NCBI GenBank assembly: GCA_964507445.1
Contig: CAZDQF010000012.1
Coordinates: 65,989 to 129,988 of the forward strand
Direction of reading: 5' to 3'
Origin: an uncultured Isosphaeraceae bacterium
Lineage (GTDB): Bacteria; Planctomycetota; GCA-002687715
Length of the DNA stretch: 64,000 nt
Numbering within the stretch: position 1 is the first letter of the stretch; each line of letters starts with the position of its first letter. Below the pieces are notes generated by a model. That model saw only the letters and a program-made list of their open reading frames with translations, did no database searches and was not told the DNA's origin. The position numbers and the translations under genes were made by a program. Below, piece by piece: positions 1-64,000 of this stretch.

Positions 1-608
1 TGTCCGGGTGCGGAGGGCTCGTGATCGGCGGTAGCCTCCTCACTCGGGTTGGTGGGTTCCCCGGCGGTGGCGCCGACGGCCGCTTCGCGGGCGGGAGTTC
101 GGGGCGCGCCGTTGTCGTCGTCGCCGGGCCACACAGCGAGGCCGATGATCAGCGCCGCCACGGCTCCTACCCCCAGGGCGACGGGGGCCAGGTTGCGTTT
201 GTGCTGGCGGGCGCGACCGCCGGCGCCGACGACGGTCTTCGGATGGGACTCCCCTCCGCTGGCGTGGGAGCTGGCAGGCGCTGCTCTTGCGGGGGAGGCG
301 GCTCCCGTCTCGAGCCACGCGGTGACCTCGCCACCGAAGGTGATGGTGTCTTCGGGGGACAGCTTCGTCGGACGGAAGATCGGGACGCCGTTGACGAGGG
401 TGCCGTTGCTGCTGTCCAGGTCGGTGATCTGGATCGCGTCTCCGACGCGCTCGATCTCCGCGTGGAGCCGCGACACCCGGTGGTCGCTGATGCGGACGTC
501 AGCCTCATCGCCCCGGCCGATCCGTAGGCGGCCACCGTGAAGATCATGCATGGCACGCTCGCCTGCATGCTCGACGACCAGTCGTGTTTTGGGGGCATCC
601 TGGGTCAC
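1..608 (-). CDS. FHA domain-containing protein, partial (C-terminal part runs off the window start); contains a predicted TM helix
   Basis: Manual translation of the minus strand from about 608/551 downwards gives ...RLVVEHAGERAMHDLHGGRLRIGRGDEADVRISDHRVSRLHAEIERVGDAIQITDLDSSNGTLVNGVPI..., a canonical FHA fold signature (GR...D..I.D..VSR.HA.I......I.DL.S.NGT.VNG). A hydrophobic segment LAPVALGVGAVAALIIGLAVW follows. There is no stop before position 1. It is missing from the ORF track because it leaves the window. The start is uncertain (GTG about 608 or ATG 551). Confidence 0.55.
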   Translation of the reverse strand, partial: MTQDAPKTRLVVEHAGERAMHDLHGGRLRIGRGDEADVRISDHRVSRLHAEIERVGDAIQITDLDSSNGTLVNGVPIFRPTKLSPEDTITFGGEVTAWLETGAASPARAAPASSHASGGESHPKTVVGAGGRARQHKRNLAPVALGVGAVAALIIGLAVWPGDDDNGAPRTPAREAAVGATAGEPTNPSEEATADHEPSAPG

Positions 609-798
609 GTTGGTCTCCGGGTTGGGATCGGAGGACGACAGCGGCTCGTACGACCGATGTTAGCGCAAACCCCATGCCCGGTAGCGGTTGATGTTCGCGT
701 CATAAGTGCATTCGAACGCGATTCTTGGGTCGCCGTCAGAATCCTCGGTGGTGGCCCGGTGTAAACCGTGATTGACAACCCCGGAGATGGGCCCGGCG

Positions 799-2937
<2,139 letters not shown>

Positions 2938-2983
2938 TCGTAGCACTCTACCAAGTGTTGAAAGGGTAAGGACTTCCGGGGGC

Positions 2984-5167
2984 TTACCACACCTGGTCTT
3001 CGCGGATTTCAAGATGCGAGTGGCGCAGCACCAGCGTCCGTCGCCCCTCGTCTTCGAAGTCCACCACCACCTTGCGATCCAGGCCTCGCCCACGTCCTCG
3101 AAGGCCGACCACGGTCCCCTTGCCGTAATCCGGGTGCCAGACCGGCGCTCCATTGGCGAGCCGCGCCAGGGGAGAGTCTTCGTCTTCCATCTCGAAGCCG
3201 CCCCCGTGGCTGCGGTGGTCGGTCGCGCCGGTGTCTCCGAAGTGCTCGACGCCGTCCTGGCCGATCTCGTCGAGGAAAGGGGAGGGCGTCGCCAGCGTCG
3301 CGCGACCGAACCGGGTGCGGCTCCCCGCCCACGTGATGACCAGGCGCTTGCGGGCCCGGGTCATCCCCACGTGCATGAGCCGCCGCTCCTCCTCGTACCC
3401 GTGGGTCGAGTCCATGGACATGGCGTGAGGCAACATCCCGTGCTCAGCCCCGACCATGAAGGCCACGTCGAACTCAAGTCCCTTGCTCGTGTGGAGCGTC
3501 ATCAAGGACACGGCGTCGTCCTTGCGCTCCGTTCTGTCCAGGTCCGTGAGCAGCGCCACCTGAGCGAGGAACTCCGAGAGCCCTCCCTGGTGGGTCCGGT
3601 CGAACTCCTCCGCCAGGGACACGAGTTGCCCGATGTTCTGATGGGGGTCCAGGGAGCCGGACCTGGTGGCCTTCTGGCTCCAGTAGGCTTCGTACGTGGT
3701 GACGTCCAGGACGATGCGGATGAACCGGGCCACCGGCAGGTCGCGGTGCGCGTCCAACTCGGTGAGCCGTTTGGAGAACTCCTGGAGCGCCGTGCGCGCG
3801 CGCTTGGGGAACTCCGAGAAGGCGTCCGGGTCACGCAGCAGGGCGCCGATGGGGGTCCCGGTCTCCGCCGACAGCTCGAGCACCCGTTGCCTGGTCTGCT
3901 TGCCGATGCCCCTGGGGGGTACGTTGAGCACCCGGGAGAGGGAGACCGTGTCGGATGGGTTGGCCAGGAACCGCAAGTAGCCCAGGAGGTCCTTGACCTC
4001 CGCTCGTGCGAAGAACTCGAGGCCCCCCACCACGACGTAGGGGATGCCTCGGCTGACCAGGGCCCGTTCGATGGGCAGGGACAGGGCGTTGGTGCGGTAG
4101 AACACCGCCATGGACCCGCGCTCGAACCCCTCCGACTCGAACTCGGTCACCGCCTGGGCGATGGCATCCGCCTCCTCGTAATCGTCGCGGAAGGACACCA
4201 CCCGCACGGGCTCACCCTCGCCCGCGTCGGTCCACAGGTCCTTGGGGATGCGGTGGCGATTGCAGGAGATCAGGGTGGAAGCGGCGGTCAGGATGCGGTT
4301 GGTCGAGCGGTAGTTCTGTTCCAGTCGCACCAGGGCGGCGTCCGGATGATCCTCGAGGAAGCGGTCGAACTGCTCCGGCTCAGCGCCCCGCCAGGAGTAG
4401 ATGGACTGATCCTGGTCGCCGGTGACGCAGAGGTTGTGGCCCTCGCGGGTGAGGACCCTGACCAGCTCGTATTGCACCTTGTTGGTGTCCTGGAACTCGT
4501 CCACGAGCACGTGTGTGAGGCGCCGAGTCCACCGCTCCCTGATGTCGTCATGGTCCCGCAGCAGCAGCAGCGCCCGTAGCAGCAGATCGTCGAAGTCGCA
4601 GGCGTTGGACTCGGCGAGGGCGGCGTCGTAGCGGGCGTAGGCTCCCGCCAGCTCCTGTTCGATGGCACCCGTCTCTTCCGCGATGGCCTCCTCCGGAGTC
4701 ACCAGGCGGTTCTTCCATCGTCCCACCTGGTTGAGGATTCGCTGCGGCTGGTGGACCTCCGGGTCCAGCTCCAGTTGCTCAACCACACGCTTCATCAACG
4801 CCAGGCCGTCGGCGTCGTCGTAGATGGAGAAGTCGCTGGATCGACCGACGGACGGAAACTCCTCGCGCAGGAACGCGGCGCAGAAGGAGTGGAAGGTGCT
4901 CAGCCACACCCCGGCTCTGCCCACCAGGGAGTCCACCCGGTCCCGCATGACCCTCGCGGCCTTGTTGGTGAAGGTGACCCCGAGGATCGAGGAGCCCGGG
5001 ATTCCCTCACGAACCATGTGCGCGATGCGATGGGTGATGACCCGTGTCTTGCCGCTCCCTGCCCCGGCCAGCACGCAGAGAGGGCCGTCCAGCGCGGCGA
5101 CGGCCGCGGCCTGGGACGGGTTCAGGGGGTCGAGGATGGGGTCTTGCGGGAATGTAGGTTCAGCCAT
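2984..5167 (-). CDS. uvrD: ATP-dependent DNA helicase, UvrD/PcrA/Rep (SF1) family
   Basis: Walker A GAGSGKTRVITHRIAHM, motifs VDEFQDTN, TLHTSKGLEFD, and a UvrD-like C-terminal extension. Likely start is MAEPTF at 5167, with ATG verified in the sequence. Confidence 0.88.
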   Translation of the reverse strand: MAEPTFPQDPILDPLNPSQAAAVAALDGPLCVLAGAGSGKTRVITHRIAHMVREGIPGSSILGVTFTNKAARVMRDRVDSLVGRAGVWLSTFHSFCAAFLREEFPSVGRSSDFSIYDDADGLALMKRVVEQLELDPEVHQPQRILNQVGRWKNRLVTPEEAIAEETGAIEQELAGAYARYDAALAESNACDFDDLLLRALLLLRDHDDIRERWTRRLTHVLVDEFQDTNKVQYELVRVLTREGHNLCVTGDQDQSIYSWRGAEPEQFDRFLEDHPDAALVRLEQNYRSTNRILTAASTLISCNRHRIPKDLWTDAGEGEPVRVVSFRDDYEEADAIAQAVTEFESEGFERGSMAVFYRTNALSLPIERALVSRGIPYVVVGGLEFFARAEVKDLLGYLRFLANPSDTVSLSRVLNVPPRGIGKQTRQRVLELSAETGTPIGALLRDPDAFSEFPKRARTALQEFSKRLTELDAHRDLPVARFIRIVLDVTTYEAYWSQKATRSGSLDPHQNIGQLVSLAEEFDRTHQGGLSEFLAQVALLTDLDRTERKDDAVSLMTLHTSKGLEFDVAFMVGAEHGMLPHAMSMDSTHGYEEERRLMHVGMTRARKRLVITWAGSRTRFGRATLATPSPFLDEIGQDGVEHFGDTGATDHRSHGGGFEMEDEDSPLARLANGAPVWHPDYGKGTVVGLRGRGRGLDRKVVVDFEDEGRRTLVLRHSHLEIREDQVW

Positions 5168-5369
5168 GACGGGGTCGTCGGGCGCCTCCTCGCGATCTGT
5201 GGCCCGTGTGGTAGCGTCTCGACACAACGGTCACGCACGGAGCGGGTTGAGAGACTTGCTGAAGTTCACTCTCAATCCCGCGACACGTCGCGAATCCGAC
5301 ACCGAGGTGTAAGATATTCGTATTCGACCAGTTTATCCCGCGACGCCTCGGGCCCGTTGGGTAATCGGG

Positions 5370-6125
5370 TTGTTGATGAACATGAACGAGCCAACACCAC
5401 CATCAAGTGATCAGGCAGCGGACGGCGCGAGGTTCGCTCGCTACGAGTTGAAGATCGTGCTCGCGCGGGCGGAGGCGGAGCTGGTCCAGGCCTGGGCGAC
5501 TTCCCGCCTGGCACCGGATTCCTTCGGTGACGCGGAGGGGCGCTACGAGGTCCGCACCGTTTATCTCGACTCCCCTGAACTCGAGATCTACCAGCGCCTG
5601 GGTGACGAGCCGGGTACCAAGTTCCGCGTCCGACGCTACGGCGAGGAGGGCGAGGTCTGGCTGGAGCGCAAGCGGCGCCGAGGAGACCGGGTCCGGAAGC
5701 TGCGGGCCAAGTGGCCCCTGGCAGACCTCACGACGCTCCTGGACGGGCGCGGCTCGCCCCGGCAGTGGCCCCGCCGTTTCCAGGATGCGGTGAGAGGCCG
5801 TGACCTCGCGCCCGTGCTCCTCGTCGTGTACCCCCGCTCGGCGTTCTCCGGCGAGGGCGACATCCGCCTCACCCTCGACTGGGGGGTGAAGGTCTGGCGC
5901 ATGCGGGTGGATGAGGACGTGTTCAGCCCCAAGGGGGATCCGACAGAGGTCACCACGGACGTGATCCTGGAGTTGAAGTTCGACGGCGACATGCCCGAGC
6001 TCTTCGCCGAGCTGATGACCATGCTCGGCCGAGACGTGGGGAGCTTCTCCAAGTACGGGCGCGGTGTGGAAGCGGCTGGGTTGGCGGTGACCAGCGATTC
6101 GTCAGACTCTCCTGATGATGAGTAG
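5370..6125 (+). CDS. VTC (polyphosphate polymerase-like, CYTH-type) domain-containing protein
   Basis: N-terminal ARYELKIVL motif typical of bacterial VTC domain proteins. Paired with a downstream DUF4956-like membrane protein, a widespread conserved gene pair. The start may be slightly downstream. Confidence 0.55.
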   Translation: MLMNMNEPTPPSSDQAADGARFARYELKIVLARAEAELVQAWATSRLAPDSFGDAEGRYEVRTVYLDSPELEIYQRLGDEPGTKFRVRRYGEEGEVWLERKRRRGDRVRKLRAKWPLADLTTLLDGRGSPRQWPRRFQDAVRGRDLAPVLLVVYPRSAFSGEGDIRLTLDWGVKVWRMRVDEDVFSPKGDPTEVTTDVILELKFDGDMPELFAELMTMLGRDVGSFSKYGRGVEAAGLAVTSDSSDSPDDE

Positions 6126-6810
6126 TGACGCGATCGCCTTGGCGGACCTCTTCGCCTGGTCCCGCGACGACATCCTTGACGCCGTCTCCCGACTGCTCCT
6201 GTCGTTGATCCTGGGTATCGCCGTCTCTGGTTTCTACGCCTACTCCGCGCGGCGACGGCCCGAGGCCATGGCACTCGGCGGCACCCTGGTGCTCCTCTCC
6301 GTGCTCATCACCATGGTGACCATGGCCGTGGGGGAAAACACCGCGGTGGCGTTCACCCTGGTCGGCACCCTGGCCATCGTCCGTTTCCGGACCACCGTCC
6401 GCGATATCAGGGATACGGCGTTCGTCATCTTCGCCGTGGCGGTGGGTCTCGCCATCGGCGCGGGGAATCCCCTGGTGGCGGTGGTGGGCGCGGTCATCGT
6501 CGGTTTCTCCTCTATGGTCATCGCCAGATTCGGCGGCGACGCGCCCATGGACGACGCCCCCGTCCCGGGCCGACTTTCCATGCGCCTCGAGGGCCCCGGC
6601 CCTCACCAGGGGCCGGTGGAGGCGTTGCTGAAGGATCGGGTCCGGCAGTTCCGGCTCCTCGAAGTCCGCCTCGATGGACGCGGCAACACCCGCATGGCCT
6701 ATGAGGTGGACGGGGCGGCCGAGGACGGGGCCGGGCTGGTGGCGGCCCTCGACTCCGTCGACGGTGTGTTGCGGGTCAGCCTGTCCTTCGGCGCGCCAGA
6801 GGACATCTGA
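6115..6810 (+). CDS. DUF4956-like integral membrane protein (partner of VTC domain protein)
   Basis: Multiple hydrophobic helices. Start overlaps the VTC gene stop (translational coupling). Assignment is by conserved synteny with the VTC domain protein. Confidence 0.5.
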   Translation: MMSSDAIALADLFAWSRDDILDAVSRLLLSLILGIAVSGFYAYSARRRPEAMALGGTLVLLSVLITMVTMAVGENTAVAFTLVGTLAIVRFRTTVRDIRDTAFVIFAVAVGLAIGAGNPLVAVVGAVIVGFSSMVIARFGGDAPMDDAPVPGRLSMRLEGPGPHQGPVEALLKDRVRQFRLLEVRLDGRGNTRMAYEVDGAAEDGAGLVAALDSVDGVLRVSLSFGAPEDI

Positions 6811-6828
6811 TCGACCCTGTCCTCGCGC

Positions 6829-9789
6829 TCAGGCTCCGAAGTCGATGACCACGTTGGTGACCTGCGGCAGCGTCGGTACCGGCGCCCCCACGGGCACCAC
6901 CGGGTAACTCAGGGTGATGCGCATGCGGATGAACCGGTTGCCGCTGAGGGTGTAGATCTGGGATCCCGGAACGGCGGCGGTCACGGTGGTCAGGTTCGGT
7001 TGCGTAGGATTGGTGACGCTTCCTTGCGCGGCCTCGTAGAGGATGGTCACCGTCCCCGTGGTGCCGCTGACGAAGGTCTCCGTGGCGCCGGTGAACGTGG
7101 GGTTGGTGAAGCCGGTATCGAGGAACTCGGACGTGGCCGTGTCCTCGATGGTGTTCGGGTTGCCCGGCACCATCATCACGGAGACGTTGGCTCCTCCGAG
7201 GACGTTGCCCAGCGGTTGGAAGAACGACGCGTTGACCATCCCGTCAGCGTCCTCGAACTGGTAGAGACCCACGCCTCCGGACCCGCCCAGGTGACTAGAA
7301 CAGGAGCTGCCCATACTCCCGCCGGCCACGCTCAAGGTCGCCGACGAGGAGATCTGGATCTGGGCCAGAGACTGCATCCAGAGCATCCCGCCGGAGCCGG
7401 CGCCGCCGTTTCCTCCGAAGAAGAGGTTCCCCTGACCGCCGTCTGCGCCTTCGAGGGTGATGACGGCGGTAGGGTTGAGTTGGATGACCCCCGCCGCGCC
7501 CACATAGAGACCGCCTCCGCCGCCGCCTCCGCCGCCGCCCTGATCGTCGTTGGGTGCCCCCGTCAACTCGAAACGGTCACCGCCGCCGCCCCCTCCTGAA
7601 CCGGCCGAGAGATTGCCGACGGGGAGGACCATGGCTGACGGGACCGGCGCCGCCAGGGCCACGGTCTGCACCGTCGGCACTAACGGCACGCATAGGCCTG
7701 ATATCTGCGAAAGCTGGTACGGCCCACCGTTGCCACCCTGGGCCCAGGCGGAGCCCCCGGCCCCGCCGAGGCCTCCGAGCTCACCGACCATCCCGCCAGC
7801 CGGGAACCGGAAGCCGCCGCCGCCACCGCCGCCGCCACCGAAGGTGGGGTTGGCTCCGGAGGGACCCGTGTTGGGAACCCCGGCCTCCGGCGGACCGAAC
7901 CCGGATTCACCCTGCGCCGTGCGGGTGAGGTACCCCGACTGGGAGGCGCGCCCTCCGTTGCCTCCGCTGACCCCGGCGACGCCGCCGCGAACCACGGAGT
8001 TGGCTGCGCTCGCACCGTTATTGAACCCGCCGCTGCCAGGGCCTTGTTCAGGACTTCCGGTAGGGGCCGTCGAAGACATGCCGGCGTTGCCGCTGAGCGT
8101 GCCGTCGATGAACACCTGGCCGCTGCATCGGATGTGTGCCCGTTCCGTTCCGATGATGCGGACGTTGGCGCCCGGGGCGACGAATACGGTGTGCGGCTGC
8201 CAGAGCCCTGCGGCGAACCCCGTTGATGGCGGCGCGCCGGTGTCCAGGGTCCCGGATCCGGGAGGGAGCGTCATGAGCCCGAAGCTGCCGTCGCCTCCGA
8301 TCACGGTGCCGTTGAGGCCGGCGATGCTCAATGCGCCTCCGCCCCAGGTCATGAGACTGCCGACCTGGGCTGCGGATGCGCTGGAGTTGAAGTTCTCCGT
8401 CAGGGGTGGCTGCGGCGTCGGGGCGGCCCCCTGGGTGACGAACAGCAGCGGCGCGCCCGGGCTCCCGGGGACCAGCTCTACCGGATTCCCCGCCGGGTCC
8501 GTGACCACCGGGTCCACCTCGAATCGGAACGTGGACCCGGCCGACAGGGGGCTGGCGGCGACGTACTCGATGCGGGACCCGGGGCCCAGGGCGCCCCCTG
8601 GTCCGGTGTAGGTGACGCTGCCGGGGATCTGGATGCCTCCCAGCGTGACGTTCACCAGCCGCACCGTGGTGATGTCCACCGTCCCGCCGAGCAATCCCTC
8701 GTTGAGGGTGACGCTGACGGTGTTGGCGGCGATGGAGCCCACCGGGATTGCTGCCGGAGCGGGATTCGCCATGGCGGGCACGGTCCCGATCACCTGAGGT
8801 GAACCGGGAGAGACGTCCGTGAAGGAGGCCCCCGGATTGGCGGCGGAGCACGGCCTCGTCATGAAGCAGGCGTTGATGCTCCGGGTGATGGGGCTGCCGG
8901 CCACGGTCACCACCGGGCCGCCGGCGGTGACGTCCGGGACCTGCACCGTGTACTGGGAACCCGGAGCGAGGCCGGCGCCGTTGCAGGTGAGCGCGCTCCC
9001 CGCCACGGCGGGGAGGAACACCACCAAGCGCTGGTTCCCCGCAGGCAGCAGAGGATCGTCCTGCACGAAGAACTGCCCGGCGGCGTACTCCGGACCCGAC
9101 GGAGTGGTGCGGAAGATGTTGATGGACCCCGATGCCGATCCGGCGGTGGGGAGCGATGAGGGGTCGACGGGTCCGCCGAACATGAACGTGAGGTCGTTGT
9201 TGAGGAAGACCCCGCCGATGCAGGTGCCGGTCCCGTTGATCACGCCTCCGTTGTTGGACCAGAACGGAGCGGAGACACCGCCCACGTAGACCGCTACGGG
9301 TTCCACCACCATCGGGGCGAAATCCAGCGCCGCCGTGAGTCGCAAGCCTGTGGCGGCGGCGGGGTCCGTGACCACCGCCTGTAGCCCTACTGGCGCGACC
9401 GCGCCGGCGCCGCCGCCGTTGAAGAAGCTCACCTGGAAACTGCCGCTCCCGTTGAGTTGAGCGATGGGTGCGGTGGGGGAACCGGGAGTGAGACCGTCCA
9501 GGACCACGGAGAAACCCGATGCCGTGTAGTCCAGGTCCACGAGGCCTTCTGGGAGGGTGGAGAACCCGGCCGAGACAGTTCCGGCTCCAGCCAAGAATGG
9601 GGTGTTGGATGCCGCGGCGCTTCCTTGCAGGGTCAACTGCACGACGGTGCCTCGCAGACCACCCAACTGGACGGGGTAGGGCGGGCCCCCGAGGGCGCCA
9701 TTGGCTGTCAGGCTTGCGGTCGAGGCATTGGGTTGCTGCGCGCAGAGGCAGATCGCCAGAGCGAGGCTGATGACTGTTATCCGGAACAT
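6829..9789 (-). CDS. Secreted glycine-rich repeat protein (unknown family; paralog of 52203-54902)
   Basis: Signal peptide MFRITVISLALAICLCAQQ. Poly-Gly runs (G9-G10) and GNLFFGGNGGAGSGG, FRFPAGGMVG, VGLYQFEDADGMV blocks shared with the second copy. Ser/Thr/Gly/Pro-rich throughout. Confidence 0.7.
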   Translation of the reverse strand: MFRITVISLALAICLCAQQPNASTASLTANGALGGPPYPVQLGGLRGTVVQLTLQGSAAASNTPFLAGAGTVSAGFSTLPEGLVDLDYTASGFSVVLDGLTPGSPTAPIAQLNGSGSFQVSFFNGGGAGAVAPVGLQAVVTDPAAATGLRLTAALDFAPMVVEPVAVYVGGVSAPFWSNNGGVINGTGTCIGGVFLNNDLTFMFGGPVDPSSLPTAGSASGSINIFRTTPSGPEYAAGQFFVQDDPLLPAGNQRLVVFLPAVAGSALTCNGAGLAPGSQYTVQVPDVTAGGPVVTVAGSPITRSINACFMTRPCSAANPGASFTDVSPGSPQVIGTVPAMANPAPAAIPVGSIAANTVSVTLNEGLLGGTVDITTVRLVNVTLGGIQIPGSVTYTGPGGALGPGSRIEYVAASPLSAGSTFRFEVDPVVTDPAGNPVELVPGSPGAPLLFVTQGAAPTPQPPLTENFNSSASAAQVGSLMTWGGGALSIAGLNGTVIGGDGSFGLMTLPPGSGTLDTGAPPSTGFAAGLWQPHTVFVAPGANVRIIGTERAHIRCSGQVFIDGTLSGNAGMSSTAPTGSPEQGPGSGGFNNGASAANSVVRGGVAGVSGGNGGRASQSGYLTRTAQGESGFGPPEAGVPNTGPSGANPTFGGGGGGGGGFRFPAGGMVGELGGLGGAGGSAWAQGGNGGPYQLSQISGLCVPLVPTVQTVALAAPVPSAMVLPVGNLSAGSGGGGGGDRFELTGAPNDDQGGGGGGGGGGLYVGAAGVIQLNPTAVITLEGADGGQGNLFFGGNGGAGSGGMLWMQSLAQIQISSSATLSVAGGSMGSSCSSHLGGSGGVGLYQFEDADGMVNASFFQPLGNVLGGANVSVMMVPGNPNTIEDTATSEFLDTGFTNPTFTGATETFVSGTTGTVTILYEAAQGSVTNPTQPNLTTVTAAVPGSQIYTLSGNRFIRMRITLSYPVVPVGAPVPTLPQVTNVVIDFGA

Positions 9790-9867
9790 GTGGAGGCCCT
9801 TTCCTCGTCCAAACGCGCCCCGGTAGCATGACAGATGGTGGGCCGCGAGCGCAAGACAGCTATCGGA

Positions 9868-11085
9868 TCAACCCTTGACGCAGACGACCTGCTTCAAGGT
9901 GGCGACGACCTCCACGAGGTCCGACTGAGCCTCCATGACGGCGCGTATGTCCTTGTAGGCCATGGGGGTTTCGTCGATGACCGCGCTGTCCTTGCGACAC
10001 TCTATGTCACGGGTGGCGTTGATGTGGTCGTCCACGGAGAACTTCCGCCGGGCCTCTGTGCGGGACATGGCGCGGCCGGCGCCGTGGCTGCACGAATGGA
10101 AGCTGTTGGGGTTGCCTTTGCCGCGAACGATGAAGGACTGGGCGCCCATGGAACCCGGGATGATGCCCAGCTGCCCCTTGGCGGCGGAGACCGCTCCCTT
10201 ACGGGTCACGAAGACCTGCTCGCCGAAGTGGGTCTCCTGCTCGACGTAGTTGTGATGGCAGTTCACCGCCATGAGATCCGCCTTGAAGCGCGGCAGGTCC
10301 CGGTTCCGGCGGAGCGTGTCCAGCACCAGGCTCATCATCAACTCGCGGTTCTTCAGGGCGAAGCGCTGGGCCCATGTCACCGCTTCGGTGTAGTCGTCAA
10401 AGTGACGCGCCCCTTCGGTGAAGTAGGCCAGGTTCTTGTCAGGGAGATTAGCGATGTGCTGGCGCATGTCTCGTTGCGCCAGGTTGATGAAGTGGGTCCC
10501 GATGCGGTTGCCCACCCCGCGGGAACCGGAGTGGAGCATCACCCAGACGGCGCTGTCCGTATCGAGGCAGACCTCGATGAAGTGGTTGCCCGTCCCGAGG
10601 GTCCCCAGGTGTTCGCAGTGGCGGCCACGATCCAGCTTGGGGTGCTTGCCCACGATCCGCTCGTAGCCCGGCCGCAGCTTCCTCCAGGTGTCCGCCACGG
10701 CCGCGGGAGGCTCGCGCCAGGAGCCGCGGTCGCCTTTGCCGCCGCCCGAGGTCCGACCGTGGGGGACGGCCTTCTCGATGGCGGACCGGACCCCGCCGAG
10801 ATGGTCCGGCAGGTCGGCTCCTTGCAGCGAAGTCTTGACGGCCATCATGCCGCAGCCGATGTCCACCCCCACCGCCGCCGGGATGATGGCCTTGCGGGTA
10901 GGGATGACGCTCCCGACGGTGGCGCCCATGCCCCAGTGAACGTCGGGCATGGCCGCGACCCAGCGATGGATGAACGGCAGGCTGGCCACGTTCTTCAGCT
11001 GCGTCAGCGCGCTCTCCTCTACCGGGACTCCACGGGTCCATGCCCTGATGGGGACGCCGGCGGTGTCGATGACCTGCTCGTTCAC
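9868..11085 (-). CDS. rtcB: RNA-splicing ligase RtcB
   Basis: Conserved RtcB metal-binding and active-site region (DVHWGMG, HNYV, NATRDIECRKDSAV). Typical length of about 405 aa. Confidence 0.88.
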   Translation of the reverse strand: MNEQVIDTAGVPIRAWTRGVPVEESALTQLKNVASLPFIHRWVAAMPDVHWGMGATVGSVIPTRKAIIPAAVGVDIGCGMMAVKTSLQGADLPDHLGGVRSAIEKAVPHGRTSGGGKGDRGSWREPPAAVADTWRKLRPGYERIVGKHPKLDRGRHCEHLGTLGTGNHFIEVCLDTDSAVWVMLHSGSRGVGNRIGTHFINLAQRDMRQHIANLPDKNLAYFTEGARHFDDYTEAVTWAQRFALKNRELMMSLVLDTLRRNRDLPRFKADLMAVNCHHNYVEQETHFGEQVFVTRKGAVSAAKGQLGIIPGSMGAQSFIVRGKGNPNSFHSCSHGAGRAMSRTEARRKFSVDDHINATRDIECRKDSAVIDETPMAYKDIRAVMEAQSDLVEVVATLKQVVCVKG

Positions 11086-11095
11086 TCTGGTCTTC

Positions 11096-11947
11096 TCAAC
11101 TGAACACCACGGTCTTGTTGCCCCAGACGATGACCCTGTCGTCGAGGTGCCACCGGACGGCGCGGGCGAGGACGTTCCGTTCGATGTCGCGGCCGAGTGA
11201 CACCAGGTCTCCGGGCGCGTGGCGATGGGATACGCGGGCCACGTCCTGTTCGATGATGGGTCCTTCGTCCAGGGCGCTCGTCACGTAGTGAGCGGTGGCT
11301 CCGATGACCTTCACGCCTCGATCCCAGGCCTGATGGTACGGGCGGGCGCCGGCGAATGCGGGGAGGAAGGAGTGGTGGATGTTGATGATCCTGGACGGGA
11401 ACCGTTCCACGAATCCGGGGGAGAGGATCTGCATGTAGCGGGCCAGCACCACCAGGTCCACGCCGTCCAGCAATCCGAGCTGCTGTGTCTCCGCCGCTTC
11501 CTTGGTAGTGGGGGTCATCGGGACGTAATGGAACGGGACCCCGAAGGTCGAGACCGCTCCCTCGGCGTCCTCGTGATTGGAGATGACGCACGTGATGTCC
11601 GCGTTCAACTCGCCATTCCGCCAGCGCCACAGCAGCTCCAGCAGGGCGTGATCCATCTTCGAGACCATCAGCGCCATGCGCTTGCGTCTCGATGGATAGG
11701 AGATCCGCCAGTCCATCTCCAGGGGATGAGCGACCTGGGCTGAGAAGGCGGACTCGAACGCGGCGGCGGATGCTCCACGGTCCGGGAGGGTGAACTCCAG
11801 TCGCATGAAGAACGTGCCGTGGTCTGGTTCCGTGGTGTGCTGGTCCAGTCCGGTGATGTTGGCCCGTTGCTCCAGGAGGAAGCTGGTGCAGCGGGCGATG
11901 ATGCCCGGCTGATCCGGGCACGTGATGAGCATGCGGGCGGTGTTCAC
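11096..11947 (-). CDS. purU: Formyltetrahydrofolate deformylase
   Basis: N-terminal ACT domain (MLITCPDQPGIIARCTSFLLEQRANITGLDQH) followed by a formyltransferase domain (INIHHSFLPAFAGARPYHQAWDRGVKVIGATAHYV). Confidence 0.88.
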   Translation of the reverse strand: MNTARMLITCPDQPGIIARCTSFLLEQRANITGLDQHTTEPDHGTFFMRLEFTLPDRGASAAAFESAFSAQVAHPLEMDWRISYPSRRKRMALMVSKMDHALLELLWRWRNGELNADITCVISNHEDAEGAVSTFGVPFHYVPMTPTTKEAAETQQLGLLDGVDLVVLARYMQILSPGFVERFPSRIINIHHSFLPAFAGARPYHQAWDRGVKVIGATAHYVTSALDEGPIIEQDVARVSHRHAPGDLVSLGRDIERNVLARAVRWHLDDRVIVWGNKTVVFS

Positions 11948-12002
11948 GCCTCCTCTTGTATCGGACCGACGGTCAAGAAGGGAGGGTGGAACCCGTGACG
12001 GG

Positions 12003-12557
12003 TCAGTCTTCGCGTCGCCGCTTGCCGCCCAGGAGGAGGGCGCCCATCACCATCAGACCGGAGGAGATGAACGGGTTCCAGGCCACGGCTTCCGTGGTGA
12101 CGGAGAGGGTCTCGGCGTATTCCAACTGGGCTGAGGGAGCGCTGTAGGCGGGGAAGAGGGCGACCACGCCAGCCAACAGGACCATGAGCGCGAGGCCGCG
12201 GAATCGGGTCCCCGGAAGCAGGACGGCGAGGAGCAGGGCGGCGAGCCCGATGGCGCCGGCGCTGGGCGGGAGCACCCACGGTGCCTGGTCGTCCCGGACG
12301 CCGTCGTTGACCATCTCCCAAGCGCGGGGCAGGAACGAGTGGTCACCTTCCGGGGGCGGAGCCTTCTGCAGCAGCTCGAGGCGGCGCCTCCCGGCCTCCA
12401 CGGCCGCCAGGCCGTAGGGGTGGTCCCGCATGACCTTGCGCAGGGCCGGGACGTCGGTGGCGGCGGCGAGAGCCCCCTCTGCCGCGGTGTTGGTGAACAG
12501 ACCGTGACACAGCAAGGTGGTGGCGCAGGCAACCAGGGCCAGACTGATGATCAACCG
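12003..12557 (-). CDS. Hypothetical secreted/membrane protein
   Basis: Internal Met MRLIISLALVACATTLLCHG is a signal peptide. The track ORF start at 12836 would overlap the upstream gene. C-terminal hydrophobic helix plus basic tail (GGKRRRED). Confidence 0.4.
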   Translation of the reverse strand, partial: RLIISLALVACATTLLCHGLFTNTAAEGALAAATDVPALRKVMRDHPYGLAAVEAGRRRLELLQKAPPPEGDHSFLPRAWEMVNDGVRDDQAPWVLPPSAGAIGLAALLLAVLLPGTRFRGLALMVLLAGVVALFPAYSAPSAQLEYAETLSVTTEAVAWNPFISSGLMVMGALLLGGKRRRED

Positions 12558-12592
12558 CATGGGGATGGTATACGGGGTCGCGTCCGCATCTT

Positions 12593-13996
12593 CTACGAGC
12601 ACCTCTCCGGATCGCCGATCACCGGGTGCCCCGCTTCGATCCACGCGTCCAGGCCGCCCTTCAGATCCGCGAACCCCGTGCGGCCGTGGCGGGCCAGGAG
12701 GCTGGCGGCGACGGCGGATCGGTAACCGGACTGGCAATGCAGGTGCAGGGGCCCTTCCGCGGGCAGCCTGTGGAGGTCCTCGACGAACCGGGTGAGCGGG
12801 ATGTTGACGCTGCCGGCTATGCGGCTGGCTTCCCACTCGTTGGGTTGGCGCACGTCCACCAGCACTCCGGGAGGGGCCTCACGAAGCGCCTGGTGCATGG
12901 CATCCGGCGTGATGCGGTCCAGGGCGATGGACTGGGACTCGGCGACGGCCGCATCGAAGCCATCGATGCAGCCCACCACGCGGTCAAACCCGATCCGCCC
13001 CAGCCGACGGGCTGCCTCTTCGCCTCTGCCCTCGGGTGCCCCGATGACCAGCTCGGTATCGTGGGACAGGATCGTCCCCACCCACGTGACGAAGCGTCCG
13101 TCCAGACCGACGTTGATGCTGCCCGGGATGTGTCCGGCGCAGTAGGCCTCCGAATCCCGGGTGTCCAGGATGACGGCGCCCTGTCGTTGGCGATCGAGGG
13201 CCTGCTCCACGGAGATGGACGGGATGGCCGAGATGACCGTGCCCATGATCGCGTGGTCGCGTTTGTTGAACTCGGCGTCGTAGGAGAAGTAAGGCGGAAC
13301 GGTCTGTTGCCCCTCGCAGACCAGTGCCACGAACGCCTCGCACGACATGGGCTGCAGCGCCGGGTTGCTTCGTCGTTGTTCGCCGATGGTGGACACCGTC
13401 TCCGCGCCCAGGCTCTTGCCACACATGGAGCCGGCGCCGTGACCCGGGTAGATGAGGGTGTCGTCCGGCAGGGTCAGCAGGCGATCTCTGGTGGAGCGGT
13501 ACAGCTGCGTCGCCATCTCTTCCTGGGTCAACCCGGCGGATGCCATGAGGTCGGGTCTCCCGACGTCGCCGATGAACAGGCAGTCACCCGTGAGCACCGC
13601 GTGAGGAGCGTCACCGGTCTTCGTCAGGTCGAAGACGAGCAGGCTGATGGACTCCGGTGTGTGCCCCGGTGTGGCCATGACCTCGACGCGGACGTCGCCG
13701 AAGGTCCAGGAGTCCCCGTCGGCGGACGGGGTGAAGGCATACTCCGTCTCCGCTCCCCGGCCGATGTGAATCTCGGCGCCGCAGCGGTCCCTCAACTCCA
13801 GGTGCCCGGACGCGAAGTCGGCGTGGAAGTGGGTGAGGAACACGTGCTGGATTTGGAGCCCTTCAGCGCTCGCGGCGTCGATGTAGACGTCCACGTCCCG
13901 GCGGGGGTCGACCACGGCGGCGACGCCGCTGGCCCGGTCGCCGACGAGGTAGGACGCCTGGGCGAGGCACTCCAGGTAGTACTGGTGCAGCAGCAT
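12593..13996 (-). CDS. MBL-fold metallo-hydrolase fused to two rhodanese domains (persulfide dioxygenase-sulfurtransferase type)
   Basis: HxHxDH metallo-beta-lactamase motif (LTHFHADFASGH) at the N-terminus. Two C-terminal rhodanese-like modules with active-site Cys regions (CAGHIPGS; CQSGYRSAVAA). Confidence 0.8.
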   Translation of the reverse strand: MLLHQYYLECLAQASYLVGDRASGVAAVVDPRRDVDVYIDAASAEGLQIQHVFLTHFHADFASGHLELRDRCGAEIHIGRGAETEYAFTPSADGDSWTFGDVRVEVMATPGHTPESISLLVFDLTKTGDAPHAVLTGDCLFIGDVGRPDLMASAGLTQEEMATQLYRSTRDRLLTLPDDTLIYPGHGAGSMCGKSLGAETVSTIGEQRRSNPALQPMSCEAFVALVCEGQQTVPPYFSYDAEFNKRDHAIMGTVISAIPSISVEQALDRQRQGAVILDTRDSEAYCAGHIPGSINVGLDGRFVTWVGTILSHDTELVIGAPEGRGEEAARRLGRIGFDRVVGCIDGFDAAVAESQSIALDRITPDAMHQALREAPPGVLVDVRQPNEWEASRIAGSVNIPLTRFVEDLHRLPAEGPLHLHCQSGYRSAVAASLLARHGRTGFADLKGGLDAWIEAGHPVIGDPERCS

Positions 13997-14017
13997 GGGA
14001 GGACCTTAACCGGTGGG

Positions 14018-15580
14018 TCAGCGGAGGCGTAGCACCAGGCCGCCGTCCGATGTCCCGTGGAGCAGGGTCATGTCAGCGGGGAGGGAATCGGCGTCGAACC
14101 AGCCGCCGGGCCGGCGGTTGGCGGACCTTGGCATGATGACCAGCAGGGTGGCTCCCTTGCTCCTGGCGAAGGCCAGCAGGCCCTCGGAGGTCGCGCTGAC
14201 AGGAGTGGGGACCCACCGGGCCCCGGCATGGAACGGCACCCGCGAGTCCGACGCCATCACCAGGTCGCCGTCCGCCACGTGCTCTCCGACGACCTGCGCA
14301 AGCTCCTCGACCACCAGGTGTCCGCTCTCCGCGAACTCCCCGTGTCCGTGGAGAACGCCGCGGAGGCTGGAGAGGATCAGGATGGCGCAGCCGACGGCCG
14401 CCCACGGCCGCCCCGCGAGCCCGCGCCCGGCCCACAAGGCGGCGGGCAGGGCGAGGGGTGCGAGGTAGCGGATGAGCGTCTTGTAGACCGATGCGGTCGC
14501 GAAGATGTAGAGCCCCATGACGAGCAGCAGGGCGTCGAGGGACCGCGTGGAGCGGGAGCGGCCCCGGTCGCGCAGGGCCAGCCAGACCGGCAACAGCCAG
14601 AGCAGGGAGACCACCCCCTTTCCCGAGACCAGGGTCCAGGCGTTGCGGATTCCGTTGTGGAACACGTGGCTGGCGATCGCCGACGGATTCTCTGCGAAGA
14701 GGGTGAACGCCCCCGGACCTCGCCACGGGGTGTTGGGCTCCAGCCACGTCCCTTCCTGCCGGCCCTCCGCGTCTACGGCGTAGTTGGCCTGCTCCAGGGT
14801 CATGCCGCGGCTGAAGCGGTCGATGGTGGCGAACACCCGCGCCGACTTGCCGGCGAAGGTGGCTTCATCGGTCACCCCATGGACCCAGATGGGGTAGGGG
14901 AGGGCCACCAGCCCGAAGGCCATGAGGCACGCGCTCGGGGCGAACCAGCGAGATCGGTGGGGCGCCCGGTCTCCCGTCCGAAGAGCGAGGAGGATGGCCG
15001 CCGCGGGTCCCAGGAGCACCATCTCCACACGAGCCAGGTAGGCCAGCCCGAAGGCAACTCCGGTGCTCGCAGCCCAGGCGAGCCGTCGGGTCGCCGCTGC
15101 CCTCTCGAAGCAGAGCGCCCCCAGCGCCATGGCCATGATGGTGAGGGACTCGCTGAACACGGCGGCCCCGGTGAGGACGAAGGCGGGGCCCAGGGCGACC
15201 AGAACGCCGGTCCACCAGGCGGCTCTCCGACCTGCCACGCGCGCGGCCAGCACCCAGCAAGCCAGGACGGTCACGAGGCTGGCCAGGCAGGACACGGCCC
15301 GCCCCGCCGTCTCCGCACCCACCCCCGTCACCTTCATGGTGGCGGCCATGCCGAGGGAGTAGAGGGGCGGCAGCATCAGCTCCGGTCCGTCCATGAGGCC
15401 GACGTAAGCGCCGTCGCGGACGAGGCTCTCGGCGATTCTCCCGTACTCCGAGCCCTCGATCTCCACCACGTGGGTGAACAGGAGGATGCGCACGATCCTG
15501 ACCGCCAGAGCCAGCATGAGGAGGGTGTAGAGGTCCCGACGCGGCGGCGGGAATGGAGGGGCGTCAGGGGCGGTGGTCAC
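14018..15580 (-). CDS. Glycosyltransferase family 39 (ArnT/PMT-like, dolichyl-phosphate-mannose-protein mannosyltransferase family) membrane protein
   Basis: About 12 predicted TM helices, an N-terminal loop typical of the GT-C/PMT family, and a C-terminal soluble domain. The long antisense ORF 14057-15652 is rejected. Confidence 0.7.
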   Translation of the reverse strand: MTTAPDAPPFPPPRRDLYTLLMLALAVRIVRILLFTHVVEIEGSEYGRIAESLVRDGAYVGLMDGPELMLPPLYSLGMAATMKVTGVGAETAGRAVSCLASLVTVLACWVLAARVAGRRAAWWTGVLVALGPAFVLTGAAVFSESLTIMAMALGALCFERAAATRRLAWAASTGVAFGLAYLARVEMVLLGPAAAILLALRTGDRAPHRSRWFAPSACLMAFGLVALPYPIWVHGVTDEATFAGKSARVFATIDRFSRGMTLEQANYAVDAEGRQEGTWLEPNTPWRGPGAFTLFAENPSAIASHVFHNGIRNAWTLVSGKGVVSLLWLLPVWLALRDRGRSRSTRSLDALLLVMGLYIFATASVYKTLIRYLAPLALPAALWAGRGLAGRPWAAVGCAILILSSLRGVLHGHGEFAESGHLVVEELAQVVGEHVADGDLVMASDSRVPFHAGARWVPTPVSATSEGLLAFARSKGATLLVIMPRSANRRPGGWFDADSLPADMTLLHGTSDGGLVLRLR

Positions 15581-15603
15581 GGTCAGAACGGTACACTGCG
15601 GCC

Positions 15604-17088
15604 ATGCTCACGTCCCGAACTCCATGGTGTGTCGCATCGGTGCTGCTCCTGATCCTGTCATCGGAGCGTGGGCTGGGGCAGGGGCGGCGTCTCCTGGTCC
15701 CCCGTGATCACGAGACCGTGGCCGCGGCGCTCGAACAGGCGCGCGCCGGGGACGTGGTGGAGGTGGGGGCGGGGGTCTTCGAGGAGAACGTCACGGTCGG
15801 ACCCGGCGTCACCCTGCGTGGGAAGGGACCGGACAAGACCATCATCCGCGGAGACCCGGGGGCATCGGTGCTGACCGCCGTCGCCGGGGACAAGGTCCGG
15901 ATCGAGAAGATCGCGCTCGAGCACCCCAAGCCCGAACGCCCCGCCAAGCGTGCTCCGGCGGTGGTGTTCCTTCGCGGCCGTGACATGCACCTGCAGGACG
16001 CCCGGATCGGCACGGGCCATGGTCCCGGGGTCCTCATCACCGACGGCAGCCTGGAGGCCGTGGGGCTGGAGGTCCGGGACTGCGTCGGGAGCGGGCTGCA
16101 CGTCATCAACGCCGACGCGACTCTGTCCCGATGCGTCTTCATCTTCAATGGCGGCGCCGGCGTTGAGGTGAACGGACCCTCCGAGCTGTCCATGCGGAAG
16201 AGCTCGGCGGAAGCCAACAAGGGCTGCGGCGTCGACGTGAACGGTGAAGGTGCGCGGGCGACCTTGGTGGAGGTCATCAGCAAGCTGAACGTCCGGAAGG
16301 GGGTCCGGGTGATAGGCGCCTCGGGGAGCGCCAAGGACTGCCAGTCCCTCAGCAACGAGGAGGACGGATTGATCTGTCGCGGCTCCCCCGCCTTCGAGCT
16401 CGACGGGGGCGTCATGAAGGGCAATCGCACTCTCGGTGTGTGGATCGGAGGTGAAGCCAAGGTCGTGATCAAGGGCACCAGGATCCTCGGCAACGAGTCC
16501 GGCGGCCTGACGGCGGTCCACGCCAAGACCGATGTCCGCATGACCGACGTCACGGTGTCCGACAACAAGGCCCATGGCATCCGCATCACCCAGGGGGCCC
16601 GGGGGGAGGTCCGTGATTCCACCTGCTCCGGCAACGCCCACTCCGGCTTGAGCGCGGCGGACGAAGGCACCCACGTCGTGTTTGAGAAGAACACGTGCAC
16701 CGGCAACTTCATGCACGGGCTCGCGGTGGTGGAGAAGGCCAAGGGGCGCCTCAAGAACAACACCGCCTCCAACAACAAGATCCAGGGCTTCGGCGTGTTC
16801 GGCAAGGCGGAGGCCCACCTGGAGCGGAACAAGGCGGAAGGCAACGGCCACAATGGCCTCCAGGTCTGGAAGGCTGGCAAGGCCGTGCTCGAGCGCAACA
16901 CCTTCGACAAGAACGGTCAGAACGGCATCGAGGTCAACGGCAAGGGCAGCACCATCCAGCTCAAACGCAACCGGTGTCGGGGCAACGCGTCTTATGGCGT
17001 CCTCTTCGTCTCCGGCGCGGAGGGGTTCAAGGTGGGCCGCGACAACGAGCTCAAGAAGAACCGCAAGGGGCGCGTGCGCGTGAAGTGA
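15604..17088 (+). CDS. Secreted right-handed parallel beta-helix repeat protein (pectate-lyase/NosD-like fold)
   Basis: Signal peptide MLTSRTPWCVASVLLLILSSERGLGQ. Many about 22-aa PbH1-type repeats (GxxGxxV.N, ...G..V.G). Converges on the giant gene, with a hairpin between them. Confidence 0.72.
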   Translation: MLTSRTPWCVASVLLLILSSERGLGQGRRLLVPRDHETVAAALEQARAGDVVEVGAGVFEENVTVGPGVTLRGKGPDKTIIRGDPGASVLTAVAGDKVRIEKIALEHPKPERPAKRAPAVVFLRGRDMHLQDARIGTGHGPGVLITDGSLEAVGLEVRDCVGSGLHVINADATLSRCVFIFNGGAGVEVNGPSELSMRKSSAEANKGCGVDVNGEGARATLVEVISKLNVRKGVRVIGASGSAKDCQSLSNEEDGLICRGSPAFELDGGVMKGNRTLGVWIGGEAKVVIKGTRILGNESGGLTAVHAKTDVRMTDVTVSDNKAHGIRITQGARGEVRDSTCSGNAHSGLSAADEGTHVVFEKNTCTGNFMHGLAVVEKAKGRLKNNTASNNKIQGFGVFGKAEAHLERNKAEGNGHNGLQVWKAGKAVLERNTFDKNGQNGIEVNGKGSTIQLKRNRCRGNASYGVLFVSGAEGFKVGRDNELKKNRKGRVRVK

Positions 17089-17130
17089 CGCGGGCAACCC
17101 AGGCGGCGTCCTTCGCCCGGGCCTGATGGG

Positions 17131-17158
17131 GTGCCCCCCTCGATGGGGAGGGGGGCAC
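17131..17158. terminator. GC-rich stem-loop between convergent genes (putative bidirectional terminator)
   Basis: gtgcccccctc / gaggggggcac is a perfect 11-bp inverted repeat with a 6-nt loop, sitting in the 76-bp gap between the beta-helix gene stop (17088) and the giant gene stop (17164). Confidence 0.5.
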
Positions 17159-17163
17159 GGGTG

Positions 17164-20100
17164 CTATAGCCGGTCCGGGAACTTGCCCCAGGTCACGGAG
17201 TACCCGAGGGGCGCCAAGGGGTTGATGAACGCACCCTGCACGGTGATCTGGATTCCGAGTGGGGGGTTGGGAAGGGTGAAGGGTCCCAGGTCGAAGTGTC
17301 CGTTCGGGTCCATGGTGGCGCCGGAGGGCGGGGCGAAGGTGCCGATGCCGTCCACCAGCGGGATGATGCTCGGCGCCGGGTAGGGCAGCACGGAGAGGAC
17401 GAAGTCCCCGGTGGGGTTCGGCCACGGGTAGATGGGCGTCGGGTTGCTCACGTCCACGACGCAGAGGAAGGGCATGTTGGGCATGCCGTTCTCGAAGTGG
17501 GCGATGTAGGTCTCGCCGGGTAGCGGGCCGAGCGGATGCCGGATCCCGATGCCGAGGTTGCTCGCGGGGCCGCCCACAGAGTGAGCCTTCGGATTGGACG
17601 GCACCGTGTGGGCGTTCTCCACCGCGATGGCGACCCCGCCTCGCTGCTGCACTCCGGGGTGCGTGCCCGGGATCTGGCACTGCAATTCCGTCGAGCTGAT
17701 GAACGTGGTGGAGAGCGGGAACTCATCGGCATAGGCCACGGTGCCCGGGTGGAAATTGGCGCCGAAGATGGTCACCGGATGGGGCGGGCTGGCGGGGTTC
17801 ATGATCGGACCGCCTGCAGGCTGCAGAGACGAGATCACGGGGGCGAGGACCGGGAACGGCAAGGCGCCGGAGATGCCGCCGAAGCCCATGCCGGTCACGT
17901 CGATGTTCTCCACGTCGATGTTCGCGGTCCCGGGTTGTCCGATAAGCGCTGCGGACACCAACCCCTGGACCTGCGTGTTCGAGACGTAGGTGGTGGGGAT
18001 CGCCGTTCCGTTCCAGCGCACCATGGTGGCGCCGTCGAAGAACCCGGTTCCGTTGACGTTCATGGTGAACGTGACGTCGCCGGCGATGGCGGAGGTGGGC
18101 GCTGTGGACGTCAGCGTCGGCGCCGGAATGACGGTGTTGAAGGCGATGCTCGACACCCCGCTGCCGACGGTGGGCGCCGGATTCGTCACGATGACGGAGA
18201 ACGTTGACAGGGCGGTGATGGACGACGCGGGGACCGTGGCCGTCAGCGTGTTGGCGTTGACGAACGTGGTCGCCAGGTTCAGGCCGTCGAAGCTGATGAC
18301 CGCACCCTGGACGAAGTTCGTGCCGTCGACGGTGAGCAGGAACGCGGGTCCCCCGGCGAAGGTCGTGGCCGGCGTGGTGGAGGTCACGACCGGGTTGGGA
18401 TTGTTGATGGTGAAGGTGGCCGCGGCACTGGTGCCTCCTCCGGGAGCCGGGTTCTCCACGGTCACCGCTGCGTATCCCGCGGATGTGACGAGGCTGGCCG
18501 GGATACCGCAGGCAAGTTGGCTCGATGACACGTAGGTCGTCGGCTGCGGAGCGCCGTTCCACCGGACTACAGAATTCGTGGTGAATCCGGTTCCCTGCAC
18601 GGTGAGAGTGAAGGACGGGTCATTCACGACCGCCGACGGGGGATTGAGGGAGCCGATGGCTGGAACGGGGTTGGTGATGGTGAACGTCTGTCCGTTGGAC
18701 GTGCCGCCGCCGGGCGCCGGACTCTGCACCGTCACCGTAGCGACGCCGGGGCTCGCGATCAGCGCCGCGGGTACGGTCGCCGCAAGCGTCGACGAGTTCA
18801 TGAAGCTCGTGCTCAGAGGCGTGCCGTTCCAGTGGACGATGGAGCCGAGGGCGAAGCCTGATCCGTGGACGGTGAGGCCGAAGGACGGCCCGCCGGCCGG
18901 GGTGGAGCTCGGAGTCATCGCCGTCGTGGAAGGAGCCGGGTTCGGTACTTGTTCCACCAGCATGGTGAACCCGAAGTAGGTCGCTGCGGAGACCGGTCCG
19001 GTATCGGTGGTGCAGACGATGGCGTGGAGACCGGGCGACAAGCTGACGGTGGACGTGACCCCGTCAACGCCGCTGGCGATGGCCGAGCCCCGTGGCCTGA
19101 AGTCGGCGTTCGTCCCAGGGTCGAACAGGCGCCACTTCAAGGGCGCGGCGTTGGACATGGTGATGTTGTAGTTTCCTGCGACGGGCGCGTCGAACTGGAA
19201 CAACCGGATGACCTCGTAGGCGTTCCAGTTCTGAGGGAGGGATGGCGTACCCACGGTGAGCGGATGACCCGATCTCGACTTGATGCGCGCGCTGCCGGTG
19301 CCGCCGACGCGGCTGGCCACGCCGTGAAGCGGGCTGACCGTGCCGTTGTCCCCGTTAGCGACAACGAACTCCGACACGGCACCCGGGGATTGAGAGAAGG
19401 CGGAGCCCACCCCCAGGTCCCAGTCAGAAGTGGATTGCAGTCCCACCGCGACCCATCCCCCGGCCTGGGCCGTGAAGGTGAACGGACTGCAAGGCTCCGA
19501 GATGGTCCAGGCGCTGGACCCCTGGAGATGCGCCAACGCGGTCGTCCTGTAGTGCACGGCGCCGCTCCAGACTCGGGGTGAGAACGTCGCGCCGAAAGGA
19601 TAGGTTTTCCCGGCCCCCTCGAGGATCTGGAGGTTCGCGTCCGCCGCGAAGACCGCGCCGGGAGAGGTGCCGACGAGGTCGTTCATGGCCGCGCCATTGG
19701 TCACCGTGACGTAGAACCCCTGGGTAGAGCCCGCCGCCAACGAGACCATCAGGCCGATGGGCAAAGGCGTCGGGACGTTGCCGCCGTTGGACACGACGCC
19801 CGTCGCTGCGCCGGCCAGGGTCCATGCGCTTGGATCGTTTTCCTTACCGATGAACGTGCCCCCACCGGTCACCGTGTAAACCTCCAAGTCCCAGGTCCCC
19901 GGGTCCAGGTTGACGTCGAAGCCGCAGATGCTGACGTCGTTGATCGCCACCAGATCGAACATGTTGCCGGCCTGTCCGCTGTTGGCGGCGAAGGTGGTGC
20001 CCAGGCTCGTCGTCGGAGTCGGACCAACGACCGTAAAGGGTAAGGATGAAGAGACGCCGCCGCCGGGCCCGGTCGTCTCCACGTCCACGCTGACGACTCC

Positions 20101-23100
20101 AGCGCTTGCAAGGAGGGACGACGTCGCGTAGCCGCGGAGTTCATTCGCAGAGATGAATTGCGTCGTCAACGCCGTTCCGTTCCACCGGACCGTGGAGTCA
20201 CCGCTGATGAACTGGGACCCCATGACGGTCAACCAGAATCCCGGAGTCCCGACGGATACGCTGGTGGTGCCCAGCGACGTTAGCGTGGGAGTCGGGTTCT
20301 CGACCGTGAAGGTGGTGAAGGCGCTGCCACCTCCGGGGGCCGGGTTCTCGACACCGATGGATGTGATGTTGGCGAAGTTGAACCAACCCTGGGAGTTGGT
20401 GAGCGTCACGGTGACCGTGTTGGCGTCGATGAACGTGGTCGGAAGCGCGTTGCCGCCGCCGTTGCCGAACCTGACCACCGAAGTGGAGTTGAAGTTCGAT
20501 CCGTTGACCGTGACCAGGAGCGGACCGCTGCCGAGGAGCGCCGTATCCGGAGTCACCGAGGAAATCGTGGGCGCGGGATTGGTGATGTCGAAGGTCAAGG
20601 GGGCGGAGATGCCGCCTCCAGGTCCCGAGGTCTCCACGTCCACCGCTGCGGTTCCGGGCAAGGCGATGAGCGGCGAGGGGACCGTGGCGCGAAGCTGAGT
20701 GGCGGAGACGAACGCAGTGAGGAGAGGCGTCCCGTTCCAGCGCACGGTGGAGGACCCGTTCACGAAAGCCGAGCCGTTGACGTTGAGCAGGAACGTCGGA
20801 CCTTCGGTGAGGACGGAGGGCGGGTCCAGAGAGGTGGGCGCGGGCGCCGGGTTCTCCACAGTGAAGGTGGTCGATCCGAAGCCGCCGCCGGGTGACGGGT
20901 TGGTGACGCCGACGATCACCGTGCCCGCGGCCGTGAGCGCCCCGCAGGGCACGGTCGCGGCGACCGTGTTGGCATCGACGAAGGTCGTCGCGAGGCTGAT
21001 GCCGTCGAAGCTGATCACCGAACTTGGGACGAACTCGGAACCGTTGACGGTGATGGGGAACGCTCCGCCCCCGTTCTCGTACCAGGCGACCTTGTGGTCA
21101 GGGTCGGTAGAGAAACCTCCGAATGCCAGCGACGCGGAGAGGACGTCCATGTCACAGTCGCCGTCAAGGTCCGCGGCGAAGACGCATTCGGGGGACTCAA
21201 CGTCCATGGAGATCGCGGAGGGCGGTCCGAAGCTGCCGCCGCCCAGATTCTCATACCACGTAATTTGCTCCGGAGAACTCCCGCCGGACGCGCCGGACGC
21301 GGAGAGCACGTCGGTGTCGCCGTCGCCGTCGAGGTCTGCGGCAAACACGCTCGTGGCGGAATCAGCGCTGGCGCTGACCACCTGCTGCGGTCCGAAGCTG
21401 CCGCCGCCCATGTTCTCGTACCACGCGATCTTGTCGTCCGTAATTGAAGCCGAGAGCACGTCACGGTCGCCATCACCATCGAGGTCCGTGGCGAACACGC
21501 TCGTCCCTCCCCACACGCCAGTGGGGGTGCCTGCTGGCCCGCTCAGCCATTGCTCGGCGCCGAAGCTGCCGCCGCCGGTGTTCTCGTACCACGCGATCCT
21601 GTCCTGAGACGCGTGGAGCACGTCGGTGTCCCCGTCGCCGTCAACGTCGATGGCGAAGACACTGCGGGCGCTGCCCGCACTCGTGGTGATGACTTGCTGG
21701 GCACCGAAGGTGCCGCCGCCGGTGTTCTCGTACCAGGCGATCTTGTTGTCGAGGGGGGAAGCGGAGAGCACGTCGTGGTCGCCGTCCCCGTCCACGTCGG
21801 CGGCGTGCACGCACCAGGCGCCTGCCGCGAGGGTCGTGATGACCTGCTGGGGTCCGAACGTGCCGCCGCCGAGGTTCTCGTACCAGGCGATCTTGTCGTC
21901 GTCAAAGGAGGCGGAGAGGACGTCCGCGTCATTGTCGCCGTCGAGATCGATGGCGAAGACGCTGGTGCCTCGCTGGAGGGTGGAGGGTATGGAGTACGTC
22001 GTGACCGCTTGCATGGTGCCGAAGTTGCCGTCCCCCAGGTTCTCGTACCAACCGATCGTGTGGAGAAACGCTGCGAGGACGTCGAGGTCGCCGTCGCCGT
22101 CCAGGTCTTCGGCGTAGACGCTTCGCGGTTCACGTTGATCCAGACCATTGGTGTACGGGCTGAGCACCTGCTGCGGTCCGAAGCTGCCAAGGCCGCCGAT
22201 GACCGCCGAGGACGGCGACGTGGACGTCACCGTCGGTACCGGGTTGACGGTGTTGAACGCGACGGAGGAGTATCCGCTGCCGATGGTGGGTGCGGGGTTC
22301 ACGACGCCGACGGTATAAGTCCCAATCCCGGCGATGGACGAGGCCGGGACGGTCGCCGTGAGGGTGCCCGCGTTCACGAACGTGGTCGCCAGGTTCAGGC
22401 CGTCGAAGCTGATCACGGACGTCGGGACGAAGTTCACGCCGTTCACCGTCAGGAGGAACGCCGGACCGCCGGCGGCGGCGGTGCTCGGAGTGGTGGAGAC
22501 GACCAGCGGGTCCAGGTTGTTCACGGTGAAGGTGTTCGCCGTGCTGACGCCGCCGCCGGGAGCGGGGTTCTCCACGGTCACCGCTGCGTACCCTGCCGAC
22601 GCGACGAAGCTCGCGGGGATGGCGCACGTCAGCTCGCTCGATGTCACGTAGGTCGTCGGCTGCGGAGCGCCGTCCCATTGGATGACGGAGCTCGACGAGA
22701 ATCCGGTGCCGATCACGGCGAGGGTGAACGCCCCGCCTCCCACCAGGGTCGATTGGGGAGTCAAGCCCGTGATGGTCGGCACGGGGTGCCCGATGGTGAA
22801 AGTCTGGGTCGTCGAGATGCCACCTCCGGGGGTCGGGTTCTGGACGCTGACGCTGGCGGTGCCGAACGTCGCCACCAGAGACGCGGGGACGGCTGCCGTG
22901 AGCTGGGAGGCGCTGACGAACGTGGTGCTCAGCGGCGCTCCGTTCCACTGGATGGTGGCGTTGGATGCGAAGCCGGACCCGTTGGCCGTCAGGGTGAAGC
23001 CGCCTGCGCCGGCGGTCGTTGCCGCGGGCGAGATCGACGTCAGCGCGGGCACCGGGTTCTGGGGCTGCGGCTCAACCAGCATGGAGAAGGTGAACGGCGT

Positions 23101-26100
23101 TCCCACCAGGCCGCTGTCGGTGGTGCAGACGATGGCATGCCAGCCTGGTGACAGGTTGACGGAGGAGGTCACCCCGTCGACGCCGTTGGCGATGGCGGCG
23201 TCCCGTGGCCTGAAGTCCGAGGTGGTCCCCGGGTCGAACAGACGCCACTTCAGGGGCGCCGCGTCGGACATGGTGATGTCGTACGTGCCCGCTGTCGTCA
23301 CACTGAATTCGAACGTCCTGATGACGCGGTTGGTGGGCCACGAGGCGATGGTGTAGGGCGTCCCCATGGCGAGCGTCACGTTGTAGGAACGCATGATGCT
23401 GGCGCCGTCCGTGCCGCTGACCCGGCTGGCGATGCCGTTGGCCTGATTGACGGGGCCGTTGCGGCCGTTGGCGATGACGAAGTCGGTGATGGCTCCCGAG
23501 GATCGGGAATGGACGCCGCCGATGCCGATGTCCCAGTCGGAGGTGGAGGCGCAGCCGACGGCGTTCCAGCGATTGAAGTCCAGAGTGAAGCTGAACGGGC
23601 TGCAAGGGTTGACGACGGATACCGGTACGGCGGTTGGAAGGGTGGTGTTCTGGAGCGCCGTCGGGCTGTAATGGACGGTGCCGTTCCAGACCCGGGGCGA
23701 GTACGTGCTTCCGAAGGGGTAGGTCTTTCCGGCTCCCTCCAGGATCTGGAGATTGGAATCCGCGGCATAGACCGCGCCGGCGGTCGTGCCGTTGGTGTAC
23801 TTGATGCCCGAGCCGTTGGTGACGGTGACGTAGAAGCCCTGGGTCGTGCCCGCCGTCATCGGCGTCATCAGGCTGATGGGGAGCGGCGTCGGGGCATTCA
23901 GGCCGTTGGAGACCACGCCGGCGGCCGACCCGATCAGAGTCCAGGCCGAGGAGTTGGTCTCGTTGCCGACGAAGGTGCCGCCTCCGGTGACCCCGTAGAC
24001 CTCGAGGTCCCACGTCCCCACGTCGAGGTTGACGTCGAAGCCGCAGATGCTGACGTCGTTGATGGCCACCAGATCGAACATGTTGCCGGCCTGGCCGTTG
24101 TTGCTCGCGAAGGTCGTGGTCAGTCCCGTTGCCTGGGAGAAGTTGTTGATGATGAAGGGCAAGGACGCCGAGGTCCCGCCCCCGGGGAGCGGGCTCTCCA
24201 CCAACACCGCCGCCGTGCCCGTCGTGGTCAGGAAGTTGTCCCCCACCAGAGCCTTGAGGGTGTTGCCGTCCTCGAAGGTGGTGGTCAGGGTGGTGCCGTC
24301 GAACTTGACCGTGGAGTCGGCGACGAAGCCGGACCCGCTGACCGTGATCTGCAACGGATCGAAGGTGTTCTCGTACCAGGTGATCGCGGAAGTGCTGAGG
24401 GACAGGGAGAGGATGTCGAGGTCGCCGTCGCCGTTGAGGTCGCTGGCGAACACGTTGTTGGCGTAGTCCGCCGTGGTGGAGACGACGTTCTCGGGCCCGA
24501 AAGAGCCGCCGAGGTTCTCGTACCAGGCGATCTTGTCGTCGAACCGGGACGCCGACAGCACGTCGCGGTCGCCGTCGCCGTCCAGATCGGCGGCGAACAC
24601 GCTCACGGCGCCGTCGGCGCTGCTGCTGATCACCTGCTGGGTCCCGAAAGACCCGCCGAGGTTTTCGTACCAGGCGATCTTGTCGTCGCCTTGAGACGCG
24701 GAGAGGACATCCACGTCGCCGTCGCCGTCGAGATCGGCGGCGAAGACGCTACGGGCGCCCTGCGCGTTGGTGGTGATCGTCTGCGGGGTACCGAATCCCC
24801 AGGGGAAGTTCTCGTACCAGGTGATGCGGTTGTCGCCCTGGGACGCCGACAGCACGTCGGCGTCACCGTCGCCGTCAAGGTCCGCGGTGAAGACGTCCAT
24901 GGCGCCCATCGCGTTGCTGGTGATCAAGTGCTGGGGCCCGAAGGAGCCGCCGATGTTCTCGTACCAGGCGATCTTGTTGTCATCGCGGGACGCGGAGAGG
25001 ACGTCGAGGTCGCCATCCCCATCGAGGTCCGCGGCGTGAACGGCGTAGGCGTAGGCGAGGTTGCTGGTGATCACCTGCGGTGCGCCGAAGGACCCGCCGC
25101 CGAGGTTCTCGTACCAGGCGATCTGGTTGCTGGGCAGGGAGACCGAGAGGACGTCGAGGTCGCCGTCGTTGTCGAGGTCGCCCGTGTGCACGTCAACGAA
25201 ATGACTGTAGGTACCAGCGTGGACCACGACGTTTTGCGGGGCTCCGAAGGATCCGCCGAGGTTCTCGCACCACCGGACGGCGTTGACCGTGGTGCCGAGG
25301 ATGTCGTTGTCGCCGTCACCGTCGAGGTCGGCGGCGTGGACGTCCCATGCGAAGCCAAAGCCCGTCGCGATCACCTGCTCCGGGCCGATTCCACCGGCCG
25401 GAGTGACGACGGGGCTGCTGTCCGGGGTGACCGAGGTCAGCGTCGGGACCGGGTTCACGAAGGTGACCGTGAACGGCGTCGAGGCCGACGTCCCGCCGCC
25501 TGGCGACGGGTTGAAGACCTCCACGTCGTGGGTCCCTGCCGTGGCGACGTAGCTCGCCGGGATGGTGCATCGCAAGAGGCCGGGCAGCACCAGGGTGGTG
25601 GGCTGGCTCAGGCCATTCCATCGGATCACCGAGCTGGTGTTGAAGCCGGAGCCGAGGAGGTCGAGGCTGAAGGACCCGCTGCCGGCGGTGGTGGAGGACG
25701 GGAACATGCCGGTGACCGAGGGCGTCGGGTGACCGATGAGTAGGGTCTGGCTCGGGGAGAATCCGCCCCCCGGGGCCGGGTTCTCGATGCTGATGGCAGC
25801 GGTTCCGACGGTGGCCGTGAGGGATGAGGGTACGGATGCCGTGAGCTGGGACGTGCTGACGAAGGTGGTGGCCAGAGGGGTGTTGAGAGTCGTGCCGCTC
25901 CAGTGGACCATCGCGCCCGAGACGAAGTTGGAGCCGTTGGCGGTCAGGGTCAGGGTGCCGCCGCCGACGGTCGCTGACGTGGGGGCGATCGACGTCAAGG
26001 TGGGTAACGGGTTCGATCCAGGGATGCTGTCCACGCGGACCTGGAACGACAGGCTGCTGGCGGGCGCACCGAAGGGGTGGGTGACGGCGATGGCGTGCCA

Positions 26101-29004
26101 TCCGGCGTCGAGGGTGACGGTGTGGGTCGTGCCGTTCGCAACTCCGTTGATCACGAAGTCGCTGCTGGGTCGCCACTGGGAGTCGTTCCCCGGTGCATGG
26201 AGCTTCCAGTACAGGGCGCTGCTTCCCGTGAGCGTGATGTCATAGCTGCCAGCGGTGGTGGCGTTGAAGTCGAACATCCGGATCACGAAAGAAGCCGGCC
26301 AGCTGGAGGAGAGGGTCGTGCCGACGGGGAGACCATCGATGTCCGCCCGCTGCAAGCGCGCCGCCGCGGCGCCCGCGTTCAGGACGGCGACTCCGTTCTG
26401 CGGGTTGATGGCTCCGAGGTGACCGTTGGTGATGACGTAGTCCGTCAGGCCGAAGGCGTAGCCGGACTGGGCCGAGCCGACGCCGATGTTCCAGTCCGAG
26501 GTCGAGGCCACGCCCACGGCGTTCCAACGATTCGCGGCGGTGACCGTCGTGAAGGGGTGGCAGGGACCGCCGATGTTGCTGACGGAGATGCCGCTCAGGG
26601 GGACATTGCTGGCCACCGGGCAGACGTTGCTCATGACGTAGGTCGTGTCGGGTGACGGTCCGTTGTTCCGGTAGAGAAGGAGCGCGTGGTATCCCGTGCT
26701 CGACACCGTCACGGTCCAGGTCGTGCCGCTCGCCGTCCCGCCGCCGATGTAGTCGTTCTTGCGGATCCAGTTGGCGTCGGACTGGGGTGCGTAGAGGCGC
26801 CAGGAGATGGAGGAGTCTCCCGTCACGGTGACGGCGTAGGTGCCGGTGGCGGCGAGGTTGATCTCTCGAAGCTCCAGGATCTCGCCGGGGCTGAACGTGT
26901 CGACCCCGTTGAATCCGGTCGCGCCGAGCGCCGTGGCGCCCTCAGCCTCCACCGTCGCGTCGGCGGACCCGGCGGTGCCGATGACCAGCCCGGTGGTGGG
27001 GCTGATGGCCCCGTGGTGTCCGTTGGCCAGAACGAAGTCCGCGCCCGTGGTCGTCGACGTGGCGCTTCCCATCACCAGGTTCCAGTTGGAGGACGACGAG
27101 ACGCCCACCACGTTCCACCGACCGGCCACCGGGTTGACACCGATCTCCCGGCAAGGCGTGGCGTTGGTGATCACGGCCGGGCTCTCGTTGGCGATCAGGT
27201 TGATGGAAGACCCGTTGCACACGGTGACCCCGAAAGTGGACGGGGTCACGGCCGCCGTGCCGTTGTCCTTGTAGACGACGATGACGTGCCAGCCCGCGTC
27301 GAAGAGCAGGTGGTTGCTGGCGCCGTCGCCCACGGTTCCGCTGGCGATCAGCGTGGTCGAGTTCCGTGCCCGCCAGCTCTCATCCGAACCGGGCTTGTAC
27401 AGGCGCCAGCTCAGGTCCGGGCTGCCGGAGACGGCGATCTCGTAGTAGCCGCCCAGGGACTCGAACTCGAACATCTGCATGACGTCCGTGGACCCCCAGG
27501 TGTTGGTGTCCATGGTCCCCACGGTGAGGGTCTGGGCCTCGAGGAGATCGGCGCGAGCGGTGTCGGTGCCGACGTACTGATCGAACTCCCCGGACGTCGG
27601 GGCGACGGTGCCCAGGTGCCCGTTGGCGATGATGAAGTCGCAGCTCCCGCCGCTCAGGGTCGAGCTGGCGTCTTCATGGATGAGGTCCCAGTCGCTGGCG
27701 GACGTGATGCCGAAACCGACCCAGCTGTTGGCTGCCGGTGTGCCGTTGAACACCTGGAAGTCGCAGGTCACCGGGTCTGAGTTTCCCGTGGTGGAGCTGG
27801 CGAGGTACTGGTTCGAGCAGCCGACGGTGTTGGAGATGGCGATCTGCAATCCGGGTGTCAGGATGCTCTGGGCGTGGTTGTTCAAATAGCCTGCCAATGC
27901 ACACCCACCGTGCGTGTGTATCCCGATCACCTCCCCGGTCGCCTCATTGATCATGGGAGCCCCAGAGGCGCCGCCAGCGGAATCAACAAGGTGCTCAATG
28001 TAATCGTTGACGTAAGCGGTAAGGGGTCCCGTCGCCGTCTGCTGAGCGCACCAGTACGCAGGGTCATTCGCATCAACTCCAAAGCCGGTGAGGCGGAGTA
28101 CTGGGTTGTTTGGCGGAGGCAGGATTAGAGGCAAGGTCGTCGCGAGGGTGAAGTGCGCGCCCTGGTTCCCGACCGCCGTCTGCCCGGTGGAATTCGGGTG
28201 GAGGCGCCCCACGAGCCAATCGGCACCAATGCCGTTGTTGAGGGACCAGATGGAAGACTGGTCCACCGGGTACTGATCGGCCACGGGAGGATGCTGAAAC
28301 TGAGCCGGTGGACTATTACCGGGGTTGGACACTGGAAGGGACAACGGAACGTTGAACTCCGCGATGACCACCGCCCCGGGCGGTACCTGGTTGGGATTCA
28401 AAGGGCCGGGTGCATAGCAATGCCCGGCGCTGACGATGGTGTTGGTGTCGCTGATGAGGAATCCGGTGCAAGCTGCAGGTCCGGTACCCAAGCTGGATAC
28501 GAGGCGGCAGACGCGCGGGTCACTGCTGGGGACTCGATCGTCGATACCCGCGCAAATCGAAGCTAATGGGTCATTGCCGTGATGCTGCCCGACCAACCCG
28601 AGTGCACCCACATAGAGATCACGGATGACCACCTGCCCGACGGATCCCGCAGCCAGCTCCACGGAGAGCTCCAGACGGTCGCCGTTGAACCACGCGGTGT
28701 GGTTGCGCCAGAGCTTGAGGTTGGAGAGGGTGAGGCGCTGCTGCTCGCCGTCGCGGGGATTGGTGACGACGATGGCGTCGTCCGGGTGTTGCAGGTCCGC
28801 CGTGTCGAAGAGGAGCTGTAGGGAGGGCGCCCCGGGTACGGTCACCGTAGTCTTCCACACCGTCTTGGACCCGGCCCCGCTGTTGGAAAGGATGCCGGAG
28901 GCGAGGGGATAGGGGATCATGGTCCCCATAGGCGCCGGTGATTGAGAGGCGGCCGAGGTCACAAGGCAGACAAGGACGGCAGCAAGGCGTGACTGGCGCA
29001 TCAT
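17164..29004 (-). CDS. Giant (3946 aa) secreted multidomain protein: N-terminal trypsin-like S1 serine protease, pre-peptidase-like beta-sandwich repeats, about 20 IPT/TIG domains, two FG-GAP/VCBS beta-propeller arrays, conserved C-terminal domain
   Basis: Signal peptide MMRQSRLAAVLVCLVTSAASQ with RBS GGAG 7 nt upstream. Protease motifs SAGHCY and GGASGAP. Repeated W(R/K)LY/F...PG.D..WR modules. IPT/TIG repeats (P.LTS..P.SA..GG..FTLT.NGS.F..GS.V.WNG..L.TTFVS...L.A.VP). FG-GAP blades (VFAADLDGDGD.DVLSAS..D.KIAWYENLGGGSFG). The frame stays open for 11.8 kb. Confidence 0.85.
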   Translation of the reverse strand: MMRQSRLAAVLVCLVTSAASQSPAPMGTMIPYPLASGILSNSGAGSKTVWKTTVTVPGAPSLQLLFDTADLQHPDDAIVVTNPRDGEQQRLTLSNLKLWRNHTAWFNGDRLELSVELAAGSVGQVVIRDLYVGALGLVGQHHGNDPLASICAGIDDRVPSSDPRVCRLVSSLGTGPAACTGFLISDTNTIVSAGHCYAPGPLNPNQVPPGAVVIAEFNVPLSLPVSNPGNSPPAQFQHPPVADQYPVDQSSIWSLNNGIGADWLVGRLHPNSTGQTAVGNQGAHFTLATTLPLILPPPNNPVLRLTGFGVDANDPAYWCAQQTATGPLTAYVNDYIEHLVDSAGGASGAPMINEATGEVIGIHTHGGCALAGYLNNHAQSILTPGLQIAISNTVGCSNQYLASSTTGNSDPVTCDFQVFNGTPAANSWVGFGITSASDWDLIHEDASSTLSGGSCDFIIANGHLGTVAPTSGEFDQYVGTDTARADLLEAQTLTVGTMDTNTWGSTDVMQMFEFESLGGYYEIAVSGSPDLSWRLYKPGSDESWRARNSTTLIASGTVGDGASNHLLFDAGWHVIVVYKDNGTAAVTPSTFGVTVCNGSSINLIANESPAVITNATPCREIGVNPVAGRWNVVGVSSSSNWNLVMGSATSTTTGADFVLANGHHGAISPTTGLVIGTAGSADATVEAEGATALGATGFNGVDTFSPGEILELREINLAATGTYAVTVTGDSSISWRLYAPQSDANWIRKNDYIGGGTASGTTWTVTVSSTGYHALLLYRNNGPSPDTTYVMSNVCPVASNVPLSGISVSNIGGPCHPFTTVTAANRWNAVGVASTSDWNIGVGSAQSGYAFGLTDYVITNGHLGAINPQNGVAVLNAGAAAARLQRADIDGLPVGTTLSSSWPASFVIRMFDFNATTAGSYDITLTGSSALYWKLHAPGNDSQWRPSSDFVINGVANGTTHTVTLDAGWHAIAVTHPFGAPASSLSFQVRVDSIPGSNPLPTLTSIAPTSATVGGGTLTLTANGSNFVSGAMVHWSGTTLNTPLATTFVSTSQLTASVPSSLTATVGTAAISIENPAPGGGFSPSQTLLIGHPTPSVTGMFPSSTTAGSGSFSLDLLGSGFNTSSVIRWNGLSQPTTLVLPGLLRCTIPASYVATAGTHDVEVFNPSPGGGTSASTPFTVTFVNPVPTLTSVTPDSSPVVTPAGGIGPEQVIATGFGFAWDVHAADLDGDGDNDILGTTVNAVRWCENLGGSFGAPQNVVVHAGTYSHFVDVHTGDLDNDGDLDVLSVSLPSNQIAWYENLGGGSFGAPQVITSNLAYAYAVHAADLDGDGDLDVLSASRDDNKIAWYENIGGSFGPQHLITSNAMGAMDVFTADLDGDGDADVLSASQGDNRITWYENFPWGFGTPQTITTNAQGARSVFAADLDGDGDVDVLSASQGDDKIAWYENLGGSFGTQQVISSSADGAVSVFAADLDGDGDRDVLSASRFDDKIAWYENLGGSFGPENVVSTTADYANNVFASDLNGDGDLDILSLSLSTSAITWYENTFDPLQITVSGSGFVADSTVKFDGTTLTTTFEDGNTLKALVGDNFLTTTGTAAVLVESPLPGGGTSASLPFIINNFSQATGLTTTFASNNGQAGNMFDLVAINDVSICGFDVNLDVGTWDLEVYGVTGGGTFVGNETNSSAWTLIGSAAGVVSNGLNAPTPLPISLMTPMTAGTTQGFYVTVTNGSGIKYTNGTTAGAVYAADSNLQILEGAGKTYPFGSTYSPRVWNGTVHYSPTALQNTTLPTAVPVSVVNPCSPFSFTLDFNRWNAVGCASTSDWDIGIGGVHSRSSGAITDFVIANGRNGPVNQANGIASRVSGTDGASIMRSYNVTLAMGTPYTIASWPTNRVIRTFEFSVTTAGTYDITMSDAAPLKWRLFDPGTTSDFRPRDAAIANGVDGVTSSVNLSPGWHAIVCTTDSGLVGTPFTFSMLVEPQPQNPVPALTSISPAATTAGAGGFTLTANGSGFASNATIQWNGAPLSTTFVSASQLTAAVPASLVATFGTASVSVQNPTPGGGISTTQTFTIGHPVPTITGLTPQSTLVGGGAFTLAVIGTGFSSSSVIQWDGAPQPTTYVTSSELTCAIPASFVASAGYAAVTVENPAPGGGVSTANTFTVNNLDPLVVSTTPSTAAAGGPAFLLTVNGVNFVPTSVISFDGLNLATTFVNAGTLTATVPASSIAGIGTYTVGVVNPAPTIGSGYSSVAFNTVNPVPTVTSTSPSSAVIGGLGSFGPQQVLSPYTNGLDQREPRSVYAEDLDGDGDLDVLAAFLHTIGWYENLGDGNFGTMQAVTTYSIPSTLQRGTSVFAIDLDGDNDADVLSASFDDDKIAWYENLGGGTFGPQQVITTLAAGAWCVHAADVDGDGDHDVLSASPLDNKIAWYENTGGGTFGAQQVITTSAGSARSVFAIDVDGDGDTDVLHASQDRIAWYENTGGGSFGAEQWLSGPAGTPTGVWGGTSVFATDLDGDGDRDVLSASITDDKIAWYENMGGGSFGPQQVVSASADSATSVFAADLDGDGDTDVLSASGASGGSSPEQITWYENLGGGSFGPPSAISMDVESPECVFAADLDGDCDMDVLSASLAFGGFSTDPDHKVAWYENGGGAFPITVNGSEFVPSSVISFDGISLATTFVDANTVAATVPCGALTAAGTVIVGVTNPSPGGGFGSTTFTVENPAPAPTSLDPPSVLTEGPTFLLNVNGSAFVNGSSTVRWNGTPLLTAFVSATQLRATVPSPLIALPGTAAVDVETSGPGGGISAPLTFDITNPAPTISSVTPDTALLGSGPLLVTVNGSNFNSTSVVRFGNGGGNALPTTFIDANTVTVTLTNSQGWFNFANITSIGVENPAPGGGSAFTTFTVENPTPTLTSLGTTSVSVGTPGFWLTVMGSQFISGDSTVRWNGTALTTQFISANELRGYATSSLLASAGVVSVDVETTGPGGGVSSSLPFTVVGPTPTTSLGTTFAANSGQAGNMFDLVAINDVSICGFDVNLDPGTWDLEVYTVTGGGTFIGKENDPSAWTLAGAATGVVSNGGNVPTPLPIGLMVSLAAGSTQGFYVTVTNGAAMNDLVGTSPGAVFAADANLQILEGAGKTYPFGATFSPRVWSGAVHYRTTALAHLQGSSAWTISEPCSPFTFTAQAGGWVAVGLQSTSDWDLGVGSAFSQSPGAVSEFVVANGDNGTVSPLHGVASRVGGTGSARIKSRSGHPLTVGTPSLPQNWNAYEVIRLFQFDAPVAGNYNITMSNAAPLKWRLFDPGTNADFRPRGSAIASGVDGVTSTVSLSPGLHAIVCTTDTGPVSAATYFGFTMLVEQVPNPAPSTTAMTPSSTPAGGPSFGLTVHGSGFALGSIVHWNGTPLSTSFMNSSTLAATVPAALIASPGVATVTVQSPAPGGGTSNGQTFTITNPVPAIGSLNPPSAVVNDPSFTLTVQGTGFTTNSVVRWNGAPQPTTYVSSSQLACGIPASLVTSAGYAAVTVENPAPGGGTSAAATFTINNPNPVVTSTTPATTFAGGPAFLLTVDGTNFVQGAVISFDGLNLATTFVNANTLTATVPASSITALSTFSVIVTNPAPTVGSGVSSIAFNTVIPAPTLTSTAPTSAIAGDVTFTMNVNGTGFFDGATMVRWNGTAIPTTYVSNTQVQGLVSAALIGQPGTANIDVENIDVTGMGFGGISGALPFPVLAPVISSLQPAGGPIMNPASPPHPVTIFGANFHPGTVAYADEFPLSTTFISSTELQCQIPGTHPGVQQRGGVAIAVENAHTVPSNPKAHSVGGPASNLGIGIRHPLGPLPGETYIAHFENGMPNMPFLCVVDVSNPTPIYPWPNPTGDFVLSVLPYPAPSIIPLVDGIGTFAPPSGATMDPNGHFDLGPFTLPNPPLGIQITVQGAFINPLAPLGYSVTWGKFPDRL

Positions 29005-29048
29005 TCACTCCACGATATGCGATTGGGATGGTGGCTCTGAACGCGTTG

Positions 29049-29077
29049 ATTTGAATGAAAAAGGCGGATTGCGTCAA
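29049..29077 (-). promoter_or_regulatory. Candidate sigma-70-type promoter of the giant gene (-35 TTGACG, 17-bp spacer, -10 TCAAAT)
   Basis: Read on the minus strand in a locally AT-richer stretch about 45-75 nt upstream of the ATG at 29004. A sequence-pattern match only. Confidence 0.25.
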
Positions 29078-29254
29078 TAGCCCATCACAGTCCAGTCCTG
29101 GATTGCCCCATTGCATTGGGATCAGTCCTTCCGGCTGTCCCTGGACTCGCACACCATGCGTGATTGCGCGACCCATTGGCGTCACGGACTGGTCCCGCCC
29201 AGGAGTCTGTAGCTCGAGAGTCGCAGTGCTCCGGGAGTTGCGACTCACCCCGGG

Positions 29255-29330
29255 GAGCGCGGAGGGGTTCAAGGTGGGCCGAGACAACGAGCTCAAGAAG
29301 AGCGGCGGGGGGGCGTGTGCGCATGAAGAG
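29255..29330 (+). pseudogene. Remnant of the 3' end of a parallel beta-helix gene (duplicate of 17020-17088)
   Basis: The nucleotide run gcggaggggttcaaggtgggccgagacaacgagctcaagaag, encoding SAEGFKVGRDNELKK, matches the C-terminus of the 15604-17088 protein (AEGFKVGRDNELKKNRKGRVRVK). Only about 25 codons remain and they then diverge. It lies just 3' of the second giant gene, the same relative position as the intact copy. Confidence 0.55.
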
Positions 29331-29362
29331 ACCGCGTCACTCCACAGGGAGTGACGCGGTCT
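29329..29362. terminator. Perfect 15-bp stem / 4-nt loop hairpin downstream of giant gene 2 (putative terminator)
   Basis: agaccgcgtcactcc-acag-ggagtgacgcggtct. Same relative position as the 17131-17158 hairpin. Confidence 0.5.
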
Positions 29363-29392
29363 GTTTCACGCTGCCTGGTGGCTCAGAGAGTC

Positions 29393-32300
29393 TTAGAGCT
29401 GGTCAGGGTAGCGGGGCCATTGGAGGGTGAAGCCCACCGGTGAGCTGGGGTTGATGTAGGCACCCTGCACCGTGATGCTCCAGCCGAGGGCCGGGTTGGG
29501 GAGGGTGAGACCCGGGAGGGTGAACTCACCGGCGGCGTCGTAGACGATGCCGGGGATCGGAGGTCCGAAGACACCGATGCCGTCGATCACCACGAACCAG
29601 TCCCCCGGGACCGCCGGCTGGGAGCCGCGGACCGACAGCACGAAGTCTGCCGCGGGGCTCGGCCACGGATAGATGGGGGTCGGGTTGGTGAGGTCCGCCA
29701 GCAGCAGCAGCGGGAAGCCCGGCAGGCCGCTCTCGCAGCGGGCCCCGTAGGACTCGCCCGGCAGCGGCGCCAGCGGGTTGCGGGTGACGGTGCCGGCGTT
29801 GCTGCCGAGACCGCCGACCACGCACGCCACCGCGTTGGACGGCACCGTGTGGGCGTTCTCCACCGCGATGGCGAGGCCGCCGCGGCGCAGGGCGCCGAGC
29901 ACCGTCGGGCCCACCTGGCAGCTCAGGGTGGAGCTGTTCAGGTAGGTGGTGGGCAGGGCGTAGCCGTCGGCGTAGGCGACGGTGCCCGGATGGAAGTTGG
30001 TCCCCGTGATGGTGATGGTCTGAGCCGGTGATGCCGCGGTCAGGATGGGGATCGAGGACGGCGTGATGTTGATGATCGAAGGCGCAAGCACCGGGAACGA
30101 CAGGGCGCCGGAGGCGCCGCCGCCAGGACCGGCGGTCTCCACGTCCACGTTGGCGGTGCCCGGCGTCCCGATGAGGGCCGCGGACACCGTGGCCTGCAGC
30201 TGGTTCGAGGAGACGAAGCTCGTGGGCAACGGGCCGCCGTTCCAACGCACCTGGGAGTCACCGTTGATGAAGTCGGAGCCGTTCACGTTCATGGTGAACG
30301 TGGCGTCGCCGGCGACGGCGAACGTGGGCGCCACCGAAACGATGGACGGTGTCGGGTTCTCAACGGTGAAGTTGGTGGAGCCCAGACCGCCGCCGGGCGC
30401 CGGGTTCTCCACGCTGACCAGCACCGATCCGGCGGTGGACAGGGATGCGCCGGGCACCGTGGCGGTGACCGCGTTGGCGCTCACCAGGGTGGTGGCCAGA
30501 CCCAGCCCGTTGAATCGGATCACCGAGCTGCTGTTGAAGTTGGCGCCGTTCACCGTGATGGCCAGGGGGCCGCTGCCCACCACCGCTGAGGCGGGGCTGA
30601 CGGAGGCCACCGTGGGCACCGGGTTGTTGACCGTGAAGGTGCTGATGGGAGTGATGCCGCCACCGGGTGACGGGTTGAACACCTGCACGTTCCGGGTCCC
30701 GGCGTTGGTGATGAAGCCGGCCGGGATGGTGCAGCGCACCAGCGTCGACGACACCAGGGTGGTGGACTGGCTCAGACCGTTCCACCGGATCACTGAACTG
30801 CCGTTGAAGTTGGAGCCGCTGACGTTGAGGGTGAAGGCTCCGCTCCCTGCGGTGGCCGACGACGGGCTCAGGGAGCTCAGGGTCGGCGCCGGGTTGTTGA
30901 TGGTGAAGGTCTGGCTGCCGGAGATGCCGCCGCCGGGGGCGGGGGTCTCCACGTCCACGGACGCGGTGCCGGCGCTGGCGATGAGCGCGGAGGACACCGA
31001 GGCCGTGAGCTGGCCGGAGTTCACGTAGGTGGTCGTCAGGTTGCTGCCGTTCCAGCGGATGCTGGAGCCGGAGATGAAGTTCGATCCGTTCACGGTCAGG
31101 GTGAAGGAGGAACCACCAGCGAAGGCCGAGCTCGGCGACAGGGACGAGGTGGACGGCGCCGGGTTGGGCGTCGGCTCCACGGTCACGGAGAAGGTCGGTT
31201 GTGACGACGGGTCCGCGGTGGCGTGGTAGACGCTGATGGCGTGCCACCCGGTGGTGGAGAAGGTCCGGGTCAGCGTGGTGCCGCCCGCCGCGCCCAAGGC
31301 CACGTAGTCGTTGTCCGATCGCCAACTGGCGTCCGTGCCCGGTTCATGGAGTCGCCACGACAGGTTCGGGGCGTTGTCCAGGGTGATGTCGTAGCTGCCC
31401 GGGCTCGGGATGTCGAACTCGAACATGCGGATCACCCGGTTGGCCGGCCATCCGGCGATGGTGTACGGCGTCCCCACGTTCAGGGTCACCGTGTAGGAGC
31501 GCATGAGGCGAGCGCTGTCCGCTCCGGAGAAGCGAGAGGAGACGCCGTTGCTGGGGGTGACGGTGCCGTTATGTCCGTTGGCGATGACGAAGTCGGTGAC
31601 GCCGCCACCGGACCTCGAGTAGCCCGTGCCCACACCGATGTCCCAGTCGGAGGCCGAGGCGACACCGACCGCGTTCCACCTGCCGGACTCCGGCGAGAAC
31701 GTGAAGGGGGCGCAGGGACCCGCAGCCGTGGCCACACCGAACCCGGACAGGGTGGTGCTGGTGGAGACGGAACAGATGTTGGACATCACCGTGGTGGTGT
31801 CGGTGGAGGGCCCGTTGTTGCGATACAGCAGCAGGGCGTGGTACCCGGTGCTGGAAACCGTCACGTTGACGGTGCCCCCGCCGCCGTTGCCGGAGGCGAT
31901 GGAACTCGCTTCCGGGACCCAGTTGGCGTCCGATTGAGGCGCGTAGAAGCGCCACGAGATCGAGGAATCCCCGACCACCGTGATGGCGTAGGTGCCCGTG
32001 GAGGTGAGGTTCACCTCGCGCAGCTCCAGGATCTCCCCTGCGGCGAACGCGTCCACCGAGTTGGACCCGGTTGCGCTGAGGGACAGGGCGTCCTGGTGCT
32101 CCATGGTCCCGTCTGAGGAGCCGGAGAACCGGTTCACCTGACCCCATATGGGAGAGATGGTGCCGAGGTGCCCGTTGGCGAGGGCGAAGTCGGCGCCGCC
32201 CGTGTAGGAGGTCGCGCTGCCCAGCACCAGGTCCCAGTCGGAGGGAGAGGAGATGCCGACCACGTTCCATCGTCCCGCCACCGCCGTTATCCGGAAGTCC

Positions 32301-34129
32301 TGGCACGGGTCGGTGATGGTCGTCGGAACGTTGTCCGTGAGCAGGATTGACCCCGTCGCCGAGCACACCGTGACCGCGAGGCTGGTGGGGCTGACCGCCG
32401 CGACGCCGTCGTCCTTGTAGACCACGATGACGTGCCATCCGGTGTTCAGGGTCGCGCCCTGGTATGTGGAAAGGCCGACGGTCCCGCTGGCCTCCAGGGT
32501 CGTGGAGGTGCGGCTGCGCCATCCGGCGTTCGACCCCGGTGCGTACAGCCGCCAGTTGAGGTCGCTGCTGCCGCTGACGGTGATGTCGAAGCTGCCCGCG
32601 GCCGTGACCTCAAACTCGAACATCTGCATCACGTCGGTGGACCCCCAGGAGCTGGTCTCCGTCTCGCCGACCGCGAAGGTCTGGGCTTCGAGGAGGTCTG
32701 CGTAGGCGTTGGAGCCGCCGGAGAAGCGGTTCAGCTCGCCGGAGGTGGGCGCGACGGTTCCGAGGCGCCCGTTGGCGATGATGAAGTCGCAACTGCCGCC
32801 ACCGAGGACCGACGACGCATCTTCGTGGATCAGGTCCCAATCGCTGGCCGACGTGATACCGAAGCCGACCCAGCTGTTGGCCGCAGGTGTGCCGTTGAAC
32901 ACCTGGAAATCGCAGGTCACCGGGTCGGCGGCCCCGCTCTGCGAGCTGGCCAGGAACTGGGTCGAGCACCCGACGGTCTGTGCGATGGCCGTTTGCAGCG
33001 CTGGCCGGAGAATGCTGGTCCCGCTGTTGGAGCTGGTGGAGCTGGTGCCGCAGCCGCCGTTGGTGTGGATGCCGATGGCCAGGCCCGTCGCGGTGTCGAT
33101 GATGGGGCTCCCGGAGTTGCCGCCCTCGGTATCCACCCGGTGGCGGATCTGGTCGCCTACGTACCCGAAGTGCGTGCCGGTGTCCGTCTGTTGATCGTAG
33201 GCGCGGGTAGCGTTGTTGCTGTCATCCCCGTGTCCGGTGACGCGGAGGTTGGGCACCACGAACGGCGGGATGTACGCCGGCAAGGTCGTGGCCAGGCTAA
33301 AGAATGAACCCTGGTTGCCGAAAGCCGTGGTGCCTGTGGAGTTGGGGTGCAGGCGCGCGACGGCCCAGTCGTCGCCGCCTCCCGGCAGGCCCAGATTTTC
33401 GAACTGGATGGTGGATTGATCCACCGGGTACTGATCTGCGACGGGTGGGTGCTGGGCGCAGCCTGCGGCGTTGGATGCCGGGGTGTTGAATTCGGCGATG
33501 ACAAACCAGTCCGGCAGCGGGTCGGCGCAGTGGCCGGCGCCGAGGATGGTGTTGGTCGAGCTGATCAACCAACCGGTGCAGGAGCCGCACGACGCGGCCG
33601 TCATGACGAGTCGGCAGACGCGTGCGTCATTGCTCAGGGTCCGCTCGTCGCCGCTGCCGCAGATGGTGTTGGACGTGCCCAGGATGGGCTGGATCCCCGC
33701 GTAGACGGTGCGGATGACGATCTGGCCGGTGGAGCCTGGCGCCAGCTCGATGGCCACGTCCACACGGTCTCCGTTGAACCACGCGGTGTGGTTCCGCCAC
33801 TGCTTCAGGCGCAGGTGATCGAGCCGCTGGGTCTCCCCGTCTCGCGGGTTGGTCAGGATGACGGCGTCGTCAGGACCGATCTCGACGGTGTCGAAGAGCA
33901 ACTGGAGCGAATGGGCCCCGGTGACCTGGATGGGTGCGCTCCACGCTCGCCAGGGGATGTCCCTGCCGTTGCTCACCAAGCCCGAAGAGGCGGGGTAGTT
34001 GACCGCGGTGGCGATAGGTGCAGAGGGTTGGGCCACGACCGAAGGCATGGTCGCGGCGACGAGGAGGAGCGTCAGCGCTCCGAGTGCGGTGACTCGGCCG
34101 ACAGGCCGGACACTGATGGAGAGGGACAT
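29393..34129 (-). CDS. Large (about 1578 aa) secreted trypsin-like S1 protease with pre-peptidase-like repeats, about 6 IPT/TIG domains and a conserved C-terminal domain (paralog of the 17164-29004 protein)
   Basis: Internal Met MSLSISVRPVGRVTALGALTLLLVAATMPSVVAQ is a signal peptide, preceded by RBS AGGAAG. The ATG at 34129 was checked. The protease region aligns with gene 1 (SLQLLFDT...NPRDGE.QRL...WRNHTAWFNGDR; AGHC; GNSGSPI). The C-terminal 170 aa is shared with gene 1. Confidence 0.85.
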   Translation of the reverse strand: MSLSISVRPVGRVTALGALTLLLVAATMPSVVAQPSAPIATAVNYPASSGLVSNGRDIPWRAWSAPIQVTGAHSLQLLFDTVEIGPDDAVILTNPRDGETQRLDHLRLKQWRNHTAWFNGDRVDVAIELAPGSTGQIVIRTVYAGIQPILGTSNTICGSGDERTLSNDARVCRLVMTAASCGSCTGWLISSTNTILGAGHCADPLPDWFVIAEFNTPASNAAGCAQHPPVADQYPVDQSTIQFENLGLPGGGDDWAVARLHPNSTGTTAFGNQGSFFSLATTLPAYIPPFVVPNLRVTGHGDDSNNATRAYDQQTDTGTHFGYVGDQIRHRVDTEGGNSGSPIIDTATGLAIGIHTNGGCGTSSTSSNSGTSILRPALQTAIAQTVGCSTQFLASSQSGAADPVTCDFQVFNGTPAANSWVGFGITSASDWDLIHEDASSVLGGGSCDFIIANGRLGTVAPTSGELNRFSGGSNAYADLLEAQTFAVGETETSSWGSTDVMQMFEFEVTAAGSFDITVSGSSDLNWRLYAPGSNAGWRSRTSTTLEASGTVGLSTYQGATLNTGWHVIVVYKDDGVAAVSPTSLAVTVCSATGSILLTDNVPTTITDPCQDFRITAVAGRWNVVGISSPSDWDLVLGSATSYTGGADFALANGHLGTISPIWGQVNRFSGSSDGTMEHQDALSLSATGSNSVDAFAAGEILELREVNLTSTGTYAITVVGDSSISWRFYAPQSDANWVPEASSIASGNGGGGTVNVTVSSTGYHALLLYRNNGPSTDTTTVMSNICSVSTSTTLSGFGVATAAGPCAPFTFSPESGRWNAVGVASASDWDIGVGTGYSRSGGGVTDFVIANGHNGTVTPSNGVSSRFSGADSARLMRSYTVTLNVGTPYTIAGWPANRVIRMFEFDIPSPGSYDITLDNAPNLSWRLHEPGTDASWRSDNDYVALGAAGGTTLTRTFSTTGWHAISVYHATADPSSQPTFSVTVEPTPNPAPSTSSLSPSSAFAGGSSFTLTVNGSNFISGSSIRWNGSNLTTTYVNSGQLTASVSSALIASAGTASVDVETPAPGGGISGSQTFTINNPAPTLSSLSPSSATAGSGAFTLNVSGSNFNGSSVIRWNGLSQSTTLVSSTLVRCTIPAGFITNAGTRNVQVFNPSPGGGITPISTFTVNNPVPTVASVSPASAVVGSGPLAITVNGANFNSSSVIRFNGLGLATTLVSANAVTATVPGASLSTAGSVLVSVENPAPGGGLGSTNFTVENPTPSIVSVAPTFAVAGDATFTMNVNGSDFINGDSQVRWNGGPLPTSFVSSNQLQATVSAALIGTPGTANVDVETAGPGGGASGALSFPVLAPSIINITPSSIPILTAASPAQTITITGTNFHPGTVAYADGYALPTTYLNSSTLSCQVGPTVLGALRRGGLAIAVENAHTVPSNAVACVVGGLGSNAGTVTRNPLAPLPGESYGARCESGLPGFPLLLLADLTNPTPIYPWPSPAADFVLSVRGSQPAVPGDWFVVIDGIGVFGPPIPGIVYDAAGEFTLPGLTLPNPALGWSITVQGAYINPSSPVGFTLQWPRYPDQL

Positions 34130-34392
34130 TACTTCCTGGTTCCTTTGGAATGATGAGGGTCCACTGGGGTGAAACGTCGAGCGGGGGGCGGGAGACCCCC
34201 CAAGTTGTAGTGGATTCACCCGCCGCTGGGGTTTCGTGCGACAAAAAAAAGGGGATTCTGCGATTTGCAGTCGACGAAGGGGCGTCCGGAGCTCCGAACT
34301 GAGTCCCTCGGCCGGCCACGCGGCCTTCGCAAGCGCCTCTCCCGCAGTTACTTGTGCCTGCGCTCCGAGCACTCTGCGGTCGGCGCGAGGCT

Positions 34393-35661
34393 CTATCGCA
34401 GGCTGAGGCTCAGGGCGCCGCCCTGGCCGCCGCCGATGCAGAGGGTCGCGAGGGCTCTCGAGCCGTGGCGGCGTCTTAGTTCCAGGAGGCTGGTCAGCAC
34501 CAGGCGGGCGCCGGTCATCCCCACGGGGTGTCCCATGGCGATGGCGCCCCCGTTGACGTTGAGGCGTTCGGTGGGGATGGTCCCCAGCGGATCGTCTCGC
34601 GAGAGGACGTCCCTGGCGTAATCCCCGTCCTCCGCGGCTCGGAGGCAGGCCAGGACCTGAGCGGCGAAGGCCTCGTTGATCTCGATCAGGTCATAGTCGG
34701 GGAGGGGGGCGTCCGGGTGAAGGCGGCTCATGGCGTGCACCGGTCCCAAGCCCATGCGCCGGGGATCGCACCCCGCGTACGCCCATTCGTCGAGGAAGCC
34801 GAGGGGGGTGAGCCCCATGGTCTCCGCCCACCGTTCGTCCCCTACCAGCAAGGCCACCGCCCCGTCGGTGATCTGGCTGGAGTTGCCGGCGGTCACGGAG
34901 CCGTGGCGACGATCGAACACGGTGCGTAGCCTGGCCAGACGTTCAGGAGTGGAGTCGTCCCGGACTCCTTCGTCATCTCGGAGGACGCCTCCTTGATGGA
35001 CGACATCGAAGGTCTCCTCCCGGAGCTTGTCCCGACCAGCGAGGGCCTTGCGGTGGCTCTCGGCGGCGAATCCGTCTTGCGCGCTGCGTGAGATCGCCCA
35101 TTCACGGGCGAGGAGCTCCGCCGTGTCTCCCATGCCCATGCCCACTACCGGGTCGGTCAGCCCGCGGATGAGCGCGGCCTCCGGGCTGATCATGGAAGGG
35201 CGGAAGCCCACCAGGGTTCGCATCCGGGCCCACACGGAGCGGGCTCGTTGCAGTCGTTTGAACCAGGCCACCGCTCGGGGACGGAACAGGAGCGGGTAGT
35301 TGCTCATGCTCTCCGTCGCGACAGCGGCGAACAGGTCTCCGCGGCCGGCGCGTAGTCGGAGTGCGCACTGGGTGATGGCCTCGAAGCCGGAGGCGCAATT
35401 GCGGTGCACCGTCATGGCCTCGACGGATTCGGGGACGCCGGCACGAAGAGCGATCACCCTGCCGATGTTAGGGGCGTCAGGGCCCTGTCCGACGTTGCCG
35501 CAGACCACCGTGTCCAGCCGTGACGGGTCGACGTCTGTGCGCAGCAGCAGCTCGCGGAGGGCCAGGGTGCCGAGGTCGTCGGCTCCCAGGCGGCGCAGGG
35601 CCCCGTCCATCTTCCCGAGTGGGGTGCGGATTCCGGCCAGGATGCAGAGTCGTTGGCTCAC
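34393..35661 (-). CDS. fadA: Acetyl-CoA C-acyltransferase (3-ketoacyl-CoA thiolase)
   Basis: Thiolase signatures (ILAGIRTPLGK; VHRNCASGFEA; C-terminal NVNGGAIAMGHPVGMTGARL; CIGGGQGGA). GTG start at 35661 overlaps the fadB stop (GTGA). Confidence 0.88.
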   Translation of the reverse strand: MSQRLCILAGIRTPLGKMDGALRRLGADDLGTLALRELLLRTDVDPSRLDTVVCGNVGQGPDAPNIGRVIALRAGVPESVEAMTVHRNCASGFEAITQCALRLRAGRGDLFAAVATESMSNYPLLFRPRAVAWFKRLQRARSVWARMRTLVGFRPSMISPEAALIRGLTDPVVGMGMGDTAELLAREWAISRSAQDGFAAESHRKALAGRDKLREETFDVVHQGGVLRDDEGVRDDSTPERLARLRTVFDRRHGSVTAGNSSQITDGAVALLVGDERWAETMGLTPLGFLDEWAYAGCDPRRMGLGPVHAMSRLHPDAPLPDYDLIEINEAFAAQVLACLRAAEDGDYARDVLSRDDPLGTIPTERLNVNGGAIAMGHPVGMTGARLVLTSLLELRRRHGSRALATLCIGGGQGGALSLSLR

Positions 35662-37652
35662 GAGGACTCCTCCGCCCAGTGAAGCAGGCCGCCCTTCTCC
35701 GGTGGGAACCCGATCCCGAAGACGGTGCCGATGTCCACGTCTTCGGGGCACAGGACGAGGCCCTCCGCCAGGATGGCCTGCGCTTCCGTCACCATCCGAC
35801 CGACCAGCCGCGCGGACAGGTCCGGGTCCGCCGCCGCGTTCCGCCGCGAGGGTCGCCGCTTGCCGTAGGTGTAGAAGCCGCGACCGGACTTCTTGCCCAG
35901 GTGCCCCTTCTCGACCCGCTGTTCGATGCTCGGGTGAAGCTCGAACGGATTCCCGTCCCGTGTCGCCGCGTGTCGTCCGGCGTCGACGATGACGTCGAGG
36001 CCGACCTCGTCCATGAGCCGGAAGGGCCCCATGGGTAGCCCGAAAGCCCTGATGGATGCGTCTACGGACTCCCGGTCCACGCCTCCGTCGCAGATGCGGC
36101 AGGCCTCCAAGAAGTACGGCGCCAGGAGCCGGTTCACCAGGAACCCCGGACCGTCGCCGACGACGATGGGGGTCTTGCCAAGCGCCTTCGCGGCGGCCAG
36201 TCCACGGGCCAGGGTGTGGTCGGAGGTCTTCGCCCCACGGACGATCTCCAGCAGCGGCATCAACCCCGGGGGGTTGAAGAAATGCAGGCCGAGGAACCGG
36301 CCCGGGACCCCCGTGGCGTCCGCCAGCTCATCAACGGAGAGGCTCGAGGTGTTGGTGGCGATCATCGTCCGGTCGGAGGTCTCGGCCACCACCTGGGTGA
36401 GGATGTCGTGTTTGAGCTCCATGCGCTCCGGCGCCGCCTCGATGACGCAGTCCATGGAGCGGAGGCCGTCGATCTTCGTGGACACCGTGAAGCGGGTGCG
36501 GTGGAGGTGTGCCTCCGCTTTGCTCATGTCGCCACGCCGGACGCGCCGCTTCAGTTCGTTCTCGACGCGTCTCAATCCGGCGGCGAGGGCGTCCGGTTGG
36601 GGGTCGATGAGGCGCACGCCGAGCCCCTTGCCGACGGCCAGGGCCGCGATCCCGGCTCCCATGGTGCCGCCGCCGATGACCGCCAGCTCGCGGGGGCCCT
36701 CCGTGTCCCGACCGGCGCCGTAGACCGGTGGCCGGTTCCCGTCCCGGGTGAGGCGGAACAGCCGCAGCAGGTTCTCATGGGCGGAGGTCTGGAGGAGCTT
36801 CAGCACCTCCTGCCGTTCCGACTCCAGGGAGTCGGACGTGGGAGCGGTGACGGAACTCGCCATGACCTCGAGAGCGGCCATGGGCGCCGGAAACCGTCCC
36901 TTGGTCTGCTTCAGGATCGCCTTGCGAGCGAAGCGCTGGGTCAAGGCCCGTCCGGGAGGGGTGTGGTCCAGGAACCGCTGGATCATGCCCTTGCGAGGGC
37001 GCCGGCCGTGTCCTCCCCGACCCCGCTCTTCGATCAAGTCGAGGGCGACAGGGACCAGTTGCTGGCTCGCCACGACGTCGTCCACCAGGCCGAGTCTGCG
37101 GGCCTTGCGAGCGTTGACGGTCTTGCCCGCGGTGACCAGGGGGATGGCCGCCCCCAGGCCGATCAGGCGAGGCAGCCGCGTGCTGCCGCCCCAGGCGGGG
37201 AGGATGCCCAGCTTGGTCTCGGGCAGGCCGAGTTGAGTCTTGGGGTCCTCCGTCGCCAGGCGGGCGTCGCACGCGAGGGCCAGCTCCAGGCCGCCGCCGA
37301 CGCAGACCCCGTCAACGAGCGCGACGGTCACTTGTGGTAGGTGTGCGATGCGTTCGAACAGGTCCTGACCACGGCGGATCATGACCTCGGCCTCTGCTGG
37401 GGACTCCAGGGCGGCCATGGCGTCCACGTCGGCGCCGGCGCAGAACACGCCCGGGACCTCGCTGCGGAACAGGACGCCTCGGAGGTCCTTGTTGGCGACC
37501 AGCTCCTGGAGCAGCTCCTCCAGCTGCTCCACCACACCTTCGCCGATGACGAACGGAGCGTCGTCCTCGGTCCGGAAGGTGACGGCGACGACGCCGTCCT
37601 CTATCTGGTCAGCCCTGATCATCCCCATGTCGCCCGCGGATATCCTAATCAA
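35658..37652 (-). CDS. fadB: Fatty acid oxidation complex alpha subunit (enoyl-CoA hydratase / 3-hydroxyacyl-CoA dehydrogenase), FadB/FadJ family
   Basis: N-terminal crotonase domain (FCAGADVD), central NAD-binding LAVIGGGTMGAGIAA, and a 3HCDH C-terminal domain. About 664 aa. Confidence 0.88.
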   Translation of the reverse strand: MIRISAGDMGMIRADQIEDGVVAVTFRTEDDAPFVIGEGVVEQLEELLQELVANKDLRGVLFRSEVPGVFCAGADVDAMAALESPAEAEVMIRRGQDLFERIAHLPQVTVALVDGVCVGGGLELALACDARLATEDPKTQLGLPETKLGILPAWGGSTRLPRLIGLGAAIPLVTAGKTVNARKARRLGLVDDVVASQQLVPVALDLIEERGRGGHGRRPRKGMIQRFLDHTPPGRALTQRFARKAILKQTKGRFPAPMAALEVMASSVTAPTSDSLESERQEVLKLLQTSAHENLLRLFRLTRDGNRPPVYGAGRDTEGPRELAVIGGGTMGAGIAALAVGKGLGVRLIDPQPDALAAGLRRVENELKRRVRRGDMSKAEAHLHRTRFTVSTKIDGLRSMDCVIEAAPERMELKHDILTQVVAETSDRTMIATNTSSLSVDELADATGVPGRFLGLHFFNPPGLMPLLEIVRGAKTSDHTLARGLAAAKALGKTPIVVGDGPGFLVNRLLAPYFLEACRICDGGVDRESVDASIRAFGLPMGPFRLMDEVGLDVIVDAGRHAATRDGNPFELHPSIEQRVEKGHLGKKSGRGFYTYGKRRPSRRNAAADPDLSARLVGRMVTEAQAILAEGLVLCPEDVDIGTVFGIGFPPEKGGLLHWAEESS

Positions 37653-37670
37653 CCCCGGGCCGCAGGGGGA

Positions 37671-38585
37671 TCAGCGAATCGAAGCCCAGCCCGGGTTGAG
37701 GTGGGGCAGCAGCTCGTCGCGGACGTTGGCGGCCGCCGCGCGACCACGCTCCGCCATCTCCGCCGCCTGGTTGAAGTCTGACCAGGGGAGGCTGTCCACG
37801 TCAGGGTGGATGATGACATCCGCGAGGGAGAGGACGTGGTCACGGAACACCGTCCCGGCGATCTCCTCCATCCTCATCATGACCCCGAGGGCGGTCTCGC
37901 AAGTCTCGAGGGGGGTCACCGCCCGGCTCACGTCTGCCGCGATGACCAGGGACGGGTTGTAGTAGCGACACTCCTGGGTTGGCAACGGAGAGAAGATGCC
38001 GATGTCCGAGAGCAGCATGCCGTCCAACTCCACCGGCGGGAAGATGCCAGGGAGCGAGGCGGATCCACGGACCGCCTTTCGGAGATTGCCCTTCTCGAGG
38101 ACCACCCGCCTGCCGCTACGAAGATCGATGGCCACGATGGTCAGGGGAATGCTGGCGTCGGCGATGTCGGCGTCGGGCAGCACGTTGTCGGCGACGTCCT
38201 TGAGCAGCTGGGATGCCAGCAGGCCCTTCTTGGTCACCACGCGGTTGAACATCCGGTTGGCGCGGAGGTACTCGCGGATCTGGTTGAACCAGCCGACCCC
38301 GCCGTCCTTGCCGTCTCCGTTCTGGTTCTGACCTCGGCTGGCGCCCATCATGGACTTCTGGTGCGTCTGGAATCGGTCGCTGGTCACGTAGTCGATGACC
38401 CGCTTGGAGATCACGTCGGCGTCGGGCTCGAAGGCATAGGCGGCGCCAACGATGCTGCCGATGCTGACGCCGACGATGCGGTCCGGTCGGATGGGGCTCT
38501 GCTCCAGCACCTCGAGGACGCCAAGGTGAGCGAGCCCGCGGGCGCCGCCGCCACCGAGAGCGACCACCACCGGACCACGGCTCAT
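37671..38585 (-). CDS. Patatin-like phospholipase family protein
   Basis: Oxyanion hole GGGGARG, nucleophile elbow GVSIGS (GxSxG), and a downstream catalytic Asp region. ATG overlaps the stop of the upstream ligase gene (ATGA). Confidence 0.82.
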   Translation of the reverse strand: MSRGPVVVALGGGGARGLAHLGVLEVLEQSPIRPDRIVGVSIGSIVGAAYAFEPDADVISKRVIDYVTSDRFQTHQKSMMGASRGQNQNGDGKDGGVGWFNQIREYLRANRMFNRVVTKKGLLASQLLKDVADNVLPDADIADASIPLTIVAIDLRSGRRVVLEKGNLRKAVRGSASLPGIFPPVELDGMLLSDIGIFSPLPTQECRYYNPSLVIAADVSRAVTPLETCETALGVMMRMEEIAGTVFRDHVLSLADVIIHPDVDSLPWSDFNQAAEMAERGRAAAANVRDELLPHLNPGWASIR

Positions 38586-40093
38586 GGGGTCGTGCCCTGC
38601 TGCTCGGGGATCAACTGCGTGCGGCGGTCCACGATGCGGACCTCCTTCATCTCTTCCTCCATGCCGACGCGTCGCAGCAAGGAGTTGACGTCTTCGATGA
38701 CCACCTCGTTCAGGTGAAGCTCGCAGCGTTCACTGACCACGTCCTGGATTCGATGTCGGAAGCGGTCCCGGTCCGCCCCGTCCTTGAGCGCGGCGTAGAG
38801 GACCAGCTCGTCCGTCTCGAAGGGGTCGTCGTTGAGCTTGCGGATCTCAAGTTGCCATTCCTCGACCTCCAGGTCGCCGCTGAAGGCCTCCGAGAGGGTG
38901 TTGAGGTTGACGAGGCAGCCCTTCACCTTGCCGATGTCCAGGCTCTTGACGTTGGACGTGCGTTGGATGTCGGACATGATCCGCGGGACGGTGCGCCCAC
39001 ATCCCGGGCAGGGCTCGGAGACGATGCCGCCTTGGACGATATCCCCGGTCCTGTAGCGCAGGACCACGCTGCCCCGCCCGTCGAGGGATGTGTAGACGAG
39101 CTCCCCCGTCTCGCCTTCCGGCAGCGGCTCGCCGCTGTCGGGATCGACGATCTCGAACAGAGCCAGGTCCGGGTACGTGTGGAACCCGGTCCGACGAGCG
39201 CCGGTGCACTCCGCCCAGCATTGCCGGGCCTCCGTGAATCCGAGCACGGAGGCGACGCGGACGTCCTCGGCGCCGCACTCGGCCATGAGCTCGACGACCT
39301 TGCGTTTGAAGCCTGCCGGCACGTTCTCGCCACCCAGCGCGACGATGCGCACCGAAGACATGTCGAGCCCGTGTTCCATCATGCGTCGGAGCACGTGATA
39401 GTAGTAGCCGGGCATGGCGACGATCACGGTTGGCTTGAGCCGCTCGAACGCGGCGATCAGCCGATCCGTGGGCATGGAGCGACCGCCGCCGGTGTTCAGG
39501 GACAGGGTCCCCGTGGCGATGCCGGCGAAGGTGGTCTGCCAGAAGGCGAGGTGCGGCGCGTAGGGGAACAGGTTCAGGACCCGGTCGTCCCCCGGCCGGA
39601 TACCCACGACCTCTGACAGGCGCCGTCCGGACTCCATGAGCAGTCGGTGGTCATAAGGAGTCAGGAAGAACGGGATGGACCCGGAGCTCCGACCTGTCGT
39701 GAAGAACATGCTGCATGGGTTGAACTCCCGGAAGAGTCGTTCCCGTAGTCGCTTCTTGCCCAGCAGGAGCTTCGTGCCCAGGAGCTTGAGCTTCTCGCTG
39801 GTCGGCAACGCCGTCTTGATCAGGTGCTCGTTGGGCTGGAGGATCAGGTCCTTGGGGCCGTTCGGATGGGCTTCGCTGACCAGGATGTCGGCCTTCGTCG
39901 TGAACGGGATGCGGCGCAGGTCGTCCAATGTGCGGACGTCTCCCGCCTCCAGGCCAGCGGACTCGAACAGCCTCCTGTACAAGGGGCTGAACGGGAGTAC
40001 CCGCGTCCTCAGGTGTTTCCTGAGCTTGGCTTCCTGGAGGGCTCGGATCTCTCCGGCGGAGAGATGACCCCAGGATCCTCTGTTGCCCACCAT
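38582..40093 (-). CDS. Phenylacetate-CoA ligase-like (PaaK / coenzyme F390 synthetase family) adenylate-forming enzyme
   Basis: N-terminal LQEAKLRKHLR...IPFTTKADI, typical of PaaK-family ANL enzymes. About 500 aa with an AMP-binding core and a C-terminal domain. Confidence 0.7.
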   Translation of the reverse strand: MVGNRGSWGHLSAGEIRALQEAKLRKHLRTRVLPFSPLYRRLFESAGLEAGDVRTLDDLRRIPFTTKADILVSEAHPNGPKDLILQPNEHLIKTALPTSEKLKLLGTKLLLGKKRLRERLFREFNPCSMFFTTGRSSGSIPFFLTPYDHRLLMESGRRLSEVVGIRPGDDRVLNLFPYAPHLAFWQTTFAGIATGTLSLNTGGGRSMPTDRLIAAFERLKPTVIVAMPGYYYHVLRRMMEHGLDMSSVRIVALGGENVPAGFKRKVVELMAECGAEDVRVASVLGFTEARQCWAECTGARRTGFHTYPDLALFEIVDPDSGEPLPEGETGELVYTSLDGRGSVVLRYRTGDIVQGGIVSEPCPGCGRTVPRIMSDIQRTSNVKSLDIGKVKGCLVNLNTLSEAFSGDLEVEEWQLEIRKLNDDPFETDELVLYAALKDGADRDRFRHRIQDVVSERCELHLNEVVIEDVNSLLRRVGMEEEMKEVRIVDRRTQLIPEQQGTTP

Positions 40094-40207
40094 TGCGATT
40101 GCCTGTACGGATCATCCCTCGCTTCGGAGGGAGGTTTCCGGTGTGCCACCGGCGGATCCGCTCCCATGTGCACCATCGGCACGGGAGGGGCCTGATGGAG
40201 AGGCCTC

Positions 40208-40864
40208 TTAGAGATACTTCAGGGGGTTCTCCCCGAGGACCCGTCTCCAGTGCTCAAGGCCTCGCTTCAATTGCTGGGAGACCGTGTTCTTCTTCACGTT
40301 GAGGATCTCCGCAATCTCCGTGCGGCTCTTGCTTTGCAAGCAGGCCAGGTCGAGCACCTCGCGGTACGTCTCCGGCACGGTCTCCAGGGACTCGACCAAC
40401 CGCTGCCGCAGGTCCTTGCGGCCGATCTGCGTCGCCGGACCGGCACCCGTCGCGGCGGGATCTCCTCGCGGTGCGTCGCTGTCGTCGTTGGGATCGAGAG
40501 CTGCCAGATCCTCCCTGCCTTCGTCGTGACGACAGCGGTCGAGGATCACCCAGTGCACCTGTTTGCGGAGCCAGTCGAGGAAGCTCCCCTTCTTGCGGTA
40601 CTCGAACTGATCGATCTTGCGGATGGCTCGCCACCACGCTTCGTTGATGATCTCGTCCGGATCGTGCCGCGTCCGCATGGCCGGGCCCAGCTTGTGGGCG
40701 ACGAACAACCGCAGGCGCAGAGCATAGCGACGTTCGAGGAACTGGAGCGCTCCTCCAGCGTTGGCGTCCCGCCGGAGGGCCTGCACCCAGACCTCCGAGT
40801 TCTCGTGCTCCGCCGGGTCCGGGAGGGACCCCGAGTTCTGTGGACTGTCTTGTGACTCAGCCAT
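40208..40864 (-). CDS. ECF-type RNA polymerase sigma factor (sigma-70 family, regions 2 and 4)
   Basis: Region 2 (DEIINEAWWRAIRKIDQFEYRKKGSFLDWLRKQV). Region 4 HTH (YREVLDLACLQSKSRTEIAEILNVKKNTVSQQLKRG). The track ORF's low-complexity His/Arg-rich N-terminal extension (to 41686) is rejected because it overlaps the divergent transporter gene. Start is MAESQ at 40864. Confidence 0.8.
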   Translation of the reverse strand: MAESQDSPQNSGSLPDPAEHENSEVWVQALRRDANAGGALQFLERRYALRLRLFVAHKLGPAMRTRHDPDEIINEAWWRAIRKIDQFEYRKKGSFLDWLRKQVHWVILDRCRHDEGREDLAALDPNDDSDAPRGDPAATGAGPATQIGRKDLRQRLVESLETVPETYREVLDLACLQSKSRTEIAEILNVKKNTVSQQLKRGLEHWRRVLGENPLKYL

Positions 40865-41186
40865 CGCGTGTACCGAACTCCGCCATTTTAGCAGGGGGAG
40901 CGCCGCTCCAGGGCGGCGGGAGCTCATGACGGCCAGTTGGTTTTCTTCGGCATGCCCGGATTTCGACGCTCGAGGCGGCGGGTGGGGGTAGAGTTCCCCG
41001 GATTGACATGGGTCGTGCAGCCCGCGACGACCGCCGTCAACTCCGCGACAGACAACCCGGTCGCATCGGGCCCTCAGCCGTGTGCCTCGTTGTTTCGTTT
41101 GGCTGTTCACTGCTGCATCATGGGGCAGGGGTGGGCCTACGGACGGCAGGTGGTGTGACCTTCGGGTGGTTCTTCGGCGAATGGGC

Positions 41187-41221
41187 CCGGGTGCCGTCAG
41201 GTGCCCGGGCCGTTTTTTTTG
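41187..41221 (+). terminator. Intrinsic (rho-independent) terminator in the 5' leader/intergenic region upstream of the DASS transporter gene
   Basis: cccgggtgcc-gtca-ggtgcccggg is a 10-bp stem (two G-U pairs) with a 4-nt loop, followed by ccg and a T8 run. It lies 70 nt upstream of the transporter ATG on the same strand. Confidence 0.55.
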
Positions 41222-41293
41222 GCCTCGCGCGATCGTCGTTCCGCTCCATGGCACTTCTTGCGACCGGCGACCTTCGGTTACCCTGCCCGGCGC

Positions 41294-43069
41294 ATGGATG
41301 GGCAGAAGATCGTCACCCTGGTCGTGCTGGCCGCCGCCATCTTCGCGCTCGTGCGCGAGCTGCTGCCGATCGGCCTGATCGCCTTGCTCGCGCCGCTGAG
41401 CCTGGTCTTGATGGGGATCATGGCGTCGAAGGACATGTGGGCGGGGCTGGCTCACGAGGCTGTGGTCGCTGTCGCGGGGATGTACGTGGTGTCCGTCGGG
41501 GTGTCGCGCACCGGTGCCGTCGCGTTCCTGGGCGAGGCGTTCTCGCGCTTCGCGGACCGGGGTCGTCGCCGGATCGTGGGCGGGATGATGGTGGTCGTGG
41601 CGGTGATGTCCGCGTTCATCAACAACACCGCCGTCGTGCTGTTCTGCCTTCCCATCGTCCTGGCCATGTGTGAGCGCAAGGACCACCCACCGAGCCGCTA
41701 TCTCATCCCGCTCTCCTTCGCCTCCATTTTCGGTGGGATGATGACGCTCGTGGGGACCTCCACCAATCTGGTGGTGGCCACCGTCGGGAAGAGCGCCACG
41801 AACGGACAGTTCAGCCCGGGCATGTGGGATTTCTTCCCTGTCGGCGTTCTCTTCGTCATCGTCGGGGTCGCCTACATGACCATGTTCGGCGTCAAGCTGC
41901 TACCGGATCGGGCGGCGCTCTCCATGACGCTGTCCCGCGGTGTCCCTACGGACTACGTCACCGAAGCCGAGGTCTTGCCCGAGTCCGCTCTGGCGGGCCG
42001 GACCCTCGGTGCCATCTCGGAGAAGTACGACCTCCGCGTCTTGCAGTTGGTCCGTAGCGACATCATCGAGGTCCCTGCCAAGGGGACGGTCCTCAAGGTC
42101 GGGGACGTCCTCCTGGTGAAGGGGGGGGCCAGCCAGATCTTCGACCTGACCAGCGGCGCCGGCACAGCGTTGCTGCCCGGAGTGGATGAGGAGGACGTCA
42201 GGGCGCGGCGAGTGGACATGACCCTCGCGGAGGTCATCGTGCCGCCGTCGTCTCGCTGGATCGATCGGCGGGTGGATGAGATCGGTTTTCGCGCGCGGTA
42301 CGGTGTCTCGGTGATCGCGCTGCAGCGTCATGGTCATCACGTCCGTCAGAAGGTCGGCGAGCTGCGAGTGGAGCCTGCGGACACGCTCCTGGTCCAGGGT
42401 GAGGTGGAGAGCCTCAGGAACCTGCGGGCGTCCGAGAACCTGATCCTGATCGAGGGAGTGCAGGAGCACGTGCGTGAGCACGCCAAGGCTCCGGTGGCGC
42501 TCGCCATCCTCGCTGGCCTCGTGGGCATCGTCTCCACCGGTCTTCTTGACATCGCCACCGCTGCGGTCGTGGCCGCATCGGTCATGGTGTTGACCAGGTG
42601 CATCACGGTCCAGCAAGCGTACGCGGCTCCGGATTGGAACGTCCTGTTCTTGCTCGCCGGGTTCCTCGCCCTGGGGACGGCCCTCGACGACGTGGGGCTG
42701 GCCCGTGATGCCGCAGGGGGGCTCGTCGGAATCCTGGAGGGAGCTCCCGCGTGGGTCGTGGTGGGCGTCATCTACCTGTTCGTGGCCTTCTTGAGCGACC
42801 TCCTGTCCAATCAGGCGACGGCGACTCTCATGATCCCCGTCGTCGTGGCGGCGGCGAAGCAGCTTCAATGGAGCCCGGAGCCATTGCTGATGACCATTGC
42901 TTTCGCCGCGTCCGCCGCGTTCCTCACGCCCGTGGGGTACCAGACCAACCTGCTGGTGTACGCCCCTGGCGGTTATCGGTTCCGGGATTTCCTTACTGTG
43001 GGTTTGCCCCTCCGTTTCATCTTCGCCGTCGTGGCCGCGATCACGATCCCCCTCGTCTATGCCCCTTGA
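41294..43069 (+). CDS. DASS/SLC13-family anion transporter with two central TrkA-C regulatory domains
   Basis: About 12 TM segments, SLC13 signature region (SFASIFGGMMTLVGTSTNLVVA), two TrkA-C-like soluble domains in the central loop, and a duplicated permease half. Confidence 0.82.
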   Translation: MDGQKIVTLVVLAAAIFALVRELLPIGLIALLAPLSLVLMGIMASKDMWAGLAHEAVVAVAGMYVVSVGVSRTGAVAFLGEAFSRFADRGRRRIVGGMMVVVAVMSAFINNTAVVLFCLPIVLAMCERKDHPPSRYLIPLSFASIFGGMMTLVGTSTNLVVATVGKSATNGQFSPGMWDFFPVGVLFVIVGVAYMTMFGVKLLPDRAALSMTLSRGVPTDYVTEAEVLPESALAGRTLGAISEKYDLRVLQLVRSDIIEVPAKGTVLKVGDVLLVKGGASQIFDLTSGAGTALLPGVDEEDVRARRVDMTLAEVIVPPSSRWIDRRVDEIGFRARYGVSVIALQRHGHHVRQKVGELRVEPADTLLVQGEVESLRNLRASENLILIEGVQEHVREHAKAPVALAILAGLVGIVSTGLLDIATAAVVAASVMVLTRCITVQQAYAAPDWNVLFLLAGFLALGTALDDVGLARDAAGGLVGILEGAPAWVVVGVIYLFVAFLSDLLSNQATATLMIPVVVAAAKQLQWSPEPLLMTIAFAASAAFLTPVGYQTNLLVYAPGGYRFRDFLTVGLPLRFIFAVVAAITIPLVYAP

Positions 43070-43793
43070 ACAGTCGGAGCGGTGCGCACCGAGAATCCGT
43101 CGGTTGGCCTGGCATGTGGGCGCGTTCATCTGGATGTGCTTCGCCCGGTTGCGGCTGCGTGTCCGACTCACCTATCACGGTGTCCCGGGACCGGATCAGG
43201 CGGTGCTGCTGGCCGGGAAGCACGCCTCCGCCCATGACATCGTGCTGCTGGGCGTCCTCTCGTTCCGACGCACAGGCCGCAGGCCGTTCTTTCAGATGGG
43301 GTCGTTCATCGGTTACCGGGTACTTGGTCGCGTGAAACCCATCATGCGTTGGGTGGGTGGCTTTGAGGTCATGCGGCCCAAGGAGGTGCGACGGCTGGCC
43401 AAGACCCCGGGCTGGGATCGGAGCGCCGCCCTCGAGCACATGCGGGAGGTGAACGACCGCGCGGAGTCCGTTCGTCGCGCGGTGCTCACCGAGGGCGGTG
43501 TGTTGGCGGTCTTCCCCGAGGGTACCCGCGACAGCGAGCGGGTCCGGGAGCTCAGCTCCGAACTGGAGGTCCGGTCGGCCCTGGCCATCGCCGCCGAGGG
43601 CCGGGATGTGGTCGTCTGGCCCGTGTCGGTAGCCATGGGGCGCCCTCGGCTGCTGCGTCGACCCATGACCGTGGATTTCCTGGAGCCGTTCCCGTTGCGG
43701 TCAGGGACCTCCCCCGGCGAGGTGCTGAGCCGCATCGACGACAGCTGGCGAGAGCGCTGGAAGCCCCCGGAGATGGTGGACGATTCTCGCTGA
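43059..43793 (+). CDS. Lysophospholipid (1-acyl-sn-glycerol-3-phosphate) acyltransferase family protein
   Basis: HxxxxD-like acyltransferase block (AGKHASAHDIVLL) and FPEGTRD motif. Start MPLEQ overlaps the transporter stop by 11 nt. Confidence 0.6.
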   Translation: MPLEQSERCAPRIRRLAWHVGAFIWMCFARLRLRVRLTYHGVPGPDQAVLLAGKHASAHDIVLLGVLSFRRTGRRPFFQMGSFIGYRVLGRVKPIMRWVGGFEVMRPKEVRRLAKTPGWDRSAALEHMREVNDRAESVRRAVLTEGGVLAVFPEGTRDSERVRELSSELEVRSALAIAAEGRDVVVWPVSVAMGRPRLLRRPMTVDFLEPFPLRSGTSPGEVLSRIDDSWRERWKPPEMVDDSR

Positions 43794-43825
43794 GGCTCTC
43801 CGGGGCACTCTGCTACCCTTCTCCC

Positions 43826-44392
43826 ATGGCGCTCGAACTACAGGCCGGACGTTTGCTGGTGGCCAGGACCTCGCTGTTCGATGACAACTTTCATCGGACG
43901 GTGATCCTGATCTGTCGCTACGAAGCCGAGTCCGGCGCTCTGGGTGTGGTGCTCAATCGTCCGACCAAGGTGGAGGTGTCCACGGTGCTGCCCGGGGTTG
44001 CGACGGACCGTAGTGAGATCCTGTGGGTCGGTGGTCCGGTCGACGGCCGGACGCTCTGGATGCTCCATCGGAGGGCCGACGCGCCTACCCGAGGTGATGA
44101 GGTGGCGGACGGTGTCTGGTTCGGCGGCGACTCGGACCTCATCGAGCACATCCTCGCCACCAACGGCCCTGATCGCTCGGGCAACGTGTTCCGGTTGTTC
44201 GTTGGCTACGCGGGATGGGGTCCGGGGCAGTTGGAGAGCGAGCTGGAGTCGGGGGCGTGGTGTGTCGTGCCTGCGGGTCCGCCGGCGTTGTTTGAAGGGG
44301 AGGCGCAGACGCTGTGGGGTGAGATGTTGCTCCGGTCGGAGCTTCCAGGCGGAGACGAACCACGGTTGATCTCCGACTGCTGGAAGAACTGA
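43826..44392 (+). CDS. YqgE/AlgH family protein (UPF0301)
   Basis: LVARTSLFDDNFHRTVILICRYEAESGALGVVLNRPT, GGPV, and WFGGDSD motifs. About 188 aa. Confidence 0.8.
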   Translation: MALELQAGRLLVARTSLFDDNFHRTVILICRYEAESGALGVVLNRPTKVEVSTVLPGVATDRSEILWVGGPVDGRTLWMLHRRADAPTRGDEVADGVWFGGDSDLIEHILATNGPDRSGNVFRLFVGYAGWGPGQLESELESGAWCVVPAGPPALFEGEAQTLWGEMLLRSELPGGDEPRLISDCWKN

Positions 44393-44573
44393 GAGCGATC
44401 CCAAGACGGGGGACCGCGTGCACGACCGCGATCCCCCCACACCTCACACGAAACAAGGGGGAACACCGTCCCGGCGAGCCTGCTCACATGGGGTCTCGAA
44501 CAGGCTCACCAGGGCGGGGAACGAGCAACCTACAGATGTGGTGGACGCAGAATCAAACCCACTCCTCGGGCTC

Positions 44574-45083
44574 ATGGATCTTCACCTGATTCCCGGTCAT
44601 TTCTCTGAAGCGGCGACGCGTCTCGCCGAGCGGATCGGCGTGCCCGTCGCTCACGTCACGCCCGGTCTGAGTCAACGGACAGACGTGGACGTGCCCTTGC
44701 TCGGCGGCCGTTCTCGGCCGGCGACCGTGGAGGCGTTCGGCGGCGAGCCGGCCGGGCGGGTGTTCATGTCCATCTCCTTCACCGACGACGTGATCAGCGA
44801 TGCCCTGACCATCAAGGACCTGGAGATCGGCCTCATGGGTCTCGCCTGCGCCGCCATGGGAGGGGAGGAGCAGGGCGCGGTGCTGATCGGCGAGGCGCTG
44901 GGGCCCGTCGGAGCAGGGGTGCCGCGGGGGACTCTGGGAGAGCAGACCCGAGCGTTGCTGACGCTGCACGGAGAAGCCGCTCAGGTGCTGGTGGTGTGTC
45001 CCGGCACCTCTCAGAGCCTGGGGGAGCTGGACGGCTACCTCAGGGAGCCTCTCGGAGATCTGGTGACGTACCGGCTGATGTGA
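44574..45083 (+). CDS. Hypothetical protein
   Basis: Open frame with GC3-rich codon usage and no recognisable motifs. The Pro/Arg-rich 5' part of the track ORF (44418-) is probably not coding. Confidence 0.3.
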   Translation: MDLHLIPGHFSEAATRLAERIGVPVAHVTPGLSQRTDVDVPLLGGRSRPATVEAFGGEPAGRVFMSISFTDDVISDALTIKDLEIGLMGLACAAMGGEEQGAVLIGEALGPVGAGVPRGTLGEQTRALLTLHGEAAQVLVVCPGTSQSLGELDGYLREPLGDLVTYRLM

Positions 45084-47159
45084 TCAGCGCAGCGCCTCCT
45101 CGATACGCGCCGCCACCTCTTCCGGCGTCCTGGCCGGCTCCAGGCAGGTCTTGCCGACACAGACCAGGACGAACGGCGGCCCTTCAGCGCCCTGCTTCCG
45201 GGTGACGGCGGCGAATGGCTGGTAGATCCGGCGTACGGACTGCAACAGACCTTCACCTCCCGCGCCGTGAAGCTCGACCCTGACGGCCGGCCGTCGGACC
45301 AGGTCCAGTGCGATCAGCGTCTGCGTGGCCGCCCTGGGGGAACGGGTCAACTCTGAGTTCACCGCCTTCAGCACCTCATGTGCGCGGGACATGACGCCGT
45401 CGTCTGCTGTGAGGAGCGCCAGCCTCACGAGCCCCGTGATCGCCAGCGATGACCCACAGGGGCGCGCCCCGTCGAAGAGGTCGCGGGTCTGCACGATGAG
45501 GTCCGCGGCGGTGGAGTCGACGAAGCCGCCGTCCTCGTGTTTGAAGTGGGCGTCCAGGACCTGGGCCATCTGCTTCGCCCGCTGCAGCCACCGGTCATCG
45601 AGGGTGGTCTCGTGCAGGTCCAGGTAGGCGGTCATCATGGCGCCGTGATCCGAGAGTTCGCCGTCGTGCCGGGTCCGGTCCCCCACCATGGAGCGGCGAA
45701 ATCGCCCATCCTTCTGACGGAGGTGGCGCTCCAGGTGTTCCATGATCTTGACCGCTTCGGCGACGTAGCGGGGGTCGCCGAGGGCGGTGCCTGATCTGGC
45801 GAGGGCCGAGATCATGAGCCCGTTCCAGCCCGTGAGCACCTTGGTGTCCGCCATGGGTTGGGGGTGCCCCGCTCGCGCCTTGAGCAGCTTGGGCCGCGCC
45901 GATGCCAGCAACGCCTCCGCCCGCTTCGGCGTGATGCCGAGGCCGGCGGCTACCTTGGTGATGGGCTCGGCGGCATACAGGACGTTGGTCCCGGTCTTGT
46001 GTGTCGGGGCGGACTCTTCGCGCCAGTTGCCATCCTCGGTAGCGCCGCACCATGCCACCACCAACGCGGCCTCTTCCTTGGTGAGCAGGTCGTGGAGCTC
46101 CTTCAGCTTCCAGACGTAAGTGGCGCCTTCCACGTGGTCCGCGTCGGCGTCGTAGGCGCTGATGAAGCCGCCCCCGGCGTCGCGCATCTCGGACAAGCAC
46201 CAGTCGAGGGTCTGGCGCAGCGCGCGTTCGTAGCGTTCGTCTCCCCACACCAGATAGACCTCGGCCAACAGCTGGGACAACAAGGCCTGGTCGTAGAGCA
46301 TCTTCTCGAAGTGAGGGAGCTTCCAGAACCGGTCCGTGCTGTATCGATGGAAGCCGCCGGCGAGGTGATCCCGGATACCTCCCGCCAGGATGGCATCCAC
46401 GAGGCGTTTCACGGAGGCACCATGGGTGCGCGCGTCACCCATCCGGGCGGCCTGCCGGAGGAGGAACAGCGGTACGCTCGGGCTGGGGAACTTGGGGGCC
46501 CTGCTGAATCCTCCGAACTCCCGGTCCTCCGTGGCGATGATCGCCTGATAGGTCTCCTCCAGCAGCTCCAGATCCGGCAGGTCCTCGGTGGCTCCTCGTC
46601 GCTGTGTCGCGGCGAGGTAGTCCGCGAACTCGGTCGTGTATTCCGCGATGCCCTTGCGCCGCTTCTCGTCTCCCCAGGCGGCGACAATGTTCTCGAGCAG
46701 CGGCTTGAATTGCGACGGGGGCAGGTAGGTGTCGACGAAGAACGGTTTCTTGTCAGCGGTCAGGAACGCCGACAGGGGCCAGCCCCCAGCGGCCTGCTTC
46801 ATGATCTGACACGCGCGCATGTAGACGCGGTCCACGTCGGGGCGTTCCTCCCGGTCCAGCTTCACCGAGACGAAGTGCTGGTTCATGTACTTGGCGATGG
46901 ACGCGTCCTGGAAGCACTCTCGCTGCATGACGTGGCACCAGTGGCAGGCGGAGTAGCCGACGCTCAAGAACACGGACTTGTCCTCCCGGCGGGCCTTCTC
47001 GAAGGCCTCTTTCCCCCATGGGTACCAATCCACCGGGTCGTGTTCGTGCTGCCGCAGGTAGGGGCTCTGCTCCTTGGCCATCCGATTGGTCGGCTTGGGC
47101 TCCTGGGCGATCAGGGGGGCCGTGACCAGGATCAGGGCCGCAGATGCGAAGTGGTTCAT
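45084..47159 (-). CDS. Thioredoxin-domain protein of the DUF255/YyaL family (N-terminal thioredoxin-like plus six-hairpin glycosidase-like domain)
   Basis: QSPYLRQHEHDPVDWYPWGKEAFEKARREDKSVFLSVGYSACHWCHVM is the hallmark N-terminus of the DUF255 family. About 690 aa, with a signal peptide. Confidence 0.85.
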   Translation of the reverse strand: MNHFASAALILVTAPLIAQEPKPTNRMAKEQSPYLRQHEHDPVDWYPWGKEAFEKARREDKSVFLSVGYSACHWCHVMQRECFQDASIAKYMNQHFVSVKLDREERPDVDRVYMRACQIMKQAAGGWPLSAFLTADKKPFFVDTYLPPSQFKPLLENIVAAWGDEKRRKGIAEYTTEFADYLAATQRRGATEDLPDLELLEETYQAIIATEDREFGGFSRAPKFPSPSVPLFLLRQAARMGDARTHGASVKRLVDAILAGGIRDHLAGGFHRYSTDRFWKLPHFEKMLYDQALLSQLLAEVYLVWGDERYERALRQTLDWCLSEMRDAGGGFISAYDADADHVEGATYVWKLKELHDLLTKEEAALVVAWCGATEDGNWREESAPTHKTGTNVLYAAEPITKVAAGLGITPKRAEALLASARPKLLKARAGHPQPMADTKVLTGWNGLMISALARSGTALGDPRYVAEAVKIMEHLERHLRQKDGRFRRSMVGDRTRHDGELSDHGAMMTAYLDLHETTLDDRWLQRAKQMAQVLDAHFKHEDGGFVDSTAADLIVQTRDLFDGARPCGSSLAITGLVRLALLTADDGVMSRAHEVLKAVNSELTRSPRAATQTLIALDLVRRPAVRVELHGAGGEGLLQSVRRIYQPFAAVTRKQGAEGPPFVLVCVGKTCLEPARTPEEVAARIEEALR

Positions 47160-47183
47160 CCCCGCATTGTAGCGGGCGGAGCC

Positions 47184-49685
47184 CTATGGAATCACGTAGC
47201 GGACGCCTCCCGCGATGCTGGTCGCGGCGGGCGTGGCGTCCACGGTTACCCCGGAGATGATGAACGACCAGCCCGAGACCACCGGGGTGTTGGGGATCAC
47301 CAGCTGCGCCGAGGCGGAGCCCTGGTGATCCAACACTCCGTAGAAGTCCTGGAACACGGAGGGGAACAGGGGGACCATGCCGAACAGGTCGTCCTCATCC
47401 AGGGGGACGACTCCGATGCCGGTGGAGACTCCTTGCAACGCGCTGCGCGCCACGCCGAGCAGGTAGGTGGCGTGGGGGTGATGCGGCGCGGTGACCTGGA
47501 CGGTGGACGTGCTGCCCGCCATGGGGCTCCCCGTCACGGTCAGGTCCATGGGCGGTTCGAACCCGTGCAAGGAGAGGTCATCGATGGCGACCTCGAGGAT
47601 GTCCAGTGAAGGCCAGTCGACCGCGCGGAACCGGATGCGCATGGCGCTGGTTCTGGGGAGGTGGTCTTCGAGCACGTGGGTCACTTCGACCCACTGGGGC
47701 TGGTTGAGGGTGACCACCTCCATGGGCTTCCAGGTGTCTCCTCCGTCGTTGGAGAGCGAGACCTCCAGGAACCCTGACCCGAGGTTGGAGACCGCGAACC
47801 ACCGCCAGTAGGTGAGCCGTGGTCGGAAGAGGTGCGAGGCGTCCAGCAACGGGGAGATCAGGGTGGTGATCCCGTCCACATCGTGGGTGGCGTGGTTCCC
47901 GGGGCTGCCGCCCAGGTCTCCCGTGACCCAGCAGTGGGTGCCCGGCGCCGGGGTGTGGTCATGATCCGGGTTCCACAGCTGGTTGGCGAACGTGGTGCCC
48001 GTGGGGGCCGCCAGGACCCAATCGCCAGCGGATGAGATCTCGTTGTGCACGGTCCAGCCACCCTGGCCGCTCTCGAAGTCCTCGAACAACGTGGGCGCCG
48101 CTTCCAGGCCCGCAGGTTGGGAGACCGTGACCCGGCTGGGGGCGCCCAGAGGGCCCTCCACGACGATGTCGAAGGTCACCTCCGCCCCCACCGGCGTCGC
48201 CGCGTTGATCTGAACTTGCATGGGGCTGCCGTTTGAAGCGGTGCCGCCGTGGGCCGCGACCACGCCGACGCTGACCGGGCCGCCCAGGACCTGGACCCAC
48301 GGGTTCGTGCTCTCGATCCGCAGCTCGAAGGTGTCCGGGCTGACGCCTCCGTTGCTCACGGTGGCGCTGACGTCCAGGACCTCCCCCGGGTCCCAGCTCC
48401 CGTTGGATTGCCCGGAGTCGATGACGTCGAAATCCAGGATCCGTGGATCCGGTCCCGTGATCCGAGTCACGTGCTTGAGGAAGGCGAAGGCGTCCTCGCA
48501 GATGGGGATGATGCGAGACGTGGATGGCCAGAAGCCGTCCGTCAGGCTGCCCAGCTCTGCTGCGAAGGACCAGACGCTCTCACCGCCGTTGACGGCGCCG
48601 TAGTGCCAATCAAGAGACGTCCCGTTGGCAGGCTGGCCCAGGAGCGAGTAGGAGTGGCCCGTTGCGTACTGGGGGGAGAGGTGCGCGAGCTCGGAGGCGA
48701 AGGTGTCATAGATGGGCTGCACAGCGGAGGACGCGGTGGCGCCAAAGGCATACCCCGGGGGTATGAACACGTAGGAGCCGAACGCGTGCAGGGTGAAGTA
48801 CCCGGCGAGCCGTGCTCCGAGGCTGGTGGACAGACCCTTGATGGCTGCCGCACACGGTTCGCTGAAGGGCGCCGTGCCCCGATAGTAAGGAGAGCTGGGG
48901 GTAGCGCTGGAGCCCACCTCATCGAGGCCCCACTGGAAGGCGTAGTTGCGGTTGGGGTCCACGCCCACGGAGCCGTCGCTGTTGATGCGCCGGTTCTTCC
49001 TCCAGACGCCGCCGCCACCGGGGTGGGTCGCTTCGTTGTGGACGAACCCGTCTACGTTCACCAGGGGCACGATGTACAGCTCCCGATGGTCCACGAGGCT
49101 GGTCAGCTCCGGGTCCACGCCGTGCCCTTCGCACAGCCGTTTGGCGAACCAGACGCAGGCCTGCACGGTGATGGGTTCGCGACCGTGATGCCCCCCGTCG
49201 ATGACCACCGCCGGTTCGTTCTCGCTGACCTGAGGGTTATCGGAGATCTTCCACATCCAGATGTCACGCCCCTCGAGGGTGAGGCCCAGGGAGACCTTCG
49301 GGGCGACCAGATTGGGATGGAGGGCCCGGAGCTCGTCCATGGCGGCGACCACCTCCTGGTGCGTGTAGTACCCCCCCATGGACCCCTGCCCGAAGGGGGG
49401 CGTCCCCACCCATCGCGACGCCGTCTGGAGCCGTGAGGCGTAGTCCTGCTCCACGTTCCAGCTGACGACCCGCGCCGCGAATCCCATGGCGCGGAGCCTC
49501 GAGAGGGACTCGGCGTCACCGAAGACGCGCGGCTCCGGGGTCATGCGGATCACGTCGAACGACCCGCACTGCAGGCGCTCCATGTCCACCTTCCCCTTCA
49601 ACGGGACCGCGATTTCGAGGGTCTGCGTCGAGGCGCCCGGCGAGGCGCACCACATCGCGCAGAGTAGGAGCAGGGTGTTCTTCAT
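47184..49685 (-). CDS. Secreted M14-family zinc carboxypeptidase with C-terminal beta-sandwich extensions
   Basis: Signal peptide MKNTLLLLCAMWCASPGAST (start 49685 verified). Zn-binding HxxE region (DGGHHGREPIT) and carboxypeptidase core. The long C-terminal region is probably Ig-like/propeptide domains. Confidence 0.75.
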   Translation of the reverse strand: MKNTLLLLCAMWCASPGASTQTLEIAVPLKGKVDMERLQCGSFDVIRMTPEPRVFGDAESLSRLRAMGFAARVVSWNVEQDYASRLQTASRWVGTPPFGQGSMGGYYTHQEVVAAMDELRALHPNLVAPKVSLGLTLEGRDIWMWKISDNPQVSENEPAVVIDGGHHGREPITVQACVWFAKRLCEGHGVDPELTSLVDHRELYIVPLVNVDGFVHNEATHPGGGGVWRKNRRINSDGSVGVDPNRNYAFQWGLDEVGSSATPSSPYYRGTAPFSEPCAAAIKGLSTSLGARLAGYFTLHAFGSYVFIPPGYAFGATASSAVQPIYDTFASELAHLSPQYATGHSYSLLGQPANGTSLDWHYGAVNGGESVWSFAAELGSLTDGFWPSTSRIIPICEDAFAFLKHVTRITGPDPRILDFDVIDSGQSNGSWDPGEVLDVSATVSNGGVSPDTFELRIESTNPWVQVLGGPVSVGVVAAHGGTASNGSPMQVQINAATPVGAEVTFDIVVEGPLGAPSRVTVSQPAGLEAAPTLFEDFESGQGGWTVHNEISSAGDWVLAAPTGTTFANQLWNPDHDHTPAPGTHCWVTGDLGGSPGNHATHDVDGITTLISPLLDASHLFRPRLTYWRWFAVSNLGSGFLEVSLSNDGGDTWKPMEVVTLNQPQWVEVTHVLEDHLPRTSAMRIRFRAVDWPSLDILEVAIDDLSLHGFEPPMDLTVTGSPMAGSTSTVQVTAPHHPHATYLLGVARSALQGVSTGIGVVPLDEDDLFGMVPLFPSVFQDFYGVLDHQGSASAQLVIPNTPVVSGWSFIISGVTVDATPAATSIAGGVRYVIP

Positions 49686-49809
49686 GTACCGGCAGGGTCG
49701 TTGGCCGACGGGTTCGAGCGGGCGCGCACTTGATCGAGGGCAGTGTACCGCCGAGGGAACGGCCAGCGCCACGCTAATCCTGCGAACAACCTCTGCCTTG
49801 TCGCGGCGC

Positions 49810-50925
49810 TCAGTCGTCTTGCGGAGCGTCTTCGTTCGTCGCTTCCGGCGGCGGCGCAGGGGTCGGGACTCCAGGCCCCTGCAGCGAGTCGGGGGCCACG
49901 TCAGCATAGTCCAGCCCATCCACGTCCTTGCGGAGGATGAGGAACAGGGATGAGAACGCCCCGAAGACGAACGAGATGATCGTGCCCCAGAGGAGCAGGC
50001 GATAGATCAGGTGGACCAGCCCGTAGCCGCAGGCGCAGAGCCACTGGAACCCGCTCAGGCCGGACGTGTCCCCGGTGACCATCTGCGCAAACTCACCGTC
50101 GGCCCAGAGCGGAGCCATGGACCTGGCGATGACCGTCTCTACCAGCCTGCCGTCGATGAACAGACCGTGGATCAGGTCCACGAACAGCCACACGACGGTG
50201 AGGTGGAGCACCAGGGGCAGGGCGCGAGCGAACACATAGTTGATGGACTTGCCGAGGGAGTCGTAGGTGCCTTTGCGCTCGGTGGCGATGGCCGCCGGGA
50301 CGAAGCCCAACGACACGACGCCGGCCACCCCGAGGAGCACGGCGATGACGCTTGAGATCAGGACCAGGGGGACCACCAGGATGCCGAGCACCCAGCCGAT
50401 CCACGGGATCCAGGTGACGATGCCCGCGATGTGGTTACACAGCAGCAGGAAGGCGATGGGCAGCAGCACCGCCAACGGATACAGCATCCCCGTCAGCTTG
50501 ACCTGCCAGGCGTAGGAGAACGCGTCTCCGATCGGGCAGTACTCATCCTTGGCGACGCGGAGGACCAGGGTCCGGCAGATGGCGACGCCGAACGTGGACC
50601 ACAGGAAGAAGAACAGGATGACCTGTCCCGCGAACACCACGCCCAGATGATCGACCGGGTCGGACGCGCTCGCGGTCGGCCACGAGAGGGAGGCCACGGC
50701 GTTCCATGCCTCGGCGGGGAATTGACCCGCCAGGAGATCCGCTCGCTCGCTGAACGAAGGGGCGTTGTCGGCGTCCACGCCCTCGGGCAACCCAGCGAAC
50801 ATGGCGAGTCCGAAGGAGCCCGCCCAGAAGACCACCACCGCGACGGCGGCCAGGGCCATGGCGTTGAGTGAGAGCGGAAACCAGAGGACCCGGAAGACCT
50901 TGAAGAGGCTCGTGTTTTCGCTCAT
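49810..50925 (-). CDS. Hypothetical polytopic membrane protein
   Basis: About 8 hydrophobic helices and no recognised motif. Confidence 0.45.
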   Translation of the reverse strand: MSENTSLFKVFRVLWFPLSLNAMALAAVAVVVFWAGSFGLAMFAGLPEGVDADNAPSFSERADLLAGQFPAEAWNAVASLSWPTASASDPVDHLGVVFAGQVILFFFLWSTFGVAICRTLVLRVAKDEYCPIGDAFSYAWQVKLTGMLYPLAVLLPIAFLLLCNHIAGIVTWIPWIGWVLGILVVPLVLISSVIAVLLGVAGVVSLGFVPAAIATERKGTYDSLGKSINYVFARALPLVLHLTVVWLFVDLIHGLFIDGRLVETVIARSMAPLWADGEFAQMVTGDTSGLSGFQWLCACGYGLVHLIYRLLLWGTIISFVFGAFSSLFLILRKDVDGLDYADVAPDSLQGPGVPTPAPPPEATNEDAPQDD

Positions 50926-51067
50926 CAGAAGATGACTCCTGCGCCGCGCGCGCGGTCATGGTAGAGCAGAGCATAGGGGTGGGCAAGCGCGGGTGGGCCC
51001 GGTGTCCCACCCCATGGCGCTTCGCTTCCGGGCAGCGCATCCGGATCGCAGAGGACAGGACCGAATC

Positions 51068-52111
51068 ATGACCGTATCACCGGAAGATCCGCGTTACTCC
51101 CGTCAGGTGCTGTTCAAGCCCATCGGCGCGGAGGGGCAGCGTCGGCTGTCAGAGAGCACGGTGGCCATCGTCGGCTGTGGAGCCCTGGGGGCGTCCCTGG
51201 CGGAGCAGGCGTCACGGGTGGGCTTCGGCGGCTTGTTGCTCATTGATCGGGACGTGGTGGAGGAGTCGAACCTCGGTCGGCAATCCCTGTACACGGCGCA
51301 GGACGCGGAAGAGGGGTTGCCCAAGGCGGCGGCCTTGTCGCGTCACTTGAAGGCCTTCAATCCGGACCTCGTGGTGACGGCTTCCGTCTCCGATCTCAAC
51401 GGGGCTACGGTGGATGGCCTGCTGAATGGAGCCGACCTGATCCTGGACGGGACCGATAATTTCGAGACGCGCTACTTGCTCAACGACTGGTGCGTGTCGC
51501 GCGGGGTTCCATGGATCTATGGGGCCTGCGTCGCCAGCCGTGGCCTCACGGCGGTGATCGTCCCTGGAGAGACCCCCTGTCTACGGTGCCTCTTTCCGGC
51601 GCCGCCGCCCGCCGGTGCTGCGGAGACCTGCGACACCAGCGGTATCATCGCGCCGGCAGCCACGGTGATCGCCGCGCTGCAGATGGCGGAGGCCCTCAAG
51701 ATCCTCGCCGGAGCGCGAGACGACGTTCGTGGGACCCTCTTCTCCATCGAGCTCTGGCCGTTCAGGGTTATTGAGCTGGGGGGTACAAACCCGCAGCCGC
51801 GGGCCGACTGTCCTTGCTGTGCGGAGCGTCGGTTTGATTGGCTCGACGAAACCGCGAGGACCCGGACGTTGACCTATTGCGGTCGAGATGCGGTACAGGT
51901 TGTTCCCCCCCAGAAGGGGCGAGCCTTCGACCTGGACGCGGTGGAGCGCCGACTTGCGGAGTCGTTCCTCTGCCGCCGCAATGACTACGTGCTGAAGGTC
52001 GAGCTGACGAAGCACGAGTTGACGGTGTTTGACGACGGCCGGGCTCTGGTCTCTGGCACCGCTGACGCCGAGGAGGCGCGCTCGATCTACGATCGATACG
52101 TGGGAAGTTGA
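51068..52111 (+). CDS. ThiF/MoeB/HesA-family E1-like adenylyltransferase with about 100-aa C-terminal extension
   Basis: Rossmann nucleotide-binding IVGCGALG, LLLIDRDVVEESNLGRQ, two CxxC zinc pairs (CLRC, CPCC), and an extra C-terminal domain (FDLDAVERRLAE...VLKVELTKHELTVFDDGRALVSG). Start MTVSPEDPRYSRQ at 51068 verified. Confidence 0.82.
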   Translation: MTVSPEDPRYSRQVLFKPIGAEGQRRLSESTVAIVGCGALGASLAEQASRVGFGGLLLIDRDVVEESNLGRQSLYTAQDAEEGLPKAAALSRHLKAFNPDLVVTASVSDLNGATVDGLLNGADLILDGTDNFETRYLLNDWCVSRGVPWIYGACVASRGLTAVIVPGETPCLRCLFPAPPPAGAAETCDTSGIIAPAATVIAALQMAEALKILAGARDDVRGTLFSIELWPFRVIELGGTNPQPRADCPCCAERRFDWLDETARTRTLTYCGRDAVQVVPPQKGRAFDLDAVERRLAESFLCRRNDYVLKVELTKHELTVFDDGRALVSGTADAEEARSIYDRYVGS

Positions 52112-52202
52112 CGAGCGATCTCCGTGGGCTGGCCCAGAACGCGAAGCGCCCCCCGAAGACCTCGGTCTTCGGGGGGCGCTTCGCCATGCGAGGGACCTGT
52201 CC

Positions 52203-54902
52203 CTACGGTGCGGTTGTGCAGTTGAGCGGCGCGGAGTAACCGAAGGTCACCGAGCTCACCGTGGGCAGCGAGTTGGTGGGCAACGTGCCGGTGCCGGAGG
52301 TGTTCGGGGTCGGGATGGTCATGCTGACCCGGAAGCGGATGTAGCGGTACCCGTCGATCTGGTCGATGTTGGGGCCGGTGACCCACGAAGAGACGCTGCT
52401 CAGATCGGGACTGCCACCAGACAGCGCTTCGAAGGCGCCCTGGTATTCGACCACGACCGTGGCGCTCGCGGGCGGATTGGTGCCCAGGCTGGTGGACTCC
52501 ATGACCGTGGCCGGATCGAAGTCCGGGTCGCCATAGCCGGTGTCGAAGAAGATGGAGAGCGCTGTCCCGCTGGTGGTGACGGAGTCGAAGGGGAACTGCA
52601 GCACGCTGATGTTGGCGCCGCCGGTTCCACCCATGGCGGGGATGAAGTTGGTCTCCACCACTCCGTCCGGGTCCTCGAACTGGTAGAGGCCGGTGCCGCC
52701 GCCGCCGCTGGCGTGATCGCTGCACGTGTTGTTGGCTGCGCCGGGTGTGACGGTCAGCTGGGCCGTGGTCGAGATGTTGATCCCCAAGAAGCTCTGGAGC
52801 CAGATCTCACCACCGGAGCCGCCAGCGCCGCCGCCGCCGAAGAACAGGTTCCCCATGCCGCCGCTGGCTCCGTTGAAGAACAGAGCCGAGCCGGGGTTGA
52901 GGTCGATGTTCTGGACCGCGGAGATGCGGAAGCCGCCGCCGCCGCCGCCGCCGCCGCCGCCCTGGTCATCTGCCGTTGAGCCCATGATTTCGTGACGATC
53001 GCCGCCGCCGCCGCCGCCGGAGCCGGCGGAGAGAATGGAGATGGGAGCGATCATGGCTGGTGGTACGGGAGTGGCGTTGGAGACGGGCTGATTGGCCGAC
53101 GTCTGGGCGATGCAGCCCTGGGCCGCGTTGGACCGAGCCTGACCGTTGCCCCCGGATTCCCATGCGGTGCCGCCTCCGCCACCGACGCCGCCCATGTCAC
53201 CCATGACGCCGCCGGCGGGGAAGCGGAAAGCTCCCGCGCCGCCCGCGCCGCCCGCGAACAACGCGTTCGCGCCGAACGGGCCCACGTTGTCCATGCCGCT
53301 GATCGGTGGGCCGAAGCCAGACTCGGCCACGTTGGTGCGAGTGGAGAATCCGTCCTGGGACGCCCGCCCGCCGTTTCCTCCGCCGACGCCGCCGACGCCG
53401 GCTTTGACGATGGAGTTGGCGGCGCTGCCGCCGTTGTTGAACGCGCCACTACCGGCGCCCTGGTTGGGGATGCCCGTCGCGGCGCTGTTGGTGCCGGCGT
53501 TGCCGTTGATGGTGCCGCTGATCTGGGCCTGGCCGAGGCAGCGGAGGTGGACTCTGTAGACGCCCTGGGCGCGGACGTTGGCGCCCGCGGCGACGGTGAA
53601 GTTGAGGCAGTCCCAGTTACCGTCCGCGAACCCAGGCTGAGCGGCCATGCCGGTGTCCAGGGTCTGGGAGCCTGCGTTGAAGGTCAGGTCTCCGAAGCTG
53701 CCGTCACCGGTGAGGGTGAAGGGGAAGGTGGAGCCGATTGCCCCCGAGCCGTCCCAGATCGCGATCCCGGTGACGGTGTCGCGGTTGGTGGTCGTGGAGA
53801 AGTCGTCCATGATGGGCGGCTGTGCGCAGAACGTGATGGGGATGGTCTGGAAGAACCGCTTGCCGCTGGTCGGGGAAGCGGGGTCGTTGGGGTCGTAGAG
53901 GACCACCGAGTTCTGACCGAAGTCCTGGATCGCCGAGGACAGCTCGAGCTCGTACTGGACGTTGGCCAGTAGCTGGGAAGAGGCGAGGTAGTCGATGCGG
54001 GCATAGCCTTCCTCCCCGGCCTCAGGAGTTCCGGTCTGGAAGAACTGCACGGAGCCTGGGACCTGCGCCCCGGAGTTGCTGTTGATCAGCCTCACGTTGG
54101 CCAGGTTGATCCCTGCGGGGAAGAGGGGCTCGCTGATGAAGATGGTGACCGTGTCGTTGGCGACGTTGCTCGGGTCGATGGACGGGGGAGAGGGGTCGTT
54201 GCTGACGGGGGTCGTGACCACCACGAACGGAGGGCCCGGGATGGGGTCCGTGAAGCAGGCGGCGGCGCCGCCGGTGCCGTTGGGATCACAGGTCGTGAAG
54301 GTCGCCACCGCGGAGTTCTGGATGGGGCCGCCCCCGACGTTCAGCACCTGTCCGCCGCCGCCCGCGCTGGGGATGAACAGGGTGTAGGGGATGGCTCCGC
54401 CGAGTCCGGCCGTGGTCGCCGGGTTGAGCGGATCGGTCGGTGGAGTCGGCAGGAAGGTGACGATGCGTTCGTTGCCCGCCGGGAAGTTGGGTGAATCGGA
54501 CACCGCGAACGATCCGGCGGCTCCGACCGTGGTCACCCCATCTGTGGTCGTGATGTTGATGGTGCCCAGGGCGACCCCGGCTTGCGGCAGCGAGGTCGGG
54601 TCCACGTTGCCCTCGAACTCGATCTCGACGGCCACGTTGAGTGGGATGTTGGCGGGCGGGTTGGGTGTCGTCGGCCCGGTTGCGCTGCTCCACAGTTCGA
54701 TAGTGGCGAAGCCGTTGCTGGTCGGCACGTTCAGCAGTCGGACGGAGGACACCAGCGACTCACCGCTGCCACCACCACCACCGCCACCACCGCCGCCGCC
54801 GCCCCCACCGCCGCCGCCGCCGCCCCCACCGCCGCCGAGTCCCATGACGGTCACCGCGACTAACGCGACGATGAGGCCAGGGTGCTTGCGCATGAATGTC
54901 AT
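52203..54902 (-). CDS. Secreted glycine-rich repeat protein (paralog of 6829-9789) with 23-residue poly-Gly tract after the signal peptide
   Basis: Signal peptide M(TF)MRKHPGLIVALVAVTVMG followed by G23. Shares FRFPAGGVMGDMGG, GNLFFGGGGAGGSGG, GTGLYQFEDPDGVV and a C-terminal YRYIRFRVSMTIP block with the other copy. Confidence 0.7.
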   Translation of the reverse strand: MTFMRKHPGLIVALVAVTVMGLGGGGGGGGGGGGGGGGGGGGGGGSGESLVSSVRLLNVPTSNGFATIELWSSATGPTTPNPPANIPLNVAVEIEFEGNVDPTSLPQAGVALGTINITTTDGVTTVGAAGSFAVSDSPNFPAGNERIVTFLPTPPTDPLNPATTAGLGGAIPYTLFIPSAGGGGQVLNVGGGPIQNSAVATFTTCDPNGTGGAAACFTDPIPGPPFVVVTTPVSNDPSPPSIDPSNVANDTVTIFISEPLFPAGINLANVRLINSNSGAQVPGSVQFFQTGTPEAGEEGYARIDYLASSQLLANVQYELELSSAIQDFGQNSVVLYDPNDPASPTSGKRFFQTIPITFCAQPPIMDDFSTTTNRDTVTGIAIWDGSGAIGSTFPFTLTGDGSFGDLTFNAGSQTLDTGMAAQPGFADGNWDCLNFTVAAGANVRAQGVYRVHLRCLGQAQISGTINGNAGTNSAATGIPNQGAGSGAFNNGGSAANSIVKAGVGGVGGGNGGRASQDGFSTRTNVAESGFGPPISGMDNVGPFGANALFAGGAGGAGAFRFPAGGVMGDMGGVGGGGGTAWESGGNGQARSNAAQGCIAQTSANQPVSNATPVPPAMIAPISILSAGSGGGGGGDRHEIMGSTADDQGGGGGGGGGGFRISAVQNIDLNPGSALFFNGASGGMGNLFFGGGGAGGSGGEIWLQSFLGINISTTAQLTVTPGAANNTCSDHASGGGGTGLYQFEDPDGVVETNFIPAMGGTGGANISVLQFPFDSVTTSGTALSIFFDTGYGDPDFDPATVMESTSLGTNPPASATVVVEYQGAFEALSGGSPDLSSVSSWVTGPNIDQIDGYRYIRFRVSMTIPTPNTSGTGTLPTNSLPTVSSVTFGYSAPLNCTTAP
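54768..54837. repeat. GGN-codon simple sequence repeat (gcc/acc triplets on the plus strand) encoding poly-Gly
   Basis: About 70 nt of near-perfect (GCC/ACC)n directly visible in the sequence, inside the N-terminus of the 52203-54902 gene. Confidence 0.85.
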
Positions 54903-55582
54903 TCCCGCGAACTCCTTGTTGAGAGAGGGCAGCCCGACCATCACCCGACGCACCCGGCGAGCGCAGCTCGGAGCTGCTGTCACCGATACGCGAGCGCAAA
55001 CGGGATACCGTTCTCCTCGCTCTCAGGGCCTATCCAGAAGCCCTTGCTTGTAAGGTCCTTACATCCGGCGCCCTTGCTGCGCTATGACGCTCGCCGTCAA
55101 GCGGAGCGGAAGCGCACGGGAGGGTTTGCCGGAGCGTCTCTCGATCCTCCCGCTTCCATCAGGCGGGAGGCGACGAGGATTGTAGGAGCGGTGCCAGGAC
55201 CGGTCAACGGCTCAGGACTTGGGCCTTGGAGGCGGGGCCGGTAACGTCCGCGCTCTCTCTCATGACCGCCGAATTCAGAAATTCCCGCAGATCATCCGGT
55301 CCCGTGCGAGGTCCTGGTTTCGTCTCCCTGGGAACCGTGCCTCCCAGGGCGGAGGAGGCGCTCGCGGCCTGCACAGAGCGAGCTGGGTGTCGACTCTTCC
55401 GTGCATCTGGCCCGGCGGCGGAAGGGGATTGGGCGGTTCAAGGCGAGCCGGATCAACTGGCCGCCCTGAGGGTCCTGGTGGCTCCCCTGGGTGACTTGGC
55501 AGGGGTCGCTGGAGCCCTGGGCTCGGCCGTGGATGCTGGACCAGGCCCGGACCCCCTCCCGCCGGCGGACCAGGACCTGTAC

Positions 55583-55993
55583 CGGCGCCGTCAGGTGGAC
55601 GAGGAAGACGGCCATGAGGCCGGGAGCCCGCCCACGTTGTTGATCACTCGGGAGTTCAGCTTCGACGCCGCTCACAACCTGCCCCGCTATGACGGCAAGT
55701 GCGAGCGCCTGCACGGGCACAACTACCGGGTGCGGGTGACGGTGAAGGCTCCCCTCGACGCCTGGAGCGGGCTCTGCTTCGACTTCCATGACATCAAGAC
55801 CGTGGTCAGGGAACGGGTCGTGGATGTGCTGGACCACCGATACCTGAACGAGTTCCTCCCCAACCCCAGCGCGGAGCATCTCGCGGTCTGGTGCTGGCAG
55901 CGGCTGGAGAGCCTGCCCTTGCACGAGATCCAGATCTGGGAGACCCCCACCAGCTACGTCACCTACCGGGGCCCGTCGTCCTTCGAAGGTTGA
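55583..55993 (+). CDS. queD: 6-carboxy-5,6,7,8-tetrahydropterin synthase (QueD / 6-pyruvoyl-tetrahydropterin synthase family)
   Basis: FSFDAAHNLPRYDGKCERLHGHNYRVRVTV with the CxxxHGH zinc/catalytic motif. The 5' part of the track ORF (55226-55582) has A/T-ending codons and looks non-coding, so a GTG start near 55583 is assumed. Confidence 0.78.
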   Translation, partial: RRRQVDEEDGHEAGSPPTLLITREFSFDAAHNLPRYDGKCERLHGHNYRVRVTVKAPLDAWSGLCFDFHDIKTVVRERVVDVLDHRYLNEFLPNPSAEHLAVWCWQRLESLPLHEIQIWETPTSYVTYRGPSSFEG

Positions 55994-56023
55994 CGCGGTC
56001 GGGGCGCCCTCTAGGGTGAGGGG

Positions 56024-58585
56024 GTGTCCACGCCCATGATGAAGCAGTTCCACGCCGCGAAGGCGGAGCACCCTGACGGCCTGCTCTTCTTCCGCATGGG
56101 GGACTTCTTCGAGCTGTTCGGGGAGGACGCGGTGGTCGCCTCCCAGGAGTTGAACCTCACCCTGACGTCGCGAGAGAAGGGGGACGGGGCGTTGCCAATG
56201 GCCGGGGTGCCGGTGCGCAGCGTGGAGGGGTACATCAACCGCCTCATCCGTCTCGGTCGGAAGGTCGTGGTCTGCGATCAGGTCCAGGACCCATCCGAGG
56301 CCAAGGGCATCGTGGAGCGGGCGGTGACCCGGGTCGTGACCCCGGGCACGGTCCTGGAAGAGGAGGGGCTCGTGGACGGCGAGCACAACTTCCTCTGTGG
56401 GGTGATGGTCAGCGGCGACGTGGCCGGCCTCGCTTACGCCGACATCAGCACGGGGACCTTCCTGCTGGAAGAGGTGCAGGCCGAGCGGATGGTGGACGGC
56501 GTCCTGCAGGTGGACCCAGCGGAGTGCCTGCTGCCGGAGTCCGCCCTGGACGCAGACAGCCCCTATGCGGTGTTGCGAGAGGCGCTGGAGAGTCCGTGTT
56601 CCACGTTCCCGGACTGGCGATTCGACCGCGACGAAGCGGAACGCCTGCTGAAAGAGCAGTTCCGTGTCGCCCGGCTTGAGGGTTTCGGAGTGGGTGAGCT
56701 CGGTCCCGCCATCGGGGCCGCCGGCGCTGTCCTCCAGTACCTCCTGGACACCCAGAAGGGCGCCCTCGCCCACCTGACCCGGATGCGGCGGGTGCGGCGC
56801 GACCAGACCATGGTGCTTGATCGCACCACCCGCGCGTCCCTGGAGCTGGCCTCCACACTCAAGGACAAGAGCCGGAAGGGGAGCCTCATCTGGGTGCTGG
56901 ACCGGACCCAGTCATCCATGGGTTCGCGCATGCTCAGGGACTGGATCCTGGAGCCACTTCGGGATGTGGACGCCATCCGCGCGCGCCAGGACGGCGTGGA
57001 AGAGCTGCTGGAGGATGAGGTCCTGAGGGAGGACCTCCGCTCCGTCCTCAAGCCCGTTCAGGACATGGAGCGTCTGCTGGCTCGACTCTCTACCGGCCGT
57101 GGAACCGCCCGTGAGCTGGTGGGGCTCCGCTCCAGCTTGCGGGCCTTGCCGCTGGTCAAGGGCAAGTTGAAGGCGTGCTGGAGCGCTCCGCTCAAGGGGA
57201 TCGTGGAGGACACGCCGGACCTCGATGAGCTGACAGACCTGCTCGAGCGAGCGCTCAAGGACGAGGTCCCACCCACCATCCGCGAGGGCGGGATGATCCG
57301 CGAGGGCTTCGATCCGGAGCTGGATGAGCTGCGAGAAGTGGGGAGCAAGAACAAGTCCTGGATCGCCGCGTTCCAGGTCAGCGAGTCTGAGCGCACCGGG
57401 ATCTCGAACCTGAAGATCGGCTTCAACAAGGTGTTCGGGTACTACATCGAGGTTACGCACGCCAACACCACCCGGGTGCCCCCGGAGTACGTGCGTAAGC
57501 AGACCCTCAAGAACGCCGAGCGCTACATCACTCCCGAGTTGAAGGAGTACGAGGAGAAGGTCCTGGGGGCAGAGGACCGTATCCGTGAGCGCGAGACCGA
57601 GCACTTCTTGCGTCTTCGGGAGCAGGTGAGGGAAGAGCTGCTGGAGATCCAGGCGGCGGCGGACGCGCTGGCGCGGCTGGACGCCCTCCAATCCCTGGCC
57701 CAGGTGGCTCGAGAGAACCGGTACGTCCGACCGGAAGTGGACGACTCCCGGGACATGGAGGTGGTGGAGGGGCGTCATCCGGTGCTGGACCACATGGCCT
57801 CCGATGAGCCCTTCGTCCCCAACGACCTCCGGTTGTTCGGAGGTGACCGGGAGCTGGCGCTGATCACCGGTCCGAACATGGCCGGTAAGTCGACGTTCAT
57901 TCGGCAGGCGGCGCTGCTGGTGATCATGGGGCAGGCGGGCTCTTTCGTCCCCGCGGACTCGGCGCGCATGGGCGTGGTGGACCGGGTCTTCACGCGGGTC
58001 GGCGCGTCCGACGAGCTGCAGCGGGGCAACTCCACCTTCATGGTGGAGATGATCGAGACCGCGGAGATCATCAACAACGCCACGGACCGCAGCCTGGTGA
58101 TCCTGGACGAGGTGGGGCGGGGCACCTCCACCTTCGACGGTCTCGCCATCGCCTGGGCGATCACCGAGTTCCTGGCCAACGAGGTCAAGAGCCGCGCGCT
58201 GTTCGCCACCCACTACCACCAGCTCCTCGAGCTGGCCGACTCCCTCCCCAACACGTTCAACCTGCACGTGGCGGTGCGCGAGTGGGGCGACGAGATCGTC
58301 TTCCTTCACAAGATCATCGAAGGCGGAACGGACCGCTCCTACGGCATCCACGTGGCGCGTCTGGCGGGGCTGCCGCGTGCGTTGCTAGCGCGGGCGGAGG
58401 CGGTGCTCGACCGCGTCGAAGCGGAGCAGGAGTCGGGAGCCGCCATGGGGGTCGGGGAGCAGCAGCTCAACCTGTTCGTCGAACCTGATGACCGGCTGCG
58501 TGCGGCGCTCAAGGATGTGGACGTCAACGACCTGTCGCCCAAGGCGGCCCTGGAGCTGCTGTATCGCCTCAAGGAGCTGGCGTGA
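56024..58585 (+). CDS. mutS: DNA mismatch repair protein MutS
   Basis: N-terminal mismatch-binding MKQFHAAKAEHPDGLLFFRMGDFFELFGEDA, Walker A GPNMAGKST, DELGRGTSTFDG, and a C-terminal dimerisation/HTH region. Confidence 0.95.
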   Translation: MSTPMMKQFHAAKAEHPDGLLFFRMGDFFELFGEDAVVASQELNLTLTSREKGDGALPMAGVPVRSVEGYINRLIRLGRKVVVCDQVQDPSEAKGIVERAVTRVVTPGTVLEEEGLVDGEHNFLCGVMVSGDVAGLAYADISTGTFLLEEVQAERMVDGVLQVDPAECLLPESALDADSPYAVLREALESPCSTFPDWRFDRDEAERLLKEQFRVARLEGFGVGELGPAIGAAGAVLQYLLDTQKGALAHLTRMRRVRRDQTMVLDRTTRASLELASTLKDKSRKGSLIWVLDRTQSSMGSRMLRDWILEPLRDVDAIRARQDGVEELLEDEVLREDLRSVLKPVQDMERLLARLSTGRGTARELVGLRSSLRALPLVKGKLKACWSAPLKGIVEDTPDLDELTDLLERALKDEVPPTIREGGMIREGFDPELDELREVGSKNKSWIAAFQVSESERTGISNLKIGFNKVFGYYIEVTHANTTRVPPEYVRKQTLKNAERYITPELKEYEEKVLGAEDRIRERETEHFLRLREQVREELLEIQAAADALARLDALQSLAQVARENRYVRPEVDDSRDMEVVEGRHPVLDHMASDEPFVPNDLRLFGGDRELALITGPNMAGKSTFIRQAALLVIMGQAGSFVPADSARMGVVDRVFTRVGASDELQRGNSTFMVEMIETAEIINNATDRSLVILDEVGRGTSTFDGLAIAWAITEFLANEVKSRALFATHYHQLLELADSLPNTFNLHVAVREWGDEIVFLHKIIEGGTDRSYGIHVARLAGLPRALLARAEAVLDRVEAEQESGAAMGVGEQQLNLFVEPDDRLRAALKDVDVNDLSPKAALELLYRLKELA

Positions 58586-58627
58586 CCGTCGCCCAGGGAC
58601 ACGATCGCCGACCGGTCGGGACCCGGT

Positions 58628-59062
58628 ATGGGCTCTGATCGCCCCTCGGATCGGTTCCTGGAAGCGTTGATCGCGGCGTTCGTGTCCTGCCATGAGGCGG
58701 ACCTGCCGCCCGTGTCCGACACCCGGGCATCAGCGCGCCTGAGGCAGATGATCCAGCGGTTGCCGCGCTCGGAGCGCGCCCTGCTGAACGGGGGCTTCAT
58801 GGTGCTCCAGTCTCTGGCGATCTTGCGCTTCGGGCGTCCCGTTCAAGGGCTCGGCGTGGACCGCGCGCGCCGCCTGGTGCGGTCCCTGGAGGGTGCTCCG
58901 CTGAAGCCCCTGCGCAGGCTCCACTACGGATTGAAGATGCTCTGCCAGTTCTCCTACTTCGCTGACGAAGGTGCGTGGGCGGCCTGTGACTACGGAGGGC
59001 CCTGGCTGGGTCGCGTGGAGGTGGAGGTGTCGGAGCCGCCGGACCTGGGAGGGCAGGTGTGA
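58628..59062 (+). CDS. Small accessory protein upstream of the GMC oxidoreductase (gluconate 2-dehydrogenase subunit-3-like), hypothetical
   Basis: 144 aa, 4-nt overlap with the downstream GMC gene. Assignment by context only. Confidence 0.4.
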   Translation: MGSDRPSDRFLEALIAAFVSCHEADLPPVSDTRASARLRQMIQRLPRSERALLNGGFMVLQSLAILRFGRPVQGLGVDRARRLVRSLEGAPLKPLRRLHYGLKMLCQFSYFADEGAWAACDYGGPWLGRVEVEVSEPPDLGGQV

Positions 59063-60594
59063 CCCGTGAGCTACGCTGCGAGGTCTGCGTGGTGGGCTCC
59101 GGGGCGGGAGGGTCGGCCGCGGCCGCCACCTACGCCGCCGGGGGGCGCGACACCCTGTTGCTGGAGGCGGGCGCGCACCATCCGCCGTCCACCTTCGATC
59201 AACGTGAGGATCAGATGATCCCTCGTCTCTACGCCGACGCGGGCCTCCGCATGACGTCGGATCAGTCCATGATGGTCATGTCCGGCGAGGGGCTCGGTGG
59301 TTCCACGGTCCACAACACGGGGCTGGCGGTCCCCGCTCCGCGGGCCGTGCTGGATCGTTGGGGCGCTGACGGTGGCCTGCCCGTAGATCCGGCGGCGTTC
59401 GACGCAGCTCAGCAGGAGGTCCTCCGACGCATGGAGGCGCGGCCTGTTGATGACGACGAGATCAACACCAACAACCGTCTCCTCATGGAGGGTGCGCGGT
59501 CGGTCGGGCTCTCCTACATGGTGGCCCGCCACAATCGCCGACGTTGCTCCGGGTGCGGCTTCTGCATGATTGGTTGCGCCTACAACCGAAAACGCAACGC
59601 CCTGTTCTCGTGGCTGGAGGAGGGGGTGAGGTCGGGGCTTCGGATGGTCGTCGAGTCACCGGTGGAGCGCATCGTTGAACGAGCGGACCATGCCCTGGTC
59701 CGAGGGGCCGGGTTCACCGTGCGCGCCCAGGAGGTGGTGGTGGCGGGGTCGGCCATCGGCACTCCAGTGCTCCTGCGTCGCTCCGGGCTGGGGCCACGGC
59801 GGGTCGGGCGCAACCTGCGGTTGCACCCCTTCGCGCCGGTCGCGGCGGTGTTCGATGAGCCTGTTTCCGCATGGCGCGGGGTTCCCCAGTCGGTGCTGGT
59901 CACCGGAGGCGCCCGGTTCCTGGAGGGCGGCCGTGGCGGCTGGATCCTCATGGCCGCGGGCCGCGGGCCCCGCGGGGCGGCGGCCCGGGGGCCCGGGGAG
60001 TGGGCCGGGCGGGGGGGGGGCGGGTGGAGCGGCTGGCCCGGGGCGGCCGGCCCGGGGGCTACGGCGGCCTTCGTCCCTGGCTATGGGACGGAGGTGGCGG
60101 ATGTGATGCGTCGTTATGGTCACCTCGCCTCCGCCGGGGTCCTGCTCCATGACGAGGAGCCCGGGCGGGTGAGGGGACGGCGGGGCGGGCGCCCGTTCAT
60201 TCGATCCTGGCCCAGGAGCGAGGACCGCCGGGGTCTGGTGGATGGGGTCGAGGCCCTGGCCCGGCTCTATCTTGCGGCAGGGGCGAGAGAGGTCATGTTG
60301 CCGTTTCGATCGAGGCCACGGGCGCAGACCCCAGCCGCCCTCGAGGGACTCCACGAGCTGCCGTTTCGCCCCTACGACGTGTCGCTCAACTCCGTGCACC
60401 CGCAGGCCAGCGTCCCCATGGGCAACCACCGATCGGCCTGCGTCACGCCGGATGGACGGTTGCGCGGCACGAGGCGGGTACGGGTGGCGGACGGGTCGTT
60501 GTTCCCCGGCTCCGTCGGCGTCCCGCCTCAGGTGGCGATCATGACCTTCGGCATGCTGGTGGCCACCGCGGCTCTCTCTGACAAGCCGCGGTGA
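59059..60594 (+). CDS. GMC-family FAD-dependent oxidoreductase (contains a Gly/Arg-rich low-complexity insert)
   Basis: N-terminal FAD-binding VCVVGSGAGGSAAAATYAAGGRDTLLLEAG. C-terminal GMC substrate-binding region (HPQASVPMGNHR...VADGSLFPGSVGVPPQVAIMTFGM). Confidence 0.75.
   Translation: MTRELRCEVCVVGSGAGGSAAAATYAAGGRDTLLLEAGAHHPPSTFDQREDQMIPRLYADAGLRMTSDQSMMVMSGEGLGGSTVHNTGLAVPAPRAVLDRWGADGGLPVDPAAFDAAQQEVLRRMEARPVDDDEINTNNRLLMEGARSVGLSYMVARHNRRRCSGCGFCMIGCAYNRKRNALFSWLEEGVRSGLRMVVESPVERIVERADHALVRGAGFTVRAQEVVVAGSAIGTPVLLRRSGLGPRRVGRNLRLHPFAPVAAVFDEPVSAWRGVPQSVLVTGGARFLEGGRGGWILMAAGRGPRGAAARGPGEWAGRGGGGWSGWPGAAGPGATAAFVPGYGTEVADVMRRYGHLASAGVLLHDEEPGRVRGRRGGRPFIRSWPRSEDRRGLVDGVEALARLYLAAGAREVMLPFRSRPRAQTPAALEGLHELPFRPYDVSLNSVHPQASVPMGNHRSACVTPDGRLRGTRRVRVADGSLFPGSVGVPPQVAIMTFGMLVATAALSDKPR
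60011..60020. repeat. G10 homopolymer inside the GMC oxidoreductase gene
   Basis: gggggggggg flanked by c on both sides, in a stretch encoding low-complexity GRGGGGWSG. Confidence 0.9.
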
Positions 60595-60613
60595 CCCGGG
60601 AGCCAGCGGCGGG

Positions 60614-61162
60614 TTACTTGCTCTTGGCGGCGTCGAAGGACCTGACCCACGCCATGAACGCGGCGTCCTGCGGGTCCAGGACCGAGGCCGCTCCGATGGA
60701 CTTGATGTAGAGCGGGCCGCCGGGGGTCTCGATGACAGCCGCGACGAGCCGGCTGTCAGGCTTGTTGTTGCGCTCCGTGGCCCCTGGCCTGACCGGAGCC
60801 ACGTAGGTGCCACGGGCGTCCAGCATATGGACCTTGAAGCCCTTGCGGATGTCGAACGTCTTGGTCTCCGGGTCCTTGGTGGTCTTGATCTGTTTGCGCC
60901 AACGGTCCAGGTTGGCCTTGACCCCACCGGCGCCGCGCTTGCCGAACCAGTACACCACCACGTCCACGCTCTCGGACTTGTGGCTGATCTTCCACGTGGC
61001 CGCGCGCATGGTGGAGGTGGTCTTCACCTCCTTCCAAGTCGCGGGGACCTGACAGGTCACCCCCGGAGGGGTGAGGGTCTTGGAGACGGTCTTCGCCTTC
61101 TTCTCGTCCTGCGCGGCGACGGTCACCGCCAGCAGGCTGAGGACAACGCATGTGATTCGCAT
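60614..61162 (-). CDS. Hypothetical secreted protein (signal peptide)
   Basis: MRITCVVLSLLAVTVAAQ signal peptide. Lys-rich 182-aa protein with no recognisable motif. Confidence 0.5.
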   Translation of the reverse strand: MRITCVVLSLLAVTVAAQDEKKAKTVSKTLTPPGVTCQVPATWKEVKTTSTMRAATWKISHKSESVDVVVYWFGKRGAGGVKANLDRWRKQIKTTKDPETKTFDIRKGFKVHMLDARGTYVAPVRPGATERNNKPDSRLVAAVIETPGGPLYIKSIGAASVLDPQDAAFMAWVRSFDAAKSK

Positions 61163-61181
61163 GCGTCCATGTTAACCGGCC

Positions 61182-62732
61182 TCAACGGAGTCGGAAGTGA
61201 TCGCCGTCCCTCTGGAACTCCAGGGTGATGCTCTCCGTGGTGGTCGGGCCGATCACCTTGCACTCCACAGTGGCGGAATCCGCCCCTCGCTCCACGGTCC
61301 CCAGGGTCAGCCGGAACCGAGGGTCGCTGAGCCGGTCGGACAAGGAGACGAAGGAGGCGCGGTTGGCGGTGGTGTCGTATCCCGGTGCGCAGAGGGTCCG
61401 GTAGAGCGCGAAGTCGCGCTTGGTGACAGCCTCGCGCCAGGTGTTGAACAGGCCTGCGAGGACGTCCTCTCCCGAGTCTGTCGCGTCCTGACGGGGACTC
61501 TCGAAGGTGAAGCTGCTGATGCACTGCTCCATGAGCGCGCCGGTGGTGTCCAGCAGGTCCGCACGCGTGGCGTAGGACAGGACGTAGACCTGGTCCTGCT
61601 GCCACGTCACCAGCATGCGGCCCTGGTTGCTGGCGCCGCTCTGCGCGCTGCTCCCCACGCGGTACGAGCGGGCCGGGCGACCCGAGACGTGGGTGTCCGT
61701 CCCGTCGGAGTAGGTGAGAGACAGGCCACGCTTGACGTAGGACGACTTGAGGGTGGTGAGGAAGCGCTGGGCGATGGCGTCCAGGTTCTTCTCCACCAGC
61801 CACTCCGGGCGGCGGGACCGATAGCGCAGGATCTGGATCTCGGTCTCCGTGGTCTGGTCGCCCGCGGATTGCGCCTGCCGCGTGAAGGAGACCAGGGAGT
61901 TGGCGTTGCGGTCTTCGCGGTAGATGGAGAAGCCGCTGGGGACGTTGATGCTGAACGCGCCGGCCGGTTCCCTGTGCGTGATGAGCTCGGGTGCCTTCGT
62001 GGTCCGGGCTGGGGTGTTGTCTGACGGGGCCTCGGGTCCCGGTTCAGCGTGTTCGACTGTCGGGCGCAGGACGGTCGGCCCGTCGCCCTTCCGCGCCCAT
62101 ATCTCCTTGAGCACGTCCTGGTGAACTCCCTGGCGGGTCATGTCCAGGAGGTCGTCCACGGCGACGTCGAAGCGGGCGTCGGCCTTGCGGATACGCCGGA
62201 TGATCTCGTTGGCGGGGATGTTCGCTCGGGTCATGTCCACCACGCCCCCGGTGCTCACCGTGGTCGCCGCCTGCGCCACCTCGGTGGTGGTCTTGCCGCG
62301 AGCACGCATCTCCTTGATCACCTCTGCCGGGACGCCCCGTCGTGCGAGCCCCACCAGATCATCGATCGTGAGGTCGAAGCGGCTGTCGGTCTTGCGGATC
62401 CTGGCGATGACGTCCTCGCCGTTCACGCCCATCTCCACGAGGGCCATGACGTCGGCGATGTTCATGGGGTCCGGTTGGCGCAGCTTCAGCTCGTTCTCGA
62501 GCCGGGTCACGAGGCCTTGATCGAGACCCCCCTTGCGCAGCCTTTGGACCGAGCTAGCGTCCAGATCGACGGGGATGCCATGCTGATCCACCAGCCTGAT
62601 CAGCTCCGTGGCCGAGACTCCGGCCTCGTGCAGAGTGACCAGAACTTCCGTGTTCATCTGCGGTTCCTGCGCTACCGCGACGCCGGCGAACGCCGACAAC
62701 GACAACAGCAGGACGACGGTCTTCCCGGACAT
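61182..62732 (-). CDS. Secreted protein with three tandem about 42-aa repeats at the N-terminus (unknown family)
   Basis: Signal peptide MSGKTVVLLLSLSAFAGVAVAQ with RBS AAGGAGA. Three repeats share the pattern [DN].I.R.(R/V)....F/P.D..(V/L)D.L......G(V/L)...V..E.... (ATELIRLVDQHGIPVDLDASSVQRLRKGGLDQGLVTRLE / EDVIARIRKTDSRFDLTIDDLVGLARRGVPAEVIKEMRAR / ANEIIRRIRKADARFDVAVDDLLDMTRQGVHQDVLKEIWAR). Confidence 0.6.
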   Translation of the reverse strand: MSGKTVVLLLSLSAFAGVAVAQEPQMNTEVLVTLHEAGVSATELIRLVDQHGIPVDLDASSVQRLRKGGLDQGLVTRLENELKLRQPDPMNIADVMALVEMGVNGEDVIARIRKTDSRFDLTIDDLVGLARRGVPAEVIKEMRARGKTTTEVAQAATTVSTGGVVDMTRANIPANEIIRRIRKADARFDVAVDDLLDMTRQGVHQDVLKEIWARKGDGPTVLRPTVEHAEPGPEAPSDNTPARTTKAPELITHREPAGAFSINVPSGFSIYREDRNANSLVSFTRQAQSAGDQTTETEIQILRYRSRRPEWLVEKNLDAIAQRFLTTLKSSYVKRGLSLTYSDGTDTHVSGRPARSYRVGSSAQSGASNQGRMLVTWQQDQVYVLSYATRADLLDTTGALMEQCISSFTFESPRQDATDSGEDVLAGLFNTWREAVTKRDFALYRTLCAPGYDTTANRASFVSLSDRLSDPRFRLTLGTVERGADSATVECKVIGPTTTESITLEFQRDGDHFRLR

Positions 62733-62842
62733 AAGTCGTCTCCTTGGGGGGCCGGCGGAGGCCGGCCGATTCACCTGTCTTGACCTCTATCGGCAAGAAC
62801 CGACCCGTGACATCCTGAAAACCAGCAGGAGATGCACATTTC

Positions 62843-64000
62843 ATGACCTCTGTCGCGAAATACGACGGTCTTGAGCAGCGGGAGTGGCTCTGTGCCACGG
62901 GCGGTGGTGGCTACGCCCTCGGGACCAGCTCCGGTGTGGCGACGCGGCGCTACCACGGGAACCTGATCGTGGCCTACCCCCCGCCGTTGGGCAGGATCAT
63001 GGTCTGGCCCCGGACGGAGGAGGTCCTGGTCACGGCTGGCGGGAGATCCGTCCCCATCGCCCGCGCCTGGTACGGACCCGGCGTCCTCACCCCGGTGGAC
63101 GCCGTGGAGGCAGTCGCGTTCTCCCTCGCTCCCGATGGTTCCCCGTGCTGGGTCTTCGACGTGGAGGGACACCGGATCAGGCGTCGCCTGACGGTCGGTG
63201 AACGTCACGCGGAGCTGCGGTTCGACCTGCTCTCCGGCGACCCGTGTGACGTGCTCGTCCGACCGCTCCTGACCTGGCGCAGCCACCATCACCTGATCCG
63301 GGAGCCGGACGTGTCTTCCATCCAGGTGACGTTCGGTGGCGAGGTGGAGGACGACCAGCCGCACGTCTACGAGAACGCGCTCTGTCCGAGGGAGCGGGAT
63401 CGAGGCTACGACTACGAAGAGAATCTGGTGGCCCCTCTTCAGGTGCGCCTGCCCGTAGGCGGAGATCGAAGCTGGCTGCGTGTGTCCGTCGGTTCGGAGT
63501 CGGGGTCGTGTCCTTCCTCGGACGCGGCGGCGAGGGCGGCGGCGTCCTTCATCGTGCGGCGTCCGGACGGCCACCGGGGGATCATCGCCGGTTACCCGTG
63601 GTTTGGTGAGTGGGGTCGAGACACCATGATCGCGATCCCCGGGTTGCTGTTGCCGCACGATCCCGGAGGCGCTCGCGAGATCATGGAGGCCTGGTGTCAG
63701 CGTCTGCGACGTGGCCTGCTCCCCTGCCAGCTGTCCGACGGATCTCCGGATGAGCTCCACACCAACACCGCGGACGCGGCGCTGCGCATGTTGGATGCGG
63801 CGGCGGCGCTCTACCTCGTGGAGCCCGGCTCCGTGGATCAGCCCCTGCGAGAGGCGGTGTTCGCGGTCTTGGATGCGTACCACGAGGGTACGGACCACGG
63901 CATCTTCGTGGACGATGACGGTCTGTTGGTGGCGGGAGCGCCCGGGGCGGCGCTGACCTGGATGGACGCCATCGGATCGGATGGACCGGTGACCCCGAGG
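62843..64000 (+). CDS. Glycogen debranching enzyme family protein (GDE N-terminal domain plus amylo-alpha-1,6-glucosidase domain), partial (runs off the window end)
   Basis: Manual translation from ATG 62843 stays open to the window end. GYPWFGEWGRDTMIAIPGLLL and LTWMDA are hallmark GDE-family motifs. It is not in the ORF track because no stop falls inside the window. The overlapping minus-strand ORF 62771-63898 is its antisense artefact. Confidence 0.72.
   Translation, partial: MTSVAKYDGLEQREWLCATGGGGYALGTSSGVATRRYHGNLIVAYPPPLGRIMVWPRTEEVLVTAGGRSVPIARAWYGPGVLTPVDAVEAVAFSLAPDGSPCWVFDVEGHRIRRRLTVGERHAELRFDLLSGDPCDVLVRPLLTWRSHHHLIREPDVSSIQVTFGGEVEDDQPHVYENALCPRERDRGYDYEENLVAPLQVRLPVGGDRSWLRVSVGSESGSCPSSDAAARAAASFIVRRPDGHRGIIAGYPWFGEWGRDTMIAIPGLLLPHDPGGAREIMEAWCQRLRRGLLPCQLSDGSPDELHTNTADAALRMLDAAAALYLVEPGSVDQPLREAVFAVLDAYHEGTDHGIFVDDDGLLVAGAPGAALTWMDAIGSDGPVTPR

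Follow-up and report, generated by a model that had tools for sequence, protein, structure and literature searches.

A 78-nt direct repeat around one of two ancient tandem protease genes in an uncultured Isosphaeraceae bacterium

The stretch of DNA analysed here (64,000 nucleotides, hereafter the window) carries two adjacent genes for secreted S1-type proteases, gene 1 and gene 2, with a fragment of a neighbouring beta-helix gene between them. The first-pass annotation attributed this arrangement to a single tandem duplication of a unit composed of the beta-helix 3' end, a hairpin and the 3' end of the protease gene, from which gene 2 was born. We found instead that the beta-helix end was repeated long after gene 1 and gene 2 had separated, repeat and separation being events of very different age, and the repeat therefore marks a later local rearrangement and not the origin of gene 2. 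The direction and mechanism of that rearrangement are what we infer, and we give roughly even chances to an event that put gene 1 beside a gene 2 already in place and duplicated 78 nt of the target. The features concerned are listed in Table 1.

Table 1. Features of the protease locus, by position in the window
Feature	Position	Strand	Description
PMT_2 glycosyltransferase gene	14018-15580	-	Divergent from the beta-helix gene
Beta-helix gene	15640-17088	+	Intact right-handed parallel beta-helix, 482 aa in public contigs
Left repeat copy, T	17015-17092	+	Final 24 codons of the beta-helix gene with its stop codon, and 4 further nt
Hairpin A	17131-17158		11-bp perfect G+C stem, 6-nt loop, flanked by the stop codons of the beta-helix gene and gene 1
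Gene 1	17164-29004	-	3946-aa secreted protein, S1/trypsin-like protease N-terminus
Gene 1 upstream region	29005-29256		252 nt, 60-61% G+C, ending at the left edge of T'
Right repeat copy, T'	29257-29336	+	Non-coding fragment of the beta-helix gene 3' end
Hairpin B	29329-29362		Perfect 15-bp stem, 4-nt loop, 30 nt from the gene 2 stop
Gene 2	29393-34129	-	1578-aa protease, architecture and length typical of the family
Thiolase/ECH-3HCDH/patatin/AMP-binding operon	34393-40093	-	Conserved; right border of the variable site

Two old paralogs at a variable site

Gene 1 and gene 2 are collinear tandem paralogs on the same strand. Residues 12-1198 of gene 2 align with residues 3-1218 of gene 1 at 55% identity, and residues 794-1578 with residues 3160-3946 at 52%, in agreement with the earlier description of gene 2 as sharing the N-terminal and C-terminal parts of gene 1. 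Both belong to a family of secreted S1 (V8-like/trypsin_2) proteases of about 1500 aa, with PPC-like and TIG/'choice-of-anchor Z' modules, found in Planctomycetota-like marine bacteria. Gene 2 has the standard length and architecture of this family, most of its relatives being about 1470-1670 aa long, and its start at 34129, with a signal peptide after it, matches the public gene calls. Gene 1 possesses the common N-terminal 1200 aa and C-terminal 790 aa but is enlarged 2.5-fold by FG-GAP arrays and an internal duplication of ~4.1 kb. Beyond the protease domain it encodes PPC-like modules, TIG/CoaZ repeats, two FG-GAP arrays and the conserved C-terminal domain, along with two copies of a 180-aa module that has none in gene 2; Pfam matches to FG-GAP_3 are likewise confined to gene 1, as had been proposed. 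Both genes have a codon usage typical of the genome, as would suit relocation inside this genome or arrival from a close relative.

The separation of the two genes is ancient. Their four-fold synonymous sites are 44-50% identical, compared with 40-41% expected at random, and are thus saturated, and mean protein identity over the two aligned parts is 58% and 52%. Against P0002, the orthologue of gene 2 in another organism, gene 1 shows mean identities of 55.5% and 54.4%, and gene 2 is 68.6% identical to the same protein. Gene 1 is therefore no closer to gene 2 than to P0002, and the split is at least as old as the gene 2/P0002 speciation. A tree of the C-terminal part (247 columns) places gene 2 with P0002-P0004 and gene 1 outside in 286 of 300 bootstraps, which speaks against the two paralogs being each other's closest relatives; the N-terminal part gives no resolved grouping. 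No recent conversion tract was found between the coding regions of gene 1 and gene 2, and their best-matching patches (a 40-nt exact match and a stretch with 98/107 positions identical) are similarly conserved in P0002 and reflect conserved motifs combined with codon bias.

On the left, the site is bordered by the beta-helix gene (Pfam Beta_helix, 1.7e-37, also NosD), which is 100% identical to the public gene call P0058; its orthologues P0059 (49% identity) and P0060 (46%) have the C-terminus FK[VI]GRDNE in common. In L007 the thiolase gene is the immediate, convergent neighbour of the beta-helix gene and neither protease is present, although at 46% identity this beta-helix gene is too distant to provide an exact empty site. 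L011 and L012 have PMT_2 directly after the thiolase gene, L014 contains a different cargo set with one protease, and the gene 2 orthologues P0002, P0003 and P0008 are solitary and located elsewhere. The stretch from the beta-helix gene to the thiolase operon is a variable insertion hot spot.

The 78-nt repeat and its edges

A global alignment of T and T' has 70 of 80 columns identical with two 1-nt gaps, giving 88% identity overall and 98% in a core, the 45-mer at 17015-17059, which recurs at 29257-29301 with one mismatch (0 matches in 100 shuffles). The beta-helix remnant described 3' of gene 2 is real, its claimed limits (29255-29330 against 17020-17088) being a few bases off, and it is indeed non-coding and collinear with the intact gene end. 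Read in frame, T' encodes S-A-E-G-F-K-V-G-R-D-N-E-L-K-K before a frameshift, and its 3' part carries seven substitutions and two 1-nt insertions, with the stop codon lost (now AGA). The ORF that encloses T' (29055-29354, 99 aa) has a GC3 of 0.63 upstream of T', compared with 0.87-0.90 in real genes. JGI and ENA contigs, assembled independently, match the whole region at 100% identity, so it is not an assembly artefact.

Under neutral decay of an age equal to that of the paralogs, an identity of 44/45 in the core has a probability of about 1e-12 to 1e-14. In L007 and L008, the 3' ends of the orthologous beta-helix genes agree with the core at only ~75% (by visual count, roughly 11 of its 45 positions are different), and T' is thus a copy of this genome's own T. 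Far from having decayed after duplication, as had been suggested, the fragment has hardly changed, and with ages that differ by orders of magnitude a single duplication cannot account for both it and gene 2.

The edges of the block are sharp, with identity starting abruptly at 17015/29257 and stopping at 17092/29336. Alignment of the sequence before it is no better than shuffles (914/1000 reach the observed score), and the same holds for the spacers that follow (17093-17163 against 29337-29392; 479/1000). The gene 1 upstream region has no similarity to that of gene 2 or to the beta-helix gene. Comparison of the two flanks at the nucleotide level, put forward as a check of the duplication, thus recovers the 78-nt block and nothing in the neighbouring spacers: homology is not continuous, and the block alone, not a three-part unit, is recently repeated DNA. 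These sharp edges, the small extent of the repeat, a short CGCG microhomology at its right edge and the lack of a recombinase nearby would all suit a templated repair patch, in which a break in the spacer between gene 1 and gene 2 was mended by copying 78 nt from the beta-helix end 12 kb off. Gene 1 and gene 2 would then already have been adjacent and the collinearity of T and T' coincidental, leaving the shared orientation and the abutment of T' on the gene 2 hairpin, mirroring that of T and gene 1, to chance. Templated insertions of about this size, copied from a site kilobases distant, are not known to be well documented in bacteria, and we regard this explanation as distinctly improbable.

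The perfect 15-bp stem reported beside T' (hairpin B) is present; it can be extended to ~20 bp, the extended stem taking in the last bases of T', and its folding z-score is -5.8 on the plus strand and -8.5 on the minus strand. The right end of the repeat reaches 4 nt into the 5' arm of this hairpin, which fits T' and hairpin B as the original context. Hairpin A, earlier called equivalent, does exist, but it has no sequence in common with hairpin B, and its folding z-scores on the two strands are -1.3 and -3.2. A T-tract terminator scan picks up neither hairpin, hairpin A having no T tract. Hairpin A is probably a bidirectional terminator, and hairpin B probably terminates gene 2 and terminated the former beta-helix end.

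Mismatches between T and T' are concentrated in the last 33 nt (8/33 compared with 1/45 in the core; Fisher p = 0.004). This distribution would be expected of conversion acting only on the interior of the block, and one explanation accordingly retains an ancient tandem duplication of beta-helix 3' end, terminator and protease, whose non-coding parts decayed while short-patch gene conversion from the selected copy T kept the core of T' identical to it. The repeat copies and the gene 3' ends are collinear, with similar distances to the stop codons (71 nt from T to that of gene 1, 56 nt from T' to that of gene 2); mosaic, recombination-like patterns occur in the family, gene 1 residues 408-447 having 95% protein identity with gene 2; and a family member, P0006, sits at the same general site in L014, so that residence there could be old. 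Such a history, however, needs an adjacency of beta-helix and protease genes older than the gene 2/P0002 speciation, and this adjacency is missing in L007, L011 and L008, with the gene 2 orthologues found elsewhere. Identity is moreover perfect as far as the left edge, beyond which there is no homology from which conversion could begin, the coding regions offer no recently converted patch, and a 45-nt island would have to persist while synonymous sites became saturated. We consider this history unlikely, though not negligible.

The conserved core could also reflect selection on T' for a function, such as coupling the expression of its neighbours through minus-strand transcripts antisense to the end of the beta-helix mRNA. 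These transcripts would come from gene 2 read-through or the gene 1 leader, with 45 nt of perfect antisense. T' is located some 250 nt 5' of the gene 1 start, beside a very stable hairpin, and the contrast between core and 3' part points the same way. Scans of T' gave no Rfam match and no promoter-like or terminator-like site, and a recent origin explains the identity without any function, which makes selection of this kind very unlikely. Still more of a long shot is that selection keeps the core identical to the end of the beta-helix coding sequence because it serves as a trans-antisense pairing element on gene 2/gene 1 transcripts, or because a cassette system for giant surface-protease genes, independent of any integrase, uses it for attachment; such a system would load protease genes at the beta-helix gene 3' end.

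Proposed placement of the gene 1 unit

Placement of gene 1 beside a resident gene 2, the reading we prefer, would start from two ancient paralogs of the protease family and a beta-helix gene whose end was at T', with gene 2 converging on it from beyond hairpin B. Hairpin A, gene 1 and the 252-nt upstream region, together the gene 1 unit, would then have been inserted between the beta-helix gene and gene 2 in the same orientation. T and T' are 12,242 bp apart and bracket this unit, in which gene 1 is the sole gene. Gene 2, the gene 1 and gene 2 pair, and the protease genes of relatives were also checked, and direct repeats flank the gene 1 unit only; no third copy was found at the thiolase border. 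Insertion may have proceeded through a single crossover, Campbell-type or att-like, that integrated a circular intermediate with the 78-nt stretch on it, or alternatively by a template switch during replication or repair. Subsequently, the left copy would have stayed in frame, maintained as the beta-helix C-terminus, and the right copy, freed from coding constraint, would have accumulated its frameshift, stop codon loss and a G-run cluster of changes.

Several observations weigh against insertion. No integrase, transposase or other recombinase was detected between the two repeat copies or among those larger ORFs of the window that were scanned with Pfam. All public contigs with these genes are arranged alike, with neither an empty-site nor a gene-1-only variant seen. 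Even the nearest relatives at hand have diverged too far for the event to be dated, and the 3'-clustered mismatches could instead reflect conversion or constraint on the core. A target duplication of 78 bp also far exceeds those that transposases are known to make.

Significance and comparison with known systems

The locus is a caution for genome reading, as tandem paralogs with a gene fragment resemble the product of one duplication and neutral-site dating here shows two events. It also documents, in Planctomycetota-like bacteria that are marine and uncultured, a variable insertion hot spot with a conserved fatty-acid operon on one side and a PMT_2/beta-helix pair on the other, and a 12-kb single-gene unit with an unusually long direct repeat and no recombinase; an empty site or circular form, if found, would be of modest mechanistic interest. 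The 78-nt repeat is a known kind of scar, the product of ordinary genome evolution, and opens no new biological question on present evidence.

Like a tandem segmental duplication with a junction scar, the locus has adjacent same-strand paralogs and a flanking-gene fragment at the expected junction position. Unlike such a duplication, its paralogs are saturated and as distant as orthologues of different organisms, while the scar is 88% identical and the sequence from scar to gene is unrelated in the two copies; scar and paralogs thus do not stem from one event. With conversion between a gene and a pseudogene fragment (concerted evolution), the locus shares a short tract of a non-functional copy that is near-identical to the selected copy, but the homologous tract is just 78 nt and lacks neighbouring homology from which conversion could be primed, left or right, and recent conversion is absent from the much longer homologous coding regions. 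In the collections searched, no related genome has the two protease genes in tandem.

Integrative elements can insert into the end of a protein-coding gene, restore the gene through an attP-borne fragment and leave attL/attR direct repeats (PMC7192596). The gene 1 unit differs from these elements in having no tyrosine or serine recombinase in its 12.2 kb or among the Pfam-scanned ORFs of the 64-kb window, in its cargo of a single giant gene, and in that no excised or empty-site form has been observed. As in those elements, there is a direct repeat of tens of bases with one copy in an intact 3' end and the other orphaned beyond the inserted DNA, and the function of the target gene, here the beta-helix gene, is preserved.

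Gene 1 and the repeat at its borders

The two secreted S1-type protease paralogs, gene 1 and gene 2, lie side by side on the same strand. The window is matched at 100% identity by contigs assembled independently from JGI sample 3300009008 and the ENA SUTE22-1 samples, and the gene arrangement is therefore real rather than a product of assembly. Among named relatives, Planctomycetota MAGs are the nearest. One independent assembly, L003 (ENA ERZ23498795 scaffold_4260), has its contig end at window position 29325, inside T′ and hairpin B, which could be an effect of coverage or of the hairpin, or might hint at structural variation around the repeat.

Features of the protease locus (window positions)
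Feature	Position	Strand	Remarks
Lactamase_B/Rhodanese gene	12593-13996	minus	
PMT_2 glycosyltransferase gene	14018-15580	minus	
Parallel beta-helix gene	15640-17088	plus	
T	17015-17092		3′ end of the beta-helix gene; first 45 nt form the core
Spacer, beta-helix gene/gene 1			75 nt; holds hairpin A
Hairpin A	17131-17158		perfect 11-bp stem
Gene 1	17164-29004	minus	3946 aa
Spacer, gene 1/gene 2	29005-29392		388 nt
T′	29257-29336		non-coding copy of T
Hairpin B	29329-29362		perfect 15-bp stem
Gene 2	29393-34129	minus	1578 aa
Thiolase/ECH-3HCDH/patatin/AMP-binding operon and ECF sigma factor	beyond gene 2	minus	

The core (17015-17059) is found again at 29257-29301 with a single mismatch (44/45), a match reached by none of 100 shuffles. 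Over the whole alignable block, T against T′, 70 of 80 columns are identical with two 1-nt gaps, so that the beta-helix remnant noted 3′ of gene 2 in the first-pass annotation is real, its coordinates having been off by a few bases. T′ translates as SAEGFKVGRDNELKK before a frameshift, and the former stop codon is now AGA; the remnant had been described as decayed to a pseudogene, but with 44 of 45 core positions retained it has barely decayed. Both hairpins reported there are present, and the stem of hairpin B is extendable to about 20 bp and highly significant (z-scores −5.8 and −8.5). At its right end the repeat overlaps the 5′ arm of hairpin B by 4 nt, and the extended stem takes in the last bases of T′. 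This overlap fits a beta-helix gene that originally ended in T′ and hairpin B, convergent on gene 2.

Between T and T′, which are 12,242 bp apart, lie hairpin A, gene 1 and the 252 nt upstream of gene 1; among the units checked, only gene 1 is flanked by direct repeats. Neither a third copy at the border of gene 2 and the thiolase gene, nor T-like remnants beside the protease orthologues in L004, L005, L006, L014 and L011, rose above shuffles. A 99-aa ATG ORF (29055-29354, plus strand) covers most of the spacer between the proteases and runs through T′ in frame; we do not count it as a gene, given its odd Cys/Pro-rich sequence, the lack of a Pfam match and a GC3 of 0.63 upstream of T′, compared with 0.87-0.90 in real genes, whose codon bias is strong. 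That T′ is under selection, for example as an antisense element, is very unlikely, having no supporting evidence: Rfam gave 0 matches at the gathering threshold over the 64-kb window, the sole permissive match in the spacer having E = 0.86. From the stop of the thiolase gene to the start of gene 2 the spacer is G+C-rich except for an A8 run, GACAAAAAAAAGGGG, at 34230-34260, which may belong to a terminator or promoter.

Ages of the protease paralogs and of the repeat

The paralogy of the two proteases, already recognised in the first-pass annotation, is borne out by alignment of gene 2 to gene 1, at 55% identity over the first 1218 aa of the latter and 52% over its last 787 aa. Gene 2 indeed lacks the FG-GAP arrays, which, like a 180-aa module in two copies, are specific to gene 1. 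The arrays occupy 21131-22151 and 24401-25373 with a period of 147-150 nt, and gene 1 has grown through an internal duplication of about 4.1 kb (18213-19836 versus 22329-23955, 72-78% nt identity), inside which lies the module (aa 1625-1804 and 2999-3175, 71% identical, without family assignment). In both proteases the TIG-like repeats belong to NCBIfam NF058597, ‘choice-of-anchor Z repeating domain’ (gene 2: E = 2.5e-113), and the conserved C-terminal domain that the proteases share (about 170 aa; within 17164-17913 in gene 1) is without family assignment. The upstream regions of six genes of the family, when aligned, gave no conserved promoter or leader, and those of gene 1 and gene 2 bear no relation to each other. 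Codon usage and tetranucleotide composition give no sign of foreign origin for either gene; both share a tetranucleotide distance from the flanks, which we infer to reflect amino-acid composition. An exhaustive search with aa 1-1200 of gene 1 against representatives clustered at 50% identity returned no relative of the gene 1 type that was any closer; P0003, at 53% identity, was the best full-length match, and the others were mostly TIG repeats.

At four-fold synonymous sites the two proteases share 44-50% identity, where composition predicts 40-41%; these sites are saturated. The same comparison between gene 2 and P0002, its orthologue in another organism, gives 50% against 40% expected, and the overall identity of that pair is 68.6%. 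Sliding-window means for gene 1 are, in the N-terminal part, 58% against gene 2 and 55.5% against P0002, and in the C-terminal part 52% and 54.4%. Gene 1 is as distant from gene 2 as from P0002, which argues that the paralogs split at least as long ago as the host organisms of gene 2 and P0002 separated. This argument rests on synonymous-site saturation and equal distance to orthologues, and not on topology, because tree support is partial and the family mosaic. A first neighbour-joining tree placed gene 1 outside a clade of gene 2 and P0002-P0004; bootstrapping backed this for the C-terminal domain only (286/300), and over the 1063 N-terminal columns gene 1 sits on a long branch within an unresolved clade of gene 2, P0002 and P0003, so that clean exclusion of gene 1 was dropped.

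A neutral fragment as old as this split should be unrecognisable, and the probability of a core 44/45 identical at that age is about 1e-12 to 1e-14. Even the orthologous, selected beta-helix 3′ ends of L007 and L008 are only about 75% identical to the core, counted by eye on the alignment. Hence T′ is either a recent duplicate of DNA from its own genome or a stretch that is kept identical to T. A recent copy might be a repair patch templated from 12 kb away, which we regard as unlikely.

The first-pass annotation had derived gene 2 and the scar from a single tandem duplication of the beta-helix 3′ end, hairpin and protease 3′ end. Alignment of 17000-17700 with 29240-29930 does recover a 78-nt block at 88% (first 45 nt, 98%) and coding sequence at about 65-71%, but the spacers between are unrelated: 17093-17163 and 29337-29392 align no better than shuffled sequence (479 of 1000 shuffles reach the observed score), and the sequence left of the block is likewise unrelated between the two sites. 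Saturated paralogs beside a near-identical core do not suit one event, and the single-duplication account is supported only in part: scar and paralogy are both real, but the scar did not originate together with the paralogs.

Conserved patches and gene content in relatives

In sliding windows the protease family proves to be a mosaic. Residues 3281-3340 of gene 1 (about 18985-19164) are 78% identical in amino acids and 80% in nucleotides to P0002, from L004 in another metagenome, against 42% and 53% to gene 2, whereas residues 408-447 (about 27664-27783) are 95% identical in amino acids to gene 2, which suggests exchange of modules among paralogs and orthologues. The longest exact match that gene 1 shares with gene 2 spans 40 nt (17594-17633/29835-29874) in the motif AIAVENAHTVPSN, and a 107-nt block at 27737/32886 is 92% identical. 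Both patches fall within strongly conserved motifs and are nearly as well conserved in P0002 and P0003 (49/57 nt for the AIAVENAHTVPSN region in P0002), and recent gene conversion was ruled out as their source since they are about equally conserved in other organisms. They reflect conserved residues and strong codon bias, which can mimic conversion tracts; T′ is the sole near-identical patch without coding constraint as an explanation.

The closest gene 2 orthologues, P0002 (68%), P0003 (64%) and P0008 (46%), are solitary in unrelated contexts, with no T-like remnant beside them, and among the contigs compared the two-protease arrangement was met in this population only. In L007 (thiolase about 77%, beta-helix 46% identical) the beta-helix gene converges directly upon the thiolase gene (L007 3757-3877). 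In L011 and L012 (thiolase 80%) PMT_2 directly follows the thiolase without beta-helix or protease (6775-6823), L014 (thiolase 69%; 6178-16178) carries thiolase, DEAD helicase, one protease (P0006), scramblase and BlaR/BlaI, and L008 (5547-8694) has PMT_2, beta-helix and BlaI/BlaR. The interval from the thiolase operon to the beta-helix/PMT_2 pair is a variable hot spot with cargo differing in each relative. A beta-helix profile scan gave L007 alone in genome_contigs and one distant match (26% identity) in metagenome_contigs, and thus no close relative in either collection; when the T codons were written as a degenerate DNA pattern, metagenome_contigs gave 0 matches, the source contig itself also going unmatched.

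The synteny of these relatives speaks against an old tandem pair whose core was kept by short-patch conversion. Clustering of the T/T′ mismatches in the last 33 nt (Fisher p = 0.004) would suit such patching, but the left edge of the repeat is perfectly sharp and other conversion tracts were not found, and we consider this account rather improbable.

Origin of the repeat

The reading we favour, at about an even chance, is that gene 2 was already resident and that the gene 1 unit was set, in the same orientation, between the beta-helix gene and gene 2, with 78 nt of the target duplicated by the insertion. The route may have been single-crossover integration of a circle carrying the 78-nt stretch or, alternatively, a template switch during replication or repair. 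T, the left copy, would have stayed the functional C-terminus of the beta-helix protein, and the right copy, T′, would since have gained its frameshift, stop-codon loss and a clustered G-run change. The locus is an example of neutral-site dating overturning an attractive one-step story.

An integrative element that restores its target gene's end leaves attL/attR repeats (PMC7192596). The present locus differs from such elements in that the ORFs scanned with Pfam across the 64-kb window include no recombinase, no empty site was met here and codon usage carries no foreign signal, but the arrangement of T and T′ is similar in form, and the scar is a rearrangement scar of a known kind at a variable locus.

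Follow-up and report, generated by a model that had tools for sequence, protein, structure and literature searches.

Introduction

Several small RNA (sRNA) genes of the Enterobacteria lie beside the gene of a regulator and are transcribed divergently from it, as seen for OxyS and oxyR, GcvB and gcvA, and SgrS and sgrR. The envelope-stress sRNAs MicA, RybB, and MicL of E. coli and Salmonella depend on sigma-E; they are transcribed from promoters of the sigma-E type and are not encoded next to rpoE. Our literature search yielded neither a description of an sRNA nor a promoter map for Planctomycetota or Phycisphaerae. Since most of the phylum is uncultured, a conserved RNA with clear boundaries beside a sigma factor operon offers a concrete entry point.

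In this study, we analysed a 64-kb stretch of DNA (referred to below as the window), in which one intergenic region probably holds an independent non-coding RNA gene with a predicted transcript of approximately 220 nt. The gene would lie on the plus strand, divergent from an ECF sigma factor gene. The best-supported classification of this candidate is an unclassified, clade-specific sRNA family absent from Rfam 15. Small RNAs confined to particular lineages are common, and the candidate is mechanistically unsurprising so far.

Like OxyS, GcvB, and SgrS, the candidate would be a stand-alone RNA in the range of 100-230 nt with a Rho-independent terminator and its own promoter (here a predicted one), and it lies back-to-back with the gene of a transcription regulator in an arrangement conserved among relatives (six contexts). 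Unlike those systems, the neighbour encodes an ECF sigma factor rather than a LysR-type or other DNA-binding regulator, and there is no sequence or Rfam relationship. Furthermore, the promoter box is of an ordinary -10 type that is also found before the sigma factor and transporter genes, so dependence of the RNA on the neighbouring sigma factor is not indicated. The candidate shares an intrinsic terminator with MicA, RybB, and MicL and may likewise be the RNA arm of an ECF sigma factor circuit, but no ECF-type -35/-10 motif was recognised and there is no homology to these sRNAs.

Two other types of RNA resemble the locus in part. As in termination riboswitches and attenuators, a structured RNA and a strong terminator shortly precede a transporter gene (in three lineages), and the 3' strand of the closing helix can pair with the 5' arm of the terminator. 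In contrast to such leaders, the RNA shows no link to a downstream gene in four of the lineages, lacks a conserved core resembling an aptamer, and matches no Rfam riboswitch model, and the gene downstream has a promoter-like box of its own. The 6S RNAs (RF00013 and relatives) are similar in size, and they too are conserved non-coding RNAs that can be compared with an RNA near a sigma factor gene. However, there was no Rfam match to them even at E<=10, and in the predicted fold a 5' hairpin and a separate central one precede the terminator, whereas 6S RNA forms a rod that is paired at its ends and has a bubble at its centre.

Results and Discussion

A canonical intrinsic terminator lies between divergent sigma factor and transporter genes

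The intergenic region is 429 bp long and separates an ECF sigma factor gene on the minus strand from a transporter gene on the plus strand, with the following features.

40208-40864, minus strand: ECF sigma factor gene (Pfam Sigma70_r2, Sigma70_r4_2, and Sigma70_ECF)
40885-40890, minus strand: TAAAAT, putative -10-like hexamer of the sigma factor gene, 20 nt before its ATG
41184-41220, plus strand: intrinsic terminator, consisting of a 12-bp hairpin (41184-41211), one G, and T8 (41213-41220)
41276-41284, plus strand: GGTTACCCT, -10-like box and presumed promoter of the transporter gene, 9 nt before its ATG
41294-43069, plus strand: CitMHS/DASS transporter gene (Pfam CitMHS / Na_sulph_symp and two TrkA_C domains)

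The divergent arrangement agrees with the original prediction, as does the absence of a protein-coding gene upstream on the plus strand, the left neighbour being on the minus strand. The ATG of the transporter gene at 41294 is also the start of the database protein P0001, which is identical over 591 aa, and the starts of orthologues agree. The sigma factor gene heads a row of AMP-ligase, patatin, and FadB-like genes. A GGAG(G) Shine-Dalgarno sequence lies between its TAAAAT box and its ATG, and boxes are found at the same distance in relatives (TAGAGT in L068, TAGACT in L071, TAGGAT in L001, TAGAAT in L069, and TAAACT in L074). No anti-sigma factor gene was found beside the ECF sigma factor gene at the loci examined.

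Both reading of the sequence and a terminator scan identified the plus-strand hairpin GGCCCGGGTGCC-GTCA-GGTGCCCGGGCC at 41184-41211. Its stem of 12 pairs (10 G-C and 2 G-U) closes a 4-nt loop, and a single G separates it from the T8 tract at 41213-41220. The 10-bp stem core and T8 tail described previously are correct, with the stem extended by two pairs, and the placement just upstream of the transporter gene also holds, 73 nt separating the last T from the ATG. The folding energy of the 45 nt preceding T8 is -29.6 kcal/mol. There are just two runs of at least six T on both strands of the window, and a strong hairpin precedes only the T8 run; the hairpin and T8 at 41184-41220 form the sole canonical intrinsic terminator within 64 kb. 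Since no other T-run in the window has a strong hairpin, we do not regard the structure as a chance occurrence in this 65% G+C genome.

The element is conserved in seven lineages

Relatives were gathered through searches based on the transporter, searches based on the sigma factor, and one DNA pattern scan of JGI metagenomes. All are uncultured Planctomycetota from marine metagenome-assembled genomes (MAGs) or metagenomes, one more distant locus being titled Phycisphaeraceae. The element was found in seven lineages, at the following positions.

Window, 40985-41220, plus strand
L001, 3671-3906, plus strand (L064 is identical and L009 near-identical)
L002, 57-272, plus strand (L074 is a close partial copy)
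L060, 1755-2048, plus strand
L068, 2873-2653, minus strand
L069, 2847-2561, minus strand (L070 carries the same RNA)
L071, 2856-2615, minus strand (L072 has the same gene context)

With nhmmer, L001, L002, L009, L060, L068, and L069 were matched at E-values from 1e-66 to 4e-11, and the homologue in L071 was recognised by eye rather than by nhmmer. A covariance model (R1) gave the window element a score of 53 bits (E ~1e-10). Neither nhmmer nor model R1 detected a second copy in the window, nor did they find the RNA in L003, L004, L061, L065, or L066. In the metagenome scan, the pattern TCGGGTGGTTCTTNGGCGA occurred at 54 loci, and only L009 had both the terminator and the promoter box; the remaining loci are chance matches, apparently inside longer genes. 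The distribution of the RNA is narrow, and this exact-block scan of JGI metagenomes gave one further copy.

Anatomy of the predicted RNA

Four parts are common to all seven lineages: a GGGGTAGnnT box, a hairpin 5-7 nt later, an invariant block (block B), and the terminator. In the window, all features of the RNA lie on the plus strand, and those upstream of the terminator are as follows.

40985-40994, plus strand: GGGGTAGAGT, presumed extended -10 box of the sRNA promoter; GGGGTAGnnT is invariant in all lineages
41001-41220, plus strand: predicted sRNA transcript of ~220 nt, with a putative 5' end and with the T-tract as its 3' end
41000-41044, plus strand: 5' stem-loop SL1, with outer stem GGAUUGAC / GUCAA-CUCC in minimum free energy folds
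41046-41063, plus strand: block A, a linker with ACCCG (41055-41059) that can pair with block B and close the central domain
41064-41161, plus strand: variable central helical domain, which folds as one long irregular hairpin in the window
41162-41180, plus strand: block B, TCGGGTGGTTCTTCGGCGA, invariant sequence immediately 5' of the terminator

From the position of the GGGGTAGAGT box, we infer that transcription would begin about 7 nt past it, near 41001. The sequence GGGTAGANT has a single occurrence in 64 kb on both strands, and the GGGGTAGnnT box lies 5-7 nt ahead of the first hairpin in every lineage, with similar boxes before the sigma factor and transporter genes. A sigma-70 promoter scan found no promoter at the RNA locus by its rules, which are those of E. 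coli. The GGGG...CCCC around the box was considered as an RNA hairpin and rejected, as L071 and L069 lack a complementary C run yet keep GGGGTAG.

The stem of the 5' hairpin is of the ACGAGCG/CGCUCG type in L001, L002, L068, and L069, reads GACG.. in L060, and is UGAAGGCGACGCC in L071. In L060, L069, and L071 the hairpin keeps the same distance from the box despite unrelated stem sequences. These three lineages also have a three-way version of the central domain. The ACCCG core of block A is present in six of the seven lineages with related flanks (GACAGACA / GAUCAAAG; GGUCGC / GUUGC); L071 has AACCG. All seven lineages have the same block B consensus, CGGGTGGTTCT(G)TNGGCGA, though overall identity of the RNA is just 55-74%, and block B occurs once in the window even when up to three mismatches are allowed. 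The GGUUC within it was considered as a T-loop or tRNA-like element and rejected on inspection, as there is no closing stem.

The folded RNA would consist of a 5' hairpin followed by a central domain closed by pairing of block A (ACCCG) with block B (CGGGU), and it would end at the hairpin and T8 terminator at 41184-41220. Block B is also able, more weakly, to form a local hairpin or to pair with the 5' arm of the terminator. A hairpin and T-tract follow the RNA in all seven lineages, with weaker versions in L002, where the hairpin looks collapsed, and in L071, where T5 follows a 4-nt spacer. The terminator stems differ compensatorily between lineages (for example, GGCCC..GGGCC compared to GACCC..GGGUC).

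The RNA is independent of the downstream gene

The sigma factor gene is divergent from the RNA in six contexts (window, L001, L068, L069, L071, and L074), and sigma factor orthologues P0122-P0127 adjoin the RNA in L001, L068, L069, L071, and L074. Among lineages with a known upstream flank, L060 is the exception, having the RNA and lacking the sigma factor gene. The other side of the RNA is variable, and past the terminator the lineages have the following neighbours.

Window, L001, and L002: the transporter gene
L060: a pilin-like gene 295 nt past the T-tract, with the transporter gene beyond it
L068, L069, and L071: a convergent gene whose 3' end faces the terminator (PilZ, secretin, and sulfatase, respectively)

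The species to which L069 and L071 belong carry their transporter genes at other loci (L061 and L003), where a pilin-like gene precedes the transporter gene and the RNA is missing; at L061, type II secretion genes lie farther upstream. The RNA is also absent upstream of the more distant transporter orthologues at L004, L065, and L066. Since the downstream gene differs between lineages and is convergent in three of them, the RNA is not a leader of the transporter gene, and since the downstream neighbours vary elsewhere, we interpret the closeness of the terminator to the transporter gene of the window as a by-product of gene order in this lineage. The transporter gene is a neighbour of the sRNA and lies outside the RNA unit. 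We consider synteny to be the decisive evidence that the RNA is independent of the downstream gene.

These data bear directly on a riboswitch or attenuator, in which the RNA would be the 5' leader of the transporter gene and a ligand, protein, or ribosome would override a conditional terminator. Such a leader would account for the arrangement in the window, L001, and L002, where terminator and transporter gene share a strand and are separated by 73-95 nt up to the ATG. The CGGGU of block B, which can pair alternatively with the ACCCG of block A or with the 5' arm of the terminator (ACCCGG in L060 and L069, GCCCGG in the window), also resembles antiterminator logic. However, this alternative pairing is only 4-5 bp long and is weak compared to the 12-bp terminator, in our view probably too weak for a switch. 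In L068, L069, and L071 the RNA ends against the 3' end of a gene on the opposite strand, and nothing is left downstream for it to control; in L060 the downstream gene is a different one; and transporter orthologues at L003, L061, L004, L065, and L066 have no such leader. Furthermore, the interior between blocks A and B, which would be the aptamer core, is the least conserved part of the RNA (two-way in some lineages and three-way in others), with only its closing strands invariant. The stretch from the terminator to the ATG contains a conserved -10-like box, and the RNA has no match in Rfam. A riboswitch or attenuator is largely refuted by synteny, and we now regard it as very unlikely.

The original prediction had proposed a riboswitch, an attenuator, or an independent small RNA. 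Of these three, the independent small RNA is supported by its conservation in seven lineages with its own promoter-like box and terminator. The riboswitch and the attenuator are unsupported, given the three convergent downstream genes, the pilin-like gene in L060, the transporter gene's own box, and the absence of an Rfam match. The comparison with related genomes suggested at that time did reveal a conserved element, but not one conserved as a transporter leader. In the independent RNA gene, the terminator would set the 3' end of the sRNA and thereby insulate the transporter gene. A terminator before a gene would in this case mark the end of a neighbouring RNA gene rather than a leader.

Covariation supports a structured RNA in four lineages

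For pair counting, the window, L001, L009, L002, and L068 were fitted to model R1, giving a structure-fitted alignment of four lineages. L060, L069, and L071 were left out of the counts as they have extra hairpins and the three-way domain; for these, the MAFFT and R1 alignments are reliable from block B onwards only. In the four-lineage, model-fitted alignment, 95% of cells in the 57 proposed pairs are standard pairs, and 15 of the 57 have changed on both sides. None of 500 column shuffles reached these pairing values, and pairing fell to 35-44% when partners were slid by 1-3 columns. Helices 1-2 (SL1) contribute five pairs with changes on both sides in the four-lineage set, and helices 4-6 (alignment A7) are 94-100% paired, with eight pairs altered on both sides. 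The ACCC:GGGU pairs of blocks A and B are invariant in the same four-lineage alignment and so provide no covariation for or against their pairing. In these model-fitted data, covariation gives good support for an RNA structure in the four lineages.

Folding energies are less informative. The z-scores of the RNA body were -0.6, +0.6, -0.75, -2.4, -1.1, -1.2, and -2.85, modestly better than shuffles. Against the GC-rich background this is weak evidence, and we did not count it as support for the RNA.

The covariation also helps to weigh the RNA gene against a function of the conserved blocks at the DNA level, where they would be protein-binding sites or promoter elements of the divergent sigma factor operon and the terminator would be a stand-alone insulator. 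Such a function would fit the finding that the most conserved parts are short invariant blocks without covariation, and that the element stays beside the sigma factor gene in six contexts; the RNA transcript, moreover, is a predicted one. However, block B lies about 300 nt from the start of the sigma factor gene, past a variable region, and the element persists in L060 though the sigma factor gene is absent there. Furthermore, a terminator on the same strand is kept right after block B in every lineage, even at the ends of convergent genes, and the helices between the blocks stay paired through changes on both sides. We therefore consider regulatory DNA quite improbable as the explanation of the conserved element.

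The RNA has no conserved reading frame and matches no known family

In none of the three frames through block B is there a start, stop, or peptide conserved across the seven lineages. ORFs 41008-41673 and 41082-41378, which had been dismissed as not being real genes, do exist mechanically but are not conserved across relatives. The lengths of indels between lineages are not divisible by three, and block B is interrupted by a 1-nt insertion in L071.

These results are pertinent to the suggestion of a small protein gene, i.e. a short plus-strand ORF (such as 40937-41158, or a frame through block B) whose mRNA the terminator would end. The existence of mechanical ORFs is in keeping with such a gene, as is the single variable base of block B, which in one frame occupies the third position of a codon. 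This frame, however, continues into the transporter gene in the window, and the 73-aa ORF has no Pfam match. Together with the lack of a start, stop, or peptide conserved across lineages, the indel lengths, and the insertion in L071, these observations make a small protein gene scarcely credible. The lack of a conserved ORF, like the conservation, anatomy, independence of the downstream gene, and covariation of the non-coding RNA, is a computed result.

The Rfam covariance scan that was originally suggested as a means of recognising a known RNA matched no family at the locus. With Rfam 15, cmscan gave no match at gathering scores across the full window, and the hits to positions 40500-41700 (E<=10) and to five loci with homologues (E<=1) were all at chance level. 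ARAGORN detected no tRNA or tmRNA.

Possible functions of the candidate RNA

For the candidate RNA gene we infer expression, transcript ends, promoter identity, and function. The likeliest mode of action would be that of a trans-acting regulatory RNA, with the invariant 18-19-nt block B as the contact surface, serving as a seed for base pairing or as a site for protein binding. The conserved position of the RNA suggests that it is probably tied functionally to the sigma factor / AMP-ligase / patatin operon, as is the case for other sRNAs encoded divergently from a regulator gene. The RNA could be sought in marine metatranscriptomes, and complete MAGs would permit target prediction.

We looked for evidence of a direct link with the sigma factor gene. 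RNA duplexes with its translation start region were no better than shuffles, and an 8-nt match of AACUCCGC in the RNA to GCGGAGUU in the sigma start region is found in the window only. No ECF-type -35/-10 motif consistently shared by the regions upstream of the RNA and the sigma factor gene was seen by eye in the aligned regions. The RNA may nevertheless be a dedicated partner of this ECF sigma factor, which has no adjacent anti-sigma factor gene, either controlling the activity or synthesis of the sigma factor or serving as the main post-transcriptional effector of the operon; we offer this as a speculative and rather unlikely proposal. In such a partnership, the operon would be a lipid-remodelling one (AMP-ligase, patatin, and FadB-like), and, if true, this would be the first sRNA-sigma factor module described in Planctomycetota.

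Another type of action would be sequestration, with the RNA titrating an RNA-binding protein, RNA polymerase, or the sigma factor itself, as do members of the 6S RNA and CsrB families. The invariance of 18-19 nt amid 55-74% identity exceeds what most seed regions need, and a titrating RNA would also suit an ECF sigma factor with no adjacent anti-sigma factor gene and the lack of convincing complementarity to the sigma factor mRNA. The candidate, however, has neither a 6S-like rod with paired 5' and 3' ends nor an Rfam 6S match, it contains no repeated GGA motifs of the CsrB type, and the invariant block is present just once per RNA. A protein-sequestering function is accordingly judged unlikely, and a trans-acting regulatory RNA would still be the likeliest form of the independent RNA gene.

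The transporter gene probably has its own promoter and a leaderless mRNA

The transporter gene is probably transcribed from its own box at 41276-41284. In the window, L001, L002, L060, L061, and L003, the sequence TCGG(G/T)TAnnCT precedes the ATG of the transporter gene by 9-10 nt, whatever is upstream. It is thus kept by the transporter genes that have no adjacent upstream RNA (L003, L061, and L060). No Shine-Dalgarno sequence was found between this box and the ATG.

In other high-G+C bacteria, genes with leaderless mRNAs have a TANNNT -10 element immediately ahead of the start codon. The position of the transporter box 9-10 nt before the ATG, taken with this analogy, suggests that transcription of the gene starts near the ATG. 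We conclude that the transporter mRNA is probably leaderless or nearly so, starting at or next to the ATG, downstream of the terminator. As an indication of how common such mRNAs can be, the report on Deinococcus deserti gives 60% of mRNAs as starting at or very near the start codon (PMC4007540).

The motif GGKTANNNT occurs nine times in the window. Three occurrences precede the ATG of a long ORF, by 9 nt at the transporter gene (41276, plus strand) and by 6 nt at the other two ORFs (14011 and 61177, both minus strand), one is the RNA's own box (40986, plus strand), and the five inside long ORFs are probably due to chance. The comparison suggests that a GG(G/T)TAnnnT -10 box and leaderless mRNAs are features of this clade, which would help in the annotation of gene starts.

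Putative transcription signals of the predicted sRNA and of neighboring genes

T-runs of at least 6 nt occur only twice in the 64-kb window (both strands), at 34243-34250 (-) and 41213-41220 (+). Only the second, in the terminator of the predicted non-coding RNA (sRNA), is preceded by a hairpin. Therefore, canonical hairpin-plus-T-tract terminators seem not to be used by the protein genes of this stretch. In L002, a homologous locus from MAG DT_84, the RNA terminator hairpin is apparently collapsed (250-272), with GGCTCCGGGCC in place of the two arms of about 12 nt. An assembly artefact at the inverted repeat may explain this, or else a true deletion.

At the start sites of three long ORFs, GGTTAnnnT boxes lie 6-9 nt 5' of the ATG, and no Shine-Dalgarno sequence is found between box and ATG:

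14011 (-), GGTTAnnnT box
61177 (-), GGTTAnnnT box
41276 (+), GGTTAnnnT box

For these three ORFs, the arrangement suggests leaderless mRNAs and an extended -10 element typical of the clade. The ECF sigma gene differs in that a GGAG(G) Shine-Dalgarno sequence precedes its ATG.

Short G+C-rich palindromes of differing sequence sit just 5' of the GGGG of the -10-like box presumed to serve the RNA, and extend into it:

window 40960-40984, region 5' of the box
L002, upstream palindrome CCCGGCTTGCCGGG
L060, upstream palindrome CCTCCGGGTACGGAGG
L071, upstream palindrome CCCGCGACGGTGCGCGGG

A T-run is also present 25-34 nt 5' of the TAG in this box.

Possible alternative pairing and a C/U-rich stretch in the predicted sRNA

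The invariant CGGGU of block B, the conserved sequence before the terminator, has two complementary sites within the RNA: the ACCCG of the 5' linker and the (A/G)CCCG of the terminator 5' arm. The region containing block B and this arm was delimited at three loci:

window 41162-41195
L060 1992-2025
L069 2625-2590 (-)

RNAalifold models favor pairing of block B with the terminator 5' arm in L060 and L069.

A C/U-rich stretch recurs at roughly one position in the variable central domain of four loci:

window 41071-41080, CCCUCA
L001 ~3765-3780, CCUCCUCCUU, in a hairpin loop
L002 ~155-170, CCCCCUCCUCUCC
L060 ~1888-1900, CCUCCCUGUCC

This stretch could be a candidate anti-Shine-Dalgarno seed.

Genes flanking the predicted sRNA

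The ECF sigma gene is the first in a conserved row with genes for an AMP-binding enzyme, a patatin-like lipase and a FadB-like enzyme, and no anti-sigma gene lies next to it:

40208-40864 (-), ECF sigma gene
35658-40093 (-), genes left of the ECF sigma gene

The sigma-headed row is kept in the window, L064 (of the L001 lineage), L068, L069 and L071.

On the other side, no gene separates the RNA from the transporter gene in the window, L001 or L002, and a pilin-like gene alone intervenes in L060. The gene immediately 5' of the transporter gene in related lineages is prepilin-like (N-terminus GFTLVEL). The loci inspected for pilin and secretion genes were:

L061 1-2887
L069 1-2540
L071 1-2616
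L003 3335-3910

T2SSE and T2SSG genes are found farther upstream of the prepilin-like gene in L061. A secretin gene lies past the RNA terminator in L069 and L071, separated from it in L071 by a sulfatase gene. Prepilin-like, T2SS, secretin and sulfatase genes may intervene between RNA and transporter in related lineages.

Elsewhere in the window, two large ORFs adjoin each other:

17164-29004 (-), giant ORF of 3946 aa with 11 FG-GAP_3 and 5 TIG domains
29393-34690 (-), ORF of 1765 aa with a weak trypsin-like domain
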